DNA from: Centruroides vittatus
Lineage: Eukaryota
Reading direction: 5' to 3'
Length of the DNA: 64,000 nt
NCBI RefSeq assembly: GCF_030686945.1
Contig: NW_027122708.1
Coordinates: 5,930,248-5,994,247, forward strand
Shown here: in pieces, positions 1 through 64,000 of the stretch
Position numbering within the stretch: position 1 is the first letter of the stretch
How the letters are laid out: every line of letters begins with the position of its first letter
Program-made: the position numbers and the translations under genes
The notes under the pieces: model-generated
The model's input: the letters and a program-made list of their open reading frames with translations, nothing else
What the model was told of the DNA's origin: nothing
Databases searched by the model: none

Positions 1-89
1 CAGTTGCTAGTACTGCCATCTTGCGGTAAAGTCTGCAAACCATGACGTCGGACTACGGTCATCTCCAGTAGGGTTAAACACGCGATACG

Positions 90-402
90 AGAGCGGAGAG
101 AGCGACGCGACTTCCAATCATCGCGCGATCGCCATTTCGGTTAATGTTACTTATGGCAGCGAACATGGCGGCCGTTCCCACTGTTCGTGCTCCCGACTGA
201 CCTCCCGGAGGGGAGCCGCCGGCAGGCCGCCATGTGCTAAACGTCACTAGTTATTGATTCACGGTAGTTCTTGAACAAAGTAAAAAAAGGGGGAAATGTC
301 TACTAAATGCAATTTTAACGGCAAGCGACGCGACTTCCGATCACGATAGCGAGGCCGACTTAGCGGAGAGAGCGACGCGCCTCCCTATCATCGCGCGATC
401 GC
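90..402. repeat. GC-rich island with two direct copies of the motif ggagagagcgacgcg...cttcc(a/g)atca...atcatcgcgcgatcgc (about 95-135 and 322-402), standing out from an AT-rich background
   Basis: Direct reading of the sequence. The repeated atcatcgcgcgatcgc core occurs twice and local GC is high. Confidence 0.5.
139..245. mobile_element. Truncated copy of the palindromic TTAGG-containing MITE family. It keeps the left terminus ggttaatgttac...atggcggc and an inner right-arm piece gccgccat.
   Basis: Terminus matches the copies at 3756-4002 and 10479-10712. The right terminus is missing. Confidence 0.35.
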
Positions 403-2817
403 TGGAAAAAAGTATGATAACTTTTTTATTTTTCGACTCCGGTCCAAAAGTAGGGTATCGTTTAACTCGTCTCCGTCCCCTCAGTTCAGAAATATACTCA
501 AAGTCCCAAAATTCCATAGGTGGTAATCTATAGTATCCCCAATCATTTGTGTCCAGCTAAATTAAAGCGGTGTTATTAGCAGCCACCACAGCCAACATAA
601 TGCATTGCTGACTACCGTGCGAATCAAGTGGGAAAACGACAGATGACATAGGACAGACGAATAAAGTCGATCTATATTTACCCGACCTCAGCCAAAACAG
701 GCCTGAAAACGCAATAATTACTCGGCGTAGTTTCTCTATAAAGATGCAAATTAATTCATATTATAGTAATGTGTGTCCACTTTTCACTTTTACAATTAAA
801 TTTTGAATATTTATTGTACCGGTACAATTGAACTTTATTACACACTCACTAGAAAAAATAAAGATCATCAAACCTCCATACAAAACATTAATTATTTGAA
901 ATAAAATGAATAAATAAATAGTAGGCTGGATAATAATGATTACGAACTATATTTTATAAATACGTCAATAAAAATGAAGTTTTTCACGTAAAAAATATTT
1001 ACTACACCAATGGAAACTGGCGACGTATTCCACAAAAGAAATATCTTTATGGATATCTTTCCACCGATATTACCCCAAATCAAATGCACAGGGTAAATAC
1101 AATTGCACACGAGATACGTTCATAAAGTCGAAAGAATTAAAGGAGCTGTTCATAAATTACGTCCGCATTTTTCTTGAAATTTTACTCTCCCTTCCCCTCT
1201 TATGCCAGTTTGTCCGAGTTTCTGTAACCCTCCCTCTTCGGATGTCCGACAAAACTCGAACCCCCTTTAAACCTTTATCACTTTATAAATGACGATATTA
1301 TAAGTAGAAACAAAACGTAAAAAGAAATTCTGAAATAAATATAAAATGCATGAACTGTATAAAATTTAATGAAATAAACGGACGTCCACTGAAGATCGAT
1401 CCCTCTTCTCCCCTTGTCCGACTTTGTCTGACCTGTCCTAATCCCCAGTGTGGACGTCATGGACAGACCCAAAGGAATTACTGGCGAGTCGGCCATAAAG
1501 TACTAATTCTACTCGGCGCCCGCACAAAATGTTGATGACGTTTCAAACGAAATTCACGAAAGAAAAGAGGAAAGAGTTACTTTACATCGCAAAAAAAAAA
1601 AATTGTTTCTAAATTTATCCACGTGTATTAAAAAATGAAATGATAGAAATAAATGCCTACGGTAAGCAATGAAAGAAAAATATTTCGGATGAGAATGCAC
1701 CAGCCACATTTTAAGATGTTGATGCAATTTTACACTAACTTTCTTTAAAATAATATCCCCGAAGAGAACAGGCTGTTTCCTAGAAATAGTACAAGCCCAG
1801 GTAGTGTTGCCACCTTTACAAAATCGCTGACCCGGACGGTAGGTCAGGTTTGTTCAAACAGAAGTTCCTGATGCATGCGCAATGTCATTTTACAGTGCGA
1901 AGAATAACGTGCATGCCGGTTCTAAATCAGTTACAGTTAGGGACTAGGGACTTGCGTAGGAGTAACGTATGTAACCTAAATTAAGAAAGAAAGAACAGAT
2001 AATTTAGCTCCGCAGAAGACGTGTACGGACATACAAGCAAGAAATTATAAAAGAAAAAAAAAAGGTCGAGAGACAGGTTGCGAGTCACACGTCCGCGTAA
2101 ACAGAGTAACATGGCGGAATGGCAGATGAGTTTCAGTGAGTGTGAAGTCTTTCGCTGTTCAAATAGTGTAAATTTATAAAAAATATTTGCAAGAACTTTG
2201 TTTCATCGTAATTTCACAATTTCTACGAAATTCCCGGACAAAATTAATAGTTCACCCGGACAGTGAGTCAATTCCCGGACTGTCGTGTGAAAATCGTACG
2301 GGTGGTAACACTAAGCCCAGGACAACCCATGGGGAAGGAAGAGCAAGCTCTATCATTTCACCTCGTTCCAAAAAGAGGTTAATATCAAAACTTTCAATGG
2401 AAGCGAATCAGATATTAAGCTGATTAGAACAGACACTTTATTTGACAAAGTTTATAGGATTGTTACAAGGCGCCTGACTTTTGAATCAACCCGACAATTG
2501 GAAATCACTTTTCATCGATCATAGCCATAAAGAAGGAAGCAACGTCGATCACTTCCAAAATTTTCGGAACTCACTCCAACGAACTTATTATCACTGGTGT
2601 CGTCCGGTAATAATTTAAAAAAAGAAATTTATTGATTTTATGGAGTGTAATTTTCTATCACCAATGCATCATGATTATAAATTTCGTCAATTTATTTAAA
2701 AAAGTTATTTATGCCCTTATACATAATACTTGTTTTACTAAAAGTATAATGAAACGATGCCGTTTGATTTTCGATAACACTATGCGTCGCGTTTGTATAC
2801 AAGGTCTATAATACAAG

Positions 2818-3027
2818 AGCGAGGTTGACGCCGAAGTTTTAAACGCGTAAACGTGTACGTCGGACGTTCAGCGCCGCTTTCATGTAAATCTAGAAATTTG
2901 ACAATGGCGTTTGGAATGTCGAGCAGGATTCCACTGACTTTACAAACACCATTGTCAAATTTCTAGACTTACATGAAAGCGGCGCTGAACGTCCGACGTA
3001 CACGTTTACGCGTTTAAAACTTCGGCC
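2818..3027. repeat. Foldback/palindromic element with about 95-bp near-perfect inverted arms and a spacer of about 33 bp
   Basis: Left arm gcgaggttgacgccgaagttttaaacgcgtaaacgtgtacgtcggacg... is the reverse complement of the right arm ...cgtccgacgtacacgtttacgcgtttaaaacttcggcctcaacctcgc. Confidence 0.7.
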
Positions 3028-3382
3028 TCAACCTCGCCAAGGTCTGGACACGATACCGCGATGCGTAACATAGTTCCAAATAATTTTGTTTTAAAGATCA
3101 AAAATAAAGGAAAAAAATACTGTATAAATATAAATTTTATTTACTGAAAAACTAAATTTTCTTTAGTATGACGACTTCGGACACTGTGAAACACAAATTA
3201 AATCAAATATTTTCTCGACGATGAGAATTACATTTTTTGTGCTATATTATTATTTTTTTAGTCGTAAACCGTAATTAAATAATAAAATACAATTATCTCA
3301 GGAATAATATATTTATTATTTTTCTAAAAACAACAGAGCAGCCATCATTTTTGATCCTCCAGACGACGAAAACGTCAAAATA

Positions 3383-3383
<1 letters not shown>

Positions 3384-3418
<35 letters not shown>
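3384..3418 (+). repeat. Poly(A) tract of about 35 nt
   Basis: Seen directly. It produces the spurious poly-K ORF 3351-3602. Confidence 0.9.
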
Positions 3419-3420
<2 letters not shown>

Positions 3421-3755
3421 GACAAAACGAGAAAAGAAAACTCATCACAGATTGTTATTTAATATTATACAAAAGATTATTTTTAAAAATAGCTTTTTTA
3501 TATGCTTTACTATTAAATAATCGGCTAAAATGGTTTGTGATTTTACATTTTGATAAAATAACGTCTTTGGCCACCAGGAGTCCAGCGACCAACGCGCGGT
3601 AAAAGAAAACATTCAACGTTTCAAAAATATTTTGAAAGTGTTCGAAACTTTTCTGGATATTTACAGGTATTGATTTTTAATTAATAAGCCAATAAATTAA
3701 CATCGCTTTAAAATATAGAAATAATTCGAAATCTCTAATCAAAATTACAAAAAAC

Positions 3756-4002
3756 GGTTAATGTTACCCTAGGTATCGAAGATAGCGGCTCGTCTCCGAT
3801 TCCATCAATCAGAAGATGGAAGAATGGGGACGCACGTTCTAACCTAACCTAACCTATTCTAATAAATTACCATAATTATTAGCAACAAAATTATTAGAAT
3901 AGGATAGGTTAGATTAGAACGTTCGTCCCCATTCTTCCCTGTCTTCTGATTGATGGAATCGGAGACGAGCCGCCATCTTCGATACCTAGGGTAACATTAA
4001 CC
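3756..4002. mobile_element. Palindromic MITE, family A copy 1. Termini ggttaatgttaccctagg / cctagggtaacattaacc. Arms of about 100 bp carry ggctcgtctc and ggggacgc motifs plus (CCTAA)3, which is (TTAGG)3 on the other strand.
   Basis: The inverted arms are reverse complements of each other. The central loop attctaataaattaccataattatt is shared with the copy at 10479-10712. Confidence 0.75.
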
Positions 4003-4268
4003 CAAAAACATATAATCATTTGCTTTTTGTCCAATATTTTAATAAATCTTCTGAACAGCCATTTGTAATTTGCTATAAATTTTAAGCTTAAATTCTGCCC
4101 CAATTTGCATTTGACATTAAATTTTAATTCACGATCTGTATCCTTCTTGTTAATATAAAATGGAAGTCAATGTAAAGCCCGTAGGATAACGCGCCACTGT
4201 TTAGTCCCATCCTCTAGATTCTATTTGAAGTCTTATTTATGGATTGGACGATTATGCTTGTTTTTTGG

Positions 4269-4288
4269 ATATATATATATATATATAT
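4269..4288. repeat. (AT)n microsatellite
   Basis: atatatatatatatatatat. Confidence 0.8.
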
Positions 4289-4570
4289 GGAGGTTAGATG
4301 AGTCAAATTCCAAACCATTAAGAAAATAAACGTGAGGTTGCAGAGGGGATAAGACAGACCGGTACAGGGCGACGAGAGAAGCCAGACGACAGTTGAAAAA
4401 ATGCGGGAAAAAGACTAGACTGCGGTTGAAAAATGGCGCGAAAAAAAGAGATTGAGGACGTTGGAGACGGTTACCGACGCTAGAATATTTTGTCCTTCTA
4501 TTACAATTCCTATATATATAATACTATATATTGATTTTACTAATTTATTTAATCATTTTTCAGTGTAGCC

Positions 4571-4909
4571 TTGATGGAAAATATGTCATCAGAGAGACTT
4601 GAAGCTTTCGTTAAAGATTATGTAAAGAGCAAGAAAACGTTGCAAAAAATAAAGAATGCACAAAAAATACTAGATAAAAACCACTACATTGCCAAGCAGA
4701 CAATAGAAAAAACTATGGAAGAGATTGAATCAAGTGCATTACATAATTTAGAAGTAATTTTTACAAGTAAACGAGAATTTCTGAAAAACTTGGAAAAGAA
4801 ATTTAAAAATTCTTCAAGTCCGAACGATGATACGAAAACATCTGAATCCGGAGATATTTCTCAAATAAATTTTGATATCGATAATCGTGAAATTGAAGGG
4901 CTGCCTTAG
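4571..4909 (+). CDS. Hypothetical 112-aa coiled-coil protein. The ORF starts 9 nt after a ttttcag acceptor, downstream of a GC-rich segment at 4310-4490 that may be a promoter or 5'UTR exon.
   Basis: ATG-initiated ORF with no transposable-element similarity, preceded by a polypyrimidine tract and AG. Composition is coiled-coil-like. No family was recognised. Confidence 0.3.
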   Translation: MMENMSSERLEAFVKDYVKSKKTLQKIKNAQKILDKNHYIAKQTIEKTMEEIESSALHNLEVIFTSKREFLKNLEKKFKNSSSPNDDTKTSESGDISQINFDIDNREIEGLP

Positions 4910-6073
4910 ACTTCAAAGCAGCAAAACCATTGGACGCTAAATATGATTTTGGTTAATTTAAATGCTTTTTACCTAAACCAGAAGATTTCACTTTGCTAAT
5001 TGTACAAAAAGAATTCGATATTGGAAAAGAATTTACTGTTTGTGCTAAAGGCGAAAAACATTAGTGTCCTCTGACATTTCGGCTTTTCGGATTAATGACA
5101 GACGAAAGTGGAATACGAAAGGTGGCTGAAATTGTTGATAAACAAGATGGTTCCTATATTTTCAACTTCCGCTTGGATAAATATTGCAAAATACTTCATA
5201 GAAATAACGCTCTTTGGTCGTCATATCAAAAATAGTCCTGTTGCTATAGGTATAAAAACAGACGAAAATAAGTTAACTAAAGACCGGCACTTATAGTATC
5301 TCGATGCTTTTGATCGCCGTTTAGATGTTTATCATCTCGAGACGGATAAATAAGTTTTAATTTTATAATTTCAGATATGCATCATTATATAGTTGAAACT
5401 TTTTAAAAAATATATTCTCTTGGTTAAAATGTTTAAATGAATAATTACAATTTTTGAATGTATTCCTTACTTAATCTTTGTATAAATTATTATTAATAAT
5501 GTTTAGTTTACGAAGTAGCATATAGTGATATTTCATGAAAGGTTTATTAGTGTTTATCATTTTATTAATAACATGTTACTTAGCAAATGTATCATAAAAA
5601 ATATCGTTTTAAAACTGTTAAATCGATATAAATTTTGTTCAGATTTGTTGATTAAAAGAAAATATTAATTCAACTTTATTCTCCACTTTTTCTATTTCAC
5701 TAATTTGAAGCTTTAATTCATTACATTTATAAACTTTAAATACAGTATTATAAGTTACGTCAGTCAATAATTTATAAATATAATTAGTACTATTAAACAT
5801 CTTTAACAATTTTTACATATTATAAACTAATTTATTTAAAAATTTCTAATTCTTGATTAAAAATTGTTATTTAAAAACTAAAAATATACAAATTTCAAAC
5901 ACGAAATCTGGCTAAATTCATATTTATTTTCTTTTTATAATGCAAAATTGTATTTTCATTTCGGTTTAGTTTGCTGTAATTTATTCGAAATAATATTTTG
6001 TTACCTTATTCTAGTTTTAGTTTATATGGCCGAATTATTTTTTGATGTTTTGTAAATTTCTTCTTATTAACTT

Positions 6074-6171
6074 GAATTGGAGCTCGGCCTGTCGAATTTC
6101 CTTTTATTTTGATTGGTCAAGTTCTTTCTGTTCTCTACTTTATGTTTTTTATTTTATTTTACTTTAAATAG
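6074..6171 (+). pseudogene. cytb: cytb C-terminal fragment (WIGARPVEFPFILIGQVLSVLYFMFFILFYFK-stop under the mitochondrial code), truncated upstream by an in-frame TAA at 6068
   Basis: The translation matches the conserved cytochrome b C-terminus WIGARPVE.P.I.IGQ. Upstream of 6068 there is no cytb-like sequence. Confidence 0.6.
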
Positions 6172-6234
6172 TTATTTAGCTAATATAAGCTTTTGTTTTG
6201 AAAGCAAAGAATAGGAAGTATCTTAATAACTTTT
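6170..6234 (+). tRNA. trnS2: Mitochondrial-type tRNA-Ser(UCN). It has a 7-bp acceptor stem agttatt/aataact and a TGA anticodon in ttttgaaag.
   Basis: Cloverleaf elements located by eye. The position between cytb and nad1 matches arthropod mitochondrial gene order. Confidence 0.5.
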
Positions 6235-7183
6235 CTTAAAAGAGTACTTAATAAAGAATAAGTGAATAATAAAAATAGTCTTTACAGACAAAACAATTAG
6301 CACATAATTTAAGGCTAGAGGAAGGTAGCTTTTTCAGGCTAGATTTATTAACTTATCATATCGAAAACGAGGATATCTCCCACGAACTCATAAGAAAAGA
6401 ATAGAAAATATTAATACTTTTAAGGAGATAAAAAGAGGACCAAAGAATAAAATTGCTGTTATTATTCTTATCAAGATAATATTTGCGTATTCAGCTATGA
6501 AAATAAGAGCAAAACCTACCCCTATATATTCAACGTTAAACCCAGAAACTAGTTCGGACTCTCCTTCTGTAAAATCAAAAGGAGTTCGGTTAGTTTCTGC
6601 TAAACAAGAAGAAAATCAAACTATTAATAGGGGGAGTATAAAAATTCCAATTGAACTTAATAATTGATAGTTATTAATTTCTTTTAAATTAAAAGAAGAA
6701 GTAATTATAAGAAGAGAAAATAAAATTAAAGCAAAGCTCACTTCATAAGAAATAGTTTGAGCTACTCCTCGATAAGCCCCTAAAATGGCGTATTTAGAAT
6801 TGGAGGACCATCCAGCCACTAAAATCGAGTAGACTCTTACTCTTGAACAAGATAAAAAAAAAATAAAACCCCCCATTTTATATCAATAAAATAATATAGA
6901 GAGGGGTATAACATCCATAAAATCAAAGCTATAGAAAGACCAAAAATAGGAGAAAACAAAAAAGGATAAAGATTATATGTTTCCAATCTTGATAGCTCCT
7001 TAATAAATAATTTAATAGCATCCGAAAAGGGCTGAAATAATCCTAAAATCCCTACTTTATTAGGGCCTTTACGAATTTGAATATAACCTAACATTTTACG
7101 TTCTAACAAAGTAATAAATGCAACTCTTACTAAAATTATAATTAAAATTAATAAATAAGATAAAAATCAAAAAAAAAATTATC
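6223..7183 (-). pseudogene. nad1: NADH dehydrogenase subunit 1 (nad1), mitochondria-derived, with a frameshift in a T10/A10 homopolymer at 6863-6872
   Basis: Six-frame ORFs 6837-7109 ([31 protein letters not shown]) and 6616-6876 ([32 protein letters not shown]) are ND1 segments in different frames. TGA is used as Trp. The stop TAA is at 6223. Confidence 0.8.
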
Positions 7184-7186
7184 AAA

Positions 7187-7256
7187 GAGAGATTCTATTT
7201 ATGGAGCTTAAATCCATCGCATATATTTTGCTACATTGAATAAAACCTTTTCTCTC
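7187..7256 (-). tRNA. trnL: Mitochondrial-type tRNA-Leu. The anticodon hairpin atgga-tttaagc-tccat reads TAA. Its 5' and 3' ends are uncertain.
   Basis: It lies between nad1 and rrnL as in arthropod mitochondrial genomes. The cloverleaf was only partly resolvable by eye. Confidence 0.35.
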
Positions 7257-8372
7257 ATTAGAACTTTTCTAAACGAAGGGTCCTTTCGTACTACTTCGTT
7301 TCAATTTTTCTCTAGATAGAAACCAACCTGGCTTACACCGGTTTGAACTCAGATCATGGAAACTTTTATAAGTCGAACAGACTTCCTATTATTGCTCTTG
7401 AGCAATAGAGGTAATTTAATCCAACATCGAGGTCACAAACATGTTTGTCAATTTGAGCTTTCAAAACATATTACGCTGTTATCCCTAAAGTAACTTATTT
7501 AAATTTCAAAAATTTTGGGTATTAAAATAATACTATCTTTAATTATCTAAAAGTGTTTTTCTTTCTGCCGCCCCAGCAAAACATATTCTTAATTTACTAA
7601 ATTTTCTTATGTAAAGTTTTATAGGGTGTTCTTGTCTAAAAGAGACATTTTAGCCTTCTTACTAAAAAGTGAAGTTTAAAATCAATAGTTAAGAAAGAAA
7701 TTTTCTAGTTTACCCTTTCATTCCAGTCTTAAATTACAAGACTAATTATTATGCTACCTTTGCACAGTCAAAATACCGCGGCCATTTATTTATACATCGA
7801 GCAGGGCTCATTTTTAATCATTTCAAAAAAATATGTTTTTGGTAAACAGACCAAAAATTTTAGACGAGTTACTTAACTTTTAATTGCTTTCTTAATTATA
7901 GATTAATTTTCTACTTATTTTAACATTATTACTATCATTAAATTATTCCATGGAAACTTTAATTAATTATTAGTTTATAAAACTAAAAATAACTTAATGA
8001 TAAAATTGAAGACAATCTTATTCCTCTAATAACAAATAATTATTTTTTAAACTTACATCTAATAAAGCTTGTCCTTTATTAGATAAAAATTTTCCAATCT
8101 TTGATGCTTATCTTAAAGAACCAGATATCAAATTAGGCGTTTAGCTTTTTACTTCAATAAATCAATTTACAATTACTTTAACACGTAAAAAATATTAATT
8201 TATAGCTCATAACTTTTCGGGAAAATTAAATCCTTTAATTAATTATTAAACCCTGATACAAAAGGTACGATATTCTCCTTTTTATATATTAAAAATACCC
8301 TTACAGTTAAGTTTTCTTCAATTTCAAACTATTACTAAAAAATGACTCCCTTCTTAATAATTTTCTAAAATA
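7257..8372 (-). rRNA. rrnL: Mitochondrial large-subunit (16S) rRNA, NUMT copy
   Basis: The 3'-domain motifs ccggtttgaactcagatcatg (7336-7356) and acgctgttatccctaaagtaa (7468-7488) are present as reverse complement. The 12S 3' end at 8441 fixes the upper bound. At about 1.1 kb it is shorter than a typical insect 16S. Confidence 0.75.
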
Positions 8373-8440
8373 AAATAAACAAGATTCCAAAAAGGATCTT
8401 TTTAATGTAAATAAAAAACTTAACTAAAGCTTAATCTTGC
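8373..8440 (-). tRNA. trnV: Mitochondrial-type tRNA-Val, approximate, with the anticodon in tttacat
   Basis: It lies between rrnL and rrnS. The reverse complement contains caagattaagctttagttaagtttt...tttacatt. Confidence 0.35.
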
Positions 8441-9245
8441 TTCCAGGAACATCTTCCGATATTCCTACTATGTTACGACTTTTCTCTTATTAAAAGAGAG
8501 TGACGGGCGATATGTACATATTTTAGAGCTAGTTCAATTTAACAAATTATTACAAAAATACTTTCAAATCCTCTTTCATTTACCTTTTAATAATAAAATC
8601 CATAAATATATTTTTATATTGTAACCCATCTATACTTAAACATAAGCTGAACCTTGATCTGATATTAAAAATAAAATTACATTTAATAATAACTATAAAG
8701 TATTATTACCACAACGATATACAAACCACCAATCTAAGTAAGATATGTCGTGTATTATCGATTATAAGACAGGTTCCTCTAATAAGATTAAAACACCGCC
8801 AAAATTTTTAAGTTTTAAGCCATCTAATACTACCTGAATTTTATATTTTTTTATAACAGGGTATCTAATCCTGGTTTCTCATAAAATTTTCAAAGACCCC
8901 TAAAAAAGAAGTTTTAAATATAAAAATTCTACCTTTAACTCTTCAATCCTTCTTAAAAATATTCTTCCCCCCAAAAACTTAGCCCTACTTGATTTTATAG
9001 TATAACCGCAGCCGCTGGCACTATTTTTGCTAAATCTAAAAGAATAACTAAAACTTTTTAATAAGAAATTAATATTAAAACCTAAAAATTTCTATTTAAA
9101 ATACTAATATAAATTTATTTTCTTAAAGAAGGACTTTTAGCCAAAATTAAACCAGGACTAATAAAATGTAGAGTATATTATCTTTACTTCTCTTCTTAAA
9201 TCTTCAATAAAAAAAACGCGCCACAATGAACTTGAAAACAAAATT
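8441..9245 (-). rRNA. rrnS: Mitochondrial small-subunit (12S) rRNA, NUMT copy
   Basis: The 3' end gtgacgggcgatatgtacat / aagtcgtaacatagtaggaatatcggaag is present as reverse complement at 8443-8510. The internal motifs gggtatctaatcc (8860) and accgcagccgctggcac (9005) are also present. Confidence 0.75.
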
Positions 9246-9542
9246 TTATAAACCAAATTCCATTTTAACTTTCTTCATCCATCCTCTGGATGATGTATAT
9301 ATACTCCAGATAGGCATTTCAGAACGGAAAACCGAATAGCCCCCCGGGGGGCCTTATTCATATAGTTTTTCTGCAATGTATTGTCATTTTAACAATATTG
9401 TAGTCTCGTGATACACATTAACCTCTATTCTCGTGGCGTGGATTATTTTAGAAATCTTTTATCTCCCTTACGGAATTTTTCTAGCCTATCTCCTTAATTA
9501 ATGAGAGCGTGCATGGCCTTAGGGAACTCGCACCATACTCTA

Positions 9543-10036
9543 ACAGTAATCCTGCAACAAAAGCATGTATTTGAAGTTACAGCATATGAAATGGATTCTA
9601 CCAAACCACCTCTACGTGTTCAGGTTAATTTCACCCATGTCATGTGATTAAACCGCGAGCGCTGCTTTTTTTTTTCCGGAGATAGTTACCTTTATTCTGC
9701 GACGTAATAAAAGTGGAGTTTCAAGAACAACCTCCAACATTAAATTTTGTCAGCGTTTAGGTAAAACACCTACGGAGACTTTAAAATTGCTAAGAAAGGT
9801 GTACGGTGATTCTACCATGGCGAAGTCGAAATGTTGGAGGTTGTTCTTGAAACTCCACTTTTATTACGTCGCAGAACAAAGGTAACTATCTCCGGGGGAA
9901 AAAAACAGCAGCGCTCGCGGTTTAATCACATGACATGGGTGAAATTAACCTGAACACGTAGAGGTGGTTTGGTAGAATCCATTTCATACGCTGTAACTTC
10001 AAATACATGCTTTTGTTGTCATGGATTACTGCAGTC
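9543..10036. mobile_element. Palindromic rearranged mariner derivative. Inverted arms of about 200 bp flank an 80-bp core that encodes a mariner transposase helix-turn-helix piece (RLGKTPTETLKLLRKVYGDSTMAKSKCW).
   Basis: The arms at 9543-9745 and 9825-10036 are reverse complements. The core translation matches the mariner N-terminal LGKNT...YGDS...KS region. Confidence 0.6.
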
Positions 10037-10478
10037 CCCGAACTTTTGGATCGTATCACGTATAAGTTTCTTGGTTGCATAAAGAATATCGGGCGACTCT
10101 CAAAAGTTTCCTGCACGTCGGTGATCTAAGTTTGATTTAAATTTAAAATTTATTATAATAATTGTCACAAAGAAAATACGAATGAGTAGTTTTAGTGTGA
10201 TGGAAGAATATATTCTTGTCTATTTTAAAGTCAAATGTTTCTTAAAATTTATCAAAAAAATACGAGAAAATTCAGTAGATGAATATACAATTCGTAAAAA
10301 TTATTGATAAACTTTATGTATTGTAAGAATATAACTCAGTTATATCGAGTATTTTCAGTAAAGGGTCGTCAGATTTTATAAAAATTGTATACGTAGATAA
10401 AAAAAATTAATACAGAATTCTTATAATTTTTATTTATTCATCTAAAATTATCAATTGAATTTCGTTGTTTCAATTTAA

Positions 10479-10712
10479 GGTTAATGTTACCTATGGTGTC
10501 AAAATGGTGGCTCGTCTGTGATTCAAGGAAACAGAAGGAAAAAAAAAACAGTGGGGACGCCCTAACCTATTCTAATAAATTACCATAATTATTACCAACC
10601 AAATTATTAGAATAGGTTAGGTTAGGTTAGAACGTGCGTCCCCACTGTTTTCTTTCTTGTTTCCTTGAATCAGAGACGAGCCGCCATTTTGACACCATAG
10701 TTAACATTAACC
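10479..10712. mobile_element. Palindromic MITE, family A copy 2, carrying (TTAGG)3
   Basis: The termini, loop and arm motifs match the copy at 3756-4002. ataggttaggttaggttagaacg is visible. Confidence 0.75.
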
Positions 10713-11568
10713 CAATTTAAAATGATTCACAAGCAATACTATTAAACGAAACTCATAATGCCTGCTCTCAAACAAAATTATTTTGCGATATTTATAAAAA
10801 ATTAATTGAAAATTTGAAAATTAAACTTTTGTTCAATATAAAATTTGTCTTTATTTAGAGCGAAAATTAAGTGTTAAATCGAATGCAGTTAATGGAAAAG
10901 TATTCAACCTTGTACTGTACATGGTCATTGCCATCGTAGAAACGAAAAAATTTAAATGCTGTCCAGCAAATTTACATTCTGGATAGCTATATAATAAAAT
11001 AATTATAAAAACAATTCCATTTTATAATAGACCTAATACAAAATTTATATCAGTTTCACACAAAAGAAGTGTCGATTTTGCGAGATAAAATTGCTTCCTT
11101 ATATTGAAGCAATTTTATCTTACTAGGCTGATCTTTCTAATTATTTAACGTCAGGCAACGTAATGTTTTCAATGTTTCGGATAGTTATATTTAACAATAA
11201 GAATGCATTACTCTATTATGCTCAACATTAGAGTTTTAAATCACTGTTTCTGAATAATTCCACATAGGCCAATTCTTAAAGCAGACAGATTTATAGAAAC
11301 AAATGGAATAAGGTTTACAGAAAAGTGAAGTTTCTGTAAAAAAAATGATGTCATTGCAATATTTCTTTGGCATATGTAGAGATTAGATCATATGTTTTTT
11401 AAAATTTATGGCCTGTGTCACAAAAGTTTCTTTTTTTTACTTTCCCGGCTACTATAACAGAGGAAAAGTATGGCGATCGGTAAAAAAATGACCACCCAAG
11501 GTTTTTTGGATCAGGAGACTTGAAAGAAAAAAAATAGAATAGTTAAGATTTTGTGAAATTACTTAATA

Positions 11569-11906
11569 CAGTGGACCCCCGATATAACGCGCATATCGGG
11601 GGGAAACAACACCCGCGTTATACCGAGCAGTGCAGTGTAACGCGGTTCACCTCTTTACTTTAGCAATAATGTCAAGCTTTTCTTTTACTCATCATGCATA
11701 CAATAATTAAACACTATTCAAAGTACAGTACATGCAGGAGCTCAATACATACACAATTACTCAATACGCAGTAACAATAAAATGCGCTACTCACTAACGC
11801 CGCACGGACCTGTATAAACGTGTTTGAGCTTATCGCGTTGCGAATATTGTCTGCACTATAACTGAGCGCACGGTATAGTGAGCAGCGCTATAACGAAGGT
11901 CCACTG
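11569..11906. mobile_element. Tc1-like MITE of about 338 bp with terminal inverted repeat cagtggacc(ccc/ttc)g(a/t)tata(ac)cg and a flanking TA
   Basis: The left cagtggacccccgatataacgcg and right cgctataacgaaggtccactg are reverse complements. TA flanks both ends. Confidence 0.6.
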
Positions 11907-13343
11907 TATATATTTAAATAAAATTATAATTTATGCACAGTAGAAGTAGTTAAGATTGTACTACCTATATGGAATCGGTGTTGCTATTGATGATGCAACA
12001 ATAGTATAGTATACTTTACTCTGATGTAACTGATGCTGTATATAGGTGTAAGCAAGCTTTGAAACTGTAGTGGCAATACAACAGAATATGCAAGAAATTT
12101 CAATTGATTCAGACTCTACGGTTCTGTAGAACTGTTAGAGTGCATTAATGCTTGTGACAGATATATTCACTTCGTTCAATTTAGTGTAAAAAATTGTATA
12201 TTTTTGAACTTTAAAATAAAATTTTTATGATAATTGGATAATGGATTAAAGAAATTTTTGAAGTGTGTATGGATAATTTTGAAATGCATTATTTTAACAA
12301 GAAAGATTTTAGTTAAATGAAAATTATTTTGAAATTACAATTTATTAACGATTTATAATTAAAAATAAACTTATCATTCATTTCTTGTAATACAAATATA
12401 ATTTATTGACAACATATTTCTTACAATTTTTCTGAAGAAACATTACAACAACTGAATTTATGGTAGATACTTTATAAAAGTATGTAGTTATGTATATTTA
12501 AAAGTTGAAATTTATAAATTAAACACTAGTTTTCCCTATTAAAAAAGGAACATCAAAACTTATAGTAAACAAGAAACAATTTTCACAATGACTGTTGAAC
12601 ATATCAATAATAAATTTTAATGAAAACAACAATACTTATTGTTAGTTTATTTAAATACTATGAAGACAACACTATTTTCTAGTGTAAAAAAAAAAAAAGA
12701 AAGAAGACAATGAAATAGCAAATATTTATTTGCATCTTAAAATTAAGAATTTGGAAGATTCAAAAATAAATCTAAAAGTTCAAATATATTCAAAGTCACT
12801 TATCAGTTCATATATTAAAATGACAAATTTGAAAACATTTCTGGACCTTTGGTCCCTGGAAATTTTCAATTAGCAATAGGAATTACTGTATTCAAAAATT
12901 AAAAGTAGAGGATTATTGAATTTATTCTTTTACTGTTAGTAATTTTTATTCATGTAACAGAAATTACTTTCATTATTATCAACTATTTGATCTTCATTAC
13001 ATCTAATAAAAATATAGCAAATATGATATGTTATTTTTGGAAAGTATTTCAACTTGTTGAATACATGAAATTATATATTATTGAATTTAAACGATATAAC
13101 ATTTAATAATAAAGAGCCACATATATTATATATATATATATTAAAAAATTCCATAGACTGATTACAGTAGATATAAAGATATGTAATTTTGCTAATTTTA
13201 TGTACTTTTCATTCTAACAGCTAAACAATATCACTATTCAGTATAAAGAAATAAGTTATTTTGACCAATAAATGGTTATTTATAGAAACAAAAGTAACAT
13301 TAGAATTTATATTCATTTTATAATTACATTGAATATATGTATA

Positions 13344-13375
<32 letters not shown>

Positions 13376-14692
13376 AAAGATATTTTTTATTAGCTAACAT
13401 ATATAAGGCACAAATGGCAACTGCAGAAGTGCAATTGCTTTGAGTGCTATTTTTAATAATCCTTGAAAATAATTTAATATGTTTTTTTTTTTTATTTTCC
13501 CTTAAAACTTGAAAAGAAACTTGCTATTAATTAAAACTAAAATTTCAATTCAATCAAAGAAATTATAACTTAAATAATTGTTAATCAGATTACAAATTAT
13601 CTATCTCATTATATTAAAATATTAATTTGATTAATATATTTTAAACACCTGATAATCATATAAACGCATCAGATTTAATTTGTATGCTTGCATTTATAAA
13701 TAACTCAGAGAAAAGAAATATATGTATATATATATATATATTTTTAACTATTAACTGAAATTTAAAATATTACTGTTTGGCACAAGCTTTGTTTTAAATA
13801 ATGGCCTATGCACATATTATATAAATATTAGTAGTACACAGGAACAATAAACTTAATTACAATAAAACTAATGTTCTTTACTACAAATGTAGTATATAAG
13901 TGAGGACTCTTAAAATATTAATTTAAAGAAAAAAATAAATGAAAATTAATTGGAAACTTAAAGTTAAGGTATTAGTAGTTTAGCATTACATGTATTGTTA
14001 TAAAAAGTATTTTACATTGCTGTACAAATCCTATGATTAATTTTAAATGCAAGTCAATAAATTTGAAATGAATTTAATTCCAAATCAAAATTCCTAATAG
14101 TATTTAAAACTTTTAACAAGAAAGAACTTATAATATGACAAATTAAATTGCCATATTACAATTGCTTATAACATAAATCAACAAATAAATTACGTTTACA
14201 CCGTTTCCTAGAGGACGGACCAAAGAAGTTTATCTTAAGAAAATAAGCATATACAATAGCTCAATTAAAAATTTTATCTAAATTCAATTTTTTTTACAAA
14301 TAAACCTATGAGTGCTGCCTTGCCAAATGAAATATATTGCTTTGATGTTAACTTTTTTAGAATTTTTGTTTAATTTTTATAATGTTAGAATATTTAAGTA
14401 CATAGATATTTTTAAAAAATTAATTAAAATACTCTCTCTTTAGAATATAAATTACAATTTATATTCAAATTATCATCATCAACAACAACAACAAAAGAAA
14501 ACTTTCAATATCATTATTATTTTACTTTGTCTTATAAAAAAAACTTTAGCAAACTTAAATCTGAAAATACAGATTAAAAAAAATTGATTTGGTATTAATA
14601 AATAGTAATTAAAACTGACTTTATTAAATCAATTATGATGAAGAGATTTCTGTTTTGTTAAATTATTATTAAATGCCAAAAATAAATCTCTC

Positions 14693-14773
14693 TTAAATAG
14701 GTTTTGTAAAATTTGCTGGAAAAAGTCCTTTCTCTCCAGATGCTTCTTTGTAACCCATTAACCAACCTTCTTC
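14693..14773 (-). CDS. Terminal coding exon encoding the second half of an SH3 domain plus the stop codon: EEGWLMGYKEASGEKGLFPANFTKPI*
   Basis: An ttttacag acceptor lies upstream. The SH3 signature G(W/Y)..G......G.FP.N(Y/F) is present. It ends in TAA. Confidence 0.7.
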   Translation of the reverse strand, partial: EEGWLMGYKEASGEKGLFPANFTKPI

Positions 14774-14883
14774 CTGTAAAAATGAAAATTATGAATATTT
14801 TAAAATTTCATCATTCTTTGTTTATCATCATACCATAATCAATAAAATATTTTAAAATTTAAAATTTAAAATTTTAATATTTA

Positions 14884-14985
14884 CCTGCTCTTCTGGATCA
14901 TTATATTCAATAACGGCTATTATTTCTCCCGCATCAAAAGATAATTCATCGGCATCTTCTGCAGTGTATTTATAGGTTGTCCTTA
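14884..14985 (-). CDS. Coding exon encoding the SH3 domain N-terminal half: VRTTYKYTAEDADELSFDAGEIIAVIEYNDPEEQ. Phase 0 at both ends.
   Basis: A ttattag acceptor and a cag|gtaaat donor are present. The ALYDY..ELSF..GDII.V pattern of SH3 domains is conserved. It joins in frame to the exon at 14693-14773. Confidence 0.7.
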
Positions 14986-15090
14986 CCTAATAAAATGATA
15001 TAAATTAATAAAAACTTGATTGTTGCCTATTAATATCATAAATCTGCATAAATACACAATTAAATCATGCAAAATGGGTGGGCACACTTG

Positions 15091-15167
15091 TTTTATGTTA
15101 TTGTTTAGAAGAAAATAAAAATATATTTAATATATTTTTATTTTCTTCTAAACAATAACATAAAACA
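15091..15167. repeat. Perfect AT-rich palindrome of about 77 bp: ttttatgttattgtttagaagaaaataaaaatatattta | reverse complement
   Basis: Seen directly. Confidence 0.7.
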
Positions 15168-16366
15168 ATAAACAATTTATCAAAATATATTAAATATATT
15201 TTGATGAATTTATCATAGCCTCAACATTTTTAGTAAATAATTCATTTATTTAAATATCTCTGATAAATATTTATAGAAATTTTGCCAACTGACGTCATTT
15301 GTTAAACATACAGTTCATATGTAAGGAACTGAGTCCGAGAGTTATTTTTATTTTATTATTATTTTTCGTTTTATTATATTTTGTTTGGGACTTATGTTTA
15401 TTTAGGACGAAGGTTCCCCACCATTCTCTTGTTAGTAACGAAAAAAGAAGAAAAAAACAACTCAAGAAAAAATAAGCACCGTAGGAAAAATCTCGCGCAT
15501 TTGCGCTGCCCAGCAGAAGTAAACGGTCCGCAGAAAAAAAAAATGGAGGGGGTCCCCACACTCACTAGTAAGGAAATACTTACTAAACCATCTTAACATC
15601 CCAGAAAATTATGATAAATACTTTGTAAATGGTTTATAAGCTTTGTCGGAAACTTAAAGCTGCCAGAAAAGAAAATTAATGTTAGCAACTAAGTATGTAA
15701 ATAAGGGGAGTAACCCAGCTGAAGTGTGACGTCACCTCACAGTATAAAACCCGTACGTTAACCGAAGGAGGGGGAGGTGAATTCCAAATCGAGGCGATAT
15801 CCAGAGCGAGGTGAATTCGAAAGTGAGGAGATATTCTGATAGAAGTCCAGATTGATAATTGGATGATCTAAGGTGTTAAAGAGGAAATCGATTGACGATA
15901 TCGAAAGGATTGAGGAAATAGGTTCTTCGTATAGTGAGGTAACGGATAGACGTTTAATTAGTAAGAGATTTTGTTCATAGTTTCTAAGTATTTGATTTGT
16001 CGAATTTTCAAAGGGGAATTAATATTAAGTTAAGCTAAGTAGCTGAGTTTATTGTCGGGTTGACTTGTTGATTTCGTTAATAAATTTTGTTTGGATTATA
16101 GACATTTGTATGTAGTAAATTCTAGTTACTAATTAAATATATTTGAACTTTTACTTTGGCTTGATATTTATCGTTATTATTACTAATTTTTCGGTGCACG
16201 CTTAAAAGCCCAGGCCTGGCAAACTAATCTCGAATCCGCGTAAGTACCCGTTAGGTTAACGGAAGTTTTACCGACTGGAATTAGTGTCGGTTTCCTAAGA
16301 AACTAAAAATAGTACTTTACACATATACAAACATAATTTGGGACTCTATACATACGTGATATGTGG

Positions 16367-16421
16367 TGCCATTTTACAGTGACTGAAAATCAAATGGGAT
16401 TTTCAGTCACTGTAAAATGGC
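16367..16421. repeat. Hairpin palindrome tgccattttacagtgactgaaaatc-aaatggg-gattttcagtcactgtaaaatggca
   Basis: Seen directly. Arms are 24 bp. Confidence 0.7.
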
Positions 16422-17004
16422 ATCATTTCATTATAATTTTAGCAAAACAAGTATATACAAGCACAAACAACAGAAAATTTGTAACTTTTAGCCTTTTCTG
16501 TAAATCTAAAAGAAACTAATGAACAATATTTATCCATTGACCCAGGCAACTTTGTTGTATGTTGACCAAAACCCATTCCTTGTTTTCAAGACCAAGTTAG
16601 CCTAAGTGCAACCAGCACCATTTTCTGGGTGCTGATCTGAAATTGAATCATAGAGTTTGAAGCTCTTTGCACAATGTATGATAACCTTTTTTTTATAGCT
16701 TATGTCTCCTTTTTCATAGTCTGTGGGCACAACTGGTCATGTGATGTTGATTGAGGTGGTGACTTCCAGACAGCATGTGTATGACCTAGATGTTGTAACT
16801 ACCATTTGAACCTTTTTTCCCAAGAATGTTTTTGTTTTATTTGATTGCTGATGAATTTCTCTGACTAGCTAACATATTAAATTAAATTTCTGATAAATTA
16901 ATTTTAAAAATGATTATAGTCTGATTCTATGTAAAAAGTTTAATCTTTGTAACAAAATTTTAAAAATATAACAATTGTAAAGAGTGGTATGTCTGTGATA
17001 AAAC

Positions 17005-17030
17005 AAAAAAAAAAAAAAAAAAAAAAAAAA
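17005..17030 (+). repeat. Poly(A) tract of about 26 nt inside the SH3-gene intron. It may be the tail of a retroposed insert.
   Basis: Seen directly. Confidence 0.85.
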
Positions 17031-17467
17031 CAGATCAATTCTAGATGTGAAATATCACAATTAAAAAATCCTTACTAAACGCTTAGAAGTAAATGGATTA
17101 ACCATTCAGTTAAGCATTTTTGAGTTTCTGGACATCTAAAAGTTTACATTAATTCTACATAATCAATGTAATCTCCACAGAAGTATCATATAGACAGTTT
17201 ATTATAGGTCACCAATAAAACAGTGCACAAAATCTTGATTTTTAGCCAAACCTTCATAACTTGAAACGTTTTAACTCAAAGTTTGAATTTTTTTCCACAG
17301 CCAATTTGAGTTATCCAGGTCTCAATGTAATAATAATTTTTTGTATTTTTAATGGAGTCTCTCTTGTATCATTGTGTCTGAGTGTAGTAATCTTGAGTGA
17401 AATGACTTTACCTATTATATTCAAAAAATAAATAATATACAGAGCAATACTATAGATTATTACTTAC

Positions 17468-17600
17468 CCTATATAAAACACCAGATGGCAAATCTGTTGT
17501 GGTTGCATCTACAGGAATATCAAATAATTCTTCAATTTTTTTTTGCTTCTGAAACAACTGTTTCTGTTTTTGATGGTTCATTACAATTATTCCTAGTTTG
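17468..17600 (-). CDS. Candidate upstream exon of the SH3 gene: KLGIIVMNHQKQKQLFQKQKKIEELFDIPVDATTTDLPSGVLYR. It has an agg|gtaagt donor and an attttag acceptor.
   Basis: The open frame is bounded by consensus splice signals and is phase-compatible with the exon at 14884-14985. It is a low-complexity linker, so confidence is weaker. Confidence 0.4.
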
Positions 17601-17903
17601 CTAAAATAAATAATAAAAAAATTAGAGAAAAAAATGACAACTTAATTTTCTTAAAATTACAATAAATATTAGACAACATACATCATTTGTATTTATTTTG
17701 GATTTTTCATAACTAGATAATTCTGTTTTAGACTGTTCTGTAACTATATGTGAAGTTTTAATTTTTTCTTCTTTATAACCTGGTTGAATAAATTTAATTA
17801 TAAAAAAACAATTTAGTATAATAAATAATTATTCTTAAAATATAAAATTAAACATAATTGTAATTTACCGTACTTTTGTTTTACCAGAAATAATTTTATT
17901 CAT

Positions 17904-17904
<1 letters not shown>

Positions 17905-17929
<25 letters not shown>
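17905..17929. repeat. (TA)n microsatellite
   Basis: Seen directly. Confidence 0.8.
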
Positions 17930-17937
<8 letters not shown>

Positions 17938-18495
17938 TGTATAATGTAAATATATAAATAAGTTCAATGGAATAATTATACTTGTGTTTAATGATGCTAA
18001 AGCAACAAATGCAAAACTGTATAAAAATTTCTTTAACAGGTTTAAATGAAATTTACAGGTAATTAATCATAATAATGCATGAAAGAAGGAAGAGTTCTGT
18101 TGAATATTTAACAAGTTATGTAAATTATGCAATTAATATTGTGATGAAACATCAGACACCTTATATCACTGAAAAATGTTTATTAAACAAAACACTAATG
18201 TTTTCAACCTAATAGAATAGGCCATTTTCAAGTGTAACTACTGAATTCAAATGTATTTTAAAAATTTAACATTCTAACAACAGAACGTCCAAATATTTTT
18301 ACATTTAAATTTAAGACAAAAATATCAGATACATTAACAAATAAATAATAAAATAAACTATATTAAATAAACTAAAACAACTATGATATAAATAATATAA
18401 TAAAATAGATAAAATAAAATAAAATACATAAAATTCATCTAAATGTAAGAGCAGGTGCAGACTAAGAGTTTTTATATTTTAACTTTTCTTCTATG

Positions 18496-19951
18496 TATGA
18501 GGCGTGTCCGGGAAGTAAGTACCGTTTTGGAAAAACTCGCATAAAAAATCTTTTTTCAAAACAAAATTTATTTTTACATGAAAGAGCATGTCGGAAACTA
18601 TCTTTCTACACAGTTACCACCATTGTTCAGACATTTGTCATATCGGGAAACCAATTTGTCTATACCCTCTTCAAAGAAAGATGCCACCAGTGAAGACAGC
18701 CACTGCTGAACATTGGTTGTTGCGTCGTCATCGCTGGCAAAGCGCCTCCCTCCAAAATCACGCTTCAAGTTCAAGAACAAATGGTAGTCTGCAGGTGTGA
18801 GGTCGGGGCTGTATGGCGGGTGATCAAACTGCTCCCAACCGAATTGTTGAATCATGTTTTGGGTGACACCAGCAGTATGGGGACGTGCGTTGTCATGAAG
18901 CAACACAATGCCTTTACTGGGACTTCCACGCCTTTTGTTTTGAATTGCATGGCGAGGTTTTCGCAATGTTTCACAGTATCGTTCTGCATTGATGGTTTCA
19001 CCTCTGGGAAGGAACTCAACAAGCAGAATGCCCTGTCTGTCCCAGAATACAGTATGGGAAATGTATGGATTAGTAGAAAATGTAGATGGATGAAATGGAT
19101 TAGTGGGAAATGTAGGTTTAGTAGCCGGTAAGTCATAAGACAGGTACGACATAATTAGGACGATGGGGGACGGCTGTCCCAGAATACAGTGCACATGATT
19201 TTTCGTGCTGACAATGTTGTTTTGAATTTGTGTTTTGTGGGGAACCATGAGTGCCTCCACTCCATTGACTGTTGTTTTGATTCTGGAGTGACATGACAAA
19301 CCCAAGTTTCATCACCGGTAACAATTTTGTTTAGGAAATCATTACCCTCTTCACTGTATCGGATAAGAAATGCCAAAGCACTTCCAAGTCGCTTCGTTCT
19401 GTGGACATCCGTAAGCATTTTGGAGACTCAATGGGAACACAATTTACGATAATTTAAGTGATTTGTGACAATCTCATGCAAAACAGTTTTTGAAATTTGT
19501 GGAAACTCATCACAAAGCAATCTTATTGTGAACCGTCTGTTTTCACGAATTTTCTCATTCACTTTTGCAACCAAACCATCATTGACAACAGAAGGCCGCC
19601 CACTCCATGCTTCGTCATGAACATTGTCCATCATTGAATTGTCAAACCCACTTTCTCACCATTCCATCACTCATTACATTTTCACCATAAATCTCTACAA
19701 GTTGACGATGAATTTCAACTGGCTTAACATTCTTTGCATTCAAAAACCATATTACAGAACGCACTTCACAGTCGACGGGATCGGCAATCGTCTTAAATAT
19801 TTTGAACGCTCACTAACATGTGAAAAAACAACACAATCTTTCATGGCGTCACTGGACTGACAATCAACCAGAAACACATATGCGCAGGCGCTGAACTGCG
19901 ATACTACTGCTGCGGTGGCAGTAGAACAAAACGATACTTACTTTCTGGACA
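18496..19951 (-). mobile_element. Mariner-like element of about 1.46 kb with 26-bp terminal inverted repeats tatgaggc(g/a)tgtcc(g/a)g(g/a)aagtaagta
   Basis: The terminal inverted repeats at 18496-18521 and 19926-19951 are reverse complements. The internal transposase ORFs carry mariner signatures. Confidence 0.8.
18598..19634 (-). pseudogene. Mariner transposase, frameshifted across three ORFs. N-terminal helix-turn-helix SGRPSVVNDGLVAKVNEKIRENRRFTIRLL; DD34D catalytic-domain motifs HDNARPHTA and HPPYSPDLTPADYHLF.
   Basis: Six-frame ORFs 19428-19634, 19155-19418 and 18598-19305. Signature mariner motifs are present. Several frameshifts make it non-functional. Confidence 0.8.
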
Positions 19952-21204
19952 TGCCTCATAGAATTTCCATGCAGAAGCTAGTTATTTATATCGTCGTTGT
20001 TTTAGTTTATTTAATATATTTTATTTTATTATTTATTTGTTAATTTACCTAATATTTTCGTTTTAAATTTAAATGTAAAAATATTCGGATGTTCCATCGT
20101 TAGAATGTTAAATTTTTAAATACGTTCGAATTCGGTTACACCTGAAGATGGCCTATTTTATTAGGTTGAAAACATTAGTGTTTTGTTTAATAAACATTTC
20201 TCAGTGATAGAAGGTGTTTGATGTTTCATTAAGTGTTTAAAAAGGCTGAGTTTGATATTTGGTTAGTAATTAATATCCAAAACTGATATGCAAAAATTTA
20301 ATAATAAAGCACCTTCATTAGGGCATATAAGAGCTTCAAACAATAATGCAAACATAACAACTCAGCATGCTACAAATAAGGTCATCAATGAGCTTTTGTA
20401 GCATTAATTACCATTCCTGCAAAACAATATATCCAAGCTTTTGGGGTTGCATTAAGATGCACTAAGACTAGCAAAACCTCTTTCTTAAATTTCCAAAAGA
20501 ATTCAATGAGATTTAATCAGATAATCTTATTGGTCAATCAAGCTGCTATCAATTCATGCTAGTTTGATTTATACCAATTGACAATAATGCCAGTTTTAAA
20601 TTCTCCCTAAAAAAAAATCTCAAAATAAATTTTTCCACAATGTGTAAAAATGTTTTGAAAATGCATTTAGCATTTTCAAAACCATTTTCCTGATGGTAGT
20701 GCTTCATTTTAATACTATTAATAATGAGTCTGTGCAGTCTTAGTAACCTGAAGTGTTAGGGAAAAGTCGCCTAAGTCGTATCAGTGCTTAAATCGTACCT
20801 CAATGATTTCAACAGTACTTTATTCACCATACAAATGGCAACAGTATATAATTATATGGCTCGGCTATGTACTTATGCACATAGACAATGCACATCTCCA
20901 TTTCAAAGAATTAAGACTGTTTTTGGTAAACAAATTCATTTATAGTTGTTTGAGTGTAATTTTCATCTGGTGTGTGGAAGCTCCTAAGGTAAGAAAACAC
21001 TAGTTAAATACATTTTGCTTTTTTAGTACAAGTTATATATCTATTAGTGATTTGTTTGCCTCTTGCAGTTTTGTGAAAGATTTTTTCAAAATAGTTTTGG
21101 GGCTTTATGAACTGACATGCACGCTGTGTCTTATGTTGTACCCCCTTAGAATCTACAGACACTATCGCCAAGCAGCAATTTTGGCATTATATGTTGCAAC
21201 CCAC

Positions 21205-21205
<1 letters not shown>

Positions 21206-21242
<37 letters not shown>
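21206..21242. repeat. (GT)n microsatellite of about 18 units
   Basis: Seen directly. Confidence 0.9.
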
Positions 21243-21244
<2 letters not shown>

Positions 21245-22607
21245 AGTTTTGTGTGTGCGTTCATTTTTGAATGATTGAAATGTATCTCTATTTATTCTAT
21301 AATAAAATAGAGTTGTTTTTTTGCCAATTATGTTTATGCCATCTCCAGAAATGCAACACTAGCATAAAATGTAGGCAACCTGTAAATAGAAATTATTACA
21401 CTTTTAAGGTATTGGTCATCAAACAAGATGTCTGGAGTGCAGTGTAATCATCTATTAACATGACATTTTCCATGGTAAGATTTCATTTTTATAACAGCTT
21501 ACCAGAATACAAAAAAAAGAATGCTCCTCTTTAATAAAAGTTCTTGAGTACATTTATGAAATGACAGTTCAAATACAGTTTGATTTAGTCTAGCTCTCTG
21601 AATTATTAACTTAAAAGTCCTCTTTATTCTCACAATGATGATTCAAAAGGATAATTATCCTTTATTCAAAACAATATTACCAAGCACTAACTTATCTTCA
21701 GTTGACAATTTTTAATTACAATTCATTCAAAAAAATGAAAAACTAGTACACTAGAAACTACTTAGGAAAAAATTTTTAATGTACCAGTGGAAGGCTTTAA
21801 ATAATAAAATCCATTAATTAGAAGGATTATTCTACAAAATAAATTCCAATATATTAATGAAATTTGTTTCTCCTTCAAATCTTGCATGCTGTATTTGCTT
21901 TTTGAGGTAGTGAGTCTATTATCAATCTCATTTCTTCAGTCTAAAAGTTCACCATTTGAATAACAGAAAGTAACCATAGAAGTGAGTTGTTTTTATGCTA
22001 AAATCAATTTGCATGAAGACTATGCTTTATGCAAATTTAATTTGCAGATTTGAACTTGGTTTAGGTTATTATGTAAAAATATCTTACTTTTGCTTGTCTG
22101 TTTCACCTATCTAAATAAATACGCTAGTTTTTGCATTTATTGTTTAACTTTTGAGCAACAATGTAAACTAAGGTGACCAGACGTCCTGCAGCGTTTTAAA
22201 AAAGTCCAGAGTTTTGGAAAAATTAAATTTTTGTCAATTATGTGTCACAAACTTATGTCTTATGTTTAAGATTCGTAAAGATCATTTTATATGACATTTA
22301 TCAGTACCAAGGTGTGCGTGAGCATCAGAAATAAAGAATTCTGCACTGACAAAACTCTTTGTGTTCGTGGCAAAGACAAATAGAAAATGGTTTGGGGCAC
22401 GCAGCTGCAGTAACAGAGCAGCACGTGTTCACAGACTGTCCAAATGAGCAAACATTTTGTTTGTTGCATGTCACATGGTGCAGAGAAGCTGCCTTAGAAT
22501 GCTAGCAACTAAGACTAGGGGTTCATTTTAGTTATGACAGTATTATATAATAAATAAATTACAATAATAAAGTGACATTCAAGGCAAATTCAGAGGAAAA
22601 GTTGTAC

Positions 22608-23400
22608 AAGTTGTTGTTGTTGTTGTTATTATTATGTTGGGTTAAGTGAGATATACTCGGTTAACACCGGTGGCTGTGTACTATGCCGGACCAAAGTCAA
22701 GGCATAGTAACCAAAACAGAAATTAGAGAAGTGTATCAGTGTGTGTGTCTGTATTCAGGAATTTTCTCACAATATGACATGTATTCAATATAGTGGCCTT
22801 CTGTAGTGTGATGTATGTGTTTCTATTCAATTGTAATGTGCCCAGGCTTTTGTGTAGTGTGTGTGGTATGACACCTGTAGAGGAGAGAACAACAGGTACA
22901 ATAAGCACCCTATCCATCCTCCACAGATGCCTTATTTCCTGGGCAAGTTCAGTGTACTTGCTGACTTTTTCAGTGCATGCATTTTGCATATTGTGTGTTT
23001 GGAATGGATATGTCTATAATGTATGTGATTTTATTGTGTTTGTCAATGAGTGTGATGTCTGGTCTGTTGTGGTAAATTGTTTTATCTGTGATTATGGCTC
23101 TGTCGTAGTACATTTTGTGCGTGTTGCTTTCCAATACTGTCTGTGGAATGTATTTGTAGTACGGTTTGTGGATGTCTACTAATTTGTGTTTCTTTGCAAG
23201 CTCTTGGTGTATTATATTTGCTATTTGATTATGTCTGTGTAAATAATCTGTCTGTGCCAAGAGCTTGCAACCAGAGGTGATGTGTTGTATAGTTTCTGGC
23301 ATTATGTGACATTTTCTGCATGTGTCATTTGTGAGTGTTGCATCTTTGAGTATGTGTTTTCTGTAGTTTTTAGTATTTATGACCTGATCCTGTATGTTAT
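22608..23400 (-). mobile_element. 5'-truncated non-LTR retrotransposon copy. It keeps the ORF2 C-terminal region (CX2CX8HX4C motif CRKCHIMPETIQHITSGC followed by a conserved roughly 200-aa tail) and the 3'UTR, and ends in a (TAA)3(CAA)6 microsatellite tail.
   Basis: ORFs 22970-23548 and 22723-22989 are read-through-related (RPDITLIDKHNKITYIIDISIP, EKVSKYTELAQEIRHLW). The + strand shows (GTT)6(ATT)3 at 22608-22634, which is the tail in sense orientation. Confidence 0.55.
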
Positions 23401-25852
23401 TATTATTATTATTTAGAAAGAAATACAGAAGGATTAAAATAACTGTTGAAATATAGTTTGTCATAGGTAGCAAAAATCTGAACAGAGAACAAATAGTTAG
23501 AAACATTTCATCATTTTGAAACAAACTATGTTCCATATAATAATGCATTAAAAATTGTGGAATGCACTCTGTCCTTACCAGGAACTAATGCTGTGACTGA
23601 ATGCATTTAAGATTTATAATAGTATATATATTTATTTATATTTGTAAATTTTACATATGTTGAAATTTTAAAAAAATATAATACAATACAATTTTTGCAT
23701 TTTTTTGATGATAAAAGTTTGTTGCTCTAGAACAATTTTTTCAATAAGACAACCATTCCCCCCATCAATTTTGTCCCGCTTCACCAATGTAAAAATCTGG
23801 TGACCTTAATGTAAACACATAGAATTAGTCACTTATTTACAAATTATATTATAATTTAATTGCTGGAATAAGAGAATTAAAGTGGTTTTTCTATATTCTG
23901 TATACTAATATAACAAAATTGCAATGTTTTATTAAATTATTTGCTTTTTAATGTTGAATTTTATTATTATTGTAATATTTATTATGCAATTAGTATTTCC
24001 ATACAACTAAATTTCTTCCTTTATTTAAATTTTTTATTTCCAAAACTTAAATAAAAAAAATACTTTTTAAAAAATAAAATTGACTTACTACTATTCATTT
24101 CTTCTATGTGAATACTAGTTTCACCATTTATGACACCACTTGATTCATTATTCCTATGGTCTTTATCTTCAAAGCTATTATCACCAGATTCACTAATTTT
24201 CAAAAGATTTTAAAATTATATATTTCTGTAGTACATATCTACTATAGGCCAAGGGTTTCTGACTCCCACAATATTTTGCATAAATTCAAAACAGTCAAAA
24301 AATTTCACAAATATTAGTTGAATATATTTTTTGTGTGTACAGCAATAACTACTTATAGAAAAATATAAAATCTATATTTATGAAATTAAATAAAAAGTAA
24401 GTTTATAACATCTTTTCATGTAAATGTTTCTACTAACCTAAACAGTAATTTATATTTTAGGGCTTATCACATCAGTGAATAAATTTATAAATATAAATAT
24501 AAAACAAATTTCTTAAATTTATTTTATATTTAAGTTTACAATAGAATAAAGGAATTTTACAATAATTAAATCTAATATGTATACAATACACACAAAATGC
24601 ATTTCATAAGTAATATTAAAGAAACTAAATTTTATAATAGATATGTAGACAATTATTTCATTATACATAATATTATTATTTCCTTGGGATTTGATTGTAA
24701 AGATTCATACCACAATTTATTTGATGTAATGTTTCAGTCAACACTTCAGAGACTTCAATTGTGAGTATTACCTTTATCATTTAATGCCTAAAGTAGTGTG
24801 TTAATGACTATTGTTAACTATGTGTAGAACTATTCACAGCTAGCTTGGTTATAGAAAATATAAAAAAGATGGAATTTATTGTATGGCACTTGTGAGACAA
24901 CATCAGTTTCTTAATTGTGATGTCTTCATGGCTATTTAGGATTTTAATGTAACTTTTATGAATTTTTATCATTTAATCAGCCTGAAGATGATATAATAAC
25001 ATGACTATTGAAACATCAACTGAAGAGGGACTTTTCCAGAGTCCAAAATGCATTTTGGTTGTGTTGTACACATATTAGATTTAATTTTTGTAAAATTATT
25101 TTCTTCTTTTGTAAACTTAAATATAAAATAAATTTAAGAAATTTTGTCTTAATATACACTGGTGTGATAAATCCTAAAATATAAATAACAGTTTAGGTTA
25201 GTAGAAACATTTAATGAAATTAAGGGAAAAAAGCAATAAACAATAAAATCTTTTCAGGTAAAAAAAAATCTTTACTTAATTTTCTTTTTCTTTTTTTTTT
25301 TTGCATGAGACATTTCTAAACTTTTATTCTTAAGCTTTTATAAGTTTTGAGATAAATATATTATATTCCTTTAAAAATTTCAAATTCTATGGGGGAATTT
25401 GCCTCAAGTTATGATTCAGTTATATCTACAACAGAATTTTTTATTAAAAAGTCTTTTTTAATAAGATATGTTTTCTTAAATAATTTAGTATTATTGTACA
25501 CCAGTGATGAAACAATCATGAAACAAAATTCATTATTTATCAAATTTCATATAGAAACATATGTCTAATGAACTTCTTACAAAGTGACATAATAAATTTA
25601 TCGTTATTTTCAGATAAGACAAAATAACCAGAAGTAAAAAATATCAGAACTATTTTGTAACTGAAACCTTCAAATAAAATTGCAACAATTGAAATTGAAA
25701 TCATCTGCACTAAAAGTTCCAGTAGTAATAATGAAACAAGAATCAATACAGCAGAAGTTTGTAAATCTAGCATCTACAGAACCAGAGGGGTGTCAAATTA
25801 TCAATAATAATCTGGTTTACTGGCCATTTTTATATTTTTGAAAAATTTAATA

Positions 25853-26218
25853 TACGGGTACTCCTCACTTTACGGCCTATCTGCTTAACGACCACTCGCA
25901 CTTACGACCACTCGAGTTTCGACCTGCAATTCGGGGAATCCCCTTTCTCAGCTTGAGTGTCGGTCAGTGGCAGATGGTGACATGCGCACTAAGCGTCCTA
26001 TAATAGGCTTGCGCTTACTATAATAGTCTTATAGTACTATAATAGGCTAATAGCATACTATAATAGTCTTTTTATTAATAAATTTGAAGCTTGTTGCATA
26101 ATTTGTATAATTTTACAACAATCCTATATTCCCGGCGCAAGCTCCTCGCTTATCGACCAATTCGCTTAACGACGTAGTCGTCGGAACGGAACTCGGTCGT
26201 AAAATGAGGAGTACCTGT
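25853..26218. mobile_element. MITE of about 366 bp with terminal inverted repeat tac(g/a)ggtactcctca(c/t)tttacg, subterminal cgcttaacgac / cttacgacc repeats and a TA flank
   Basis: The left tacgggtactcctcactttacgg is the reverse complement of the right ccgtaaaatgaggagtacctgta. Confidence 0.65.
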
Positions 26219-28576
26219 ATTATATGATCATAGCAGACATTGCTGTATGTTTTTACATTGCACAAATTGCTACTGTATGCTTCTGGTTTAAACAGAAAAT
26301 TTATTCAGCCTGAAGATGATGTAATACATGACTATACTGTGTTAAGATTGATTTAAAAACCTGCAAAACATTAATAAGCATATTACTTTACAAAATTTAC
26401 ATCCACATTGATTCATATGCATAAAATATTCATTTTCCAGACATTTACTGTATTTCATCTTAGTTTTCAGTGCATCACATGTTTAAATAAATTCCAATTC
26501 ACAGAATACTAGCATGCCAGATTACCATCAATTCCAAATGACTGGTTACTTTTCAGAGAGTGCTTCTTTACTGAATATTCCAGATAATTGTTTGCTGAAT
26601 TAACAAATAAATGTCCACTGTATTTGAAATTGTTTTCAGATCCTAATTGCTAATTAGTGATTGACCAATATAGAAATTATTCAATCCGATCCAGATATTT
26701 TTTTTATCTGATCTGATATGTATTCAATAATACTTGAGAATCTAAAGATTTATTATATTTAAGGATTTTAATTTGCTACAAACATGAAAATGACAATATT
26801 AAAATATTTTTTTAAATTAAATGAACGCTTTACTTTATTTGCATATCATCATCTTACACTAACATATAAATATGGAAGTATAAATTCGATATAATACTGT
26901 GATTAATTAATAAAAATAAAATAGAAAATAATTGAAGATGAATATGACAAGTGTTTTCACCATGGGATGAGCTATTTTTAGTGAGGCATACTTGTCTATG
27001 ACAGTGATGATCATGCATATTTTTTCTAAAAAATTATCTTAAAAAATGCACAAGTATTTCTTTTGCATACCTATAAATCCAAATTTTTAAAAAGGTAGCA
27101 TGCTATTTTTTCAAATTTTTTACTTCCTTTTATCAATATATTTTTCTTTTCAAAATGAGACTCTATTTGATTTTTTTTTGAATTTATTAAAAAGTAACAA
27201 ATATTAATATGTTGAAATGTATCTATGAAAAAATATGGAAAATAAAGAAAGATATGCTTATAAAATGATAATAAAACTTTTATTTAGCTGTTTTATCAAA
27301 ACAATTCAGAAATATTTCTACACAATTCTAGTCTACAATCAAAAATACTTCATCCCTAAAAACTATCCCATCTATTGTGTCTGCTGGCGAGCCAATTTGA
27401 CAGTCATTTCCTTTGCTGAAGAAAGTATTGAGAAAGCCTAATTCATAATGTATCTAAGAATATTAAAAACAGAATATCAGCAAAATGAGCTACTATACAA
27501 GATGTATTCTGTCCCTATAATATTGGAAACAATGTATATTGGTTAAAAAAAAAAAAGATAATTAGATATTCCATTATTGGTTGCATAATATAGGGAAATT
27601 CTGATATTGATCTGATATTTGAACACTCACTATTGCTAATATATAATCAAAGCAGAGAATCAATTAATTATGAAAATTACTTTTCAATTTTTGACTTATT
27701 CAAAATATTGCACAAAGTCTGAAATTGTTGGCCTCTAGTTTCTCATAAAAAATATCATAGTTAAGTATTTTTCATTTATAAAATTACAAATGATAAAGAG
27801 AATAAATTACTTCTCATAATAAAACTCTATGTTTATTTATTAATTATTATTAATTAATAATTTAAATAAAATATTTTTTTGTAAACCCATTTCATAAAAC
27901 ATTTTATAAACAGATGAACTTGATATGAGCATTTTATAAGATAAAATGTACTTTAGAAAAATAAATAACGTACAGCACTGTTTGTCAGCATTACATTAAA
28001 AAAAATTATTATGCAAGTACTTTCAACAATACACAACTGTCTTCTTCGGGCAAATCGTTTATAGAGAACATAACATTTAAATTCAAGTGAGAGAATCCAA
28101 ATAGGAACTAACGTTTTTTCAAACTGCTTGTCCTGCAGGTGCATGGAATATAAATTACATATATACAATTTAAAACATTTATATTGGGACCTTGAATAAG
28201 TTCTTACTATTTTTTCGTGAAAATTAATGCTTTATAAAATAAAATTGGATTAAAATATAAGGTATATAAAATTAGTAATGAATTAAATGGACAAAAACAA
28301 ATAATAAACTTGTGGGACACTGATGACTCTGTGAGGTGTTTTATCACAAACATGTGATTTACAACCTTAGCAGGTTAAAGAGTGCTATCCATAGCTCTGG
28401 TATGTCTAATGTGGGAGTTACATGGTGACATTGTTAAGATGTAAAGAGATTCCCACAAGAATAATGTTTTCGATCACTACAGTGTTTCAGAAGGAAAGTT
28501 CGAGATCAAAGTAGCTCAAAGTTACTCTGTATTACCTTTTTAGTTAGTTCTGTTGTACATTTGCTATGTACAGTAC

Positions 28577-28597
28577 ATCATCATCATCATCATCACA
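28577..28597. repeat. (CAT)7 microsatellite
   Basis: Seen directly. Confidence 0.8.
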
Positions 28598-30439
28598 ATG
28601 TTAGGAGCAAGATGGAGATGGAGCATTCTAGTAATGGCTCTAATATATAATTATTTCAACACAGTTAGCAAATTCTGTAAGGGTATAGCATATATCCCAG
28701 ATTTTGCAGAGAGTGTAACCTTGTCTCTATCATTACAAAGCATCCCATGCAATGTGGGCTCGGGTGATAATGGCAATATATAGCCAAATTTTTTTAAAAT
28801 TTGACAAATACATAACAAAGGAAAACCAAGGTAAAGAATAACCAGTGTTATGAAGACAATTCCTTCTTATGATATAAAGTGGATAATCTAGCCAACATGT
28901 CTTTGACCTGGTTGGCTAGATGTTTGAACTTGGCCAAAGAATATCCAGCACTGCAAACTGCTGATTTAAAAAGGGAAAGCTTCTCATCTACAAGCAATTG
29001 GTTGGTAGGATATAAGAACTCCCTGCATATCAGTGCCTATGATGGCAGAGTTTTTACACCTGGAGAGTAGAAAAGCTGTAGAAAAAATGATATAAGGAGG
29101 TTCACCAAATTTATGATACACAGAAAATGATGATGATGTTAAGAGATCTATATGTAAGCAGATCCAAAAAAGAGATCTTCACATCTTTCTCCTCCTCAGA
29201 GCCTTCCCATGTTAGTAGAATATCATCAACCTACTTCAAATATAGAGGATGATAATATATGGTGAGAGGAGATCTAAAAATTTTGAATTCTATGGTTCTG
29301 CCAAAATAGCCAAAATGTACTTTATGTTAACTTCTCATAAAATTGATACTAAATACCAATCAGTGATCTTAGTGATTAAAAATATCTGAACTAAAGTTTT
29401 AGTTCACATTTTTTTTTCTTGAGTTTTTTTGATGACAGAAAGATTTATAAAGAAAAGTAATAACTTAGTAAAATTATAAAAGTTAAAATAAAAATTTTTA
29501 AATTTATGTGTTTATTTGTTTATTTAAGCATACTACATACACTCCATGAGGCAGGAAAAATTTATATTCTTAGGAAATTAGTAAGAAACTTGAATTGTAA
29601 TTTTTTCAGTAGTTTTTCACCTGAAAACTCAAGTATCTAATTATAATCTAAAAGAATAAAATAATATCACTGAACTACAGTAAGTATTCAAGGATCACAA
29701 TATAAAACTGCAAGTACTGTACAATACAATACAATCAAATACAATATTTCAATCCATTGGATTATATACCTGAAATGGTCTGAATTGAGGTCAAAAACAT
29801 TATGTATTAAATGACTTTGATAATCTTCCTAGCAGTTTTTGCTTATTGAATAGTATGGTGATAAGTTTCACATATTTTCATATCAAAGTCAAATTGTCTA
29901 GCCATTATTTTTTTACACTAAATTTACTTATAAATTAAATTAAATTAAATTTATGCTATATAATTTTATCATAAAATATTTCATGTTATAATGAAAAGTT
30001 GACCCATATATTAAAATATTTACTGATTTTGTTTACAAATAAAACTTTTTTTACTTTTATTATTTTTATTGCCATCCAGAATGATAACTGTATCAACTAA
30101 AACAATTCAAACAATTTTATATAATACTGATAGTTTTCAATGTGAGAATAATGATTAATATAATATAAGTTATGCAGAAAATTTCATTAAAAAACTATCT
30201 GAATTTTAAACCAATTGAAAAATAACAATTATTTTTCAGAAAAAAAAAAAAAAAAAAATGCTTCTTTTACTTTAAAAACTTTGGGAATTAAATGCAAAGT
30301 TCAATAGAAATTTTCCTTCCAATTTTACTGTAAAACTAAAAGCTACAAGAGAAAATCAATAAATAAGTATAATTTTTTAATGTTACTGTTACAAAATAAT
30401 TTGGAGGAACAAAATATCTGTTTTTCTACATAGTCCTAG

Positions 30440-31100
30440 TCTTCTGAATGCATGTTTTAATGTATACAAACTTCTGGATGCCTTCCAAAAAACTGCTTTC
30501 AGTTGGACCCTAAGCCAGTCCAAAACACTTCCTGTATCTCTATTACCTGATAATTTTTGACCGTAGGTGGGTTCTTTAGGGGTCCAAACAAATGAAAGTC
30601 CAAAGGAGCCAAGTCAGGAATGTATGGTGGATGCTCCAATGTCTCAAATCCTAGGTGTTCTGTGGTGCTGTGCAATGGTATGAAAGCAGCATTGTTACGG
30701 ATTAACAGGATACCTTCTGACAGTGGTCATCTTGGTTTTGACCACCCAACTGATTTCAGTCTTGTTTCAAGCACATTACTATATCTAACACTGGTCACAT
30801 TTTCACTTTTTCTCTGAAAGTATCAAAAAATTGTCATCATCTTTCCAGTAGAGGGTTTATGAGTGTGTCTGATGAGGATGATGTTTCCAATGCATGGAAT
30901 GTTTTCTGCTTTCTAGTTTGTAACGAGATGATCTAAGGCAATGATTCCCAAAGTGGTCTATATCAACCCCTAGGGGTCAATTCCGAACTGCAAGGGGTCC
31001 ATGTCAGTGAATACAAAAATTGCGGGTGCATGAGATGTAAATGGGGGTCCACAAGAATGGCTCCCATTTAAGCAAGTCATGACCAAAATTTTGGCTTTCC
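30440..31100 (-). pseudogene. Degraded mariner/Tc1-like transposase remnant. The C-terminal signature LEHPPYIPDLAPLDFHLFGPLK is readable on the minus strand at about 30520-30640.
   Basis: Reverse-complement translation gives the HPPY.PDLAP.D.HLF motif typical of mariner transposases. The rest is heavily decayed. Confidence 0.5.
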
Positions 31101-31360
31101 ATAAATGGAATAATTCACATAACACAGATAGTACCTATAAACTTACATAATACTTTCTTACAATAGACATATAAATTACCTATGAAGTAAAATTTTTTAA
31201 AACAAATGTTCATGATACATGATGAAGATTTGGAGCTAGATTTGGGAAACTTTATGACTCCATGCTTTAATCATGGGAAAATTCAAGATCGATGATAGGA
31301 TCATCCTCTGTCGACGGGTCAAGCCAACAACTTAATTGCTTTGAATTTTAATTACTATAT

Positions 31361-31503
31361 TTTACGGACTATAAGACGCACTTTTTTCTTCGAAAAATTG
31401 CCTCCAAAATTCAGGTGCGTCTTATAGTCCATAGTGTCTTTTAGGTATTTTTTTTAAAAATTGCTTAAAAATTAAGGTGCATCTTATAGTCCGTAAAATA
31501 CAG
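31361..31503. mobile_element. Small MITE of about 143 bp with 27-bp terminal inverted repeat attact(a/g)tattttacggactataaga(c/t)gcac and an internal third copy of the repeat
   Basis: Left 31361-31387, right 31477-31503 and internal gtgcgtcttatagtccatag at 31416-31435. Confidence 0.6.
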
Positions 31504-32730
31504 TAATGCTAATCGTTAGAACATTCTCTTGAGTTTAATTAACCAATCTAACCTTTTTGAGACAGTTTTAGAGTTTTTGGATGATAAAGATCCAATTTTA
31601 AAAAGAAAATTTAATTAAGTGGAAACCAGACATTGCTTATTTAACAGACTTTTTTCACTAAATTTAACGAGGCTAACTTGTAGTTAGAAGGTGACAGTAT
31701 AAATTTGATAAAAACAAAGTCCATCATTTCAGCTTTTCTTGTCAAAATTAAACTAATGAAGCAAAATATTGGACAGTGTGAATTTTCCCAGTTTCCCAAT
31801 TTGTCACAGACAAACTGACAGGATGATAATGTTTCAGCCTACATTTAACATTTAAATATGCTTCACACAGACTTTGAAACTAGGTTTGATAATGTTTTGA
31901 CTATGGAAATACCACAATGGATTATCAATCCATATGGTGAAATTGTAATATGATATCCATTTCTTCAAAAAGAACTGATCAGAATAAGCACTAACAAAGA
32001 ACTTAAGGTACAATTCAGAAAGGGATATCAGCAATTTTGGTTTCAGAAAGACATACGTATTACTTATCCTGCATTATGGACTATCGCGAGAAAGTTTTTG
32101 ATAGCTTTTTCCATCTTCATACCTCGTGGAAAGGGGTTTCAGCATGGTTGACAATCTTCTTACAAAAGGAAGAAACAAATTAGAAATCACCAATCAAGGA
32201 GATTTAAGATTAAATCTAACTAAATTGAAGCCAAATATTGAAAATTTGCTATTAAAGCATCAGGCTCATCCCTCCAATTAAAAGCATTTATTTTTTTGTG
32301 TAGTTATTTTATGTTATAATTTTACTAGATTTGCATTTTACATTGTCTTAATTAATAAACATATAAAACTTAACATGTGTGTTTTTTTTTAACTTTTTCA
32401 CTCTACAGTTAAACCTATCAAAGTGAGTAGCACCGTGTCAGCTGACAAAAACACCTTTGAAGTTGATGAATTTGTAAGAATTCAATATTAGAAAGGAGGG
32501 GTGACCCAAACAAAACAGAAAAAATTGACATGTGGTCTATGAGACAAAAAAGTTTGAAGATCTCTGATCTAAGGATTCATCACCTGTCACAATGCAAGTA
32601 AGAAATTACTTTCCTTTAAGAATGTAATGGTGTAAATCTCTCTCACAAGCATGAATGAATGTTGTATTTGTTCATGCTTGTGATTTGTTGTCAGCTGTTT
32701 TGAAACCCATTTGCTGCAAATCCCAACTTG

Positions 32731-33111
32731 TTATGCATAATGCTGTAGGTCAATATGTGTTAAACTCTTTGGCAATATAGTCAGTAGTGATTCTTTTACA
32801 CTCATGAATTCTCTGATCAATTCTTCTTTCACCATATCAGTCACTACAGTGGTTAGGCATCCAGAATGGTTGTTGAAGTTCAAATTCTCTCTCCCATTCT
32901 TGAATATTTGTACTAGTTGATATACATCTTCTTGACTAAAACAATTATCACCATACTGTGCTTTTATTTGGCAATAAATTTCAGCTGGCTTCATTCCCTC
33001 ACCATTCAAAAAATGAACAACACCACACTGCTTTTCAGTAGTGCAATTTAAAAGTGGTGTGACCATTTTGAAATTACACTGCCAGGTGCAGATGTTGCAG
33101 TGTTGCACCAT
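32731..33111 (-). pseudogene. Mariner-like transposase N-terminal helix-turn-helix fragment (EKQCGVVHFLNGEGMKPAEIYCQIKAQYGDNCFSQEDVYQLVQIFKNGRENLNFNNHSG...), truncated
   Basis: The six-frame ORF matches the N-terminal helix-turn-helix domain of mariner transposases (E.R.VI.F....G.....I...L...YG......STV.RW...F..GR......SGRP). It lies immediately next to the LINE 3' end. Confidence 0.6.
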
Positions 33112-33532
33112 GACAACTGTTTAATGCAAGTGGAAAGAACCATTATGGTTCACAGATTAGCAGATTTCTTTACATTCTAATTGTAAGAGCAGTTATTACA
33201 TTACACTTATTTATTAACTTTCTTTTTTGTATTTTTTCCAAAAAAATGTGTTTATATAAAGTAAAATGAGAAAGAGACAGATGAAAAATTTCTGTTAAAT
33301 TATGGTTTTTATAGTAGAAAAATATTCCATTGTATTTATACAAAATTAATGTAGACAAACTATATTTTACAAGGGGGTTACATTTACATTGTTTACTTGT
33401 TTTTTACTTTACATACTTTTGATTTTGATTTACACCTATTTTTCCGCGAATACATTCCAAACATTAATTTGAATCTTACAATTTTATTGTTCTATTTCAT
33501 TAATAATAACATGTTTTAATTCTTCATTAGTG

Positions 33533-36500
33533 TTAGTTTGTTTTGTTTTTATAAATGTCGATTATTTTACAAAAATAGTTATAAATTTTATATAAGTCTT
33601 TTTTACCCATTTTGTTGAAGTTTTTTAACAATTCTATTAGCGAATTGCATTTATAAGTTCGAGTTATGTCATAGTGTTCACGAATATCATTTAATTTTGG
33701 ACATTTTAATATTAAATGATAAGGTGTTGAATCATCGGAGTTACATAAGAAACATTTTGTTGATAAGCTTATGTAAGTGTTGTTAACATACAGCGAATTT
33801 TTATTTAAACGAAGTTGTGCTATAAAGCGTTTTACATTCAAGTTTACCGAATACAACATATATGATTGAACTGATGGTATTTTAAATATATCTAAGTACC
33901 ACGGATGATATTTACTGCTATGTAATGAGAACTGATCTTTGTTTATGGATTGTGCCATAGCTGAGTTTAAAAGTAGTGAGTAGCCTGTTTTCCAATCTTG
34001 AATGTTATCTTGAAATAGTAGTTCTGATACTCCAAAAGAGTTGAAGATAGTTTTTAATTTGTTATGCCATAGCTGTTTATTTTTTTGAAGTTTACTTTGC
34101 TTGATGTTTTCATGATATAGAGCAATCAAATTGTTGTCACTATTGAATTTGAGTCTGTAATAAAATTTAATGATTCGTTTTAATATGAACGGGAAAGACC
34201 ATATACGATTGGTTTCATGACGTAGTGCATATCCGGGTATTGTCCGTTCTAACTGAAATAATCTGCGTAGATAGTAAATATGGAATCGTTCTAATTTGTA
34301 GAGATAATCCAAGCTCCAAATGGGACTGGCGTAGAATATCATTGGATTAATAATCGAATTGTAAAGTTTCATGTGTATTCTTAAGTCAGAAGTTTTCAAT
34401 CTGCTGCATAAAAACAAAAGATTATCGATTGCTTGATTGACTTTATTGTTAAGTTTAGAAATGTGCGATTTAAATGTTAAGTTCCAGTCAAAATTAATTC
34501 CTAGGTAATTTATCTCATTGACAGTTTGTAGCAGGATATTTTCATGATAAATTTTTGTTTCGTTAACAGATATTTTACTGTTGTTCCGAAAAATAATTAT
34601 TTTAGTTTTACTTGGATTAACTGCTAAATATTTAGACTTAAAATGCGAATTTAATTGATTGATTTTCCTTTGGAGAGAAATTTTTGTCGGTGCTACCACA
34701 ACCAAGTCATCAGCAAAGAGAATATAATGAAATGCTTTATTGCCTATGAGTATACCATCGTTTACTTCAGAAAAAAGATGATCTATATCTTTCAAATAAA
34801 AGTTAAATAAATGTGGAGATAATGGATCTCCTTGAAGAATACCACGTGAATGCGTTAATGGTGGAAGAATGTTTTTACCGTGCTTGATCTTTATTTTATA
34901 ATTTTGAAATAATATTGATATTGTTCCTGTAAATTGAGAACTAGCACCACTCTCCTTAAGTTTTTGTTGTAAAAAAGGTACATATACTGAATCGAATGCC
35001 TTTTTAATATCTATAAAAGCAGCATACACTTTTCTATGTTTTTTTACGAGATATATTTGAATAATCATTAGCAAAGTAAATATCGCAAATTCGGTGCCTT
35101 TATTTTTTGTATAAGCAAACTGAAATTCTGCTTCTAACTCGTTGATTTTGATCCAATTTTGAAATTTTTTTGCAAGTATCGATGTAAAACATTTTCTAAG
35201 TGTAGATAACAAAGCTATAGGTCTATAGTTTTCTGGAGCCATCTGGTCTCCCTTTTTATAGATCATCGTCATGATTATGGAATTCCAAGATTCAGGATAG
35301 GACAATGTGCTGTACATAGCATTGAATATTTTCAATAATTTTATTTTAGATTCCGTTGGTAGCATTTTTAAGAATTTGGTTGGTATGTTATCATCCCCTG
35401 GGGTAGTATTGTTTTTTGTTTTTTGAATTACTTCGTCGAGTTCATTCATAGTCAAGTCAGCGTTTAAATAATCATCATAATAATTAATATTTCTTTCCAT
35501 TGGAACTTTTAAATTTTTTATAATGAAGCTTTGATAAAATTTCTTCCAAGTTTCGAATCTTATACAAATGTTAATATCTCCTAGATTAGCTTTTGGTCGA
35601 AATTTTCGGATAGTATTCCAAAATATTTTGCTATTATTACTATTATTTATTAAATTTGATTCAATTCTACAAAAGTAGTTTTTCTTTTTCGTCTTAATTA
35701 AGTTATTGTAGATTCGTTTGGAGTTTTTGTAATTAATCAAATTTTCTTTATTAGGATTTTGCCTGTAAATTTTTAAATCTTGTTGCTTTCGCCGTTTTTC
35801 TTTGTAACAATCTGAATCATACCAGATTTTTTTATTTTTATTTTGCGCGTATTTGTTATCCTTGTTTGATATTATATAATCATTCATGATATTCATCATT
35901 ATTTTGTATACCTCTTCACAGTTATTATTAGTTACTTCTAGCATATTTTTAAACCGATTTCCAATTTCGGACTCATAACTAGCCAATTTGTACTTTATCT
36001 TGAAGTTGTTGTTATATATATAATCCGAATTCTCAAAAGGAAATAAACGGAATTTTGCTATTGTAGGAAAATGATCTGAAATATCAAAATTCGTAGTCTG
36101 AAATTCTACACAACAATCTAAGAATAATTCAGAGCATATTGTGAAATCTATGGTCGAAGCACCCGTATTGGTCAAGCAAGTATGTTCAGCTGGAATATCC
36201 TGTTGAATTCTGCCGTTAAGAAGAAACAATCTGTGTTCTGTTAGCAACTCGATAAAGTTTTTACCCAATCTGTTGGTTTGTTTATCTTTCGAAAGACGTT
36301 TATTAGATATATTGAAATTGGCACCTTTATATTTTGAATCTATTAACTCACCAATCCTTGCATTAAAATCTCCCACTACCAAAATGAGCGGAGAAATATG
36401 ACTCCAACTTTCTAATGTTTTAAACATATTTTTTAAAGTACTTAGATCATCAGGCAGAATATAAGCAATTAATAATGTTATTAAATTATTCGTTTTATTT

Positions 36501-36814
36501 ACCAAAGTAGGCTTCTGTAATGAGATAAGAAGTAGCATATAATTGTTGAATTTTTTTATGTCAATTATTTTACCAAGGTTCTTTTTTATAAGGATACATA
36601 TACCTCCACTTGGACGGCCTGGACCTGTAGGTTTTTGTGCTTGAATCGATTCCACTATAAAGTTATTAAAAAATTTTGTTTTATAATACAAATTCGAAGT
36701 AATCCAAGTTTCAGTAATTGCTAAAATATCCGGATCGTATTTAACACAAAAATTATTTATTAGTGACGTTTTATTTTTTATTCCTTGGCCATTCCAGTTA
36801 GCAATGGAAACCAT
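33533..36814 (-). CDS. LINE ORF2 polyprotein of 1093 aa. N-terminal apurinic/apyrimidinic endonuclease (DILAITETW), reverse transcriptase (FADDLVVVA box) and C-terminal Cys motif CFLCNSDDSTPYHLILKC.
   Basis: Uninterrupted ORF starting with ATG. The domain order and motifs are those of LINE ORF2. Confidence 0.85.
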   Translation of the reverse strand: MVSIANWNGQGIKNKTSLINNFCVKYDPDILAITETWITSNLYYKTKFFNNFIVESIQAQKPTGPGRPSGGICILIKKNLGKIIDIKKFNNYMLLLISLQKPTLVNKTNNLITLLIAYILPDDLSTLKNMFKTLESWSHISPLILVVGDFNARIGELIDSKYKGANFNISNKRLSKDKQTNRLGKNFIELLTEHRLFLLNGRIQQDIPAEHTCLTNTGASTIDFTICSELFLDCCVEFQTTNFDISDHFPTIAKFRLFPFENSDYIYNNNFKIKYKLASYESEIGNRFKNMLEVTNNNCEEVYKIMMNIMNDYIISNKDNKYAQNKNKKIWYDSDCYKEKRRKQQDLKIYRQNPNKENLINYKNSKRIYNNLIKTKKKNYFCRIESNLINNSNNSKIFWNTIRKFRPKANLGDINICIRFETWKKFYQSFIIKNLKVPMERNINYYDDYLNADLTMNELDEVIQKTKNNTTPGDDNIPTKFLKMLPTESKIKLLKIFNAMYSTLSYPESWNSIIMTMIYKKGDQMAPENYRPIALLSTLRKCFTSILAKKFQNWIKINELEAEFQFAYTKNKGTEFAIFTLLMIIQIYLVKKHRKVYAAFIDIKKAFDSVYVPFLQQKLKESGASSQFTGTISILFQNYKIKIKHGKNILPPLTHSRGILQGDPLSPHLFNFYLKDIDHLFSEVNDGILIGNKAFHYILFADDLVVVAPTKISLQRKINQLNSHFKSKYLAVNPSKTKIIIFRNNSKISVNETKIYHENILLQTVNEINYLGINFDWNLTFKSHISKLNNKVNQAIDNLLFLCSRLKTSDLRIHMKLYNSIINPMIFYASPIWSLDYLYKLERFHIYYLRRLFQLERTIPGYALRHETNRIWSFPFILKRIIKFYYRLKFNSDNNLIALYHENIKQSKLQKNKQLWHNKLKTIFNSFGVSELLFQDNIQDWKTGYSLLLNSAMAQSINKDQFSLHSSKYHPWYLDIFKIPSVQSYMLYSVNLNVKRFIAQLRLNKNSLYVNNTYISLSTKCFLCNSDDSTPYHLILKCPKLNDIREHYDITRTYKCNSLIELLKNFNKMGKKDLYKIYNYFCKIIDIYKNKTN

Positions 36815-36868
36815 TTGATTATTCTTTATGACTTTGTTATGTTGCGTATATTTTTGCTTAACATGATA

Positions 36869-37843
36869 TCAACTGTCTGTATTTATTTGATTACTATAAG
36901 GACGAAAATTATTTACATAAACCAATTTGCTCAATTTTAGGCTATATGTTATTTTTTCTTGGTTAATCGTTAATATATCATTACGGAGTTTAACTTGGTC
37001 TTTTTGTTTTCGTAATTCATGAAGTATTGGGAGTAAATTTTTCTTTCTTATCCTTGAGTTTTTAGTCAAATCTGGGGATATTTGCATATCTTCCCATTCT
37101 TCTAATGCGTTTTTTTGTTGTTTCTTTTGAATAAAGGTATAGAAAAATTTATCACGAAGTTGCTTATTGCTGAATGTTATTCTTACTGTTGTATTAGGTT
37201 TCTTAGTTATTAAGTTTGTTTCTGTTATCTCAGTTTGGGCTATATCGTGAATGTTTAGTACATTAGTCATAAAGTTATATACTTCTAACGTAGATATGGA
37301 TTTCGAGCTTGGATATTTGTATACAATTATTTTTTTATAATTATAATCATTAATTAAAGAGTCTATTTTAAATTGCGTTAGTTCATTTTCACTTTTTTGA
37401 TTTTCTAGTTGTTGTTTTATATTTTTAATTTCTTCCTCCATATATATCTGTCTTTCCTTAGTCTCACGTATATCTTGACGTATTCGTTCTACGTCTTCTT
37501 TTATATAGACCATTTGTTCTAACAGTTTATCATTTGAAGCATTTATTAAATCTGATATTTTAGTCCATAGAAGTGCAGTTGTAGTGTCAAGTTGACTTGC
37601 TGGATTAGTAAGAAGGCTTGAATTAATATTAGGTGACTCACCTGTTGAGCCTAATGAATTCTGCTGACCAGGTTCCATATTTTGATTCGAGAATTCTTTT
37701 GTTCCTTCTTGTGAATCACTTTTCGGTTGTGTTCCGTAATCCGTAATGAGTTTGGAGCTTGAAGTGCTTGGTTGAGCTTGTTTGTTCTCTGTCCTCGTTC
37801 TGGTCAGTGGAGGTCTTCCACGCTTGACTGGAGATCTTTGCAT
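36869..37843 (-). CDS. LINE ORF1 protein of about 324 aa from the first ATG. Basic N-terminus, long coiled-coil (IKEDVERIRQDIRETKERQIYMEEEIKNIKQQLENQKSE) and a C-terminal putative RNA-binding region. There are no CCHC zinc knuckles, so it is of the L1-like type.
   Basis: The six-frame ORF 36869-37885 uses a non-ATG start. The first ATG is at 37841-37843. Confidence 0.7.
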   Translation of the reverse strand: MQRSPVKRGRPPLTRTRTENKQAQPSTSSSKLITDYGTQPKSDSQEGTKEFSNQNMEPGQQNSLGSTGESPNINSSLLTNPASQLDTTTALLWTKISDLINASNDKLLEQMVYIKEDVERIRQDIRETKERQIYMEEEIKNIKQQLENQKSENELTQFKIDSLINDYNYKKIIVYKYPSSKSISTLEVYNFMTNVLNIHDIAQTEITETNLITKKPNTTVRITFSNKQLRDKFFYTFIQKKQQKNALEEWEDMQISPDLTKNSRIRKKNLLPILHELRKQKDQVKLRNDILTINQEKITYSLKLSKLVYVNNFRPYSNQINTDS

Positions 37844-38524
37844 ATTATTATTTTTTTGTATTATTGCTTTTTCCTTTACCTTCACTTAGTTAGTGTTAGT
37901 TTAAACTTGTTTAATAATAAGTTAATCAAATAAACAGTAATTCACCACTTCGCTGCACAAATGAAAGGTTCACAGAAAAAGTCACTCGCAGCGCCCGACA
38001 AACTATATTTTTATATATAGATATATGGATAAAATATATTTTCTTTCTCAAAAAAATATTTTATTTAAATGTTAAATTACATATTGTGTTGATTTAACTT
38101 TTTCACTTTCTTTATAAATATATAGTAAAGGAATTTTATATTTAAAGTAACTTTTAAAAAAAAGACACAAATATAAGAAATGCTAAAAATTTAATCATGT
38201 TTTTTGGAATAAATATAATTTATTTAACTAATGCTATTGTTGAATTTATGAAAGAAAGTAAATGAGAACTGTTAAGCTGATGACTCCACAGTTTATTTTA
38301 ACAGATATTTTATTTTTAAATCTATCCATTGAGATTTAAGAGATAAGTTATTTAAGATTTGTATAAATATCATATAGATATTAATACCCTTTGTTAAAAT
38401 TAATTTATTCCATTTACATTCTTTATCCCTTCTGCAATTATTTTAGTTTTGATATCTCAAAAAATTATACATTTAACATATTTATGTAGTAATTTCTCTA
38501 AAATATTAAAATAATAATAAATGA

Positions 38525-38718
38525 TTACTTTTGAACTGAATGTTGAGAAAGAGGTGATTCGTGTTTTCGAACTGCATAAACTCCTTTTTGATTTTCTATT
38601 GCCAACTGATCCATTAAATCACTGAGTTGAGTATACATTTTGAAATTTCCAGAATGAAAATCCACTTCTGCTGAGAATAAAGTTTGTAGATTTGACACAA
38701 AAAATGGTATTCGGCTAA
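38525..38718 (-). CDS. Candidate 3'-terminal coding exon of an unknown host gene: ...RIPFFVSNLQTLFSAEVDFHSGNFKMYTQLSDLMDQLAIENQKGVYAVRKHESPLSQHSVQK*
   Basis: A polypyrimidine tract plus AG acceptor at about 38719, an open frame ending in TAA, and no transposable-element similarity. Confidence 0.25.
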
Positions 38719-39455
38719 AAAAAAATTTTAAGAATTTAATAAGAGTTTTTCTCTCTATCCTTGTATAAAATTTCTAAAAAAAATAATTTAAAGTAAAATT
38801 ATTAACAAGTTGATGGTCATTGATAACATGCATCATCATTAACTACATATACCACTAGATTTTTTGGGTAATAAATACTATAAGTAAGCCAATACTTATA
38901 ATTTGATATAATCCTAATTAAACATTTATGATTTTACAGAAAAAAAAAGGCTTAAAGCTGAATGTCGTACAATTGTGCTTCAAACTGTAGGTTTCCAAAT
39001 AATTTTAAATTACTATAAATTTCTTGCATATAAACAATAGAAAATTACTAAATGAAAATAAAACCTTTATATAACCCTCACTGTATTAAGGCAGCTCAAC
39101 ACATTCAATATTTGCCAAAGGCTAAACAAACATTTGGCCAATACTTACAAGGGAGTTTTTTCTCATGTCAGTCTTACATTTTAATAAAATATATATCAAT
39201 AAAAGAAAAAGATAAGACCCATATTTTTTCTTTTATCTGTCAGTTCAGCCAATCATGAGAAAATTTGGTTTTAAAATGTCCTAATTCACATAAAAATATA
39301 GCAATGGTGGCACAGTGACAGCATTGTGGCCAGACTGGAAATATTGAGGGATTGATACTGCTTGAGATTTTTACGTTTTATAGTTTAATGTAAATGTAAA
39401 GGAAAAATACAATGTTAGGTATACTAAATACTTAGATTGGACATCATGCCAACAG

Positions 39456-39700
39456 TTGTATTAACACAATTAAAAACTTCAGATAAGGAGGCGTTAAAGT
39501 AATTAAAAAAAATATTTTATTTGTGCAAGAGCAAGTGCAAGTAATTTACACACATCGTCCGCAGGCAGTTTGACTAAGAAGACGCCTGAGGATGACGTGC
39601 GTAAATTATGTCAAAAGCACTTGCACAAATAAAATATTTCTTTTAATTATTTTAACGCCTCCTTATCTGAAGTTTTTAATTTTGTTAAAAATACAATGTT
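39456..39700. mobile_element. Foldback MITE with about 85-bp inverted arms and a roughly 70-bp core that is itself partly palindromic
   Basis: acaattaaaaacttcagataaggaggcgttaaagtaattaaaa... is the reverse complement of ...ttttaattattttaacgcctccttatctgaagtttttaattttgtt. Confidence 0.7.
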
Positions 39701-42262
39701 TAACTCTCATTAATTATTTACAATGAGCACTTGAAATGAAGGCATTTCTATCACAATCTTCTAATGAAAACTTTGTTTTGGGAAATGTAAAATTTACATT
39801 GATAATATTAAAAAAACTAGTAATGTTCTCTTCTGTCACACAGCCTGACTTCTGACATGCATATATTAACATATGTTTAAAAATAGAAGCAAATAATTGG
39901 TTATATGTAAATTCCAGTCCAACCGCAATGCTACCACTGCACCATCAATGCTATATTTCTGCACAAATTAAAACATTTTAGAACCCTATTTCTCACAAAC
40001 AGCTGGCCTGACAGATAATGAAAAAATATGGGTCTTCTTATTCTTTTCTCTATCAAATAATATGTATTTTATTAAAATGTAAAACTGACATGAAAAAACC
40101 ATCCCTTGTTAGTAATGTCGATGGTTTACTTGTGATGAATATTTGGTATTTATCATGTGTGAAGCCGGCTGCAATTCTGAATTTTCCATTGAAAACATAA
40201 CTGGAATGTAATTTAGATTTTGTCTCATTGTTTTCTTCTCCCATTTCTTTTGTTTTATTTTTTTAAAGCAATTTATTGTAGATGTAGTTAATTGTAGTAT
40301 AAAATAACTGAAATGGAAAAAATGAAATATTTGAGATAAAATTATATAAAAATTAAATATCAAAAATATAAAGTGGCACTAAATAACAATTTTTTTGTTG
40401 TTTTGTTTCAGTTCTGTTTTCTTTATCAAAATACATAATAATAAACATGCTAAATGCTAAAATAGCCTAATATGTAAACAGAAAAACTTTTTAACGTTGA
40501 TATCTGCAGTATACTTTATTTTTGAAGAGCCCCTTGAAGTCAAGGGGCTCTTCAAGACAAATTTTCAAGACAAATTTGGGATGCAACAAGGCTATATAGG
40601 AACAAGTCTTGTAGCAGGAATGATTTCTTACCAAATGCCTTACCAGACACACAGTAAATAGAAAAAATAAATAATTTCCGTTAACATCATTATTGTTGAC
40701 TTTACTAAAAAAATTGCACATAAATTCTACAGTATCCAACAGCATGAGTCAAGAATTGACCACTTAACTCTTATTCACTGTAGAAAACTAACACTGGTTT
40801 CTAAATAGTTCTCTGAGAGGCATTACAAAAACAGGGAGGAATTACTGGAAATTAATCTGCTGTTAAGACACAACTTTAAGTAGAAGTGTCTAATAATGCC
40901 AACTAAAGTGTGGATTGATGTAAAGAAAATAACAGAGAAGTATAGTTGAGGCAAAAATATATATGCCTTTGATGGTTCCTAGAAAAATTGCAATGACTGT
41001 ATATATAAAATTTAGTCTAAAACTGGATCTCATACCTAAAAAGAAAGTCCATTCGACATTTTCTTCATTAAATCTAACAAAACCTTATTATTATATTTCC
41101 TTGCTATTATTCTCCAATTACTTCCTTTAGTTCCCTATTTCTTATTCTCCCAGCAATATGTAACATTGCACACATCTACTTTAAGAATCAAGCTGCCATG
41201 GTAGGAACTTGAAAACTTTGAAGCATTTACTAGCAAAATAAAGCAATTGCTGTTGAATTTATCATATCACTTTAGCTTTTACTTGAGAAGCTAGTAAACA
41301 CTACCTTTTACTACTAGTATAAGTATAAGTAAAAGCTTTTGCTTTTATTTGCAGGTGAAACGAAAGCTAGTTATCATTGATACAACTAAGCTATATGTAA
41401 GCTCGCTGACCTGGTAAAGATTGGAGACTTAAAATCCCACTTCTCAGACACCAGTGTAAGCTTGCCGACTTTTAGAGGGGGATCAATTAATCTAGCCTCA
41501 GGATGAACCTAAGGGATGTTTGCATGTGAGTGTGGTGGAGGAGACAAATGACAAGTGTCTTACAAAGTTAAAATCTGTTTATTTTGTAGCATTTATGCTT
41601 ACATCAATGCTTGACAGTTCCAAATCTTAATGTTCTTTTGGAGTAGCAAAAGTTTGTTCTATCGGTCATAATCCTGGGGCAGAGGAGATGGACTCACTAG
41701 ATGGATGTGGATGATCGCTGGAGATGCTGTGGCATCCTAAGAGGTTGACAGCGACACAACACAATTTAAAAAGCACGACTTTGAGCTTAATCCAAAAGAA
41801 GACTGTCTTTGACCTTGAATTATCAATTTTTATAGTTTTTCTCCCACTATCTGTATTTCTGATTGGCCCCTCATCCTATTCCTTGCGTCCCAATTGGTCT
41901 CTCCTTTGTTTCCAGGTGAAAACCGAGGCCTACTCGGGTCATGAGAAAGGTCCAAATTAAGGTGTTTATTCGACACCTTTTTGTCAACTATGCCCGGAGA
42001 TTGTTGATAGAACCATAAGATTTGCACTCATAATTTAGCCCATTGTTTGTGATTTCTGTCATCTTGGAACTTTAACAATCATATGTGATGTTTTTCTATT
42101 CATCAAATCTTCCCCTTTTCCGAAACTGTTTTCCTAGATCAACTGTTTATGAGCACTTGAGTCAAAGTTCAACCTTTCCTGACAGACATTCCATCTGATC
42201 CTTTGTTGTTTGTTTTCGCATTGCATTTGTTTGACAATTAGCTTTGTTAATAAATTAAAATA

Positions 42263-42812
42263 TTATCTTTTCTTCTTATTTACTTCTATACTTAACTTTA
42301 ATAACAAGCAGTACATGTTTACATCTTTAATTTCCACCGTACAACCTTGAACAGCATGATTATTGTTATCTTCACAATGATATTGAATAATTCCACCAAG
42401 ATAATCCTGCCAAGTTGTGGAATCAACACTAGCGACCAAAGGGCCATGAAATGCCATTAATTTTAGCATTTCTTCTTCTGATCCTTTTAAATCTTCACAG
42501 GTATAATTAAATTTTAATTCTATTCCTTTTTTTGGTCTTATGGCTTTACAGTTTGTCTCTTTGTCAGTTAAAGGATATTGTTTTTCAGTTAAAATTTTCA
42601 CTTTATTCTCATACATCCAGTCTAAGACCTCAAAAGTATCTCCACCATCATAACCACAGTTTGTTCCAGTTGCACAATCTATTACTTGCTGCACATTCAA
42701 TTCTACAAGTTCACCTGTCTTTAAAGCATTCATACTTTCTAATGTTTCTACAGTACTAAACGTCCAACATGCACCACATTCCTTCTGACTTTTCACTGGA
42801 GTAACAATTCCA
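42263..42812 (-). pseudogene. Papain-family (C1A, cathepsin-L-like) cysteine-protease fragment. It covers the mature-domain N-terminal roughly 170 aa (PGIVTPVKSQKECGACWTFS...DCATGTNCGYDGG...NHAV) with no propeptide and no intron, and is frameshifted at its 3' end.
   Basis: The conserved Q19 and C25 region QKECGACWTFS, the GCxGG-like block and the His region are recognisable. The copia RT fragment abuts it in-frame upstream. Confidence 0.6.
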
Positions 42813-43443
42813 GGTTTCCTCCTGGCTTTATATATTCATTTTCACTCTTCTTTCTGTATATCCACTTCACATCAATTACCCTTTTGTCTTTGGGAGGCTT
42901 GCTTACAAGTGTCCATGTATTGCTTATCACAAGACTCTCCATCTCAGAATTCATTGCTGCTTTCCATTTCTTTGAATCATCAAATGTCATTGCCTCCTGA
43001 AAATTTTCTGGAACCGTAGCATCACAGTAATTTACACTTATACAGTAATAACCAAATTCTTCATCAAAATGGAGTGGATGTTTAATTAGTCTTCCTGATC
43101 TTTTTCCTTTCTTCTTTTCTTCATCATCTTTTATCTCATCATTACTATTTTCTTCATGTGTTTTGTCCTTTTCCAAGTCTTTTGTCATATCTTTTTCTTT
43201 CTGATTTGTATTAGTGGAATCTTCTTCTTCGTTCTCCTTTGTTTGGTCTGAATCCTTTTGTCTTTCTTCCTTATCTTCATTCTTTTCCTCTTCCTCATTT
43301 TTGAATCCACACAAAGTTACATCTTCTTCTATTATGTCACAGTGTCTAGCCATTATAACTCTGCTATTCACCAATACTCTATATCTGGTGTCTGTATATC
43401 CAAGTAAAATTCCAACTTCCATTTTCTTGTCCCACTTCCATTT

Positions 43444-44136
43444 TCATTTTTCTTCTGGAATTCTTATAAATACTTTACTTCCATACATTTTTAGATTTTT
43501 TACTGATGGCTTCCTTTTGAAAAATATTTCATATGGCATTTTTCTCTCAATGGTGTTAGTTAAGGTTCTGTTTTTAAGATATGCAGCTGTTTTAATTACT
43601 TCTGGCCAAAATCTTCTTTCATTCTTTGCTTCTGATAAGAGACATCTCCCCATATCCATTAATGATCAATTGTATCTTTCTGCAGTTCCATTTAGTTCAT
43701 GCACATATGCTGGACAAGGTTTTATTATTATTCCTTTTTCTTTTGCAAACTTAAAAACTCTTGCATTCATATACTCCTTCCCATTGTCACATCGCAGTTC
43801 CTTTATCATCTTTCCAGACAAGTTTTGTATTTCATTAATATACTGCACTAAGCATTCATATACCTCATCTTTTGTCTGGATACAATAAATTTTAACTATT
43901 TTGTTATAGTCATCTATGAAGTTTAAGAAATATTTTTCTCCAAGATTTCCTGTAGTTTGATGTGGTTCATTTAAATCTGTATGTACAATCTCTAATATGT
44001 CTTCTGCTCTTCTCCTGTTGTTATGAAATGGTAAGTTATGCATTTTGTTTTCAATACATGTAGCACAATTTAAATATTCTGGTTCAATCTCACTGGGTAG
44101 TCTGTCTAATGATTCATTTTTACACATTATTTCCAA
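43444..44136 (-). pseudogene. Copia integrase core (HTDLNEPHQT...FIDDYNKIV...LRCDNGKEYMN...PCPAYVHELNGTAERYN and its continuation), frameshifted
   Basis: The rve-domain DDE pattern H..D / D / E is present in ORFs 43666-44136 and 43444-43659. Confidence 0.75.
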
Positions 44137-44542
44137 GTTGTTAAAATTGATATGTCCAGTTGTTTTCTACGTAGTTTTTCTTTTATAGTCATATTGCTTT
44201 TACTCATGTTTGCTTGTGATTTTTTTTCATTGATATAACTTTTCATTTTATATAGTTTATCCTCTTTATTGCAACAGCTATCAGCCTTCCATATGGGTTG
44301 TATATTTTGGAGAATTTCCCTCTTGAAACAACTGAATGTTTGTCTGTGATTTTTGAATAACTTAACAAATTTGCTTTCATATCTTTTACAAAAAAAAAAA
44401 AAAAAACATTTTCCAATGTCACCTCAGAATTTTGTCCACAAACTGGGAAACAAGTTTTAATATTACCAACTTTTGTAGCTTCTAATATTCTTCCATCATC
44501 AATTTTTACAATATAATAAGAAATGCTTACTGGAACAAAAAA

Positions 44543-44687
44543 ATCAGAAATTAAATCTATTACACGCCTTTAAAGTATCCAGCATACTGTTAAATTTTCA
44601 TAAGAACGTTTTCGATCACTTTTAGAGATCTTAAATTTAACAGTATGCTGGATACTTTAAAGGCGTGTAATAGATTTAATTTCTGAT
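44543..44687. mobile_element. Hairpin MITE of about 145 bp inserted in the copia gag-integrase region, with 55-bp inverted arms
   Basis: atcagaaattaaatctattacacgcctttaaagtatccagcatactgttaaattt ... is the reverse complement of the right arm. Confidence 0.65.
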
Positions 44688-44977
44688 TTTTAATCAATTT
44701 TTACTTTTACTGATTCCTTCAATGTCTCACAGGTTTCAAAATACTCATCAGTGTTAATAATATGGTCTGTGTAACCACTACCAAGTAACCATTCTATTTC
44801 ATCTTTCCCTGGCTTTTTGTTTTTACTTGTTTTATAAGTATTGTTTGCAATGGTAACCTGAAAACTATTTCCTTGATATTCATGTATGCATTGATGATAA
44901 TTTCCTTATCCTCTCTGAAAGTTTCTGGCATTGAACAATCCATGTCCTCGATAAACAGAAAAACCACGACCTCCACC

Positions 44978-45724
44978 TCAGTTTTCAACTTCAGAACGAC
45001 AATTTCTTTTTAAATAGCCAGGTTTACCACAGCTGTAACATTTCAACTTATTCTGAAATGATGACCTGGCTTCAGCTCGAAATACATTTGATCTATCATT
45101 TGACTCTTCATTAGAATTTTCCTCGGCACTTTTTAACTTTATTTTGCTTTTCAGATAGTCAACAGTTCTCTCCTTTTCTGGTAAAACATCTATTAAACCA
45201 CCAATATGACTATAATTCTGTGGTAGCAATTTTAACATGTAGTTTAATTTTTCTTGCTCTGATATTATAGCACCTGCCTGCTTTAATTCATTCACAGCTT
45301 TTTCAAATGCGTTGAAGAATAAGCATACATCTGAATAATTTTTAAATTTGATACTTTCGAGGTTATGTTGGCACACAATTTGCAGAGCTGTTGACTTTTT
45401 CAGATACATTTCATCAAACTTTTGGATAATTTCATAAGCTGTATCGAGTTTGCTTATGTATTCTAGCTGTTTGTTAGTTATTCCACTGTAGATATAGTTA
45501 GTTGCCTGTATATCTCATTTGTCCCATTCATCATCGTCAGATTTAATTTTAGCCCTCATTACCACATCTTTACACTCTTTGAACTGTAGAAACTTGAACA
45601 TACATAATTTCCAGTTACTATAGTCTGCTCCATCAAATATTGGAATATTAATATCACTGTTTTTCACTGCCATTACCACGTGTGCTCTTTCTTTGTTTTC
45701 TTGAACTAATTTAACCTCTTTCAC
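44978..45724 (-). pseudogene. Copia gag in two ORFs. The N-terminal UBN2-like region reads IPIFDGADYSNWKLCMFKFL. The C-terminal zinc knuckle reads CYSCGKPGYLKRNC.
   Basis: Motifs recognised in ORFs 45515-45724 and 44978-45409. Confidence 0.75.
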
Positions 45725-45730
45725 TTCTTT

Positions 45731-45782
45731 CTTGTTAATTGATTACATTCATCTGGCAAGATGAATGTAATCAATTAACAAG
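45731..45782. repeat. Perfect 22-bp-arm hairpin cttgttaattgattacattcat-ctggcaag-atgaatgtaatcaattaacaag, immediately 5' of the copia gag start
   Basis: Seen directly. Confidence 0.75.
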
Positions 45783-46715
45783 TTTTTTTTTCTCTTCCAT
45801 CTCCCTTACATAATTAACATCACCTTTAATCCAACTCGACAATAGTGTTTTCGCTTTTTATTAATTTAATTAAATTTTTGTTTTGTCCCATTCCAGAACC
45901 TCACATATATGAATCGTCTTATCTTCAAGTAAAAACTTATGCTTAACTTTAATCACATGATTCATTGTCTTGATCTTGCTCTAACTTTTATTAATTTTGT
46001 TTTTTACTGATACTAAAAAAAAGCAATAAGTTACAATTTATCACTTACAATACATGTCTCCAATACATATATTTCTTTCTATAAAACAAACCTTTTGAGT
46101 AAAGTTTTCTTCTGTAAGAAGATATTTTCAGTATTTGGATCTTATATTGTAACCAGGCATTGCCAATGGCATGTACAGGTATACCTCGCCTTACATTGGT
46201 AATTGGTTCCAAGAGAGGCGACGTAAGTCGAAAAACAATATAAGTTGAATTTACTTGTGTAGTTACGATGTAAGTCGAAAGTACGGGAAAACACCAATAA
46301 CAAGCACTTAAAGACGCTAAATAAGATGACAACACAGAAACACAGATGTTTTCATGTTTCGTTCTCTAGGATTTATGATGATTATATTAACATTTATTGT
46401 AAATGTAAATATTTTAATATGATTTTATGTGCTTTTAATGCTTTTCTGGTGATATTACAACTTCAATATTTGTGGCGAGCAGATGTAAAGTCGAATAAAA
46501 TGACTTAAACTTGATTTTTATTTTTCCATATACTTTTTTGACAAACGACGTATAATTGGGAACAACGTAACTCAAAACAACATAACTTGAGGTATACCTG
46601 TATATATATTTTTTAGTTAGTACATAAGTTGCACATATTTGGAGGTGCCTTCAAATCAGTTGCACAGAAAAGGGCAGGAAATTGGCTGGGGATTGTTACG
46701 CAGCCTCTTGGCATG

Positions 46716-47283
46716 GTGATGCATCGCTTTTGTGCGTTAATGCATATTGTAACTATATATGTTCGTATTTAAGTATGTATTGTTCACAGATGTATTTAGC
46801 ATATTTTTGTTAGTTTGTAAGAAGGTATTTTTGCTATTTGGATCTTATATTGTCACCAGGCGTTGCCAGTGGCCGTGCTGCTGTTTGCAATGAACACTGG
46901 CACTTGTTGCATGTATATTTTTTTTAGTTAGTATGGTTGTTTATTTTAACAAATATTTCTCATCAATACCACTATCAGAAAAAATTAAATTGGCAGACAT
47001 AAGCACAGAAAAATGTCTACAACAGTTTCCAAACACATTCATTTAACTAATTATGTGCAACTTACATACAAACTAAAAAAATATACATGTGACAAGTGCC
47101 AGTGTTAAGTGCAAACAGCAGCACGGCTACTGGCAATGCCTGGTGACAATATAAGATACAAATAGCAAAAATACCTTCTTACAAACTAACAAAAATATGC
47201 TAAATACATCTGTGAATAATACATACTTAAATACGAATATATATAGTTACAATATGTATTAACACACAAAAGCAATGCATCAC
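46716..47283. mobile_element. Foldback element with about 215-bp inverted arms and a roughly 135-bp core. Partial related copies lie at 46090-46185 and 46605-46640.
   Basis: gtgatgcatcgcttttgtgcgtt...ggatcttatattgtcaccaggcgttgccagtggccgtgctgctgtttgca is the reverse complement of the right arm tgcaaacagcagcacggctactggcaatgcctggtgacaatataagat...aacacacaaaagcaatgcatcac. Confidence 0.7.
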
Positions 47284-48120
47284 TATTCTACTATAAAAAT
47301 TCTTTTTACAAAAAACTATAAATTTTACTTCTAATTGGTGTTTTTGTAAATTCATTGCACTCACCTTTTAAATTTTATCATTCTATTTTTCTTTATAGTA
47401 TCAGTAAATTCCTTCAGACATGATTTGTTTATGTTGGAAAATAACAGACTAAAATGTAGAATAAGATTACTAGAGGAAGGAGCGAAATACACTTTGATGT
47501 AAAAAATTCTTTGTTCTATTACCATGGTAAATCATTTAAGGTAGTTTTCCAATATGTAGGGCCTGAGACTTTATTGCAAGGAGTGCGCAGCTTTTATCAA
47601 ATTATCATTTTTTAATACAAACAAACAAAAAAAAAGTCAAATTGATGTAAAAAAATAATAAATCAGCAGAATGGCTATGCCTAATTCACAACCCTTGTCC
47701 TATGACTTGGGTATGAATGCTAAAAATCCAACCACACTCTTGCCAAAATGTCTTGACATGAATAGAGCCCTGGCAAACAATATACTTTATTTAATAAGGT
47801 ATATTGATTTGCAGGCCATTAAATAAATTATAAGAACACTATTTATGAAATTAGATTGTTACAAAAATTGTGGGGTGCAACAAATTTTTTCTGAAAAAGG
47901 GGGGGTGCAAAGGCACAGAAAGTTTGGAAACCACTAATTTAAGGAGTTGTGTCTCAAAACCATGAGAAACTCTTAGAGAAAAGTTACCAGACAATACCTA
48001 TTTAAAGCATTAAATTAAACCATTAAGGGAATAACAAAGCATTTATAAAATAACAACACAACCTAGCTACATCTATCTATACAAATATATATCCCACATA
48101 CACTATCCCAAACTGGATGT

Positions 48121-48443
48121 ATGCAATATAAGAACACAACTAGTTAAAAGAACAAAAACATTTATTAAATAACAAACATTTTCAACCTTTATAAATGCCA
48201 TCTTCAAGTTCTACTGGTAGAACGGAAAATTGAACAACAAGATATATTTAAAAATGTTCATTGCAAAAGAAGTTCACATATGCAGGAGCTTAGTAATATA
48301 TTATAAATTAAAATAGAACATTAAAACATTTTTAAAAAAAACATATCTTGTTCAATTTTCCATTCTACCAGTAGAACCTGAGGATGACCTTTATAAAGGT
48401 TGAAAATGTTTCTTTTCTAAATGTTTGTGTTCTTATATTACAT
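48121..48443. mobile_element. Foldback MITE with about 125-bp arms and a roughly 90-bp spacer
   Basis: caatataagaacacaac...ttcaacctttataaatgccatcttcaagttctactggtagaacggaaaattgaacaa is the reverse complement of the right arm. Confidence 0.7.
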
Positions 48444-49942
48444 ATTCCACTTCTTCACGTTCCTGTGTGTGCATGTGCTTTGTTTCTGATTGCAGTAAAG
48501 TGAAAATGATGATTGCATGTTATTTCATAGACATTCCATTGTGTCAATGTAAAAGAAATTTTCTGCAAAAAATACAAAATTAATATTCCAAGAGAATTCA
48601 AATGTTTTGCAAGCTTAATCAGGCCATATTATCTGCAACTGACTAAAAAAGATGCTATAATTGATTGGTCAATTGAGGCATCATTTTTGGCCAGGACTGT
48701 TTTATGTAAACACTACATGTTTGACTATCATCATTATTATATTATTTTGACAATGACAAAAATTAATTTATTCATAAATGTCAATATAATTTATATTCTT
48801 AGAAATACCTTTCATATAAAGCAGGTAATTCTTCATGCAATTCATTGTTTAGAACTTCATACAGTTGCTTTGCTGTATCTAATTCTTCTTTTGCCTGATT
48901 AGTTAAAACATGCTATTTCAATTTTCAATGAAATAATAACTAAAAATGAAAATTATTTTAAAATGTAATATCACGTTTAAATTTATTTTCAAAGTAACAG
49001 ACCTTCATTATTATATGTTAAAGCTGAAAATTTTAGAAAATCAGCAACTGAAATAAAGTTTCTGCAGCCAAAATATTGAAAAAATTGAGCAAGAGAAGTA
49101 TACAAAAGAAAGATGAATGCCTAAAACAGAAAAGATAGAAATTAAGGAAGTAGCAATTAAATGTAAAAAGTGAAATATTAATAAGCAATAAGCTTTAATA
49201 AAATAAAGATTTTGAAAGCATTTATTTCTAAAACAAATAAAATGAAAAAAATGTACTTCAAAACTTTTAATATTGTCATCTCAATTTTTATTGTTTCTTA
49301 TTTACTTTAGATTTTGTAATATAAAATAATTTTTAAAAATTAAAGATAATAATAATAATAAATTAATTTTTTAGTTAAAATATTAAAATATAAAGTATGT
49401 TAATTATTTAGCTAGTACATAAAAATGGCTTTATAGTCAACTTGCATTAATATGAATTCCTAGGGAAATAGTAATTGGTTCGCTTTATTGAAAATTTGTA
49501 TAAACAATTTTCAGGGTCAAGGTCATATAATTTACAGAGTTAAGGCTTGAGAGGCAATCAAAATATAAAATATAATACAGTATTTTAAATTAATTTATAA
49601 AAAAAAGTTAAATAAAATTAAATTTATTGACAAAAACAAATTCTAAATGATTTTTCAAATCAAACAAAATGAAGAGGAGGTGGTATTTGTTGTTAAGTGT
49701 GGAGCAGTATTTCAGAGTGGTTAAACAAAAGAAAGCTAAATGAAATTTGTAATTGCTTTCCTGTTGTAGATTGTTTAAAAAAGTAGAAAATATTTCTGGC
49801 ATCAAAAGAGTAAAAATGGAGCCAAATTTGGTGCAAAGTAGCCAAATCTGGCATTACCATATGCACCTCCAATGTGTAAATTAGCATGTATTTGCATGGA
49901 ACCACATCCATTTAAAGTAATGGGCATCCTTAAACTTTAACC

Positions 49943-50056
49943 GCTATTTTCTGAGTAGAGTAGAATGGTCTGCTAAAACCAGATGTCTGAATTACAATCA
50001 AAGGTCAAACCCATCTTTGTTTACTAGGAAGAGAAAATTTATTCTACTCAAAATAG
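49943..50056. mobile_element. Possible small MITE with imperfect terminal inverted repeat ctatttt(c)tgagtaga(gta)gaat
   Basis: Left ctattttctgagtagagtagaatgg. Reverse complement of right gttctattttgagtagaataaattt. Confidence 0.3.
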
Positions 50057-50975
50057 AACATTTATTACGATACCATTTTTTATTGTTCACGTCCAAAAGT
50101 GTAAAAGGCAACCATAATTAAAAATAGGATTATTTCTAGAGGATTTCGGTGGTAATTCACAATTTGGTTTAATGAATTCTGTTAAATTTCTGTTCACTTT
50201 ATCGTGTAAAAATTAATGTTGTGATAATCGTATTTTGCCAGGGCAACAGCAAAATTCACTTTATAGGTGTTCACTTTAAGGCCAGTTGATTGTATTGTAT
50301 TTCTGTTACCAAAATTTTTTGCCAAAAATTTATTTTCATTAGAATAGAAAGCTAAAATTATTTCAAAATAAATTCATTATAAAAATGAGACTACTGATTT
50401 CATAATTTAGTAATTTATTTTTAAATAATCTCAAAATAAAAATACTTTGAAAGTAATCATTAAAATATATTCACTATAAAATGAAAACTTTTAATATTAA
50501 AACATTATTAGATATGAAAAATGAACAAACTAATCAATAAAAGCTAATCAAAATCAAACAAATTATTCTCGTAAGATAATCAATAAAATTATACTTAGTT
50601 TTAATGCACAAGCACTAAATTACATTATTATTAACTCTCTAATCTAGTAAATTTTAGAAATAATCATGAATATTTTTAATATTCATGTAATTACAAAAAA
50701 TATTAAAGAAAAATATCTTTATTTAGAAATATTTGAAACAGAACTTCTGGAAACTGGTAAATATACTTAACCTGCAATCACATGTAATAGCAGCAATTTT
50801 CTGCACCTATTTGTTTTTTTGCAGACATTTTTCACCAAATTGTCATACTTAGCTATGCTTCCATGATATCTGCCTAACTGTGTAAAAATTTTGATTGAAA
50901 AAACTTTTTCTGCTTATTACAGGACTTCAAAGAACTGTTGGGGAAAACTGCCACATAAAGCATGTGATCTCATAC

Positions 50976-51082
50976 AATTTTTGTCTATTGTCACAAAAAT
51001 GCATGCATTTTTGTGACATAGACAAAAATTTTCCACTCCAACATCATTTTTGGTGACCTGACATCATCAAAAATGATGTCAT
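50976..51082. repeat. Two adjacent perfect palindromes: 55 bp centred on gcatgc at 50976-51030, and 40 bp at 51043-51082 (catcatttttg...caaaaatgatg)
   Basis: Seen directly. Confidence 0.7.
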
Positions 51083-51799
51083 AGCAGTCTTATATGATTG
51101 CCACAAGAGGTAGTCATGATATAAATGATATTTGTCAGCTATGCATTACATAATGAAATGATGCATGGTAATCTGCAAGTTGCTACAACCTTGAACACTT
51201 GTCCCCGTAAGATAGCCTGGAGCACCATGGCCTTCAATGATTTAAATGTTTTTGCAACTTTATTCTGTGCCCCCCCCAAAAAAAAAAAAAAAAATTATTT
51301 TCTGGTCCTTGTGAAAAACACCTCAGTCTTCCCATCACTTATTTCCATCTGAACATTAGCCCAAGCTTTTGCATAGTTTGAAGGCACCCTATAGGAGCTT
51401 GGTCAAGGACACTGTTCTATAAACAAAATTCTATTTCTTAAATTAAACAATGCATGATATTGAAATTTTTCATGTGCAGAAGTCATATTACAGGATTTTT
51501 CAAAATTGTCAAATTTCAGGATCAGCAATTACATGTGACCTAATTACATGTGAATAATCAGCAAAAAATCTTTGCCTTATACATGCAACCTTGTAAAAAA
51601 AAATGCATGTGGTCATGGGTTAAATATATTTAAGTAATATAAATTAGAAATGATGTTATTTTATTATACATGATGTATCATTATAGTTTCATGCTATACA
51701 AACTATTTTTCATCCTTGCTCAAGAATTCAATCTTATATTAACTAGGACATTGCATAACTTTGTCATATCTTGATAGAATTCAGACCAAGCCAGAAAGA

Positions 51800-52030
51800 A
51801 AGAAGCAATCCCTGCACTTGTTAAGCACAGAATAGGCAATCCTTGTACCTGACAGATGCGGACAGGTAAACTTTGCACTTGCCATCACAAATGAGGCTAT
51901 CCTTGTACTGTACCTGCCAACCATGGAAGAAGAGGTTCCTGTACTTGCTTGCCATAGGAAACATGATCCTTGCACGGCTGGTTATAGAGAGACAATCTGT
52001 GCACTTGCCAACACAGAGAGGCAATCCAAG
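51800..52030. repeat. Degenerate minisatellite with a 30-60 bp period and the core (g/a)caatcc(c/t)tg(c/t)ac(t/c)tgc in about 6 units. A 32-bp perfect palindrome follows at 52098-52130.
   Basis: Recurrent core motifs. The stacked overlapping ORFs on both strands are a symptom of stop-poor repeats. Confidence 0.55.
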
Positions 52031-55000
52031 AACAAAGCAATTGCCATTGATTGTTTTGTTCTTGTGTTTTGTTTGTTTTCTGCATCTATTTTTGTGTGTG
52101 CCAGTGTGCCTAATTTCCATTAGGCACACTGGCATAATTTTGCACAATGCTGTTTTTATTTTTGACCCTTAGGCCAAAATTTTGTTAGGCATGCTCAGTT
52201 GCATCAGAGAGCATGGACATTGTCACTTTAATACAAGAGTTCCCAATCTTTATCATGCATTGACCCATTTAAAATAATTTCTTTTTCTTCGACTCCCTTC
52301 AATATTATATTATATATATGCCATAGCCTATTACATAATTTTTAAAAGACATTTTCCTGCATTTATTTAGGAGCAAAATATATGTAATATTCTTAATATT
52401 TTAAAATATTTTTTTTATATTTTCAAAGTTTTAGCAATCTCCTCAAACTTTCATTGACCCCTAATACTGCATTCACATACAATCTACGACTCACTTTAAT
52501 CTCGATTTACCCACAATCTCGATTGTAACTGTGCCAGTCAAACGTTGAGCTGTTCGCACAAGTGGTCTGCTTGAGAAGAACCTGGCTATTACATGCAATG
52601 ATAAAACTGACATAACTATGCAATAAGTCACGAACACCAACAAACAAAATGGAAGTTTTGGTTAGAAATAAATACTTTTTCTTGCCATATATCTAAGAAT
52701 AGCCAGATCTCGTCATCTCTCCAAATATCTTTTTTATTTCTCTGTTGATATCCCGACACTTGTTCTGCAGCCATCTTGTTTTTTCTTGCGCAGGTGTGAT
52801 TGTGGGAACTCTCTTATGACTGGATCTAGTTTCAAAAACTCTCATGTTGATTGCAATTGAACCTTGTTTAAGCCAAGATTTAAATGGTCAATAGAGGTCG
52901 CACCATAGCACAGTTGCCAATCTTATCACAATCTAGATTGAAATGCTCAGTGCAAACAGGGTATAAGGGTTCAATACTGACCTCATTGAGAAACTCTGCT
53001 TTAATAGGCCTACCTCTATACATCAAAAATGAAGTCATGGTCTCCTATTTTTTTTACATTTAAATGGACCGTCATTACACTTTTGGGTTCCTCATCGCAA
53101 TTAATGGAAAATGGCAAAGTTTTATCAAAATCGACCCATGACATTTTGAGAACAAACTCAATTCTATAAACACATATAAGACATGCTAGCGACCATAGAA
53201 TGTCACGTGACAAAGTTGCATGCACTTGTGCTACAACCTTATATCTCAAAAACAAAGTTATGGATCTCCACTTTTTATTACATATTTGGATTCCTAGTTG
53301 CAATTAGTGAAAGATGGCAAAGTTTAATCAAAATTGTTTGAACAGATTTTGAGAATGAACACAATACTCTAAGCCACATAGAAGAGGCTTTGCTACTGCT
53401 CTCCCTGAAAAATACATAAAAGTAACTTATATAATTTTAAGTAAAAAAATATTTAGATTGGAAAAAAAAAATTTAAATAATGAACTGCTAGGTTATTCTT
53501 CTGTTCATATTGTTTTACAATAACGAGATTTTATGAAAAAATCAACAAATTAAATTTCACCATTTCATAAAACAAATTAATTTAGTAAGCTTAACTAAAA
53601 TGAACTAATTCTAAGATGTATTAATTTATAATTTAAAACATAGATTAATTACTTAACATTTTTATCCTTTAAACAATTCTGATATTTAAAAATTTTTTAA
53701 TTTTAATTTTTGTGAACTTATTTTAAATTTATCATCCTTTTTGTCAGATTAGGCATAACAACAATCCATACATTTGTGTAAAATAGATCATATCAAAAGA
53801 TTTTAGATATATAAGTATATATTAATAACTAATCATAATTACAAATTTTTATCTGCAAACATCACAATGAAAATTGTATATTAACTGTATTAATTTAAAT
53901 TACTGTATATTAAAAAGAATTATTATTATTAATAAAATGATGGGAAACAATTATTATTTTCAAATTTTGCATTCTGATTTTTAAATTTGTATCATGCAAT
54001 AAACTTAAAAAGAAAAACATTTATCAATTCTACTATGGCATATGTTTGTAGAGACAGAGAGAAAGAATTCTATACATTATATTACTCCTCAATATAAATT
54101 TAAAATTTTAATTTAATAATATTTAAATTTTCATTTTGTAGCAATTTTTAATTGTAGAAATTAATAATTTATTTTACTCAATCTTTATGATCTCATTCAA
54201 TAAACTTAACTAAAATTTGAATTTCATATTTAGCATTTATTTCCATTTTTAAAATGAACTGTTTTTGTGTTATTTTTAAACAAGAGTTGTAAATATTGAG
54301 CAAGATCTTGATTATCAAGATATAAATCAAGAGACATGACTATGATTAGGAATACAGATAATTAAGAATTTAAAAAAGTAATTAGTGTGAAATAATATGG
54401 AATGCAAAAGAGTAACCATTAAAAATGTTGTTAATAGCTATTTCTTTACATCAAAAAAGTTTCATGTGAAGGAATATTCAACACTACAAGATACTTAGAT
54501 GTAAACTCCTAAATTACATTATTATTATTATTATTAAATAAAAAGAATATTATAATATACCTTTGCAATTTTTAAATCATCTTTCCTTTTTGTATTCTGT
54601 TGTAATGAACCTAAATTATGTCTACAACCATCATAATCGACTAACTTTCTTTTCCGCTTAGCAATTTTCGTCTATTAAATAAAAATTATTTAAAATTAAT
54701 ATCAAGAATAATAATAAAAAATTTAAACAAATTCACAAATTAAAATATTACATCTATCTAATAAAATCATCAGAGAATTTCTTAATAATAATAATAATTA
54801 CAGTACATTTGAACATCCTTATTTGATTTGTCTGCCACTAATCATCCAATTTTGCAGCCAAATGAAGCTCAAAGATCCAAAGACAGAAAAGGATTATGAT
54901 TAAGATTGAGATTATGAAATAATGAAGTAAATCGATATCTCAACTGGACACTTACCAGAGGAAAAAAATGACAATTTCTTAATCCAAACAAAAACATCTG

Positions 55001-55589
55001 AGATGTGAAAAAATTGTGCTAAGTAAAATATTATGACAATTTAGATGACAATCAAATTGTTTTTTAGGAGTTTTTCTTTGGTAAAGATAAGATCGGCACT
55101 TTGAAGTGATAGCCAGAAGATTTTTATTATTGTTTCCTACATTTTGAACCATCAAGCTCATTTTTACCAGAAAAAAAAATTAGGAAAAAAATTTAAATAT
55201 TGTATAAATTGTCATAATTTTTTACTTGGTGCAATTTTTTCACATCTCAGGAGATTTTTGGATATTAATTGTTTTCTTGTTAATGATGGTATTATTATAC
55301 CAAGAGTAAGATGATGCTTTCAATATACCATTTAGTAATATTATTATAAAAAATTTTAATTCACATAAATTTCAGCTGTTGTTTTTCTGGATAACATTCT
55401 GAATAAAAATCAATTGTTTCAATGCAATTTTATCCTTGCAAGTATAAAATTAAGCAATAAAAGTAAAATAGATCTACAGGGAACCTCATGAACTTTGACC
55501 TATTGACTTGGAAGTTTCACCAGCACCTCACCAATAACAAGCGAGGCCTAAGTTTAAAATTTGAGCTTCCTAGACCTAGTAGTTTTTTA

Positions 55590-56640
55590 TATATAAAGGT
55601 GATAATAAAGATAAGACTATTCCAGGGTCATATAAGCCCATATGTTTAGTACCATTGCTGGGCAAAATATTTGAATGAATCATTAAAAACAGACTAGAGT
55701 CTGTAATACAAAGGTATAATAATGAGTACCAGTATGGCTTTAAAAATCAGTGCTCAAGAGATCGTTAATAAGTCTTGTAGCAAATACATTTTGGGTATAT
55801 TCTTTGATATAAAAGGTGCATTTGATCACCCATGGTGGCCCTCCATTCTAAGGGAGCTTTTATATAGGAAATGTCCTGGTGAATTATATAGATTACTAAG
55901 GGACTATTTATCATACAGAGGGGTGATGTATGAGGAGGGTGACCAAAAGATATACAAAAATGTAAATGGGCCATCCCCAGGGATCGTTCTTGGACCTGTC
56001 CTCCGGAATCTGGTGTTTGATGGTTGCCTCAGGGTTTTAAATGAGAATTGCATAGAGTATGTTGCTTATGCTGATGATCTGATTTTACTTATATCCAATA
56101 ATTTGAGAAGTGAGCTAGAGTCCCATGGTAAAATGTGGGTGATGAGGTTACAGAAATGGCTTGTGGCTAATAAATTAGAATGTCGTCTTATCCATTGTCT
56201 GTGGATAAGATGGTGCCAATATTACTAAAAGGTAGCTTGTTGAAAGAATGGCTGCCAAGAGTCATACTGAATGATAAAGTAATAAAGATAGCTGACTCAG
56301 TAAAGTATCTTGGTATTATTATTGGGGATAGTATGAGTATTACACCACATGTCAACTATATCACAGAACAGTCTATTAAGAGCTTCTGCCTATTAAAGCA
56401 GAATATAAGAATAGGGCTCCAGTTTCACAACTCTTTGTATATTATATAAGAGTTTGTTTTTAAGTGTTTTAAGTTATGGTATTTTAGCATGGCATGACCT
56501 TTTAAAAAATTATCATAAGGTCAAATTAGAAAGAACTCAAAGAATGGTTCTATTGATTTTAACTAAGGCATATAATACTACATCTACGGTAGCTCTTCAG
56601 GTGATAAGTGAGCTTTTACCTATAGATTTAGTTAAATAAA
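55590..56640 (+). pseudogene. 5'-truncated, frameshifted non-LTR retrotransposon RT fragment (YKPICLVPLLGKIFE, FDIKGAFD, GPSPGIVLGPVL, YADDLILLIS, then downstream SVKYLGIIIGD and YGILAWHDL blocks)
   Basis: Reverse-transcriptase motifs 1 to 7 in order across ORFs 55722-56228, 56180-56449 and 56454-56639. Confidence 0.75.
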
Positions 56641-57609
56641 TGGTACTGTTATGCTTATATAAGAAAAGGCATGGTTTTTAAGTATAATGGAGTGATGTTC
56701 AGTGGTGCAAATAGCTCTGCACAGAGTAAGAAAATAAAGGTGTCAGAAAAGATCAATAGTATATGGCAAGACAGGTGAAACAGGTGGACTGATTATACAA
56801 ATATACACACCAATTGAAAACCTGTTATTAAGCAAATATACTTCCACAATTGCTGTAAATGAACAGGCTAAATTTGGATATAATGATTATAAATTAGAAA
56901 TGAATTTGGCATTACTTAATAAATTAAAATTATTGGCCAATAATTTTAATAAAGTTATTAGAAATGAATTTAGCATTAATATATCCAAATTTAGCCCGTT
57001 CATTTACAGAAATTGAAATTATTAGTTCAGTAAAAACATGCCAAAAAATGAAGGTAGAGTTTTATTTTTATGATAAATATTCTGGTTACTTCATAAATTT
57101 ACTGTAATAATTAAAAAACACTATTTAAAATTATTTTAAATTTTATTTTAGTAAATTTTTACCTACCTTCATATCAGGAAATTGATTCAAATAAGAATTC
57201 AATGGTGCTGCAACAGCTTCATTGATTTTTTGACAATAATCTTCCCAGAGTGTTTCTAATATCTGTATAAATTGTATATTAATTAAGTACAATTATTTTA
57301 CTATATTATTTATTTTAGTATTCAGAAAATTTATATATTTATTTAATTTTTCAATTTATTTTTATTCCAAAATCAAACTGACTTGCATCACACCATTGTA
57401 ATATATACACATTGTATATTTAGAAGCACAGATTTGTCTTTGAATTTTTCAGACACAGAACTAGATACAGTCAAATCTCAAACAGTGTGCACTAATGGGA
57501 ACATAAAGTCCATTGTTGGGAAGTCAGCTAAAAATGCATAGGTTGTATAAATTGAAGGAAAACTTAATTTATTATGATAAGCTTCTACATTCATGGAACA
57601 CCGGGGATG

Positions 57610-57719
57610 TAAACCACACGTACAGAAACCACTTACTGGTGTTGGAAACGAAAAACAAAAAAACCGTTTTTTCGTTTTCGTTTCCAACACTGGTAAGTGG
57701 TTCCTGTACGTGTGGTTTA
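57610..57719. repeat. Near-perfect 110-bp palindrome with about 45-bp arms and a self-complementary loop aaaaaaccgtttttt
   Basis: taaaccacacgtacagaaaccacttactggtgttggaaacgaaaa is the reverse complement of the right arm. The mirrored ORFs on the two strands are an artefact of it. Confidence 0.8.
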
Positions 57720-60700
57720 ATTTATTACTTTTGCAGAAAACTACAAAAAAATTTTTGTACAAAAGTCCTCTAATATGCAGAAAACACCTAAAAACACATG
57801 TAGATTAATTTTTTATTGTAGGTTACAACCTATGTTTTAAAAAAGTCTGTTGGCAGTGATAATTAAAAATAATCTTTGAATTCTTCTTTAAAAAAACACC
57901 CAAAACAGTTAATCCTTAGTATTGACATTTTTAAAATTATCACCACTGTCAAAGGATACTGTTATATTTCTAAAATATTTTAACTTAAGTCATAGTTACA
58001 ATAAAGTTCAATTTACATCGTGTTTTTAGTAGTAATCTGCACATTCAAGAAAGTACAAAAATTGTTTTTGCAATTGTCTACAATGTTAAGCATAAATTGT
58101 CCTTGATGCTTTTTTTATAAAAACTTATTTATGTTTACAGCAAAGTTATTAATCATATGAAAAGTCTGTAACCAATCTAGCCATCTTATTAATAATGAAT
58201 AATTTTGTACAGTGCATTATCATTTTCTGTGCAACATTTTGAGGGAAGTGACTGTTGCTGAGAGATTGAAAATAGGTTCTTTTAGTAGCTGGGGCTGTTC
58301 TTGGGAGTGGCTGTTGTTTAGAGATTATTTTGTGTGCATTTTTATTCAAAAAGAAATATTCCTGAAAAATGACCATTGTTTTGAGGTGTTTGTTGCAATT
58401 ATTGGAAATTCAACTGTATTAAAAAATTAAATATAATAGAACAGGTAAATTTGTTTTTATATTTTTATTGTATTATAGAAAACAATGTGGCAATTAAATG
58501 CAAAAATTGTCTCATATGACATAGAGCAGGTGTCAGAGTTAAACATAATGCCTGGGAGAACAATGCAATCCACAATTTTTCTCATCCAATTTCATTTGTT
58601 TAAAACAAGAGGCAGGATATTCCATCATGTTACTTCCCTGAAAGTGCAGAATTGAAGTGAACTTGAGATATCACAGGGCAGAAATCTATTACTGATTGAC
58701 CAAGAAGAGGACAAACTTGAATACAGAAGAGACCTAAATTGAGTTAGTCTTTCTTCCAGGACTTAGACTATGTGCTTTTGCCTTGATAAGGAAAGATAAG
58801 AGACTTGTTTATCAAAGTGGACACAAAAGCCAATCTCAACAACTGACTCAGAAAAGGGTCAAGTTCCCATGTTTTAGGAAGAAACTCAGCACAGTCTTGA
58901 GGAAGGTTGACCAAGCTAAGCAGTTGAGAAAAGACACCACTGGTGAAATGGGCAACCATCCCCTCCAGAAAAATGTGAAATCAACAAAATCAATCACTCC
59001 AACTGAATGTCATCTGGATCAGAAGCTTTCAGGTAGAATTTACTTTGGCAATGAAGGCAACTCTGGGATTATCAAACTGTGGTGTGCACATCACTAGAAC
59101 TGTAAAAGGGGTGAAGATTCAATCCAGTATACTGTTTTGAATACTTTGTGTATCTCCTTTATTTATGCATACCTCCATAAAAATCATCAGTCCCAGGATC
59201 ACCAATTTGTGCCACACAGTAGATTTTTTTTATTTGTGGTTTTAGGCCCTTTACTTCTCAGAGAGCACAAAAAAGGCCAAAATACAGTAGATTTCATGAC
59301 CATAGCACAGAAACATGAAAATTTGAGCAATAAAAATAATTCTTAACTATTATATTCATAATTAATTTTCTGGCACTTCAAAACAAATACCTGTCTATTT
59401 TTGACATTAATTTCAGTTCCTCCTCTCCACTATATGACTATCTTGAATTTCCATTTATTACATTTAGATTCACTACAAATTTATTACTCTAGCTGAAACT
59501 TCAAAAGCTTTATAAAATCCATGCATTCACAACATATAACATGGATTCAGAGAACACAACAGTAGAGTAATTTATAAGGATATATTCCAAGACTAATTTG
59601 TTGCTCTTTTGTGAGGTTGCTGAGTTGTGTTTAAAGTCAGAATGGAAGAGAGGTACCACTTCAGAATGTGAGCATGACAGACACAGAGTCAGACTCCACA
59701 ATTACAAAGAAAATTGTCTTGATTTATTTTAAACACACACAAAAAAAGCTTACAGAAATAATATTCTTGGTGTCTCTGTAGATAAAGACTGTAAATCTTC
59801 TGATTCTTCTTTTAAAAGAAAGAGTCATGAGAGAAGGATCCTTCAGTTTTCTCTTTTATCCTGAGACAATGCTGTTCAGTCCTTGGATAGGGTGAGGTCA
59901 ATCCAGATAGAGTCCAGGATGAGGTGGAGAATGCCACTAAGATCTTGCACTATGAGAAATTTGGAGAGAGAAGATCTCTTTGTCCTTGATATCAGAGTTT
60001 TTAATCATCTTCAGTCCCTGATCAACCACTTTGATTGGCTATCTTTCCTCATTCCCACTTTCTAATTGGTCATCACTCATTACTAAGTGTAACGAGATCT
60101 GAACTCAGAGCATGGGATGAGTCAAAATCGACATTTAATCTGATCCAAACTGGAGACAGTTGATCTTAGGACTTACATTGTCTAATTTTCCTTTGTCTAT
60201 TTTCTGAGAAAAGTTTATTTTCCACTATTATTATTATTATTATTATTTATATTTCCTTTTATGGACATAAAAATTATATTTTACAATATTAACAAATTTA
60301 GTGGTTTTTAGATTTTAGTGTGGTTCTGGGACATTTCTGGAGCCTCACACTTTCATACTTATTTACTATTTATAACAATTATTGACTAAAGAACAGTCTA
60401 TGATGATATTCAGATGCAGCAGAAATACAAATACTGTGTTTAATAGGCCATGATGTTAAAAAACCAAATATTAATAAAACATTTTGTTTGATAAGCCACA
60501 TGCAGTGAAAACATTTAAAATAGTCCTAAACTTCCAATAAATAAATAATAATAGTGAGCATTAAACCACTAAAAAAGTTTTATTTAGTACTAGTACACAG
60601 AAAACAAATATACCATATACATATATACAGCAAAGGACTAACCCTTTTTCTCACCATACAATACCTTCAAAAATTGCTGGATCCACTATTGGAGACAATC

Positions 60701-62754
60701 AGTTTCATCATTTTCATCTCTAACAATTCATTATTTAGGCCTATTTCTTCCTCCTCTTCTGAAAAATTACAGGATGAATAGGGCCTTAGCCCATCTGACC
60801 TTCCCTGAAATCTTATTGGTCTCCGATTTTGATGTGTACAAAATTTATGACCTAAGAACTGAAGGAACATCAGAAAACAGTTACTAATTAAATTGATTAG
60901 GTCCAGATGACCTGATTGACTGATATATGACGTCTCCCTGTTGAATGTTATGAATGTCTTAAAAGCTAACAACTGTATTTCTCACACCTGGGTTGGAGTT
61001 TTACAAAGGGGTTTGCAGACCAAAACATGGAACTGAACCCAACTTAAACACAGTCCAGGTGGCATGATTGATTTTAAGGCGATCAACAACACTTAAATGT
61101 TTTATTGTTTGTTAGGCCACATTTATGTTATAACCATTAGTTTTTCTTTGATAAGCCACAGCTTAACATCCCAGAAATATGGTAAGTGTTTCACATTAAA
61201 TTTGCTTGATTAAATGATAGAAATATGTAATATGTATTATTTTCTTTAAAATTATGTACTCTCCTGCAGAAAAGTTTACTCTTGTAAACTTTTACAACCC
61301 AGTACATAATTATTATTAATAATAGCATTAAAAATCCACAAAATAAAATCTATTAATTTATTTTTACAGTTTTCAAATAGTTTGGTTGAATTAGATTATT
61401 CCACATTTAAATATAGTACTTTTTCATGAATCTAGAAAGTTGGGTGTAGATCTTTTTGCAAATAAAACTGGAACATTAAACCATTGCATTGTTTTACTTT
61501 AGCACAGCAGTCACAAAGATTGCTGATTCTTGATACAGTCTAACCTCCAATAATGGCCACTTCTAAACAGCCATTTTTTCAGAAACTTTTATTTTTTCTT
61601 ATAAATTATACTTTTTCCTTCAAATTATATCTTTTTAAATTAATAACTTTTGAAGTTATAATTTTATAAAAGTGAAAAAGTACATATTTTAAATTAAAGT
61701 TCCATGCTCTCTATTCCCATCTTCAAATATCAATAGTAATTTTTCACTGCTAGTCTACTGTTTAAAACTAAGTTTCACAACTGTGCCACAAATTAAAAAT
61801 TGTTGAAAAAAACTGATTTTTATATCTATTAAATGCTTTAGTATATTATTTTCTAAAATACACTTAATTAATTATTAATTTTTATAACTGAACCAAATTG
61901 ATGCAGAAAAGAAACAAACCTTTTGTAAAACATAAAAATTATAACATTTTGTTTATGTAAGCTATAACTAAATTGATTACTAATTATATATACAATTAAA
62001 TACAGTTTTAAAAAGTCTTAACTTTAAAACTACAGTGTTTAAAATTATAAATAAATAATATATACTGTTTAACATTACTTGGCATTTAACTGGTATCTGA
62101 TCACTATTGATCCATTTATCTTCATAAACTTCACTGATTGTTTCCATTAAACTTTTACTAGCAACTTGCATGGCTAAATAAATTTAAATATATTATAATA
62201 CTTATAATTAAAAAGCAATATTATTATTATTTATAGTTTACAGTAACATAATTTCATGCAGATAACCCACAGATTATGCATGTTTAAAAGATAATATGAA
62301 AGAGTATTCAGATTGTGAACTGGGTGCAAAATTGTATGCTGATTTAAAATTACAATTACAAAATCACCAAACAGCTTTTCCTTTGTCTGAAATCACTTAC
62401 ATGCATTTTTAAAATGTGTAAAGAATCCTTTGTGCACTGCAAACATATTCATCTACCATCACAAATTTTTCAGAAACTACAAAATACATGCATACATACA
62501 TGTCATATTTAGTTCATTTCAATTCATTTTTTGTGTGTTAATCCAGACCTTAATTATTATTATTTTTATTATTTGAGACACCTATTCAAACTCATATGTT
62601 AACAGCTGATAAATTTTCAGTTAATTCTCCTCTGTATAATGCTATCATTGCACAGACTATTTAACTATTTAGAAACTGGTTGATGAGTTTATTGTATGTT
62701 AATTCATTGCATTTTTTATTGTTATAACCTTAATTTTGATAATTAAATTAATTA

Positions 62755-63861
62755 TACAGTAAGATTCTGCTTAATGCTGCCTCGTTTAACGCTGATTCGA
62801 TATAATGTGGTCTGCTCAAAGTCTTAAAAAAAAAAACCTCAAAATTTAAGCCAATTCAAATTATTTCAGCTTTTCATCGATTTGTATATAATACGATTAT
62901 TTATGAACATGAACCAATCAGAAAAAGGTGGCAATTTATCGTAGTGCTGTACTTCCCTTAAATCTATGTTTGTTTTGTGCAATTTTTTGTGTAAAAAACA
63001 TTACATCATGGATGCCATAGGCAATATCGACTTCGCTTGGCAAGAACTAACTGATAAATGCATGAACGGAGTGTGGAAGAAGTTATGGCTGAAACAATCC
63101 AAGAATTTTCAACGAGAAGAACCCATTGCTGTATCGTTAGGTTGACCACATTGTCAACCTAATCGATAATTCCTCAATATTATGTAAACCAGTAATTCTT
63201 CAATATCTTGCTCGTCTATATCTTCTAGTCCTGCTGTATCATTAGGTTGACCAAATTGTCAACTTAACGATACAGCAGGAATAGAAGATATAGACGAGCA
63301 AGATATTAAGAAATTACTGCAGGTTTCTGGTGAAAGCCTTACCAACGATGACCTTCAAGAACTGGAAAATAGTGATTCTGAAAATGAAGAACCCAGAGAA
63401 TTTCTCTACAGATTTCCTTAGTAAAAGTTTAGTAACAATAACCAAAATCGTTGATCAAATTGTAGTGAATGATCCAAATTTAGAAAGGAGTGCAAAAGCA
63501 AAACAAGGCATTTTGGATGCGATCTCTTGCTACCGACATTTGCTTAAGGAAAGAAAAAAGTGACAAATGAAACTACACAACTTTATCGCAAAAAACAAGA
63601 ATTTTAGAAAAACTGGGATCTTCTTCACAAAAAATGAACTTTACATTTCTGTGTGCATACGTTTGTGTGTTATTTAAAATATATTATTATGCAAATTAAT
63701 ATAAAAATAACTTAAAATTAAAGTAAAATCTGTTTATTTTTTATCGTGTGTTCCCTTTTCCCTATTTACTCAATGTTAAAATGACTTCATTTAACGCTGT
63801 TTCGTTTAGAGCTTTGGTCGTCTAGGAACGCATCCCCCGCGTTAAGAGAGGTCTTACTGTA
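62755..63861 (+). mobile_element. Internally deleted pogo/Tigger-like DNA transposon of about 1.1 kb. Terminal inverted repeats tacagtaaga..ctcttaa(c/t)gc, TA target duplication, a transposase C-terminal remnant at 63000-63570, and a nested 190-bp palindromic insertion at 63128-63319.
   Basis: The left tacagtaagattctgcttaatgc matches the reverse complement of the right end, atacagtaagacctctcttaacgc. The translated LTNDDLQELENSDSENEEP and downstream basic C-terminus resemble Tigger transposase tails. Confidence 0.55.
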
Positions 63862-64000
63862 TATACTTAAAACAACAGCCTTAGCTTAACTGTGCAATAT
63901 TTCTCCTTGTTTACACAACAGCATTACTTTCTGCTTTAATACCAAGTTGAAACTAAATATGTCAGACATTTTACCAATATTTTTTTTACAATTATTTTTT

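What the first reader, a model, noticed from the sequence alone, without database searches (positions are those of the whole stretch)
3756..4002. Palindromic MITE family carrying canonical (TTAGG)3 telomeric units, in at least 2.5 copies in 64 kb
The copies at 3756-4002 and 10479-10712 share termini ggttaatgttacc, arm motifs ggctcgtct(c/g) and ggggacgc, and an identical 25-nt central loop. Each contains a run of three perfect TTAGG/CCTAA units near the centre. A truncated copy sits at 139-245. Interstitial arthropod telomere repeats borne on a mobile hairpin element could seed interstitial telomeric sites. The whole element is a near-perfect hairpin, so it could also be a source of small RNAs or a fragile site.
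Basis: seen in the sequence. Interest (0 to 1): 0.6.

Follow-up and report, generated by a model that had tools for sequence, protein, structure and literature searches.

The report
Scorpion hairpin transposon carrying telomere-like repeats
Two independent insertions of a small, non-coding, hairpin-shaped DNA transposon (a MITE) in a bark-scorpion genome each carry a short run of the arthropod telomere motif; the insertions are real, but this is an ordinary kind of mobile element with a curious internal microsatellite, not a new kind of system.

Summary
Window 3756-4002 (247 bp) and 10479-10712 (234 bp) are two copies, 75% identical, of one palindromic element. Each folds as single-stranded DNA into a near-perfect hairpin (-116 and -91 kcal/mol; z -30 and -20).

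The flanks are unrelated. Copy 2 has a perfect 8-bp target-site duplication (CAATTTAA), and copy 1 has the same kind with one A lost. These are therefore separate insertions, not a segmental duplication.

Each copy keeps one perfect 18-nt telomere-type run: CTAACCTAACCTAACCTA at 3839-3856 and its complement at 10613-10630. In the partner arm the run is mutated (copy 1) or partly deleted (copy 2). Both arms of the ancestor therefore carried it, C-strand on the left and G-strand on the right.

- The loop is 19 nt and differs at 2 positions between the copies.
- The "truncated copy" is only a 35-nt terminus-like match at 139-173.

A mitochondrial insert in the window places it in Centruroides (ND1 96% identical to C. 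vittatus), a TTAGG-telomere lineage.

Termini 5'-GG...CC-3', long inverted repeats and 8-bp duplications fit a Merlin-like MITE best. No transposase partner was found, and genome-wide copy number could not be tested. The roles proposed for the repeat (telomere seeding, small RNAs, fragile sites) remain speculation.

The parts
3748..3755 (.). Left target-site duplication of copy 1 (CAAAAAAC)
   Evidence: Read directly. It matches the right flank CAAAAAC(A) except for one A lost in the homopolymer.
3756..4002 (+). MITE copy 1, 247 bp. Left arm 3756-3868, 19-nt loop 3869-3887, right arm 3888-4002.
   Evidence: Arms 93% identical. ssDNA hairpin -116.3 kcal/mol, z -30. Stops in all six frames.
3839..3856 (-). 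Perfect 18-nt telomere-type run in the left arm of copy 1 (CTAACCTAACCTAACCTA on the + strand, so the G-strand TTAGG reads on the - strand)
3900..3917 (+). Degenerate partner run in the right arm of copy 1 (TAGGATAGGTTAGATTAG, 16 of 18)
4003..4010 (.). Right target-site duplication of copy 1 (CAAAAACA; 7-nt CAAAAAC plus the next base)
10471..10478 (.). Left target-site duplication of copy 2 (CAATTTAA)
   Evidence: Identical 8-mer on the other side; chance of an 8/8 match about 5e-5.
10479..10712 (+). MITE copy 2, 234 bp. Left arm 10479-10581, 19-nt loop 10582-10600, right arm 10601-10712.
   Evidence: 75% identical to copy 1. ssDNA hairpin -90.9 kcal/mol, z -20.
10561..10569 (-). Remnant of the telomere-type run in the left arm of copy 2 (CCTAACCTA), left after a 14-nt deletion
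10613..10630 (+). Perfect 18-nt telomere-type run in the right arm of copy 2 (TAGGTTAGGTTAGGTTAG)
10713..10720 (.). Right target-site duplication of copy 2 (CAATTTAA)
139..173 (+). Terminus-like fragment (GGTTAATGTTACtTATGG..ACATGGCGGCC). It has the same two conserved blocks at the same spacing as the MITE ends, with no recognisable core or right end.
   Evidence: nhmmer E about 1e-3. Neighbouring 229-288 belongs to another repeat family also seen in L001.

Best explanation
These are two old, independent insertions of a non-autonomous cut-and-paste DNA transposon (a palindromic MITE) in the nuclear genome of a Centruroides bark scorpion.

How it moves: the element has no coding capacity, so a transposase encoded elsewhere must move it in trans. 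That enzyme makes 8-bp staggered cuts at the target, which explains the 8-bp duplications. The combination of 5'-GG...CC-3' ends, very long inverted repeats (arms of about 113 nt) and 8-bp duplications fits the Merlin superfamily best. This assignment is inferred from structure only.

The telomere-type run: each arm of the ancestral element carried an 18-nt run (CTAAC x3.6) about 83 nt in from the end, so the element reads 5'-(CCTAA)n..loop..(TTAGG)n-3'. The run is most simply an internal pentanucleotide microsatellite of the founder element. It was mirrored when the palindrome formed and has been inherited passively since. Both present copies show it decaying in one arm.

Arm co-evolution: the two arms of each copy have evolved together, most likely by repair or conversion between the arms when the palindrome folds back on itself.

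Shown: the anatomy, the duplications, the independence of the insertions, the arm co-variation and the host genus.
Inferred: the transposase type, the origin of the run and the homogenisation mechanism.
For: - Exact ends and palindromy.
- Hairpin stability.
- Target-site duplications: perfect 8/8 CAATTTAA around copy 2 (p about 5e-5) and CAAAAAAC/CAAAAAC around copy 1. Flanks are otherwise unrelated.
- No open frame longer than about 31 codons starts inside the element.
- The copies are 75% identical, with 12-15 positions changed on both arms together and 97.9% of cells still paired. The two copies therefore descend from different source copies of one palindromic ancestor that shared the same loop and the same stem asymmetry. 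This implies further family members existed.
- Merlin signature from the literature: conserved terminal 5'-GG, inverted repeats of 24-462 bp, 8-9 bp duplications (PMC8101967).
- The window is dense with other palindromic or terminal-inverted-repeat elements and with transposon remains: mariner, LINE, copia.
- Host: the mitochondrial insert's ND1 is 96% identical to C. vittatus, and the cathepsin O-like fragment is 93% identical to the Centruroides cathepsin O-like cluster representative (C. vittatus), whose cluster also holds the C. sculpturatus protein.
- TTAGG marks chromosome ends in the buthid scorpion Tityus obscurus (PMC5392961).
- The telomere-type runs occur only inside the two copies.
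Against: - Only two full copies were seen.
- No transposase of Merlin, hAT or P type lies in the window (Pfam scan of the stop-free stretches of 75 residues or more, apart from the known LINE and a few overlapping or mitochondrial-insert ones).
- No copy lies in the 42.7 kb of C. sculpturatus DNA that could be fetched.
- No hits in the viral, metagenome or prokaryote-genome collections. These are weak negatives, because scorpion genomes do not appear to be held there.
- The inner core, including the telomere-type run, has 0 of 38-43 positions changed on both arms, against 12-15 of 62-68 in the outer arms (Fisher p about 0.0003-0.001). A purely passive microsatellite does not predict this. It hints at some constraint on the core.
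Confidence: 0.8

Rival explanations
1. It is the same kind of element (a MITE with 8-bp duplications), but it is mobilised by a hAT, P, Mutator-like or other transposase rather than a Merlin-type one.
For: By my own knowledge, 8-bp duplications are also typical of hAT and P elements. No transposase partner was found, so the assignment rests on end structure alone.
Against: The ends are 5'-GG...CC-3' with arms over 100 nt, as described for Merlin. From memory and not tested here, hAT ends are short and begin YARNG, and P ends begin CANRG. GGTTA fits neither.
Confidence: 0.3
2. The conserved inner core, including the outward-facing telomere-type runs, is a functional module. It could be needed for the element's own propagation as an internal binding site. 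Alternatively it could be bound by host telomere-repeat proteins, or be usable as a seed for new telomeres after breakage of the holocentric chromosomes.
For: The core shows no subfamily-level change while the outer arms show 12-15 paired changes. The polarity, C-strand left and G-strand right, is that of a real chromosome and of ciliate telomere-bearing transposons. Buthid karyotypes fragment and fuse readily, and telomere reconstitution after fission has been proposed for them.
Against: Both copies have already lost the perfect run in one arm, which argues against strong selection on it in situ. The run is only 18 nt. Only two copies were compared. No binding or healing data exist.
Confidence: 0.12
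3. The loci are hairpin-RNA or microRNA-like genes, with the stem kept by selection on RNA pairing rather than by transposon biology.
For: Near-perfect hairpins with compensatory-looking double changes. Sub-threshold matches to many miRNA precursor models.
Against: The Rfam matches are to many unrelated families, on both strands, and all far below gathering scores (26-62 bits against 55-99). That is what any long perfect hairpin gives. Target-site duplications and defined GG/CC ends point to transposition. With two sequences, co-variation cannot separate selection from arm-to-arm conversion (caveat).
Confidence: 0.04
4. The telomere-type runs are ordinary interstitial telomeric sequences, either relics of chromosome fusion or telomerase-mediated break repair. 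Alternatively the two loci are a segmental duplication.
For: None beyond the presence of the motif.
Against: The runs sit at the same internal position of a repeated element, mirrored in both arms. The element's flanks are unrelated and each has its own duplication. A head-to-head fusion would read (TTAGG)n(CCTAA)n, the opposite of what is seen.
Confidence: 0.01

Closest known systems
Palindromic MITEs (non-autonomous terminal-inverted-repeat DNA transposons), many of which carry internal tandem repeats
   Same: Small size, no coding capacity, defined inverted ends, target-site duplications, strong hairpin potential, A/T-rich host context, and an internal short tandem repeat. That tandem repeats can be integral parts of transposons and MITE-like elements is stated in PMC5615363.
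   Different: The whole element is one hairpin with arms of about 113 nt and a 19-nt loop. The internal repeat happens to be the host lineage's telomere motif.
Merlin superfamily (IS1016/IS1595-related) and its non-autonomous derivatives
   Same: Conserved terminal 5'-GG, long inverted repeats within the 24-462 bp range, and 8-bp target-site duplications (PMC8101967).
   Different: No DDE_Tnp_IS1595 transposase or any autonomous partner was found. The assignment rests on structure only.
Telomere-bearing elements (TBE, Tc1/mariner) of Oxytricha. From memory, also the Tel-1 elements of Tetrahymena.
   Same: These are inverted-repeat transposons whose two arms carry the host telomere repeat in mirror orientation, C-strand at the left and G-strand at the right (PMC4724952).
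   Different: In TBEs the repeat forms the extreme ends of a 4-kb autonomous Tc1/mariner element with ANT duplications. Here it lies about 83 nt inside the ends of a 0.25-kb non-coding element with 8-bp duplications. The element ends are GGTTAATG, not telomeric.
Short interstitial telomeric sequences
   Same: A few exact telomere units at a non-terminal site.
   Different: The run was not created locally by fusion or telomerase repair. It arrived as part of a mobile element.

Membership tests
MITE | Short (under about 800 bp) and without coding capacity | tested here: met
   247 and 234 bp. Stops in all six frames; the longest frame from an end is about 31 codons.
MITE | Terminal inverted repeats | tested here: met
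   Arms of 103-115 nt, 93% (copy 1) and 76% (copy 2) identical. 97.9% of cells paired.
MITE | Target-site duplication of fixed length flanking independent insertions | tested here: met
   CAATTTAA/CAATTTAA, and CAAAAAAC/CAAAAAC with a 1-nt slip. Flanks otherwise unrelated.
MITE | Many dispersed copies in the genome | not testable with these tools
   Two copies plus one terminus-like fragment in 64 kb. None in 42.7 kb of C. sculpturatus. No scorpion assembly was searchable. Paired subfamily differences imply further source copies.
Merlin superfamily | 8- or 9-bp target-site duplication | tested here: met
   8 bp. Criterion from PMC8101967.
Merlin superfamily | Conserved terminal 5'-GG and inverted repeats of 24-462 bp | tested here: met
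   GGTTAATG...CATTAACC; arms about 113 nt.
Merlin superfamily | Autonomous partner encoding a DDE_Tnp_IS1595 transposase with the same ends | tested here: inconclusive
   None among the stop-free stretches of 75 residues or more that were scanned (the known LINE and a few overlapping or mitochondrial-insert ones were left out). The rest of the genome could not be searched.
hAT superfamily | 8-bp duplication together with short ends beginning YARNG (criterion from memory) | tested here: not met
   The duplication length fits, but the ends begin GGTTA and the inverted repeats are over 100 nt.
piggyBac/Kolobok-type (TTAA target) | Element flanked directly by TTAA | tested here: not met
   A TTAA lies at bases 3-6 of each end. 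However, the outer GG/CC are conserved at all ends, and the 8-bp direct repeats lie outside them.
Telomere-bearing transposons (TBE-like) | Telomere repeat forms the extreme end of each inverted repeat | tested here: not met
   The run starts about 83 nt inside the end. Criterion from PMC4724952.
Known RNA families (Rfam 15) | Score at or above a family's gathering threshold | tested here: not met
   No gathering-level hit on the elements. Only generic sub-threshold miRNA-hairpin hits on both strands.

The most novel reading that the evidence does not exclude
The element is a vehicle that scatters outward-facing telomere seeds, 5'-(CCTAA)n..(TTAGG)n-3', through a holocentric scorpion genome. 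A break next to a copy would leave a fragment with a correctly oriented TTAGG primer for telomerase. This would help the frequent fissions of buthid karyotypes to be healed. Conservation of the inner core would reflect that use, or the binding of telomere-repeat proteins.
Probability: 0.04. Interest if true: 0.65.

Novelty: new member of a known kind. Interest (0 to 1): 0.25.

Why it matters
The practical value is as an apparently undescribed repeat family for annotating Centruroides genomes. It is also a clean example of two-arm co-evolution in a fully palindromic transposon. The telomere-type run would matter only if genome-wide data showed it is preserved against decay, or that copies mark chromosome breakpoints or new ends in these holocentric, rearrangement-prone scorpions. 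In that case mobile elements would be a source of dispersed telomere seeds. Nothing here shows that.

Tried and rejected
1. Exact-pattern scans with the terminus pattern (GGTTAATGTTAMYYWWGG..ATRGYGGC) and the core pattern (GGGGACGMACGTTCTAAYCTAACCTAWCC) in the metagenome and prokaryote-genome collections, and with a shorter terminus pattern (GGTTAATGTTACCYWWGGTRTC) in the viral collection, gave 0 hits. This is uninformative, because scorpion genomes do not appear to be held there.

2. Fetching more host DNA through proteins:
   - The LINE ORF2 has no close relative in the protein database (best 35%).
   - C. vittatus proteins are not on record for DNA look-up.
   - Nine window ORFs are not in the collection.
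   - Only one C. sculpturatus locus (L001, 42.7 kb) was obtained, and it holds no copy. Its one CCTAACCTAA, at 24312, is unrelated.

3. A literature string search for the terminus found only irrelevant primers. Searches for MITEs carrying telomere repeats found no direct precedent.

4. I tried using the mitochondrial insert as a natural empty-site reference. Neither copy lies inside it.

5. The TTAA-target (piggyBac-like) reading of GG|TTAA|TG... is rejected. GG/CC are conserved and the 8-bp repeats lie outside them.

6. I tested for a smaller palindrome inserted into the centre of an older one. There is no direct repeat at the core boundary (left ...GCACGTTC, right GAACGTGC...).

7. The pair GGTTAATTTCACC at 9623/9950 is not a family member. 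It lies inside a larger 464-nt palindrome with a mariner HTH_48 remnant.

8. The Rfam E-value scan gave only generic hairpin matches.

Full report
**What is in the sequence**

Window 3756-4002 (247 bp) and 10479-10712 (234 bp) are two copies of one element.
- Both begin GGTTAATGTTACC. Copy 1 ends with its exact reverse complement, and copy 2 with one mismatch.
- That 13-mer has 9 matches with up to 2 mismatches in the window, against 1.9 expected.
- A profile built from the two copies finds only these two loci, on both strands because they are palindromes, plus a weak 35-nt match at 139-173.
- Each copy is one long hairpin. Copy 1 has arms of 113 and 115 nt around a 19-nt loop; copy 2 has arms of 103 and 112 nt.
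- Folded as single-stranded DNA they reach -116.3 and -90.9 kcal/mol. The z-scores are -30 and -20, and no shuffle does as well.

**Host and setting**

The window is A/T-rich (about 30% GC) and full of transposon remains:
- a mariner transposase fragment;
- a LINE with both reading frames open;
- a copia-like element;
- at least fifteen other palindromic or inverted-repeat elements.

At about 5980-8700 lies a mitochondrial DNA insert carrying the cytb end, ND1, 16S and the 12S end. Its ND1 is 96% identical to Centruroides vittatus, 88% to C. hentzi and 87% to C. limpidus. A cathepsin O-like fragment at 42266-42835 is 93% identical to the C. vittatus protein that represents a 90%-identity cluster also holding the C. 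sculpturatus protein.

The window has no Ns, and its composition matches the 30.85% GC reported for the PacBio C. vittatus assembly (PMC11304958). The DNA is therefore nuclear DNA of a Centruroides bark scorpion (Buthidae). In the buthid Tityus obscurus, a TTAGG probe labels all chromosome ends and only the ends, on holocentric and highly rearranged chromosomes (PMC5392961). That Centruroides itself uses TTAGG is an inference from this.

**Independent insertions**

The 8 bases on each side of copy 2 are CAATTTAA and CAATTTAA. The chance of an 8/8 match at this composition is about 5e-5. Copy 1 is flanked by CAAAAAAC and CAAAAAC, one A short in a homopolymer. Beyond these repeats the flanks of the two copies are unrelated.

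This is the signature of two separate transposition events by an enzyme that cuts the target with an 8-bp stagger. It excludes a segmental duplication. Neither copy has an open frame of any length. No Merlin, hAT or P transposase is encoded among the stop-free stretches of 75 residues or more that were scanned; the LINE and a few overlapping or mitochondrial-insert ORFs were left out. The element must therefore be moved in trans.

**The two arms evolve together, and the core is the most conserved part**

The copies are only 75% identical to each other, yet each remains a good palindrome.

In a four-arm alignment:
- 72 columns are invariant;
- 26 differ in a single arm;
- 15 differ between the copies but agree between the two arms of each copy.

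On the two-copy alignment, 97.9% of cells are paired. Twelve pairs are changed on both sides, and no shuffle or slid control comes near that. The loop orientation and a shared stem asymmetry next to the loop (AAATT against AATTT) show that both copies descend from one palindromic ancestor.

All paired changes lie in the outer helix (12 of 68 pairs). None lie in the inner helix (0 of 38 pairs), which runs from TGGGGACG through the telomere-type run to the loop. The Fisher p is about 0.0003-0.001.

I read the paired changes as arm-to-arm correction when the palindrome folds on itself. With two sequences this cannot be told apart from selection on pairing. The paired changes also mean that neither copy is the parent of the other, so further source copies must have existed.

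**The telomere-type run**

Copy 1 has CTAACCTAACCTAACCTA at 3839-3856 in its left arm. Copy 2 has the exact complement at 10613-10630 in its right arm. Each run is 18 nt, or 3.6 units. The partner arm carries two substitutions in copy 1. In copy 2 it has a 14-nt deletion that removes most of the run. The ancestor therefore had the run in both arms and read 5'-(CCTAA)n..loop..(TTAGG)n-3'.

No other place in the 64 kb has even two perfect TTAGG units. Only four other perfect pentanucleotide runs of three or more units exist, all A/T-rich.

The association with the element is real, but it traces to a single ancestral event that was copied by the palindrome and by transposition. Among the many repeat families of a genome, one whose internal pentanucleotide microsatellite equals the telomere unit is not remarkable. 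The polarity is that of a miniature chromosome, with G-strands pointing outward. It is not that of a head-to-head fusion.

**The third 'copy'**

Window 139-173 (GGTTAATGTTACTTATGGCAGCGAACATGGCGGCC) shares the terminal block and the ATGGCGGC block at the same spacing as the four arms. Nothing further matches. Window 229-288 and 414-535 are 87-93% identical to another repeat found inside the ribosomal protein S3 gene region of C. sculpturatus (L001 7394-7686). By eye that similarity begins at about 228. This is a related terminus or a fragment, not a 107-nt truncated copy.

**Search for copies elsewhere**

- Pattern scans of the viral, metagenome and prokaryote-genome collections gave nothing.
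- Only one scorpion locus could be fetched: L001, 42.7 kb of C. sculpturatus scaffold KZ494388.1. It has no copy.
- C. vittatus DNA was not retrievable.

Genome-wide copy number therefore remains untested.

**What it is like, and whether it belongs**

The element meets every testable MITE criterion except copy number.

Superfamily candidates:
- Merlin. These elements are described as having a conserved terminal 5'-GG, inverted repeats of 24-462 bp and 8-9 bp duplications (PMC8101967). All three are met here. The defining transposase was not found, so membership is open.
- hAT and P. They share the duplication length but, from memory, not the ends.
- TTAA-target (piggyBac-like). This reading is excluded.

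Rfam gives only generic sub-threshold hairpin matches.

The nearest documented case of a transposon bearing its host's telomere repeat in mirror orientation is the Oxytricha TBE family. There the repeat forms the very ends of an autonomous Tc1/mariner element (PMC4724952), which is not the arrangement here. I found no paper describing a MITE with TTAGG units and no description of repeat families in the C. vittatus genome paper.

**Verdict**

This is a real but ordinary feature: an apparently undescribed palindromic MITE family of a scorpion, probably Merlin-like, with a decaying internal TTAGG microsatellite. The unexpectedly conserved core is the only point that a passive reading does not predict. 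It keeps a small probability open for a functional role of the core or the run. Seeding of telomeric sites, small-RNA production and fragility are untested.

Noticed in passing
window 5980-8700 (possibly to about 9250): Large nuclear insert of mitochondrial DNA in the ancestral arthropod gene order: cytb C-terminus (+), ND1 with a frameshift (-), 16S (-), 3' end of 12S (-). ND1 is 96% identical to C. vittatus, so the insert is fairly young. Rfam reports it as bacterial LSU rRNA.
   Followed up: partly
window 2284-2461 (-): U2 spliceosomal snRNA gene (63 bits, above the gathering score), about 1.3 kb from MITE copy 1.
   Followed up: no
window 33533-37885 (-): LINE with both reading frames open: ORF1 of 338 aa and ORF2 of 1093 aa with endonuclease and reverse-transcriptase domains. 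Its best database relative is only 29-35% identical, so it may be a recently active, poorly sampled lineage.
   Followed up: partly
window 9555-10018: A 464-nt near-perfect palindrome whose centre still encodes part of a mariner HTH_48 domain, i.e. a mariner-derived foldback MITE. It contains GGTTAATTTCACC at 9623 and 9950, which resembles the MITE terminus but is internal.
   Followed up: partly
window 42266-42835 (-): Intron-less cathepsin O-like fragment (Peptidase_C1), 93% identical to the Centruroides gene, which spans 22.7 kb with introns in L001. It abuts a copia-like element and is likely a processed or partial pseudogene. C. vittatus also has a separate 179-aa partial copy annotated.
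   Followed up: partly
window 1-535; L001 7394-8051: GC-rich mosaic repeat with a 41-nt direct repeat (92-132 and 362-402) and segments 85-93% identical to an inverted-repeat element inside the C. sculpturatus ribosomal protein S3 gene region. The terminus-like MITE fragment sits inside it.
   Followed up: partly
all four arms (e.g. window 3970-3980, 10680-10691) and 164-173, 226-236: The block ATGGCGGC / GCCGCCAT(C/T)TT is conserved at the same distance from every end. It resembles the YY1/Pho core motif (recollection, not tested) and may be a transposase-binding or host-factor site.
   Followed up: no
window-wide, e.g. 2819-3037, 39461-39688, 44539-44691, 46713-47286, 57610-57719, 63190-63319: At least fifteen further palindromic or inverted-repeat elements of 80-980 bp. 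This stretch of the genome is unusually rich in foldback or MITE-like DNA.
   Followed up: no

Follow-up and report, generated by a model that had tools for sequence, protein, structure and literature searches.

The window, by which we mean the whole 64-kb stretch of DNA analysed, contains a mitochondrial segment of ∼3.2–3.3 kb in one colinear piece, running from ∼5980/6013 to ∼9150–9290. It comprises, in order, the 3′ end of cytb and trnS2(UGA) on the plus strand, followed by nad1, trnL(UAA), rrnL, trnV and rrnS on the minus strand. The features of the segment and of its right flank are as follows.

5980–6169, plus strand: 3′ fragment of cytb, the last ∼50–63 codons, ending in TAG at 6167–6169
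6170–6232, plus strand: trnS2, anticodon UGA (ARAGORN -mt), 63 nt, folding into a cloverleaf whose 7-bp acceptor stem is fully paired
6248–7179, minus strand: nad1 pseudogene, 932 nt, from ATT (7179–7177) to the original TAA (6250–6248)
∼6260–6270, minus strand: nad1 lesion 3, an 11-nt insertion, or an 8-nt one (ATTCACTT at 6260–6267), outside any homopolymer
6854–6863, minus strand: nad1 lesion 2, a T10 run (A10 on the plus strand), +2 nt, or −1 from T11
7169–7178, minus strand: nad1 lesion 1, a T10 run immediately following the start-codon A, +1 nt
7180–7240, minus strand: trnL, anticodon UAA (ARAGORN -mt), 61 nt, its acceptor stem containing two T.T mismatches
7241–8378, minus strand: rrnL (16S rRNA), ∼1,138 nt, its ends defined by the adjoining tRNAs
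8379–8439, minus strand: trnV, anticodon UAC (ARAGORN -mt), 61 nt, with perfect acceptor and anticodon stems
8440–9220, minus strand: rrnS (12S rRNA), its 3′ end adjoining trnV and its 5′ end uncertain within ∼9150–9290
9555–10018, no strand assigned: nuclear foldback repeat of the right flank, inverted arms 9555–9741 and 9830–10018, 95–98% complementary
10479–10712: MITE of the right flank

Homology to the host lineage's mitochondrial genome is seen in NAD1, the LSU rRNA, the tRNAs, the SSU motifs and the Pfam domain of cytb. The same evidence (ARAGORN tRNAs, Rfam LSU matches, SSU sites, NAD1 and cytb matches) bears out the gene order and strands proposed in the first-pass annotation. The expected order and strands also follow from the ancestral chelicerate arrangement. 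The block is colinear with the native mitochondrial order, that is, one transfer rather than a mosaic; it fits the order published for buthids, trnL-16S-trnV-12S-control region (PMC7748737), and its single trnL between nad1 and rrnL agrees with PMC6703829. No second copy of the block was found within the 64-kb window, nor were further pieces of nad1 (queried with the retrieved homologues) or of cox1 or cytb (queried with Drosophila sequences).

The insert opens in the middle of cytb. Pfam Cytochrom_B_C matches 6013–6141 (profile positions 59–102 of 102), and tblastn with a Drosophila cytb extends the similarity to 6028 and, at sensitive settings, to 5995, the point that it probably reaches. 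Under translation table 5 the cytb frame is open from 5980; the TAA just before it (5977–5979) is in frame. On these grounds the left junction would lie approximately somewhere in 5980–6013. It had previously been placed at ∼6060, with cytb lost upstream of an in-frame TAA at 6068; that TAA (6068–6070) does not lie in the cytb frame, whose own TAA is at 5977–5979, and the cytb piece begins at least 47 nt to the left of 6060. The extent first proposed was 6060–9250 (∼3.2 kb); the right edge can be placed only within ∼9150–9290. A profile search with a 31-residue stretch of cytb whose translation is unchanged under table 11 gave only three short fragments (P0148–P0150), which have the motif FWCFV..LLTWIGARPVE in common with the cytb piece; a word-indexed protein search with the 63-residue cytb translation gave no candidate.

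In the block, the cloverleaves of the tRNAs and the core motifs of the rRNAs remain intact. Rfam LSU rRNA matches cover 7310–7642 (E=1e-38, 130.7 bits) and 7699–7859 (E=7e-18, 68 bits) on the minus strand, and rrnL also contains a 16Sbr site (7338–7359) and a scorpion 16S forward primer site (7746–7765), each with one mismatch. These sites and the sarcin-ricin motif are likewise unique matches, with zero expected by chance. A second trnL(CUN) between trnL(UAA) and rrnL was not found by ARAGORN even at a lax threshold; there is no room for another tRNA at this position, because the sarcin-ricin motif of rrnL lies at 7279–7292. For rrnS, Rfam gave no match even at E≤1. Three conserved SSU sites are present in it, 515F-like (9003–9021), 12Sai-like (8853–8877) and 12Sbi-like (8496–8515), each unique in the window and with no chance match in 100 shuffles. 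In the buthid Mesobuthus martensii, 12S is annotated as 784 bp (PMC7748737). GC skew is mitochondrial-like up to ∼9290, beyond which G+C climbs to 39–49%; the right junction lies approximately within ∼9150–9290, where skew and G+C content change. To the right of rrnS, where a control region or trnQ was sought, ARAGORN at lax settings produced only noise.

The nad1 gene cannot be translated as it stands, and its three-frame translation changes frame. Removal of 1+2+11 nt yields 305 codons plus TAA, ending in KTIFILY* as in Centruroides vittatus; the insertions, whose excision restores an open ATT…TAA frame, indicate loss of function of nad1. No stop codon in the gene has arisen by substitution. 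At lesion 1, the N terminus MFFWF of the homologues requires T9 rather than T10. At lesion 2, their WGVLFFLSC requires T8, so that the change would most simply be a gain of 2 nt. The first-pass annotation had attributed the broken frame to a 1-nt slip in a T10 run at 6863–6872: the frameshift is the same one, but the run lies 9 nt further left, at 6854–6863, and, given the T8 of the homologues, a plain 1-nt slip is not the simplest reading. Lesions 1 and 3 were absent from that annotation. Lesion 3 shifts the original ILY-TAA ending (6248–6250) out of frame and adds 12 codons to the open reading frame; near it, frame 1 reads …SLILY* and the nad1 frame reads …KTIFIIHLFFIKYSFKKSY. Lesions 1 and 2 could be consensus errors of a long-read assembly, since both lie in 10-nt homopolymers and the published C. 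vittatus assembly was built from PacBio CLR reads (PMC11304958). As a check of reliability, the intact LINE open reading frames of the window contain homopolymers of at most 7 nt, which says nothing about 10-nt runs.

The surroundings of the block are nuclear. The window contains no N, and in the sequence as assembled nuclear DNA is contiguous with the block on both sides. A U2 snRNA occupies 2284–2461, and the open reading frames of the window include mariner, LINE (APE and RT), copia and RT sequences; no relative of the LINE ORF2 exceeds 35% identity. A location between nuclear-type repeats, as had been claimed, holds on the right, where the foldback repeat (with a Mos1 HTH_48 fragment in its centre) and the MITE are found, but not on the immediate left, where there is only anonymous AT-rich DNA. 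No mitochondrial protein domain was detected in the flanks (4600–6200 in plus-strand frames, and 9100–10900). At the insert no target-site duplication was seen, and the junctions carry no adapter remnants.

The closest NAD1 is that of C. vittatus (95% amino-acid identity as searched, E=1.4e-177; 96.7% after frame repair), from which it follows that the host is a buthid scorpion. C. hentzi (87%) and C. limpidus (85%) are more distant. To judge from this protein comparison, the insert stems from the C. vittatus lineage or from that of a very close relative. After repair, NAD1 differs from the C. vittatus mitochondrial genome (Arkansas population; MF975702, described in PMC6703829) at 10 of 305 residues, and all the differences are conservative and fall at variable or tolerant sites. 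An underpowered relative-rate comparison assigned five derived changes to the window lineage and four to the C. vittatus lineage, with four ambiguous. Only one of the window-derived changes, V to I, falls in a column conserved at ≥90% (P∼0.24, a test of little power). If the host is C. vittatus itself, as the identity suggests, the ten amino-acid differences from the resident mitochondrial genome would mean that the block is not current mtDNA and would put the insertion, as a rough inference, at a few million years of age.

Taken together, these results make it very probable that the block is a NUMT, a nuclear mitochondrial pseudogene in transposon-rich Centruroides DNA. The earlier view of a decaying nuclear copy rather than a live organelle genome is supported by the partial genome, the truncated cytb, the untranslatable nad1 and the nuclear flanks. 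The copy is distinct from a functional organelle one in its cytb truncation, three nad1 insertions and 10/305 NAD1 differences, with the caveat that two of the indels lie in homopolymers. The evidence for decay is stronger than first described, with three insertions of which one lies outside homopolymers, yet weaker in so far as two sit within them.

Capture at double-strand breaks by end joining is established for NUMTs in general. Here, a linear fragment of Centruroides mtDNA of ∼3.2–3.3 kb, reaching from the interior of cytb to about the 5′ end of rrnS, would have been captured into a nuclear chromosome, presumably through end-joining repair of such a break. It would then have evolved as non-functional nuclear DNA, with insertions in nad1 of 1 nt and 2 nt in two long T runs and of 8 or 11 nt close to the 3′ end. 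The captured copy has no function and is a molecular fossil. If the indels are disregarded, the block is strikingly clean; this counts against the NUMT reading and is compatible as well with very recent mtDNA from a species not yet sampled.

A real but very young NUMT is one alternative. The host might be a Centruroides species whose mitochondrial genome is missing from the databases, all amino-acid differences from C. vittatus predating a very recent transfer and the indels alone, or just that of 8/11 nt, following it. The balanced and uniformly conservative derived changes, their avoidance of conserved columns and the lack of stop codons all fit such a history. However, the conservation test has little power, and equal counts are also expected if the neutral nuclear rate is close to the constrained mitochondrial non-synonymous rate. 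Moreover, the lineage of C. vittatus itself is indicated by its 96.7% identity, as against 85–87% for C. hentzi and C. limpidus, and we regard so young an insertion in an unsampled species as possible but rather unlikely.

The lack of stop codons, together with intact tRNAs and rRNA cores, would also suit an assembly chimera, in which organelle reads were misjoined into a nuclear contig and the breaks in nad1 are long-read consensus errors; two lesions in 10-nt homopolymers and a likely source assembly based on CLR reads point the same way. But the block is internal, with ∼6 kb of the window to its left and ∼55 kb to its right, and a chimera therefore requires two independent false joins. The opening in mid-cytb, the third lesion outside any homopolymer, the ten NAD1 replacements relative to C. 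vittatus and the adapter-free junctions also speak against a misassembly, which we consider very improbable. A segment of a live mitochondrial genome on an organellar contig, with the nad1 shifts due to programmed frameshifting or errors, has good gene preservation in its favour and nothing more. A U2 snRNA, open reading frames of LINE, copia and mariner elements, and MITEs occur in the flanks, only 3.3 kb of a ∼14.6-kb mitochondrial genome is present with cytb truncated, and other mitochondrial genes were not found in the 64 kb (the cox1 and cytb queries being Drosophila sequences). With nad1 broken three times as well, a functional organelle segment can be set aside with near certainty, and a NUMT is the reading that we adopt.

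The NUMT and its flanks identify the window as nuclear Centruroides DNA. A 3.3-kb pseudogene of this kind could pass for organelle sequence when mitogenomes are assembled, when reads are mapped and in scorpion 16S/12S marker studies. Paired with the host mitochondrial genome, it would supply one dated insertion and a single estimate of nuclear versus mitochondrial rate. The finding is an ordinary one, mostly housekeeping, and opens no new biological questions. A more specific proposal, which we put forward as a long shot, is that the copy is a few-million-year-old mitochondrial fossil of the C. vittatus lineage that has kept near-perfect standard 16S and 12S primer sites. In that case PCR surveys could co-amplify it, and it could be used in scorpions to calibrate internally the mitochondrial-to-nuclear ratio of substitution rates. 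Such co-amplification might also be one reason why 16S has been reported to lack variation among C. vittatus populations far apart (PMC3702564).

NUMTs have been catalogued in many arthropod and vertebrate genomes, and the copy described here does not differ from them in kind. Like other animal NUMTs, it is a colinear multi-gene fragment of mtDNA with an arbitrary breakpoint within a gene, in a repeat-rich nuclear setting, with frame-breaking indels in otherwise largely preserved sequence and without a target-site duplication, none being expected. A full-text literature search (scorpion and NUMT) found no paper describing a scorpion NUMT, and this copy is apparently previously undescribed. With the C. 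vittatus mitochondrial genome MF975702 it shares the same genes, in the same relative order as far as PMC6703829 and the related Mesobuthus description allow, and a repaired NAD1 of 305 codons that matches at both termini and is 96.7% identical. In contrast to that genome, the NUMT has three insertions and ten amino-acid replacements in nad1, a truncated cytb and nuclear flanks.

The mitochondrial block of the window, a segment of about 3.3 kb, is very probably a genuine, well-preserved and ordinary nuclear mitochondrial pseudogene segment (NUMT) in a Centruroides scorpion. Its tRNA genes were detected by ARAGORN in metazoan-mitochondrial mode (the default bacterial mode found no tRNAs) and its large-subunit rRNA by Rfam. 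No small-subunit rRNA match was returned by Rfam, even with E ≤ 1, and rrnS was located through three conserved sites, using the sequences of the 515F, 12Sai and 12Sbi primers.

6170-6232, plus strand: trnS2(tga)
7180-7240, minus strand: trnL(taa), anticodon UAA
7279-7292: sarcin-ricin motif AGTACGAAAGGACC
7310-7642, minus strand: part of rrnL (large-subunit rRNA; 130.7 bits, E = 1e-38)
7699-7859, minus strand: part of rrnL (large-subunit rRNA; 68 bits)
8379-8439, minus strand: trnV(tac)
8496-8515, minus strand: 12Sbi-like conserved small-subunit site
8853-8877, minus strand: 12Sai-like conserved small-subunit site
9003-9021, minus strand: 515F-like conserved small-subunit site

The three small-subunit sites stand in the correct order, each is single in the window and none occurred in 100 shuffles. 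NAD1 is encoded on the minus strand between trnS2 and trnL (invertebrate mitochondrial code), and a cytochrome b C-terminus on the plus strand just left of trnS2, with a TAG stop at 6167-6169. These tRNA, rRNA, NAD1 and cytb identifications therefore bear out the gene list, order and strands of the first-pass annotation, far above chance. The tRNAs (61-63 nt) and the rRNAs (about 1,138 and 710-850 nt) are short, which is compatible with an arachnid source.

The flanks rule out a live organelle genome. The window is free of N, and the following nuclear features surround the block.

2284-2461, minus strand: U2 spliceosomal snRNA gene (Rfam RF00004, 63 bits, gathering score 46)
9555-10018: foldback of 464 nt (arms 9555-9741 and 9830-10018, 95-98% complementary)
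10479-10712: MITE-like hairpin with 55-nt terminal inverted repeats
18598-19305, minus strand: mariner-type transposase fragment (Transposase_1 and DDE_3 domains)
33533-37885, minus strand: non-LTR retrotransposon (LINE), with ORF1 of 338 aa and ORF2 of 1,093 aa containing APE and RT
42263-42796, minus strand: papain-family (Peptidase_C1) ORF
within 42263-45409, minus strand: copia-type gag and integrase ORFs, directly adjoining the papain-family ORF

The U2 gene, which stands some 3.5 kb to the left of the block, clearly marks nuclear DNA. The foldback looks like a mariner-derived hairpin element because its centre encodes part of a Mos1-type HTH_48 domain; a second copy of the MITE-like hairpin, about 76% identical, is found on the opposite side of the block (3756-4005). 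The LINE is apparently intact, and may represent a young, little-catalogued family. Its nearest database relatives, one of which comes from C. vittatus, are no more than 29-35% identical; the window holds a second RT ORF besides. The Peptidase_C1 ORF may be part of a cysteine-protease gene that was either captured or interrupted. The 64-kb window contains no repeat of the block and no further pieces of nad1, cox1 or cytb, the cox1 and cytb result, obtained with Drosophila queries, being a weak negative.

The left edge had been set at 6060-6068 on the strength of an in-frame TAA. That triplet (6068-6070) is not in the cytb frame, whose codons there read TTA TTA ACT TGA; the frame (table 5) is open back to 5980, with an in-frame TAA at 5977-5979. 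The Pfam Cytochrom_B_C alignment covers 6013-6141, the motif FWCFV..LLTWIGARPVE is common to the window cytb and short database fragments, and a sensitive local tblastn with a Drosophila cytb query reaches 5995 (ILLPY...) with an 8-residue gap. A T-rich skew of coding-strand type begins near 5900-5920. We place the left junction, provisionally, within 5980-6013. On the right, the 12S 3' end adjoins trnV at 8440; the 515-type site, taken with the 784 bp annotated for 12S in Mesobuthus (PMC7748737), would put the 5' end at about 9150-9220. C-over-G skew persists to about 9290, where G+C rises from about 26% to 39-49%. The GC-richer stretch immediately beyond the block (9291-9554), which may be either control-region or nuclear DNA, includes a perfect 14-nt palindrome, GCCCCCCGGGGGGC, at 9339-9352 and a 6-bp hairpin at about 9283-9300.

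The NAD1 proteins of C. vittatus, C. hentzi and C. limpidus have 305-306 residues and share N- and C-termini. Compared with them, the window nad1 carries three insertions.

7178-7169, minus strand: T10 after the A at 7179, where MFFWF needs A + T9 + GA (+1 nt)
6863-6854, minus strand: T10, where WGVLFFLSC needs T8 (+2 nt)
near the 3' end, minus strand: nad1 frame ...KTIFIIHLFFIKYSFKKSY, adjacent frame ...SLILY then TAA

The first throws the ATT start out of frame. The second is the homopolymer frame break previously reported as a single 1-nt slip at 6863-6872: the break exists, but it is the A10 run of the plus strand at 6854-6863, and is either +2 nt or, given a true gene with T11 and an additional Phe, -1 nt. 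Removal of 1 + 2 + 11 nt yields an ATT...TAA frame of 305 codons whose KTIFILY* end is identical to that of C. vittatus, and the original stop is therefore 6250-6248; removal of 8 nt (ATTCACTT, 6267-6260) in place of 11 gives 306 codons. No stop codon was created by substitution. Between the repaired stop and trnS2 lies a 15-nt spacer (6233-6247), at the position where insects are known to have a transcription-termination-factor binding site.

The NUMT interpretation is supported by nuclear flanks, a cytb cut mid-gene and the nad1 insertions, with the coordinates and the number of lesions amended. Under a chimeric assembly, in which a mitochondrial piece was falsely joined into a nuclear contig, the joining must have gone wrong twice, once on each side of an internal 3.3-kb segment that starts mid-cytb, and the insertion of 8 or 11 nt, which does not lie in a homopolymer, would still need an explanation; no adapter remnants were found. 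Two of the nad1 lesions do lie in homopolymers and are weaker evidence, the published C. vittatus assembly having been produced by Flye and Ratatosk from PacBio CLR data (PMC11304958). The intact LINE ORFs contain homopolymer runs of 7 nt only, and so are uninformative on the accuracy of 10-nt runs.

The frame-merged NAD1 best matched C. vittatus in a homologue search (95% identity, E = 1.4e-177), followed by C. hentzi (87%), C. limpidus (85%) and other buthid scorpions. After repair, that is, removal of the frame-breaking insertions, the window NAD1 departs from that of C. vittatus at 10 of its 305 residues (96.7% identity against 85-87% for the other Centruroides species), which points to the lineage of C. 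vittatus, or one very closely related, as the probable mitochondrial source. With C. vittatus as host, the ten replacements relative to the Arkansas mitogenome would rule out current mtDNA. Between C. vittatus and C. limpidus, 45 of 305 NAD1 residues differ and the whole mitogenomes diverge by 18.4% in nucleotide sequence (PMC6703829); scaled against these two figures, the replacements suggest a nucleotide divergence of about 4% for the block. With a rate of roughly 1% per million years, as applied to scorpion COI (PMC3702564), this gives the NUMT an age of a few million years, a crude estimate. Derived amino-acid changes are balanced (five in the window lineage, four in C. vittatus, four ambiguous), conservative in every case and mostly at variable columns. 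These tests are underpowered, and their outcome would also suit a NUMT of very recent origin in a sister species not yet sampled. The 16S and 12S primer sites of the block are nearly intact, so the NUMT could co-amplify in 16S/12S marker studies.

The gene order of the block matches what has been published for buthids. Mesobuthus martensii has its 12S and 16S genes in the interval from trnQ to trnL, with trnV between the two rRNA genes and the control region after 12S (PMC7748737). Papers conflict on the translocated tRNA in Centruroides: an earlier comparison named trnQ, not tRNA-Leu, as the moved gene (PMC2231378), whereas tRNA-Leu is described as translocated and inverted in the C. vittatus mitogenome (PMC6703829). 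In the window, 7180-7300 holds one trnL (UAA), the sarcin-ricin loop leaving no space for a second in the nad1-rrnL interval. This single trnL between nad1 and rrnL agrees with the C. vittatus mitogenome (PMC6703829).

What the first reader, a model, noticed from the sequence alone, without database searches (positions are those of the whole stretch)
9543..10036. Foldback built from a mariner helix-turn-helix-coding core
Arms of about 200 bp mirror each other around an 80-bp core that still encodes a recognisable mariner transposase piece (…LGKTPTETLKLLRKVYGDS…). This looks like a product of abortive gap repair or template switching that turned a transposase gene fragment into a hairpin MITE. 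It is a plausible siRNA-generating anti-mariner hairpin.
Basis: partly seen in the sequence, partly recalled or inferred. Interest (0 to 1): 0.5.

Follow-up and report, generated by a model that had tools for sequence, protein, structure and literature searches.

The report
Broken mariner hairpin beside mitochondrial insert
This is a real 0.5-kb hairpin-shaped remnant of a scorpion-type mariner transposon, made when the element's own front end was copied backwards onto itself; it has only one transposon end, sits against a captured piece of mitochondrial DNA, and looks like an ordinary scar of messy DNA-break repair rather than a mobile or defensive element.

Summary
Arms 9544-9741 and 9830-10031 (~198 nt, four substitutions plus a few indels) flank an 88-nt core (9742-9829) that encodes a mariner HTH_48 motif.

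The arms are the mariner's own 5' end: the untranslated leader plus the first ~10 codons, with a decayed start codon (GTG) at 9713. Left arm plus core is colinear at 87% with 1.3-kb mariner copies in Centruroides sculpturatus. The right arm continues into a complete 30-nt terminal inverted repeat (10033-10062) followed by TA.

The left arm starts one base inside where its terminal repeat should end, and none is present. The piece therefore has one transposon end, no paired target duplication and no second copy in the data I could reach. It does not qualify as a MITE as it stands. The two other mariners in the window are not its parents.

The left end lies ≤320 nt from, and probably directly against, a ≥3.2-kb nuclear mitochondrial insert (cytb'-trnS-nad1-trnL-rrnL-trnV-rrnS).

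The best reading is a one-off product of template switching during break repair, comparable to the Ozma-to-Goblin case in Aedes, possibly with mtDNA captured in the same event. siRNA production is untested. Interest is low to moderate.

The parts
9544..9741 (+). Left arm. It corresponds to mariner element positions ~32-233: the 5' untranslated leader plus the first ~10 codons. The decayed start codon (ATG->GTG) is at 9713-9715, followed by a 1-nt frameshift deletion. There is no terminal inverted repeat to its left.
   Evidence: Colinear with L002 4631-4914 at 87%. Four-way alignment with L001 and L002. VEFQEQ matches the MEFQEQ of P0002. TIR absent.
9742..9829 (+). Unique core and hairpin loop. 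It covers codons ~10-39 of the transposase (NIKFCQRLGKTPTETLKLLRKVYGDSTMAKSK), which is helix-turn-helix 1, and is contiguous with the left arm.
   Evidence: Pfam HTH_48 E = 3.6e-5. 86% identical to P0002. P0002 aligns with Mos1 residues 14-157.
9830..10031 (-). Right arm. It is an inverted copy of element positions 32-233. The novel junction at 9829/9830 has 1-2 nt (A/AA) of microhomology, and the parental ...TCGAAGGTGTATGAATGG continuation is lost there.
   Evidence: Aligns to the reverse complement of L002 4605-4826 at 88%.
10032..10064 (-). One bridging base (10032), the complete 30-nt 5'-type terminal inverted repeat (reverse complement of 10033-10062 = TACGTGATACGATCCAAAAGTTCGGGGACT), and a flanking TA (10063-10064). 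This is the only mariner end in the structure.
   Evidence: Alignment of element termini from the window, L001 and L002. It is the only TIR match in the window, with 0 expected by chance. It also matches the L002 and L001 3' TIRs at 91-96%.
5980..9224 (-). Nuclear mitochondrial insert (NUMT) to the left of the foldback. Components: cytb C-terminus (+, ~5980-6168), trnS-UCN (+, 6170-6232), nad1 (6226-7178, one frameshift), trnL-UUR (7180-7240), rrnL (~7241-8378), trnV (8379-8439) and rrnS (~8440-9224).
   Evidence: Rfam LSU rRNA 130.7 and 68 bits. Mitochondrial-code ORFs. Pfam NADHdh 7.8e-64 and Cytochrom_B_C 2.3e-6. ARAGORN -mt tRNAs. Three universal 12S motifs in order.
9225..9543 (.). A 319-nt stretch between the 5' end of rrnS and the truncated left arm. 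It is probably mitochondrial control-region DNA, in which case the NUMT directly abuts the foldback, but this is unproven.
   Evidence: In Mesobuthus martensii 12S is 784 bp and the control region follows it directly (PMC7748737). GC skew is -0.16, the same sign as the rRNA segments, whereas the right flank is +0.18. No reference control region was available to align.

Best explanation
SHOWN. The feature is a 519-nt rearranged remnant (9544-10062) of one copy of a 1.3-kb mariner family that is present in the scorpion Centruroides sculpturatus. Reading the plus strand, it consists of element positions ~32-320 (leader, decayed start codon, HTH-1 codons), joined at 9829/9830 to the reverse complement of positions 233-1 of the same copy. 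The right arm ends in a complete 30-nt terminal inverted repeat plus TA. The rest of the transposase gene and the 3' end are gone. The left arm lacks its terminal repeat and lies next to a mitochondrial DNA insert. The two arms are far more alike (~2% substitutions) than the copy is to other family members (13%). They also share copy-specific defects (lost ATG, frameshift), so one arm was copied from the other, or both from the same copy.

INFERRED. The inverted copy arose in one repair or replication event. A 3' end priming at the right-hand terminal repeat copied inward. It then switched onto the complementary or displaced strand about 87 nt ahead, using 1-2 nt of microhomology, and copied back out. 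Synthesis aborted just before the terminal repeat, and the loose end was sealed by end joining. That step may also have captured the ~3.5-kb mitochondrial fragment as filler.

CONSEQUENCE. With one transposon end, the piece cannot be excised by mariner transposase. It is a dead repair scar. If it is transcribed it would fold into a ~198-bp double-stranded RNA, but nothing here shows that it is.
For: Anatomy:
- Inverted repeat and hairpin.
- HTH_48 in the core.
- Nearest relative P0002 is 86% identical and comes from C. sculpturatus.
- Colinearity of 9544-9830 with L002 4631-4914, and of 9830-10056 with the reverse complement of L002 4605-4826.
- Terminal repeat definition and the 5'-type continuation GCAGTAATCC in the right arm.
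- Full mariner nature of the family, with Mos1 matches at 7e-22 and 4.4e-8 and Pfam Transposase_1 reported for P0073.

Single origin of the arms:
- Eight shared derived substitutions, including ATG->GTG, against 2+2 private ones. A shared 1-nt deletion is visible in the same alignment.
- L001 and L002 are 86.8% identical to each other.

Junction: 1-2 nt of microhomology.

One end only: a single TIR match in 64 kb, and the left flank resembles the TIR no better than 57% of random windows.

NUMT. No mitochondrial ORF was found to the right of the mariner out to 16000; ARAGORN called two isolated tRNA-like sequences there, which I take as false positives.

Precedents:
- Goblin, a MITE whose two halves both derive from one subterminal region of the Tc1/mariner element Ozma in inverted orientation. 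It is attributed to template switching during synthesis-dependent strand annealing followed by end joining (PMC3814204).
- NUMTs as fillers of double-strand breaks repaired by end joining (PMC2567098, title and abstract as listed).
- Foldback-primed inverted duplications at breaks in yeast (PMC11724301 and PMC7467729, abstracts as listed).
Against: - The mechanism is reconstructed from a single end product. A foldback of a resected 3' tail, or a replication-fork template switch unrelated to transposition, would give the same junction.
- With only two outgroup copies, the 'shared derived' changes could mark a subfamily rather than decay of this particular copy.
- Gene conversion between arms could make the duplication look younger than it is.
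- Whether 9225-9543 is mitochondrial, and hence whether the NUMT touches the arm, is unproven.
- Even if it does touch, the mtDNA could have entered later, destroying a once-complete left terminal repeat.
- I could not search the source genome for further copies, and the source species itself is not identified.
Confidence: 0.62

Rival explanations
1. It is, or was, a member of a mobile hairpin MITE family derived from this mariner. In this reading it was originally flanked by identical terminal repeats at both ends and could be mobilised in trans. The left repeat of this particular copy was destroyed later, for example by the break that admitted the mitochondrial DNA.
For: - A foldback made from one element end automatically creates perfect terminal repeats.
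- Such families exist, and PMC3814204 lists several (Goblin, PALTA, Hairpin).
- The right end has a complete TIR plus TA.
- A genuine two-copy palindromic element lies 400 bp away, so foldback elements are present in this genome.
- The missing repeat is exactly where a transposase-made break would occur.
Against: - No second copy in the window, in 21 kb of C. sculpturatus DNA or among the metagenome hits.
- No left TIR remnant anywhere in the window.
- It needs two events where one suffices.
- The source genome could not be searched, so the absence of copies is weak evidence.
Confidence: 0.2
2. It is an endogenous hairpin-RNA locus. It would be transcribed, perhaps from the mariner's own leader or promoter in the right arm, and diced into siRNAs that silence this mariner family.
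For: - A ~198-bp, 98% paired stem with an 88-nt loop.
- Scorpions have duplicated Ago2-family genes, and chelicerates carry RdRP genes. Small-RNA libraries exist for C. sculpturatus (bioRxiv 10.1101/185694).
- hpRNA loci that silence selfish genes are documented in Drosophila (PMC10317233 and PMC10292708, abstracts as listed).
- 36 of 178 stem 21-mers match L002 perfectly.
Against: - There is no evidence of transcription.
- There is no conservation data.
- It shares zero perfect 21-mers with the other family copy, L001.
- The family copies seen are old and already dead (13% diverged, broken ORFs), so there is little left to silence.
- The Rfam matches are sub-threshold, structure-only hits to plant long-hairpin models (124 bits against a 245-bit cut-off).
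Confidence: 0.1
3. Two independent insertions of the same mariner family landed head to head, and each was later truncated by deletions.
For: The window is packed with transposable elements, including two other mariner families.
Against: - The arms are ~98% identical and share eight derived substitutions plus an indel. Unrelated copies of the family differ by 13%.
- The inner ends of the arms are internal positions (233 and 320), not element ends, so at least two further precise deletions would be required.
Confidence: 0.05
4. It is an assembly or library artefact, such as a foldback-chimeric read or a chimeric join to mitochondrial reads.
For: - Several arm differences and the nad1 frameshift lie in or near homopolymer runs, which are typical long-read errors.
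- Mitochondrial reads are abundant in libraries.
Against: - The arms differ by four substitutions.
- The inverted repeat is short, has an 88-nt unique loop and has different flanks on each side, unlike read-through palindromes.
- The mitochondrial block has nuclear, TE-rich DNA on both sides, so two independent chimeric joins would be needed.
Confidence: 0.03

Closest known systems
Goblin, a Stowaway-like MITE derived from the Tc1/mariner element Ozma in Aedes aegypti (PMC3814204)
   Same: In both, the two sides of the junction derive from one subterminal region of the parent in inverted orientation. The microhomologous sites are inverted. The proposed origin is template switching during synthesis-dependent strand annealing, followed by end joining.
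   Different: Goblin kept both terminal repeats and amplified into a family. The piece here has one terminal repeat, retains 88 nt of transposase coding sequence as its loop, and is known from a single locus.
Internally deleted mariner and other class II derivatives produced by abortive gap repair (Ds from Ac, deleted P and Tc1 elements), as reviewed in PMC3814204
   Same: It derives from an autonomous-type copy, has lost most of the transposase gene, and has short microhomology at the breakpoint.
   Different: Simple abortive gap repair gives a direct internal deletion with both ends kept. Here there is an inverted duplication of one end, and the other end is lost.
Foldback-primed inverted duplications at double-strand breaks in yeast (PMC11724301, PMC7467729)
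   Same: An inverted duplication separated by a short spacer, with micro-scale homology at the turn-around point.
   Different: By its abstract, the templated insertions in PMC11724301 are mostly 5-34 bp. From general knowledge, foldback inversions of the PMC7467729 kind lead to large chromosomal rearrangements; that paper was not read for this point. Here there is a 200-bp local duplication, fixed in a germline genome.
NUMT insertion as filler in end-joining repair of chromosomal breaks (PMC2567098, PMC2820518)
   Same: A contiguous multi-gene mtDNA block in mitochondrial gene order, inserted in nuclear DNA next to a broken sequence.
   Different: Those studies did not tie the break to a transposon end. 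Here the insert lies where a mariner terminal repeat is missing. The link is circumstantial.
Drosophila hpRNA loci that generate endo-siRNAs (PMC10317233, PMC10292708)
   Same: A long, near-perfect inverted repeat with a loop, derived from the selfish gene it could target.
   Different: No transcription, small-RNA or conservation evidence is available here.

Membership tests
mariner (Tc1/mariner superfamily) - derivation from | N-terminal paired helix-turn-helix DNA-binding domain (Pfam HTH_48) | tested here: met
   Core peptide E = 3.6e-5, 24.2 bits against a cut-off of 24.1. 86% identical to P0002, which scores 32.3 bits and aligns with Mos1 residues 14-157.
mariner (Tc1/mariner superfamily) - derivation from | Family copies encode a mariner DDE/D catalytic domain and are ~1.3 kb long | tested here: met
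   The L002 copy is ~1.3 kb. Its conceptual translation aligns with Mos1 residues 153-345 at E = 7e-22. Pfam Transposase_1 is reported for P0073. This domain is absent from the window's remnant itself.
mariner (Tc1/mariner superfamily) - derivation from | ~30-bp terminal inverted repeats at both ends, flanked by a TA target duplication | tested here: not met
   One 30-nt repeat plus TA on the right (10033-10064). None on the left. The sequence is therefore mariner-derived but is not an intact mariner element.
MITE (miniature inverted-repeat transposable element) | Terminal inverted repeats recognisable by a transposase at both ends | tested here: not met
   The long arms are inverted repeats, but the transposase-binding terminal repeat is present only at 10033-10062.
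MITE (miniature inverted-repeat transposable element) | Target-site duplication flanking both ends | tested here: not met
   The right flank has TA next to the repeat. The left boundary reads ...CTCTAA|CAGTAATCC with no element end.
MITE (miniature inverted-repeat transposable element) | Multiple dispersed copies sharing the same internal junction | not testable with these tools
   Only one copy in the window, none in L001 or L002 and none in a metagenome scan. The source genome could not be searched.
MITE (miniature inverted-repeat transposable element) | Small size (<~800 bp) and no coding capacity | tested here: met
   519 nt. The start codon is lost and the frame is shifted, and only 30 transposase codons lie in the loop.
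hpRNA / endo-siRNA locus | Long inverted repeat able to form an extended RNA duplex | tested here: met
   -362.8 kcal/mol, z = -38.8.
hpRNA / endo-siRNA locus | Transcription and ~21-nt small RNAs from both arms | not testable with these tools
   No expression data are available here. Libraries exist for C. sculpturatus.
NUMT (nuclear mitochondrial DNA segment), neighbouring feature | Contiguous mitochondrial genes in mitochondrial order, embedded in nuclear sequence and carrying disabling changes | tested here: met
   cytb'-trnS-nad1-trnL-rrnL-trnV-rrnS. There is one frameshift in nad1. Nuclear transposable elements lie on both sides.

The most novel reading that the evidence does not exclude
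A single repair event at a transposase-made break did two things at once. It produced the foldback, through a template switch during gap filling from the right-hand mariner end. It also sealed the aborted product to the other side of the gap by capturing ~3.5 kb of mitochondrial DNA. That would make this locus a natural fossil that directly links mariner excision to NUMT integration and to the birth of hairpin-shaped transposon derivatives. Three observations are consistent with this. The copy-back stops one base short of the terminal repeat. The nad1 reading frame is almost intact. The arms have diverged by about 1% each.
Probability: 0.25. Interest if true: 0.5.

Novelty: new member of a known kind. 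Interest (0 to 1): 0.3.

Why it matters
It matters modestly. The locus preserves both the parental sequence and the junction of a one-end-duplicated mariner derivative, so it illustrates clearly how hairpin-type transposon derivatives can arise by template switching. It also shows that such products can be dead on arrival when the copy-back stops short of the terminal repeat.

The adjacency to a young mitochondrial insert would be a rare natural case tying a transposon-end break to NUMT capture, if it comes from the same event. Neither mechanism is new, and no function is indicated.

For annotation, three practical points follow:
- The arms should be labelled as mariner leader sequence, not as a separate repeat.
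- The window probably comes from a scorpion or close relative.
- The region 5980-9543 should be masked as mitochondrial in origin.

Tried and rejected
1. Parents inside the window. The mariner at 18598-19779 (minus) and the fragments at 32731-33111 and 30577-30958 show no DNA similarity to the foldback, and their HTH peptides differ (VIWFLNAKNVKPVEIHRQL..., VVHFLNGEGMKPAEIYCQI...). Rejected as parents.

2. A word-indexed protein search with the 56-aa peptide found nothing, because the query was too short. The exhaustive HMMER search was needed. Its top hit, P0001, is an unrelated 960-aa tandem-repeat protein and was ignored.

3. A degenerate left terminal repeat. MAFFT suggested TTAGGGAACT against TTCGGGGACT in the left flank. 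A Smith-Waterman test shows that 57% of random 60-nt windows score as well. Rejected.

4. A metagenome scan with a family-conserved 19-mer returned 17 loci, all seed-only chance matches.

5. Identifying the source species by exact-product look-ups of three window ORFs, and by a homology search with the intact LINE ORF. There were no exact records, and the best relatives were only 27-28% identical.

6. Rfam. The only hits were sub-threshold, structure-driven matches of the hairpin to plant MIR2646, MIR2630 and MIR8007. This is not membership.

7. Mitochondrial DNA continuing to the right of the mariner. No mitochondrial-code ORF was found out to 16000, only two isolated ARAGORN calls that I take as false positives, and the GC skew has the opposite sign. 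This disfavours 'mariner inserted into an older NUMT' but does not exclude it, because control-region DNA cannot be recognised without a reference.

8. Standard ARAGORN found no tRNAs. Mitochondrial mode was required.

Full report
**1. The observation**

The sequence at 9543-10036 does contain a long inverted repeat.
- The repeat finder reports arms 9555-9677/9896-10018 (98% complementary) and 9666-9741/9830-9905 (95%).
- A self-BLAST joins them into one inverted match, 9544-10031.
- A global arm-to-arm alignment has 194 identical columns of 203, with four substitutions and five gap columns, several of them in a T/C homopolymer.
- The non-palindromic core is 9742-9829, which is 88 nt.
- As a single strand the region folds into one hairpin of -362.8 kcal/mol. 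Shuffled sequences average -119 ± 6, giving z = -38.8.

- It meets Pfam HTH_48, the Mos1-type helix-turn-helix, at E = 3.6e-5. The score of 24.2 bits is only just above the curated cut-off of 24.1.
- An exhaustive HMMER search of 1.84 billion representatives gives 72 hits at E <= 1e-3.
- The best specific hit, P0002, is 86% identical over the motif.
- The top-ranked hit, P0001, is an unrelated tandem-repeat protein.

**2. What the arms are**

P0002 is annotated in Centruroides sculpturatus (bark scorpion) as 'FLJ37770-like'. It starts MEFQEQHCNIKFCQHLGKT...AKSKVYEWH.

The window's left arm reads GTG GAG TTT CAA GAA CAA (VEFQEQ) at 9713-9730. A 1-nt deletion follows, and then the core peptide. 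The arm therefore contains the transposase start codon, now decayed to GTG.

I fetched the scorpion loci of P0002 and of a second fragment, P0073.
- Window 9544-9830 is colinear with L002 4631-4914 at 87%.
- Window 9830-10056 matches the reverse complement of L002 4605-4826 at 88%.
- Window 10033-10065 also matches the far end of the L002 and L001 copies.
- L002 carries a ~1.3-kb copy with a decayed ORF that still shows HDNVPAH...YSPDLAP. Its conceptual catalytic half aligns end to end with Mos1 transposase at E = 7e-22, and P0002 aligns with Mos1 residues 14-157 at E = 4.4e-8.

Aligning all termini defines a 30-nt terminal inverted repeat, TACGT(G/A)...GATCCAAAAGTTCGGGGACT. After it the 5' end continues GCAGTAATCC and the 3' end continues TGGCATAAAATTCC.

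The window's right arm runs straight through GCAGTAATCC into a complete repeat (10033-10062) followed by TA. It is therefore a full 5' terminus in inverted orientation. The left arm begins at CAGTAATCC, which is element position 32, one base inside where the repeat ends.

**3. Only one transposon end**
- The conserved 20-mer of the repeat occurs once in the 64-kb window even when three mismatches are allowed. Zero matches are expected by chance.
- A weak resemblance in the left flank (TTAGGGAACT) is at chance level. 57% of random 60-nt windows score as well.
- No other part of the 1.3-kb element is present in the window.

In element coordinates the plus strand reads: left flank, then E32-~320, then the reverse complement of E233-1, then TA, then right flank.

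At the novel junction (9829/9830) the parental ...TCGAAGGTGTATGAATGG is replaced by the reverse complement of 9722-9741. Only 1-2 nt (A/AA) of shared sequence lie at the switch.

**4. Relationship of the arms**
- Two scorpion copies differ from each other by 13.2%, and from the window copy by about 12-13%.
- The arms differ from each other by about 2% in substitutions.
- In the 144 columns where all four sequences align, both arms share eight derived substitutions against the L001 = L002 state. These include ATG->GTG.
- The arms also share a 1-nt deletion, seen by eye in that alignment. Each arm has two private changes.

The arms therefore descend from one copy. Two independent insertions are very unlikely.

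If the shared changes are decay of this copy rather than subfamily markers, the duplication happened late, when the copy was already non-coding. Two outgroups are too few to decide this.

**5.

The mariner at 18598-19779 (minus) and the fragments at 32731-33111 and 30577-30958 give no DNA match to the foldback. They have clearly different HTH peptides. They belong to other mariner lineages.

**6. The left neighbour is mitochondrial DNA**

Rfam found LSU rRNA at 7310-7642 and 7699-7859 on the minus strand (130.7 and 68 bits). Under the invertebrate mitochondrial code the following features appear:

| Feature | Coordinates | Strand | Evidence |
|---|---|---|---|
| cytb C-terminus | ~5980-6168 | + | Pfam Cytochrom_B_C, 2.3e-6 |
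| trnS(UCN) | 6170-6232 | + | ARAGORN -mt |
| nad1, full length, one frameshift | 6226-7178 | - | Pfam NADHdh, 7.8e-64 and 3.9e-25 |
| trnL(UUR) | 7180-7240 | - | ARAGORN -mt |
| rrnL | ~7241-8378 | - | Rfam LSU rRNA |
| trnV | 8379-8439 | - | ARAGORN -mt |
| rrnS | ~8440-9224 | - | three universal 12S motifs in order at 9021-9003, 8877-8858 and 8515-8496 |

This is a NUMT of at least 3.2 kb in mitochondrial gene order.

From my own knowledge, trnL(UUR) between nad1 and rrnL is the chelicerate or ancestral arthropod arrangement rather than the insect one. The same position is tabulated for a ricinuleid in PMC2231378.

In the buthid Mesobuthus martensii, 12S is 784 bp and the control region follows it directly (PMC7748737). 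The 5' end of rrnS would then fall near 9224 here. The remaining 319 nt up to the foldback would probably be control region.
- That stretch has GC 36.7% and GC skew -0.16, the same sign as the rRNA segments.
- The right flank of the mariner has GC 23.7% and skew +0.18.
- The right flank contains no mitochondrial ORF out to 16000, only two isolated ARAGORN calls that I take as false positives.

I could not obtain a reference control region, so direct contact between mtDNA and the truncated arm is probable but not shown.

**7. Mechanism (inference)**

The single terminal repeat, the microhomology at the switch and the abrupt end joined to foreign DNA fit one repair event. The proposed steps are:
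1. Synthesis primed from the right flank copies the 5' end of a template copy inward.
2. It switches to the complementary or displaced strand about 87 nt ahead and copies back outward.
3. It aborts at E32.
4. The end is sealed by end joining, possibly with mtDNA as filler.

Published work supports each component.
- Template switching during synthesis-dependent strand annealing, followed by end joining, was proposed for Goblin. Both halves of that MITE come from one subterminal region of the Tc1/mariner element Ozma in inverted orientation. The same authors suggest this route for hairpin-like MITEs in general (PMC3814204).
- Foldback-primed inverted duplications at breaks are documented in yeast (PMC11724301 and PMC7467729, abstracts).
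- NUMTs are known fillers of end-joined breaks (PMC2567098, abstract).

Two alternatives give the same junction. One is self-priming by a resected 3' tail followed by a later, separate loss of the left repeat. The other is a replication-fork switch. Each needs an extra event to explain the missing repeat.

Rough ages are compatible with one event but do not prove it. nad1 has no in-frame stop and one frameshift in ~950 nt, and the arms have diverged by about 1% each.

**8. Function**

With one terminal repeat the piece cannot be excised by a mariner transposase. From established knowledge of mariner transposition, excision needs two paired ends. Calling it a MITE is therefore not justified on present evidence.

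The siRNA idea rests only on the ability to form a ~198-bp duplex.
- The stem shares 36 of 178 perfect 21-mers with L002 and none with L001.
- The family copies seen are old and defective.
- Rfam gives only sub-threshold, structure-driven hits to plant long-hairpin miRNA models.
- Scorpions do have expanded Ago2-family genes, chelicerates carry RdRP genes, and small-RNA libraries exist for C. sculpturatus (bioRxiv 10.1101/185694). The idea is therefore testable, but it is not supported here.

**9. Limits**
- The source species is not identified. Exact-product look-ups failed, and the intact LINE has no close relative on record.
- The mariner relatives and the mitochondrial gene order point to a scorpion or other chelicerate.
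- Copy number in the source genome could not be measured. The metagenome scan gave only chance hits.

**10. Verdict**

The interpretation needs correcting in three ways:
- It is a mariner 5' end folded back on itself.
- It has one end only.
- It is most likely an immobile scar of template-switch repair next to, and perhaps sealed by, a mitochondrial DNA insert.

It is a new example of a known kind of product, and interest is low to moderate.

Noticed in passing
window 5980-9224 (possibly to 9543): A nuclear mitochondrial insert in chelicerate gene order: cytb C-terminus, trnS(UCN), nad1 (one frameshift, no in-frame stops), trnL(UUR), rrnL, trnV and rrnS. It looks young, and it lies against the truncated end of the mariner foldback.
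   Followed up: yes
window 10479-10712 and 3756-4002: Two copies (~76% identical) of an almost fully palindromic 235-250-bp element, with outer arms 55-61 nt at 95-98% and nested inner arms. It carries AACCT repeats; their complement, TTAGG, is to my knowledge the common arthropod telomere unit. This is a candidate genuine foldback or MITE family, 400 bp to the right of the mariner remnant.
   Followed up: partly
window 2284-2461 (-): A full-length U2 spliceosomal snRNA match (63 bits against a gathering score of 46; model positions 1-192).
   Followed up: no
window 18598-19779 (-), 32731-33111 (-), 30577-30958 (-): Remnants of other, unrelated mariner lineages. The first is a near full-length decayed copy with a 235-aa C-terminal ORF, and the second is an HTH-bearing 126-aa ORF. 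None is related at the DNA level to the foldback.
   Followed up: partly
window 33533-37885 (-): An apparently intact LINE-type retrotransposon, with a 338-aa ORF1 and a 1093-aa ORF2. The Pfam domains recorded for its distant relatives are a reverse transcriptase plus PF14529. The best relatives in a 5.8-billion-protein collection are only 27-28% identical, so this may be a young, lineage-specific family.
   Followed up: partly
window 42263-45409 (-): A run of ORFs that look like an LTR-retrotransposon gag and integrase, judged by eye from the translations. The run includes a 177-aa ORF (42263-42796) with a papain-type cysteine protease motif (CGACWTFS...), an unusual neighbour that could be a captured or interrupted host gene fragment.
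   Followed up: no
L001 4881-6104 and L002 ~4601-5925 (Centruroides sculpturatus GCA_000671375.2): NCBI gene models P0002 and P0073 ('FLJ37770-like' and 'uncharacterized protein') are fragments of decayed copies of this mariner family. The copy carrying P0002 lies within the span of a protein-kinase gene model. They are probably transposon remnants annotated as genes.
   Followed up: partly

What the first reader, a model, noticed from the sequence alone, without database searches (positions are those of the whole stretch)
14693..17600. Host gene with a C-terminal SH3 domain split by a phase-0 intron, with a repeat-laden 2.5 kb intron upstream
The exons at 14884-14985 and 14693-14773 encode a complete SH3 domain (VRTTYKYTAEDADELSFDAGEIIAVIEYNDPEEQ | EEGWLMGYKEASGEKGLFPANFTKPI*), resembling cortactin/Abp1-type C-terminal SH3s. 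A candidate preceding exon at 17468-17600 encodes a Q/K-rich linker. The intron between them carries a poly(A) tract, hairpins and a possible promoter-like CRE+TATA at 15728-15750. Further 5' exons lie beyond a mariner-in-foldback insertion. This is the only confidently host-coding region in the window.
Basis: partly seen in the sequence, partly recalled or inferred. Interest (0 to 1): 0.5.

Follow-up and report, generated by a model that had tools for sequence, protein, structure and literature searches.

The report
3′ end of an amphiphysin gene
The flagged region is the last three exons of an ordinary arthropod amphiphysin (BIN1-like) gene, a membrane-bending BAR protein with a C-terminal SH3 domain, whose five other visible exons are spread over another 45 kb of transposon-filled introns; it is real but not unusual.

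Summary
The first SH3 exon is 14885-14986, not 14884-14985. The last exon (14693-14773) and the upstream exon (17468-17600, whose first base completes a split codon) are as stated. The spliced product is a genuine SH3 (Pfam E 2e-13).

The SH3 is amphiphysin/BIN1-type (PDB E 2e-17), not cortactin/Abp1. PACSIN is next at 1e-9.

Five more minus-strand exons (62173-62079, 57262-57167, 54671-54561, 48894-48809, 38714-38529) encode residues 71-243 of an amphiphysin BAR domain (Drosophila 1URU, E 1.5e-55). All eight exons have GT-AG borders and join in one frame of 295 codons plus stop. The first ~70 residues lie beyond the window.

The two 3′ introns sit at the same phase-0 codon boundaries in spider and horseshoe-crab genomes. 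Codon-position identity (0.85/0.90/0.42) shows purifying selection.

The 2.5 kb intron contains two palindromes, a 26-A run and a GC-richer block carrying TGACGTCA and TATAAAA on the antisense strand. Its LTR-like ends are no better than chance.

Verdict: a known gene family with a conserved gene structure. Low interest.

The parts
14693..14773 (-). Last coding exon (81 nt including the TAA stop at 14693-14695). [quoted passage not shown]
   Evidence: Translation. Acceptor tttttacag|. The same exon boundary is found in Trichonephila and Tachypleus.
14774..14884 (-). 111-nt phase-0 intron. By my reading of the SH3 fold it falls in the n-Src loop, between …PEEQ and EEGW….
   Evidence: gtaaat…tttttacag. 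The position is conserved in a spider and a horseshoe crab. Mammalian BIN1 also places the second half of its SH3 in the last exon (PMC7710016).
14885..14986 (-). Exon (102 nt) encoding the first half of the SH3: VRTTYKYTAEDADELSFDAGEIIAVIEYNDPEEQ.
   Evidence: frame test; Pfam SH3; BIN1 SH3 structures.
14987..17467 (-). 2,481-nt phase-0 intron with repeats and a GC-richer block.
   Evidence: Donor gtaagt at 17467, acceptor ttttattag at 14987. The intron position …LYR|VR.TYKY… is conserved in Trichonephila and Tachypleus.
17468..17600 (-). Linker exon (133 nt: 1 base of a split codon plus 44 codons). It ends in the conserved arthropod motif KIEELFDIPVDATTTDLPSGVLYR.
   Evidence: Gap-free alignment with arthropod amphiphysins and with BIN1 structures. 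Among the AG sites I checked by eye, only 17600 is phase-compatible with the donor at 38529.
38529..38714 (-). Last BAR-domain exon (186 nt): (S)RIPFFVSNLQTLFSAEVDFHSGNFKMYTQLSDLMDQLAIENQKGVYAVRKHESPLSQHSVQ(N).
   Evidence: tblastn. Boundaries. The same split-codon start is found in Trichonephila.
48809..48894 (-). BAR exon (86 nt): AKEELDTAKQLYEVLNNELHEELPALYE(S).
54561..54671 (-). BAR exon (111 nt): [37 protein letters not shown].
57167..57262 (-). BAR exon (96 nt): ILETLWEDYCQKINEAVAAPLNSYLNQFPDMK.
62079..62173 (-). Most 5′ BAR exon visible in the window (95 nt, starting with 2 bases of a split codon): MQVASKSLMETISEVYEDKWINSDQIPVKCQ. The exons for the first ~70 residues are not in 62174-64000.
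   Evidence: It aligns from residue 71 of Drosophila amphiphysin 1URU.
14620..14625 (-). Candidate AATAAA polyadenylation signal, 68 nt after the stop codon. This is weak evidence because the region is 17-25% GC.
   Evidence: Read from the sequence.
15320..16321 (+). GC-richer block in the intron with TGTAAGG…CTTTACA ends and CATA/CATA flanks. On the + strand it carries TGACGTCA (15727-15734), TATAAAA (15743-15749) and a 17-nt tandem repeat of 3.2 copies (15774-15828). It may be a solo LTR or another transposon remnant, but this is not established.
   Evidence: In the control, end-plus-flank signatures like this occur about 0.4 times per 2.5 kb in this window. No second copy exists in the window.
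15088..15168 (.). Perfect AT-rich palindrome (40-nt arms, 1-nt spacer), with a smaller one at 15174-15210.
16364..16425 (.). Palindrome (28-nt arms, 96% complementary, 6-nt loop).
17005..17030 (+). Run of 26 A on the + strand (T on the gene strand). No target-site duplication was found.
18144..20229 (-). Mariner-type transposase remnant (ORF 18598-19305) lying between inverted arms that span ~235-250 nt on each side (matched segments of 95 and 139 nt). It sits in the 20.9 kb intron just upstream of the linker exon.
   Evidence: Pfam Transposase_1 E 2.5e-13. Inverted repeats 91-94% complementary.

Best explanation
The finding is the 3′ end of the single-copy-type arthropod orthologue of amphiphysin/BIN1, transcribed from the minus strand.

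**Shown here.** Eight exons between 62173 and 14693 have canonical splice sites and join in one open frame. The product is residues ~71 to the end of an amphiphysin: the last two-thirds of a BAR domain, a short Q/K-rich linker ending in the arthropod motif EELFDIPVDATTTDLP, and a C-terminal SH3 with the acidic loop …DPEEQEEGW… typical of the family. The two 3′ introns, including the phase-0 intron inside the SH3, are inherited features of the gene. They are found at identical codon boundaries in a spider and a horseshoe crab.

**Inferred from the family.** The BAR domain dimerises into a curved, positively charged module that binds and tubulates membranes. The SH3 binds proline-rich partners and localises the protein. 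Known partners are dynamin and synaptojanin in vertebrates and Nedd4Lo in flies. In flies the gene organises muscle T-tubules and postsynaptic membranes rather than acting in endocytosis.

**The introns.** The large introns (up to 20.9 kb) have filled with transposons (mariner, a LINE, a fragment with an integrase-type domain). The repeats, the A-run and the CRE+TATA in the 2.5 kb intron are most simply intronic debris of that kind, with no demonstrated role.
For: **SH3.**
- Pfam SH3_9 E 1.8e-13.
- The best PDB matches are BIN1/amphiphysin-2 SH3 structures 5i22, 1bb9 and 1muz at E ~2e-17. The alignment starts in the upstream exon.

**Homologues.**
- 91 hits, mostly named amphiphysin or Myc box-dependent-interacting protein 1, from spiders, horseshoe crab, ticks, crustaceans and insects. 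They reach 75% identity over 85% of the query and align without gaps across both junctions.
- The closest named full-length relatives are Nymphon striatum BIN1 and Dermacentor silvarum amphiphysin-like.

**BAR exons and gene model.**
- BAR exons were found by tblastn with full-length proteins, in order and on one strand.
- The assembled model is one frame of 295 codons plus stop, with every border ag|…|gt.
- Pfam BAR E 1.4e-26 plus SH3 on the model.
- Drosophila amphiphysin BAR 1URU E 1.5e-55 over residues 71-243 with a single 1-residue gap. All other PDB hits are AMPH, BIN1 or BIN2.

**Conservation.**
- Intron positions are identical in Trichonephila (L001) and Tachypleus (L002) for both 3′ introns. 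They are also identical in Trichonephila for the start of the last BAR exon.
- Codon-position identity is 0.85/0.90/0.42 against Trichonephila and 0.77/0.89/0.45 against Tachypleus over 84 codons.

**Function in the family.** PMC4791135 and PMC7710016.
Against: - No transcript data are available, so the junctions are inferred from signals, phase, colinearity and conserved gene structure.
- The join 38529|17600 across 20.9 kb rests only on phase compatibility (a 1-in-3 prior) and the absence of detectable intervening exons. Many arthropod amphiphysins have a longer linker with a PYEEI[ED]F motif, and no such exon was found on the gene strand. Lineage-specific or alternative exons may therefore be missing from the model.
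- In Trichonephila the corresponding two exons are not phase-compatible, by my reading of the and 49 outputs. That species probably has intermediate exons.
- The N-terminal ~70 residues (amphipathic helix and first BAR helix) are outside the window, so the completeness of the gene is unverified.
- The organism is not identified.
Confidence: 0.95

Rival explanations
1. The three 3′ exons form a separate small SH3-only gene, with its own promoter in or after the 20.9 kb intron, independent of the upstream BAR exons.
For: The public Trichonephila annotation calls exactly such a 96-aa SH3-only product next to a separate BAR-containing product. Many database entries are SH3-only fragments. The 38529|17600 join is supported only by phase.
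Against: Curated full-length arthropod proteins (Dermacentor XP_049524655, Macrobrachium XP_066983969, Nymphon KAG1676578) carry BAR and this SH3 in one chain. The exons are in order on one strand with compatible phases. The exon at 17600 begins at an acceptor with a split codon and has no in-frame ATG context that is conserved. The Trichonephila BAR product is fused to a Tc3-type transposase HTH domain, which points to an annotation artefact caused by a TE in the long intron.
Confidence: 0.03
2. The locus is a decaying, unprocessed pseudogene copy of amphiphysin, riddled with transposons.
For: The introns hold mariner, LINE and integrase-bearing transposon sequences. The 5′ end is not visible. 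The linker is unusually short and lacks the PYEEI[ED]F motif.
Against: All eight exons are free of stops and frameshifts, and all 14 splice sites are canonical. All TE sequences lie in introns. Third codon positions are far more diverged than first and second positions, and the BAR region matches 1URU with a single 1-residue gap. Recent inactivation cannot be excluded by these tests.
Confidence: 0.02
3. One reading: a cortactin- or Abp1/drebrin-like actin-binding adaptor with a C-terminal SH3.
For: Those proteins also end in an SH3 with a …GLFPANYV… C-terminus, which looks superficially similar to GLFPANFTKPI (my own knowledge of those families).
Against: Neither cortactin nor Abp1/drebrin-like is among the 60 best PDB matches, whereas BIN1/amphiphysin-2 leads by 8 orders of magnitude. 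The upstream exons encode a BAR domain. Every named homologue but one mislabelled entry is amphiphysin/BIN1 or an unnamed or hypothetical protein.
Confidence: 0.005

Closest known systems
Drosophila melanogaster Amphiphysin (dAmph; BAR structure PDB 1URU)
   Same: The BAR region aligns to residues 71-243 at E 1.5e-55 with one 1-residue gap. Both have a C-terminal SH3. No clathrin/AP-2 binding motifs (LLDLD, PWDLW, FxDxF) are visible in the linker, read directly from the model. By homology, the expected role is in membrane tubulation and T-tubule/postsynaptic organisation (PMC4791135).
   Different: The SH3 and linker are closer to chelicerate and crustacean sequences (…TAEDADELSF…) than to the insect type (…NREDVDELSF…). 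The modelled linker is much shorter than in most arthropod proteins retrieved (about 60 residues against 100-300).
Chelicerate amphiphysin / BIN1-like genes (Nymphon striatum KAG1676578, Dermacentor silvarum XP_049524655, Trichonephila clavipes, Tachypleus tridentatus)
   Same: These are the best full-length and C-terminal matches. The intron positions around and inside the SH3 are identical, and in the spider so is the start of the last BAR exon. The spider also has a long, TE-bearing intron between the BAR and SH3 parts.
   Different: Identity is only 56-61% in the BAR and 70-82% in the C-terminus, so the source species itself is not in the databases searched. The conserved linker motif PYEEI[ED]F was not found in the window.
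Mammalian BIN1 (amphiphysin 2) and AMPH (amphiphysin 1)
   Same: Both have the N-BAR plus C-terminal SH3 architecture. The SH3 matches BIN1 structures at E 2e-17, including the acidic …NPEEQDEGWLMG… loop. [quoted passage not shown]
   Different: The arthropod protein lacks the 8-residue insertion after KES/KEA seen in BIN1 (alignment gap). It also lacks the CLAP, Myc-binding and phosphoinositide-binding (exon 11) inserts of vertebrate isoforms. Codon-exact identity of the SH3 intron position with mammals was not tested.

Membership tests
Amphiphysin/BIN family (N-BAR + C-terminal SH3) | A BAR domain encoded upstream of the SH3 in the same reading frame. | tested here: met
   Pfam BAR PF03114 E 1.4e-26 (profile positions 76-228 of 234) plus SH3 on the eight-exon model. 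1URU E 1.5e-55. The joining of the exons is inferred, not observed.
Amphiphysin/BIN family (N-BAR + C-terminal SH3) | An N-terminal amphipathic helix (H0) preceding the BAR (the 'N' of N-BAR). | not testable with these tools
   The first ~70 residues are not encoded in 62174-64000. No KHAGRAKE or LQNLGK peptides appear in any minus-strand frame. The 5′ exons lie outside the window.
Amphiphysin/BIN family (N-BAR + C-terminal SH3) | An SH3 of the amphiphysin subtype (long acidic n-Src loop …PEEQ[DE]EGWLMG…, C-terminal FP.NFT). | tested here: met
   BIN1/amphiphysin-2 SH3 structures are the four best PDB matches (E 2e-17 to 2e-16). PACSIN is next at 1e-9. The columns E80 G81 W82 L83 … F96 P97 A98 N99 F100 T101 are invariant in the arthropod alignment.
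Amphiphysin/BIN family (N-BAR + C-terminal SH3) | Closer to amphiphysin than to other BAR-SH3 families (endophilin and others). | tested here: met
   With the BAR part as query, the only PDB hits at E ≤ 1e-3 are amphiphysin, BIN1 and BIN2. The named nearest proteins are amphiphysin/BIN1.
Amphiphysin/BIN family (N-BAR + C-terminal SH3) | Orthologous gene structure (shared intron positions). | tested here: met
   …LYR|VR.TYKY… and …[ED]EQ|EEGW… are phase-0 introns in the window, in Trichonephila L001 and in Tachypleus L002. The split-codon start of the last BAR exon is shared with Trichonephila.
Amphiphysin/BIN family (N-BAR + C-terminal SH3) | Transcription and splicing as modelled; membrane tubulation; SH3-ligand binding. 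| not testable with these tools
   No transcriptome or experiment is available. Function is inferred from the family (PMC4791135, PMC7710016).
Vertebrate neuronal amphiphysin-1 / BIN1 brain isoform subtype (CLAP-containing) | Clathrin- and AP-2-binding motifs (LLDLD, PWDLW, FxDxF/DPF) in the central region. | tested here: not met
   The modelled linker GVYAVRKHESPLSQHSVQNKLGIIVMNHQKQKQLFQKQKKIEELFDIPVDATTTDLPSG contains none of these motifs (read). The motif definitions are from my own knowledge. Undetected alternative exons could change this.
   The upstream exons encode BAR. Cortactin and drebrin-like are absent from the best 60 PDB matches.
Solo LTR of an LTR retrotransposon (for the 15320-16321 block) | TG…CA termini with short inverted ends, a 4-6 bp target-site duplication, an internal TATA and polyadenylation signal, and related copies elsewhere. 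| tested here: inconclusive
   The block has TGTAAGG…CTTTACA ends with CATA/CATA flanks, TATAAAA at 15743 and an AATAAA near 16080. Equivalent end-plus-flank signatures occur 10 times in the window, about 0.4 per 2.5 kb. No second copy exists in the window. The GC-rich composition continues past 16321 to about 16800.

The most novel reading that the evidence does not exclude
The GC-richer block in the 2.5 kb intron, with a CRE octamer 8 nt upstream of a TATAAAA on the antisense strand and a second CRE 430 nt away (the only two TGACGTCA sites in 64 kb), could be a transposon-derived promoter. It would drive an antisense or nested transcript across the SH3 exons of amphiphysin and so regulate inclusion of the SH3. 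Separately, this lineage may make an unusually short-linker amphiphysin that lacks the conserved PYEEI[ED]F motif.
Probability: 0.05. Interest if true: 0.3.

Novelty: already known. Interest (0 to 1): 0.08.

Why it matters
Its value is mainly for annotation. It shows that most of this 64 kb window (at least 14.7-62.2 kb) is one host gene, amphiphysin, with introns packed with transposons. The many mobile-element features elsewhere in the window should therefore be read as intronic insertions on that background.

It also shows how such genes get split in automatic annotation. The spider orthologue is annotated as two genes, one of them fused to a transposase domain. The intron inside the SH3 domain is an old, conserved feature shared across chelicerates, and mammals also have an intron within the BIN1 SH3. 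It is not a peculiarity of this locus. Nothing here challenges current knowledge.

Tried and rejected
1. This was resolved as a 1-nt shift and a split first codon.
P0045 was used instead.
3. A word-indexed search with the 85-aa BAR piece returned only one hit and did not reach the N-terminal BAR.
4. N-terminal exons in 62174-64000: none in any minus-strand frame.
5. Extra linker exons (PYEEI[ED]F motif, linker-only tblastn) on the gene strand of the window (14000-64000): nothing above noise.
6. Organism identification by exact look-up of the intact LINE ORF2: not on record. The source stays 'arthropod, chelicerate-like'.
7. Solo-LTR reading of 15320-16321: the ends and flanks looked right, but a control shows such signatures are common in this AT-rich DNA, and there is no second copy. 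Left as inconclusive.
8. The A-run as a retroposon tail: no target-site duplication.
9. A bacterial-type promoter/terminator scan of the intron found no enrichment (23 against 20.3 expected) and is not relevant to a eukaryote.
10. ORFs in the 2.5 kb intron: only short, low-complexity ORFs.
11. tRNA scan of the window: none.
12. The cortactin/Abp1 label was rejected.
Full report
**1. Checking the observation**

The other SH3 exon does not translate as written, because 14884-14985 gives stops. The coordinate is therefore a 1-nt slip and the peptide is right.

The proposed upstream exon 17468-17600 has the right borders, but it is 133 nt long. Its first base completes a codon begun in the previous exon. 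From 17599 it reads KLGIIVMNHQKQKQLFQKQKKIEELFDIPVDATTTDLPSGVLYR.

Each border is canonical (polypyrimidine-AG acceptor, GTAAGT or GTAAAT donor). Both introns, 14774-14884 (111 nt) and 14987-17467 (2,481 nt), are phase 0.

The signal is far above chance:
- Pfam SH3_9 E 1.8e-13.
- Solved SH3 structures E 2e-17.
- Database homologues down to E 8e-39.

**2. What the SH3 belongs to**

The four best PDB matches are all BIN1/amphiphysin-2 SH3 domains (5i22, 1bb9, 1muz, 1mv3; E 2e-17 to 2e-16). The next family, PACSIN, is eight orders of magnitude weaker. Cortactin and Abp1/drebrin-like do not appear among the 60 best matches.

The BIN1 alignment begins inside the upstream exon (DLPSGVLYR|VRTTYKY against DLPPGFMFK VQAQHDY). 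This is direct support for the 17468|14986 junction.

The protein search returned 91 hits. Most are named amphiphysin or Myc box-dependent-interacting protein 1. They come from spiders, horseshoe crab, ticks, shrimps, lobster and beetles, with up to 75% identity over 85% of the 104-aa query. They align without a gap across both junctions and share the arthropod linker motif EELYDIPVGATT..LP.GVLYRV.

**3. The rest of the gene**

Homologue fragments carrying a BAR tail (P0045, P0047, P0092) located two further minus-strand exons near 48.8 kb and 38.6 kb. Full-length amphiphysins came from the representative library (sequences). With them, tblastn located three more exons near 62.1, 57.2 and 54.6 kb, all in protein order.

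I read the borders and assembled the model by script. The eight exons are:

| Exon | Coordinates | Length |
|---|---|---|
| 1 (first visible) | 62173-62079 | 95 nt |
| 2 | 57262-57167 | 96 nt |
| 3 | 54671-54561 | 111 nt |
| 4 | 48894-48809 | 86 nt |
| 5 | 38714-38529 | 186 nt |
| 6 | 17600-17468 | 133 nt |
| 7 | 14986-14885 | 102 nt |
| 8 | 14773-14693 | 81 nt |

Every exon has an AG acceptor and every exon but the last a GT donor. The exons join into a single frame of 295 codons plus stop. The introns are 4,816, 2,495, 5,666, 10,094, 20,928, 2,481 and 111 nt.

Pfam finds BAR (E 1.4e-26, profile positions 76-228 of 234) followed by SH3. The BAR part matches the crystal structure of Drosophila amphiphysin (1URU) at E 1.5e-55 over residues 71-243 with a single 1-residue gap. 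The only other PDB hits are human BIN1, AMPH and BIN2.

The first ~70 residues (amphipathic helix and first BAR helix) are not encoded in 62174-64000. The 5′ end of the gene therefore lies outside the window.

The closest named full-length proteins are Nymphon striatum BIN1 and Dermacentor silvarum amphiphysin-like. The source is therefore an arthropod, probably a chelicerate. The species itself is not in the databases: identity is only 56-61% in the BAR, and the exact-ORF look-up failed.

**4. Independent support for the junctions**

No transcript data can be queried here, so I compared gene structures instead. In the Trichonephila clavipes locus (L001) and the Tachypleus tridentatus locus (L002), the homologous coding sequence is interrupted at exactly the same two codon boundaries, …LYR|VRATYKY… and …[ED]EQ|EEGW…. 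Both are phase 0 with GT-AG borders. In Trichonephila the last BAR exon also starts at the same split codon (ag|T CGG, giving S-R-I).

[quoted passage not shown] An intron inside this SH3 is therefore an old family trait. I did not test whether the mammalian position is identical to the codon.

Over 84 aligned codons, identity at codon positions 1/2/3 is:
- 0.85/0.90/0.42 against the spider.
- 0.77/0.89/0.45 against the horseshoe crab.

This is the signature of purifying selection on a coding sequence.

**5. Weak points of the model**

The join 38529|17600 across 20.9 kb rests on two things. The first is phase compatibility: …CAA AA|gt with ag|C AAA. The other AG sites I checked by eye inside the exon give incompatible phases. 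The second is the failure to find intervening exons.

Many arthropod amphiphysins have a 100-300-residue linker with a PYEEI[ED]F motif. No such exon is detectable on the gene strand. In Trichonephila the corresponding exons are not phase-compatible, by my reading, so that species probably has intermediate exons. The short linker modelled here may be real, or it may miss lineage-specific or alternative exons.

**6. The 2.5 kb intron**

It contains:
- A perfect 40-nt-arm AT-rich palindrome (15088-15168) and a 28-nt-arm palindrome (16364-16425).
- A 26-A run (17005-17030).
- AT-rich microsatellites and a 17-nt tandem repeat of 3.2 copies (15774-15828).
- A GC-richer stretch from about 15400 to 16800.

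The 'CRE+TATA' exists: TGACGTCA at 15727-15734 and TATAAAA at 15743-15749. The CRE-then-TATA order reads on the + strand, which is antisense to the gene. TGACGTCA occurs only twice in the 64 kb window, both times in this intron (15290 and 15727; 0.2 expected; 1 of 100 shuffles reaches 2).

I considered a solo LTR at 15320-16321, with TGTAAGG…CTTTACA ends, CATA/CATA flanks, and an internal TATA and AATAAA. A control found ten equivalent end-plus-flank signatures in the window, about 0.4 per 2.5 kb. There is no second copy in the window, and the composition does not change at 16321. The LTR reading stays unproven.

The A-run has no target-site duplication, and the intron has no meaningful ORF. 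The simplest reading is unclassified intronic repeat debris.

**7. How it most likely works**

This part is inferred from the family and was not tested here. The BAR domain forms a curved dimer that binds acidic membranes and stabilises tubules. The C-terminal SH3 binds proline-rich ligands and targets the protein.

In Drosophila, amphiphysin is not needed for synaptic-vesicle endocytosis. It organises muscle T-tubules and postsynaptic membranes. Its SH3 binds a PRPPPR motif in Nedd4Lo, and deleting the SH3 mislocalises the protein (PMC4791135). In mammals the BIN1 SH3 binds dynamin 2 and synaptojanin, and truncations of the SH3 cause centronuclear myopathy (PMC7710016).

The protein modelled here has the invertebrate layout. 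No clathrin or AP-2 motifs are visible in the linker, and it lacks the 8-residue insertion that BIN1 has after KES.

**8. Verdict**

The family assignment is wrong: it is amphiphysin/BIN1, not cortactin/Abp1. The gene is also far larger than the flagged region, covering at least 14693-62173.

It is an ordinary orthologue of a well-studied gene with a conserved exon-intron structure. Novelty: already known. Interest: low.

Noticed in passing
window 2284-2461 (-): Full-length match to U2 spliceosomal snRNA (Rfam RF00004, 63 bits against a gathering score of 46, model positions 1-192). It is a second host-type feature in the window, either a gene or a pseudogene copy.
   Followed up: no
window 7310-7642 and 7699-7859 (-): Two adjacent matches to the 3′ half of bacterial-type LSU rRNA (130.7 and 68 bits; model positions 1790-2647 compressed into about 550 nt). 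This looks like a fragment of mitochondrial 16S rRNA inserted in nuclear DNA (a NUMT) or an assembly chimera. It could be used to identify the species.
   Followed up: partly
window 42263-42796 (-), next to 43666-44136 (-): An intronless 177-aa ORF of the papain family (Pfam Peptidase_C1 E 5e-28). It matches mexicain and cathepsin K, and the catalytic CGACW motif is kept. It lies in the 10 kb amphiphysin intron directly downstream of a retrotransposon-like fragment: an rve integrase ORF, and a peptide that from memory resembles the region just before the RT of Ty1/copia elements (…NTWTLVSKPPKDKRVIDVKWIYRKK…). I could not tell whether it is a cathepsin retrocopy, a captured gene piece or a nested host exon. 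The region also has a strong strand composition skew (GC skew -0.30 and AT skew -0.26 at 42001-44000).
   Followed up: partly
window 33533-37885 (-): An apparently intact non-LTR retrotransposon. It has a 1,093-aa ORF with an AP-endonuclease and a reverse transcriptase (Pfam Exo_endo_phos and RVT_1), preceded by a 338-aa ORF with no Pfam match that is possibly ORF1. It is in the same orientation as amphiphysin, inside the 20.9 kb intron. It may be a recently active element.
   Followed up: no
window 18144-20229: A mariner-type transposase remnant (235-aa ORF, Transposase_1 and DDE_3) sits between inverted arms spanning ~235-250 nt on each side (matched segments of 95 and 139 nt, 91-94% complementary). 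It is either a mariner inserted in a foldback element or a long-TIR derivative.
   Followed up: partly
window 55722-56228 (+): A reverse-transcriptase ORF fragment (RVT_1, E 4e-15) in the 2.5 kb intron between the BAR exons at 57167 and 54671, antisense to the gene.
   Followed up: no
L001 1-12559 (Trichonephila clavipes BMAU01017768.1): The public annotation splits the spider amphiphysin gene in two. One is a 625-aa product combining BAR with Tc3-type transposase HTH domains, and the other is a separate 96-aa SH3-only product. This is probably an annotation artefact caused by a transposon in the long BAR-SH3 intron, which mirrors the layout in this window.
   Followed up: partly
window 15290-15297 and 15727-15734: The only two TGACGTCA octamers in the 64 kb window lie 437 nt apart in the same intron (0.2 expected). 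One is just outside and one inside the LTR-like block. Unexplained.
   Followed up: partly

What the first reader, a model, noticed from the sequence alone, without database searches (positions are those of the whole stretch)
18144..20229. Mariner element sitting exactly between roughly 250-bp inverted repeats, a long-terminal-inverted-repeat shell around a canonical short-repeat mariner
The mariner at 18496-19951 has 26-bp terminal inverted repeats and a frameshifted DD34D transposase. It is flanked by much longer inverted repeats at 18144-18395 and 19983-20229 that are not part of the mariner consensus end. Either a mariner inserted into the loop of a pre-existing foldback MITE, or this lineage has long-inverted-repeat mariners whose inner 26 bp are the binding sites. 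The asymmetric inner spacers of about 100 bp and about 32 bp favour the nested-insertion reading.
Basis: seen in the sequence. Interest (0 to 1): 0.55.

Follow-up and report, generated by a model that had tools for sequence, protein, structure and literature searches.

The report
Dead mariner nested in foldback repeat
A decayed mariner transposon in a scorpion (Centruroides) genome landed at a TA between the two 250-bp arms of an older hairpin-shaped repeat; this is ordinary nesting of one mobile element in another, not a new kind of long-armed mariner.

Summary
Arms 18144-18395 and 19982-20229 are inverted repeats (226/248 identical). Between them lies a DD34D mariner on the minus strand.

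Corrected coordinates:
- Mariner: 18498-19958, not 18496-19951.
- Terminal repeats: 32 nt, matching at 28/32.
- TA duplication: 18496-97 and 19959-60.

The mariner is dead. Its start codon is lost, it has two stops and a frameshift, and it carries a private 137-nt insertion.

The nested-insertion reading is supported:
- The mariner ends and TA match three independent relatives.
- The closest relatives (88-91% nt, L001 and L002) run from the TA straight into unrelated DNA.
- The arms contain nothing resembling the mariner terminal repeat.
- Decayed fragments of the arm's outer 55-87 nt occur elsewhere in C. sculpturatus without a mariner, and their homology starts at the same outer boundary.
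- About 45 nt of the spacer asymmetry comes from an (AATAA)n tract that is longer in the left arm.

What the shell is remains less certain. It is most likely a non-autonomous long-inverted-repeat DNA transposon of 623 bp. However, I found no second full copy, no empty copy and no clean target duplication in 253 kb of Centruroides DNA (189 kb of C. sculpturatus loci plus the 64-kb window), so its superfamily is unassigned.

The host was identified from a mitochondrial ND1 pseudogene in the window. Interest is low.

The parts
18144..18395 (+). Left arm of the outer inverted repeat (252 nt). Its inner part, from about 18339, is a degenerate (AATAA)n tract.
   Evidence: 226/248 identical to the right arm; tandem tract 18339-18434
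18396..18495 (.). Left inner spacer. 18396-18434 continues the (AATAA)n tract, which is longer here than in the right arm. 18435-18495 is unique loop sequence.
   Evidence: (family D1; pairs I3, I4)
18496..18497 (.). TA target-site duplication, left copy
   Evidence: Relatives L001, L002 and L006 also have TA directly outside CGAGGC....
18498..19958 (-). Decayed DD34D mariner: 1461 bp as found, 1324 bp without its private insertion
18498..18529 (.). Mariner terminal inverted repeat at the 3' end relative to the transposase: TGAGGCGTGTCCGGGAAGTAAGTACCGTTTTG
   Evidence: I5. Relatives start with CGAGGC, so the terminal CpG has decayed to TpG.
18598..19800 (-). Transposase pseudogene. The start codon ATG has become ATA at 19798-19800. 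There are two in-frame stops, a 5-nt deletion frameshift and a 137-nt insertion. The stop codon is at 18598-18600.
19054..19190 (.). Private insertion inside the mariner: 120 nt of filler plus a second copy of the 17-nt CTGTCCCAGAATACAGT (first copy at 19037-19053). Absent from L001 and L002.
   Evidence: (D5)
19927..19958 (.). Mariner terminal inverted repeat at the 5' end relative to the transposase
   Evidence: I5
19959..19960 (.). TA target-site duplication, right copy
19961..19981 (.). Right inner spacer (21 nt of unique loop sequence)
19982..20234 (-). Right arm of the outer inverted repeat. 19982-20229 pairs with the left arm. 20230-20234 (TAAGT) is shared with the L004 and L009 fragments and probably belongs to the repeat terminus.

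Best explanation
This is a two-step nesting.

Step 1 (inferred). A 623-bp non-coding element was already in the genome. It has arms of about 250 bp in inverted orientation and a loop of about 85-125 nt. It is most likely a non-autonomous DNA transposon with long terminal inverted repeats (a foldback-like MITE).

Step 2 (shown by the sequence). A canonical 1.3-kb mariner with short terminal repeats was cut and pasted into a TA dinucleotide in the loop, duplicating the TA.

Both elements then decayed in place, largely by CpG-to-TpG/CpA transitions. The mariner lost its start codon and reading frame and acquired a 137-nt insertion, so neither part is mobile now. The arms are not part of the mariner and could not be used by its transposase.
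For: - The mariner ends are fixed by three independent relatives that all read TA|CGAGGC...GCCTCG|TA (L001, L002, P0023 family in L006). The window has the same ends with TA on both sides.
- The two closest relatives (88-91% nt, intact 356-aa ORFs) go from the TA straight into DNA unrelated to the arms. This covers 2244 nt upstream in L002 and 88 nt downstream in L001.
- Most of the other close homologues sit on contigs of 1316-1338 bp, about the 1324-bp short-repeat unit.
- The arms hold no sequence resembling the mariner terminal repeat. The best local score is 6, against a shuffle mean of about 8.
- The inverted repeat stops 100 and 21 nt short of the mariner, and the spacers are unrelated to each other.
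- Decayed copies of the outer 55-87 nt of the arm occur in C. sculpturatus at L004 5643-5725 (82%) and L009 1785-1839 (79%), with no inverted partner found and not attached to any mariner. Their homology begins at the same outer boundary, CTTAATGAA. This marks the arm end as a true repeat terminus.
- The ages are compatible. The arms differ by K2P 0.096, about 5% per arm. The mariner has 5.4% copy-specific changes, half of them C>T or G>A.
- 18 of the 84 TAs in the empty element lie in the loop, so a loop hit is about a 1-in-5 event.
Against: - No empty copy and no second full-length copy of the shell was found in 189 kb of C. sculpturatus plus the 64-kb window.
- Two scans of the metagenome collection and one of the viral collection also found none.
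- The outer ends have no clean target-site duplication (TG on the left, TA on the right). The left end lacks the CTTA seen at the right end and in L004.
- The dispersed fragments share only the outer third of the arm, so it is not shown that the whole 250-bp arm belongs to a mobile family.
- No other copy of this exact mariner lineage from the same genome could be examined.
Confidence: 0.8

Rival explanations
1. The arms are two separate copies of a short (about 250-290 bp) dispersed repeat that inserted independently in opposite orientation about 120 bp apart. The mariner landed between them, or they landed on either side of it. On this reading there never was a single foldback element.
For: - The same genus shows this arrangement. 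In L006 a P0023-family mariner lies between two inverted copies (8181-9456 / 11171-12438, 85%) of a dispersed repeat of about 3 kb. That repeat is also present as single copies in L008 and again in L006.
- Each arm ends inward in an A-rich tract of variable length, which is reminiscent of a retroposon tail.
- No outer target-site duplication spans the pair.
Against: - The repeat is rare: no intact copy in 253 kb. Two full-length copies within about 120 bp by chance is therefore unlikely.
- The dispersed fragments keep the outer end. On the retroposon reading that is the 5' end, whereas retroposons usually lose it.
- There is no tRNA, 7SL or 5S-like head.
- Both arms stop at the same inner and outer positions.
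Confidence: 0.1
2. The arms arose by a local inverted duplication of about 250 bp of resident DNA, for example by fold-back repair of a break. That DNA happened to include an old repeat fragment at its edge. The mariner insertion is unrelated or came later.
For: - Only the outer 55-87 nt of the arm has dispersed relatives. The inner 165 nt has none in the sample.
- There is no outer target-site duplication.
- The left terminus lacks the CTTA seen at the right terminus.
Against: - The outer edge of both arms coincides, within 5 nt, with the point where homology to the L004 and L009 fragments begins. An arbitrary duplication would not be expected to end there.
- The 9% arm divergence shows that it is old, not an assembly artefact.
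Confidence: 0.07
3. This is a long-inverted-repeat mariner. The 250-bp arms are the true ends of the element, as in Mcmar1 or long-repeat Bari elements, and the 32-nt repeats are inner binding sites.
For: - Long-inverted-repeat members of the superfamily exist: Mcmar1 with 355-bp repeats (PMC8664452) and Bari2/3 with repeats of about 250 bp (PMC4877112).
- The arm length here is in that range.
Against: - A TA duplication sits directly outside the 32-nt repeats.
- The arms contain no terminal-repeat-like motif.
- The inverted repeat is interrupted by unrelated spacers of unequal length.
- The outer ends are flanked by TG and TA, not TA and TA.
- The nearest relatives lack the arms.
- Arm-terminus fragments occur without a mariner.
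Confidence: 0.02

Closest known systems
mariner family of the Tc1/mariner (IS630-Tc1-mariner) superfamily; structural prototype Mos1 (PDB 3HOS)
   Same: - Length of about 1.3 kb.
- 32-nt terminal inverted repeats and a TA target duplication.
- A single transposase of about 356 aa with HTH_48 and Transposase_1 domains and DD34D spacing.
- The relative P0001 aligns end to end with Mos1 transposase.
   Different: - This is a dead copy: start codon lost, two stops, one frameshift, 137-nt insertion.
- The lineage is closest to unnamed arachnid-type sequences: 85% aa to Logan and JGI contigs, and 68-79% to spider and scorpion proteins labelled 'SETMAR-like'.
- The subfamily was not assigned.
Long-inverted-repeat Tc1/mariner elements: Mcmar1 of Meloidogyne chitwoodi (355-bp repeats) and Bari2/Bari3 (about 250-bp repeats with internal direct repeats)
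   Same: A mariner-type transposase gene lies between inverted repeats of a few hundred bp (PMC8664452, PMC4877112).
   Different: In those elements the long repeats are the element's own ends, and in the Bari elements they carry direct repeats (PMC4877112). That these repeats serve as transposase-binding sites, and that the TA duplication lies outside the long repeats, is general knowledge of the superfamily and was not read from the cited papers. Here the TA lies inside the arms, the arms carry no such site, and the repeat is separated from the mariner by unrelated spacers.
MITEs and foldback-type non-autonomous DNA transposons (for example Drosophila FB/Tetris, Tm1 of Meloidogyne), and nested insertions of one TE in another
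   Same: - The empty shell is short (623 bp) and non-coding.
- Its arms make up about 80% of its length, and it is predicted to fold into a hairpin of about 250 bp (-294 kcal/mol as RNA).
- It has been hit by another TE, as is routinely seen in TE-rich genomes (PMC4877112 reports MITE and TE nesting in Bari elements).
   Different: - No target-site duplication, no multi-copy family and no autonomous partner was shown.
- Apart from an (AATAA)n tract at the inner end, the arms are not built of tandem subrepeats. That classical FB elements have tandem-subrepeat arms is from general knowledge.

Membership tests
mariner (DD34D, Tc1/mariner superfamily) | Transposase homologous to mariner transposases over its full length | tested here: met
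   Pfam Transposase_1 1.7e-20, HTH_48 6.6e-08, DDE_3. 2909 homologues, best 85% identity over 99% of the query. P0001 versus Mos1 3HOS E = 9e-56, residues 12-355.
mariner (DD34D, Tc1/mariner superfamily) | Catalytic D,D(34)D spacing | tested here: met
   Read from the translations: TGDETW ... LLHDNARPH, then 34 residues, then PADYHLF.
mariner (DD34D, Tc1/mariner superfamily) | Short terminal inverted repeats (about 20-40 bp) at the element ends | tested here: met
   32 nt, 28/32 matching, at 18498-18529 and 19927-19958 (I5). The same ends occur in L001, L002 and L006.
mariner (DD34D, Tc1/mariner superfamily) | TA target-site duplication | tested here: met
   TA at 18496-97 and 19959-60.
mariner (DD34D, Tc1/mariner superfamily) | Intact ORF (autonomous copy) | tested here: not met
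   ATG has become ATA, and there are two stops, a 5-nt deletion and a 137-nt insertion. It is a member of the family but a dead copy.
Long-inverted-repeat mariner/Tc1 (Mcmar1, Bari LIR type) | Long repeats carry transposase-binding sequence at or near their outer ends, related to the inner sites | tested here: not met
   The best local match of the 32-nt terminal repeat to either arm scores 6, below the mean of 300 shuffles (about 8).
Long-inverted-repeat mariner/Tc1 (Mcmar1, Bari LIR type) | TA duplication outside the long repeats, none required at the inner sites | tested here: not met
   The outer flanks are TG (18142-43) and TA (20230-31). A perfect TA pair brackets the inner 32-nt repeats.
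Long-inverted-repeat mariner/Tc1 (Mcmar1, Bari LIR type) | Relatives and copies of the lineage carry the same long repeats | tested here: not met
   L001 and L002 (88-91% nt) have unrelated flanks. Most of the other close homologues sit on contigs of about 1.32-1.34 kb. Copies from the same genome could not be examined.
MITE / foldback-type non-autonomous DNA transposon | Terminal inverted repeats, small size, no coding capacity | tested here: met
   Arms of 252 and 248 nt at 91% identity. The empty element is 623 bp and has no ORF of note.
MITE / foldback-type non-autonomous DNA transposon | Target-site duplication abutting both ends | tested here: not met
   No matching 2-10-nt direct repeat abuts the ends. 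AATTAATAT occurs 4 nt and 38 nt outside the two ends, but by rough estimate an all-A/T 9-mer at such offsets in 70% A+T DNA has about a 0.2 probability by chance. The element is old, so decay of the duplication is possible.
MITE / foldback-type non-autonomous DNA transposon | Dispersed multi-copy family sharing the same termini | tested here: inconclusive
   There are two decayed fragments of the outer 55-87 nt in 189 kb of C. sculpturatus (L004, L009), with homology starting at the same terminus. No second full-length copy was found, and a whole-genome census is not possible with these tools.
Drosophila FB-type foldback element | Arms composed of tandem subrepeats | tested here: not met
   Tandem Repeats Finder reports only a degenerate (AATAA)n tract at the inner arm ends.

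The most novel reading that the evidence does not exclude
The 2.1-kb composite (arms plus loop plus mariner) is itself a mobile unit. On this reading a long-inverted-repeat shell, mobilised by an unidentified transposase, has captured a mariner as cargo and spread it. Alternatively, the hairpin with a mariner in its loop is kept as a source of small RNAs against that mariner. Neither is excluded, because no whole-genome census of copies was possible.
Probability: 0.03. Interest if true: 0.55.

Novelty: new member of a known kind. Interest (0 to 1): 0.1.

Why it matters
It matters little beyond annotation. It adds a dated example of TE nesting in a scorpion genome, an unnamed mariner lineage with arachnid-type relatives, and an uncharacterised long-inverted-repeat repeat whose superfamily is still open. 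For repeat annotators the practical point is that the 250-bp arms should not be merged into the mariner consensus. If the shell family proved abundant or recently active in Centruroides, it would deserve its own library entry.

Tried and rejected
- **Other copies in the window.** There are none of the arms or the mariner.
- **DNA scans of public collections.** The conserved arm 20-mer gave 0 hits in the metagenome and viral collections, and one chance 22-nt match in an Aequorivita genome. A gapped pattern conserved in all three arm copies gave 0 metagenome hits.
- **Exact look-up of the window's LINE ORF2**, to locate the source contig. It is not on record.
- **Homologue search with the same ORF2**, to obtain many Centruroides loci. 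The best hits were only 24-35% identical.
- **Look-ups of two C. vittatus cluster members.** They are not on record.
- **Sampling C. sculpturatus** through nine loci that carry another mariner family. This gave 189 kb and yielded only two arm fragments.
- **Search of viral contigs for mariner relatives.** None found.
- **Rfam scan of the region**, to test for a tRNA-like SINE head. The only hit was a sub-threshold snoRNA match inside the mariner.
- **Literature search for the terminal-repeat sequence.** No hits.
- **Superfamily assignment of the shell** from its termini and flanks (TA, TTAA, TWA, 8- or 9-bp duplications, CACTA-like or P-like ends). Nothing convincing emerged.
- **Assembly artefact as an explanation for the palindrome.** Rejected, because the arms differ at 9% of sites and by indels.

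Full report
**What is in the sequence**

The region 18144-20229 holds a long inverted repeat. BLAST aligns 18144-18395 to 20229-19982 as one 252-nt hit at 89.7% identity, E = 1e-93. The repeat finder shows the same pairing as two blocks separated by small indels. A MAFFT alignment gives 226 identical positions of 248, with 18 transitions, 4 transversions and 4 gap columns (K2P 0.096). Eight of the 22 differences are CpG versus TpG/CpA. The right arm keeps 8 CpGs and the left arm keeps 1.

The arms stop pairing at 18395 and 19982. Their inner ends are degenerate (AATAA)n tracts of 96 nt on the left (18339-18434) and 48 nt on the right (20000-20047). The truly unique loop is 18435-18495, then TA, then 19961-19981.

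**The mariner**

Between the arms, on the minus strand, lies a mariner. Its ends are 32-nt inverted repeats at 18498-18529 and 19927-19958, matching at 28 of 32 positions, each preceded on the outside by TA.

The boundaries are not a matter of judgement. Three independent relatives read TA|CGAGGC...GCCTCG|TA:
- L001, a Logan contig.
- L002, a JGI metagenome contig.
- The P0023 family in Centruroides sculpturatus (L006).

In the window the terminal CpG has decayed to TpG at both ends. The correct values are 18498-19958, TA at 18496-97 and 19959-60, and 32-nt repeats.

The stitched conceptual translation has Pfam Transposase_1, HTH_48 and DDE_3 domains. It has 2909 homologues, the best at 85% identity, and shows DD34D spacing (read). 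Its intact relative P0001 aligns end to end with Mos1 transposase (E = 9e-56).

The copy is dead. ATG has become ATA at 19798-19800, and there are two in-frame stops, a 5-nt deletion and a 137-nt insertion at 19054-19190. The insertion consists of 120 nt of filler plus a second copy of a 17-nt motif, and it is absent from L001 and L002.

**Host**

The window is 29.7% G+C and full of transposon remnants. A mitochondrial ND1 pseudogene at about 6230-7190 (minus strand) is 95% identical in protein to Centruroides vittatus ND1, and the next-best hits are other Centruroides species. Nine loci of C. sculpturatus fetched later have 29.6% G+C. The window therefore comes from a Centruroides scorpion. 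Which species was not determined.

**Nested insertion or long-inverted-repeat mariner?**

Every feature that could be tested points to nested insertion.
1. The TA duplication sits directly outside the 32-nt repeats, inside the arms.
2. The two closest relatives (88-91% nt identity, intact 356-aa ORFs) pass from the TA into DNA unrelated to the arms. This covers 2244 nt on one side in L002 and 88 nt on the other side in L001. Most of the other close homologues lie on contigs of 1316-1338 bp, about the 1324-bp short-repeat unit.
3. The arms contain nothing resembling the mariner terminal repeat. The best local score is 6, below the mean of 300 shuffles. The mariner transposase would therefore have nothing to bind at the outer ends.
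4. The inverted repeat is separated from the mariner by unrelated spacers of unequal length.
5. The outer flanks are TG and TA, not a TA pair.
6. Decayed copies of the arm's outer 55-87 nt occur in C. sculpturatus at L004 5643-5725 (82%) and L009 1785-1839 (79%). No inverted partner was found for either, and neither is attached to a mariner. Their homology starts at the same outer boundary, CTTAATGAA.

Known long-inverted-repeat relatives are Mcmar1 (355 bp; PMC8664452) and Bari2/3 (about 250 bp; PMC4877112). In those elements the long repeats are the element's own ends. This is not the case here.

**Ages and chance**

The ages fit nesting. The arms differ by about 9.6%, roughly 5% per arm. 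The mariner has 5.4% copy-specific changes relative to L001 and L002, half of them C>T or G>A.

A hit in the loop is not remarkable. 18 of the 84 TA dinucleotides of the reconstructed 623-bp empty element lie in the loop.

**What the shell is**

This is the weak point. The empty element would be 623 bp and non-coding, and it is predicted to fold into a hairpin of about 250 bp. That fits a non-autonomous DNA transposon with long terminal inverted repeats.

The coincidence of both outer arm ends with the start of homology in the dispersed fragments argues that these are real transposon termini rather than the edges of an arbitrary duplication.

Against this:
- I found no second full-length copy and no empty copy in 189 kb of C. 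sculpturatus plus the 64-kb window. The metagenome and viral scans found none either, and the one hit in prokaryote genomes was a chance 22-mer.
- There is no clean target-site duplication.
- The left terminus lacks the CTTA present at the right terminus and in L004.
- The superfamily cannot be assigned.

Two rivals for the origin of the arms remain: two independent copies of a short repeat, and a local inverted duplication. The first has a precedent in the same genus. In L006 a mariner of another family lies between inverted copies of a dispersed repeat of about 3 kb. Neither rival changes the conclusion that the mariner is a secondary TA insertion between pre-existing arms.

**Verdict**

This is an ordinary nested transposon insertion in a repeat-rich scorpion genome. 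The 'foldback MITE' label for the shell is plausible but unproven.

Novelty is limited to an unnamed mariner lineage and an uncharacterised long-inverted-repeat repeat.

The decisive test is a whole-genome census of arms and mariner in the Centruroides assemblies.

Noticed in passing
window 6230-7190 (minus strand): Nuclear copy of mitochondrial ND1 (a NUMT). It is nearly intact, with one frameshift under the invertebrate mitochondrial code, and is 95% identical in protein to Centruroides vittatus ND1. It identifies the host genus.
   Followed up: partly
window 19037-19190: Inside the mariner there is a 120-nt filler flanked by a perfect 17-nt direct repeat (CTGTCCCAGAATACAGT). The filler contains two copies of a roughly 21-nt motif, 30 nt apart. 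It has no other copy in the window or the fetched loci and is absent from related mariners. It may be a templated repair insertion or a tiny retroposed insert.
   Followed up: partly
window 33533-37885 (minus strand): An apparently intact non-LTR retrotransposon: ORF1 of 338 aa and ORF2 of 1093 aa (endonuclease plus reverse transcriptase). Its closest database proteins are only 24-35% identical, including one from C. vittatus. It may be a young, unannotated LINE lineage.
   Followed up: partly
window 42263-45409 (minus strand): Copia-type remnants (gag, integrase, the first ~28 residues of RVT_2) are followed directly by a 177-aa papain-family cysteine protease ORF (Peptidase_C1, 5e-28) where the reverse transcriptase should continue. 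This could be a chimera, a captured gene fragment or an insertion.
   Followed up: no
window 32731-33111 (minus strand): A second ORF of 126 aa whose sequence resembles the N-terminal part of a mariner transposase by eye. It has no Pfam hit and is unrelated in DNA to the 18498-19958 element.
   Followed up: no
L006 7596-12594 (C. sculpturatus KZ494348.1): A nearly intact mariner of the P0023 family (9835-11173) lies between two inverted copies (8181-9456 / 11171-12438, 85%) of a dispersed repeat of about 3 kb. That repeat is also found in L008 17102-20236 and L006 15299-16493. This is a second case of a mariner inside an inverted-repeat shell, produced here by a cluster of copies of one repeat.
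   Followed up: partly
L004 5630-5740 (C. sculpturatus KZ494485.1): The 83-nt fragment of the arm terminus is bracketed by a 9-nt direct repeat, ATAATCATA (and by TA on both sides). This may be a target-site duplication of a very short derivative, or it may be chance.
   Followed up: partly
window 18144-18395 versus 19982-20229: CpG decay is strongly one-sided. The right arm retains 8 CpGs and the left arm 1, which accounts for 8 of the 22 arm differences. This could reflect unequal methylation of the two arms, or arms that were not identical to begin with.
   Followed up: no
L004-L012, positions about 9835-11175: Nine copies of one mariner family in C. sculpturatus are 94-99.7% identical to each other, and several have intact ORFs annotated as 'SETMAR-like'. 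This points to a recently active mariner in this scorpion. JGI and ENA metagenome contigs hold members of the same 90% cluster.
   Followed up: partly
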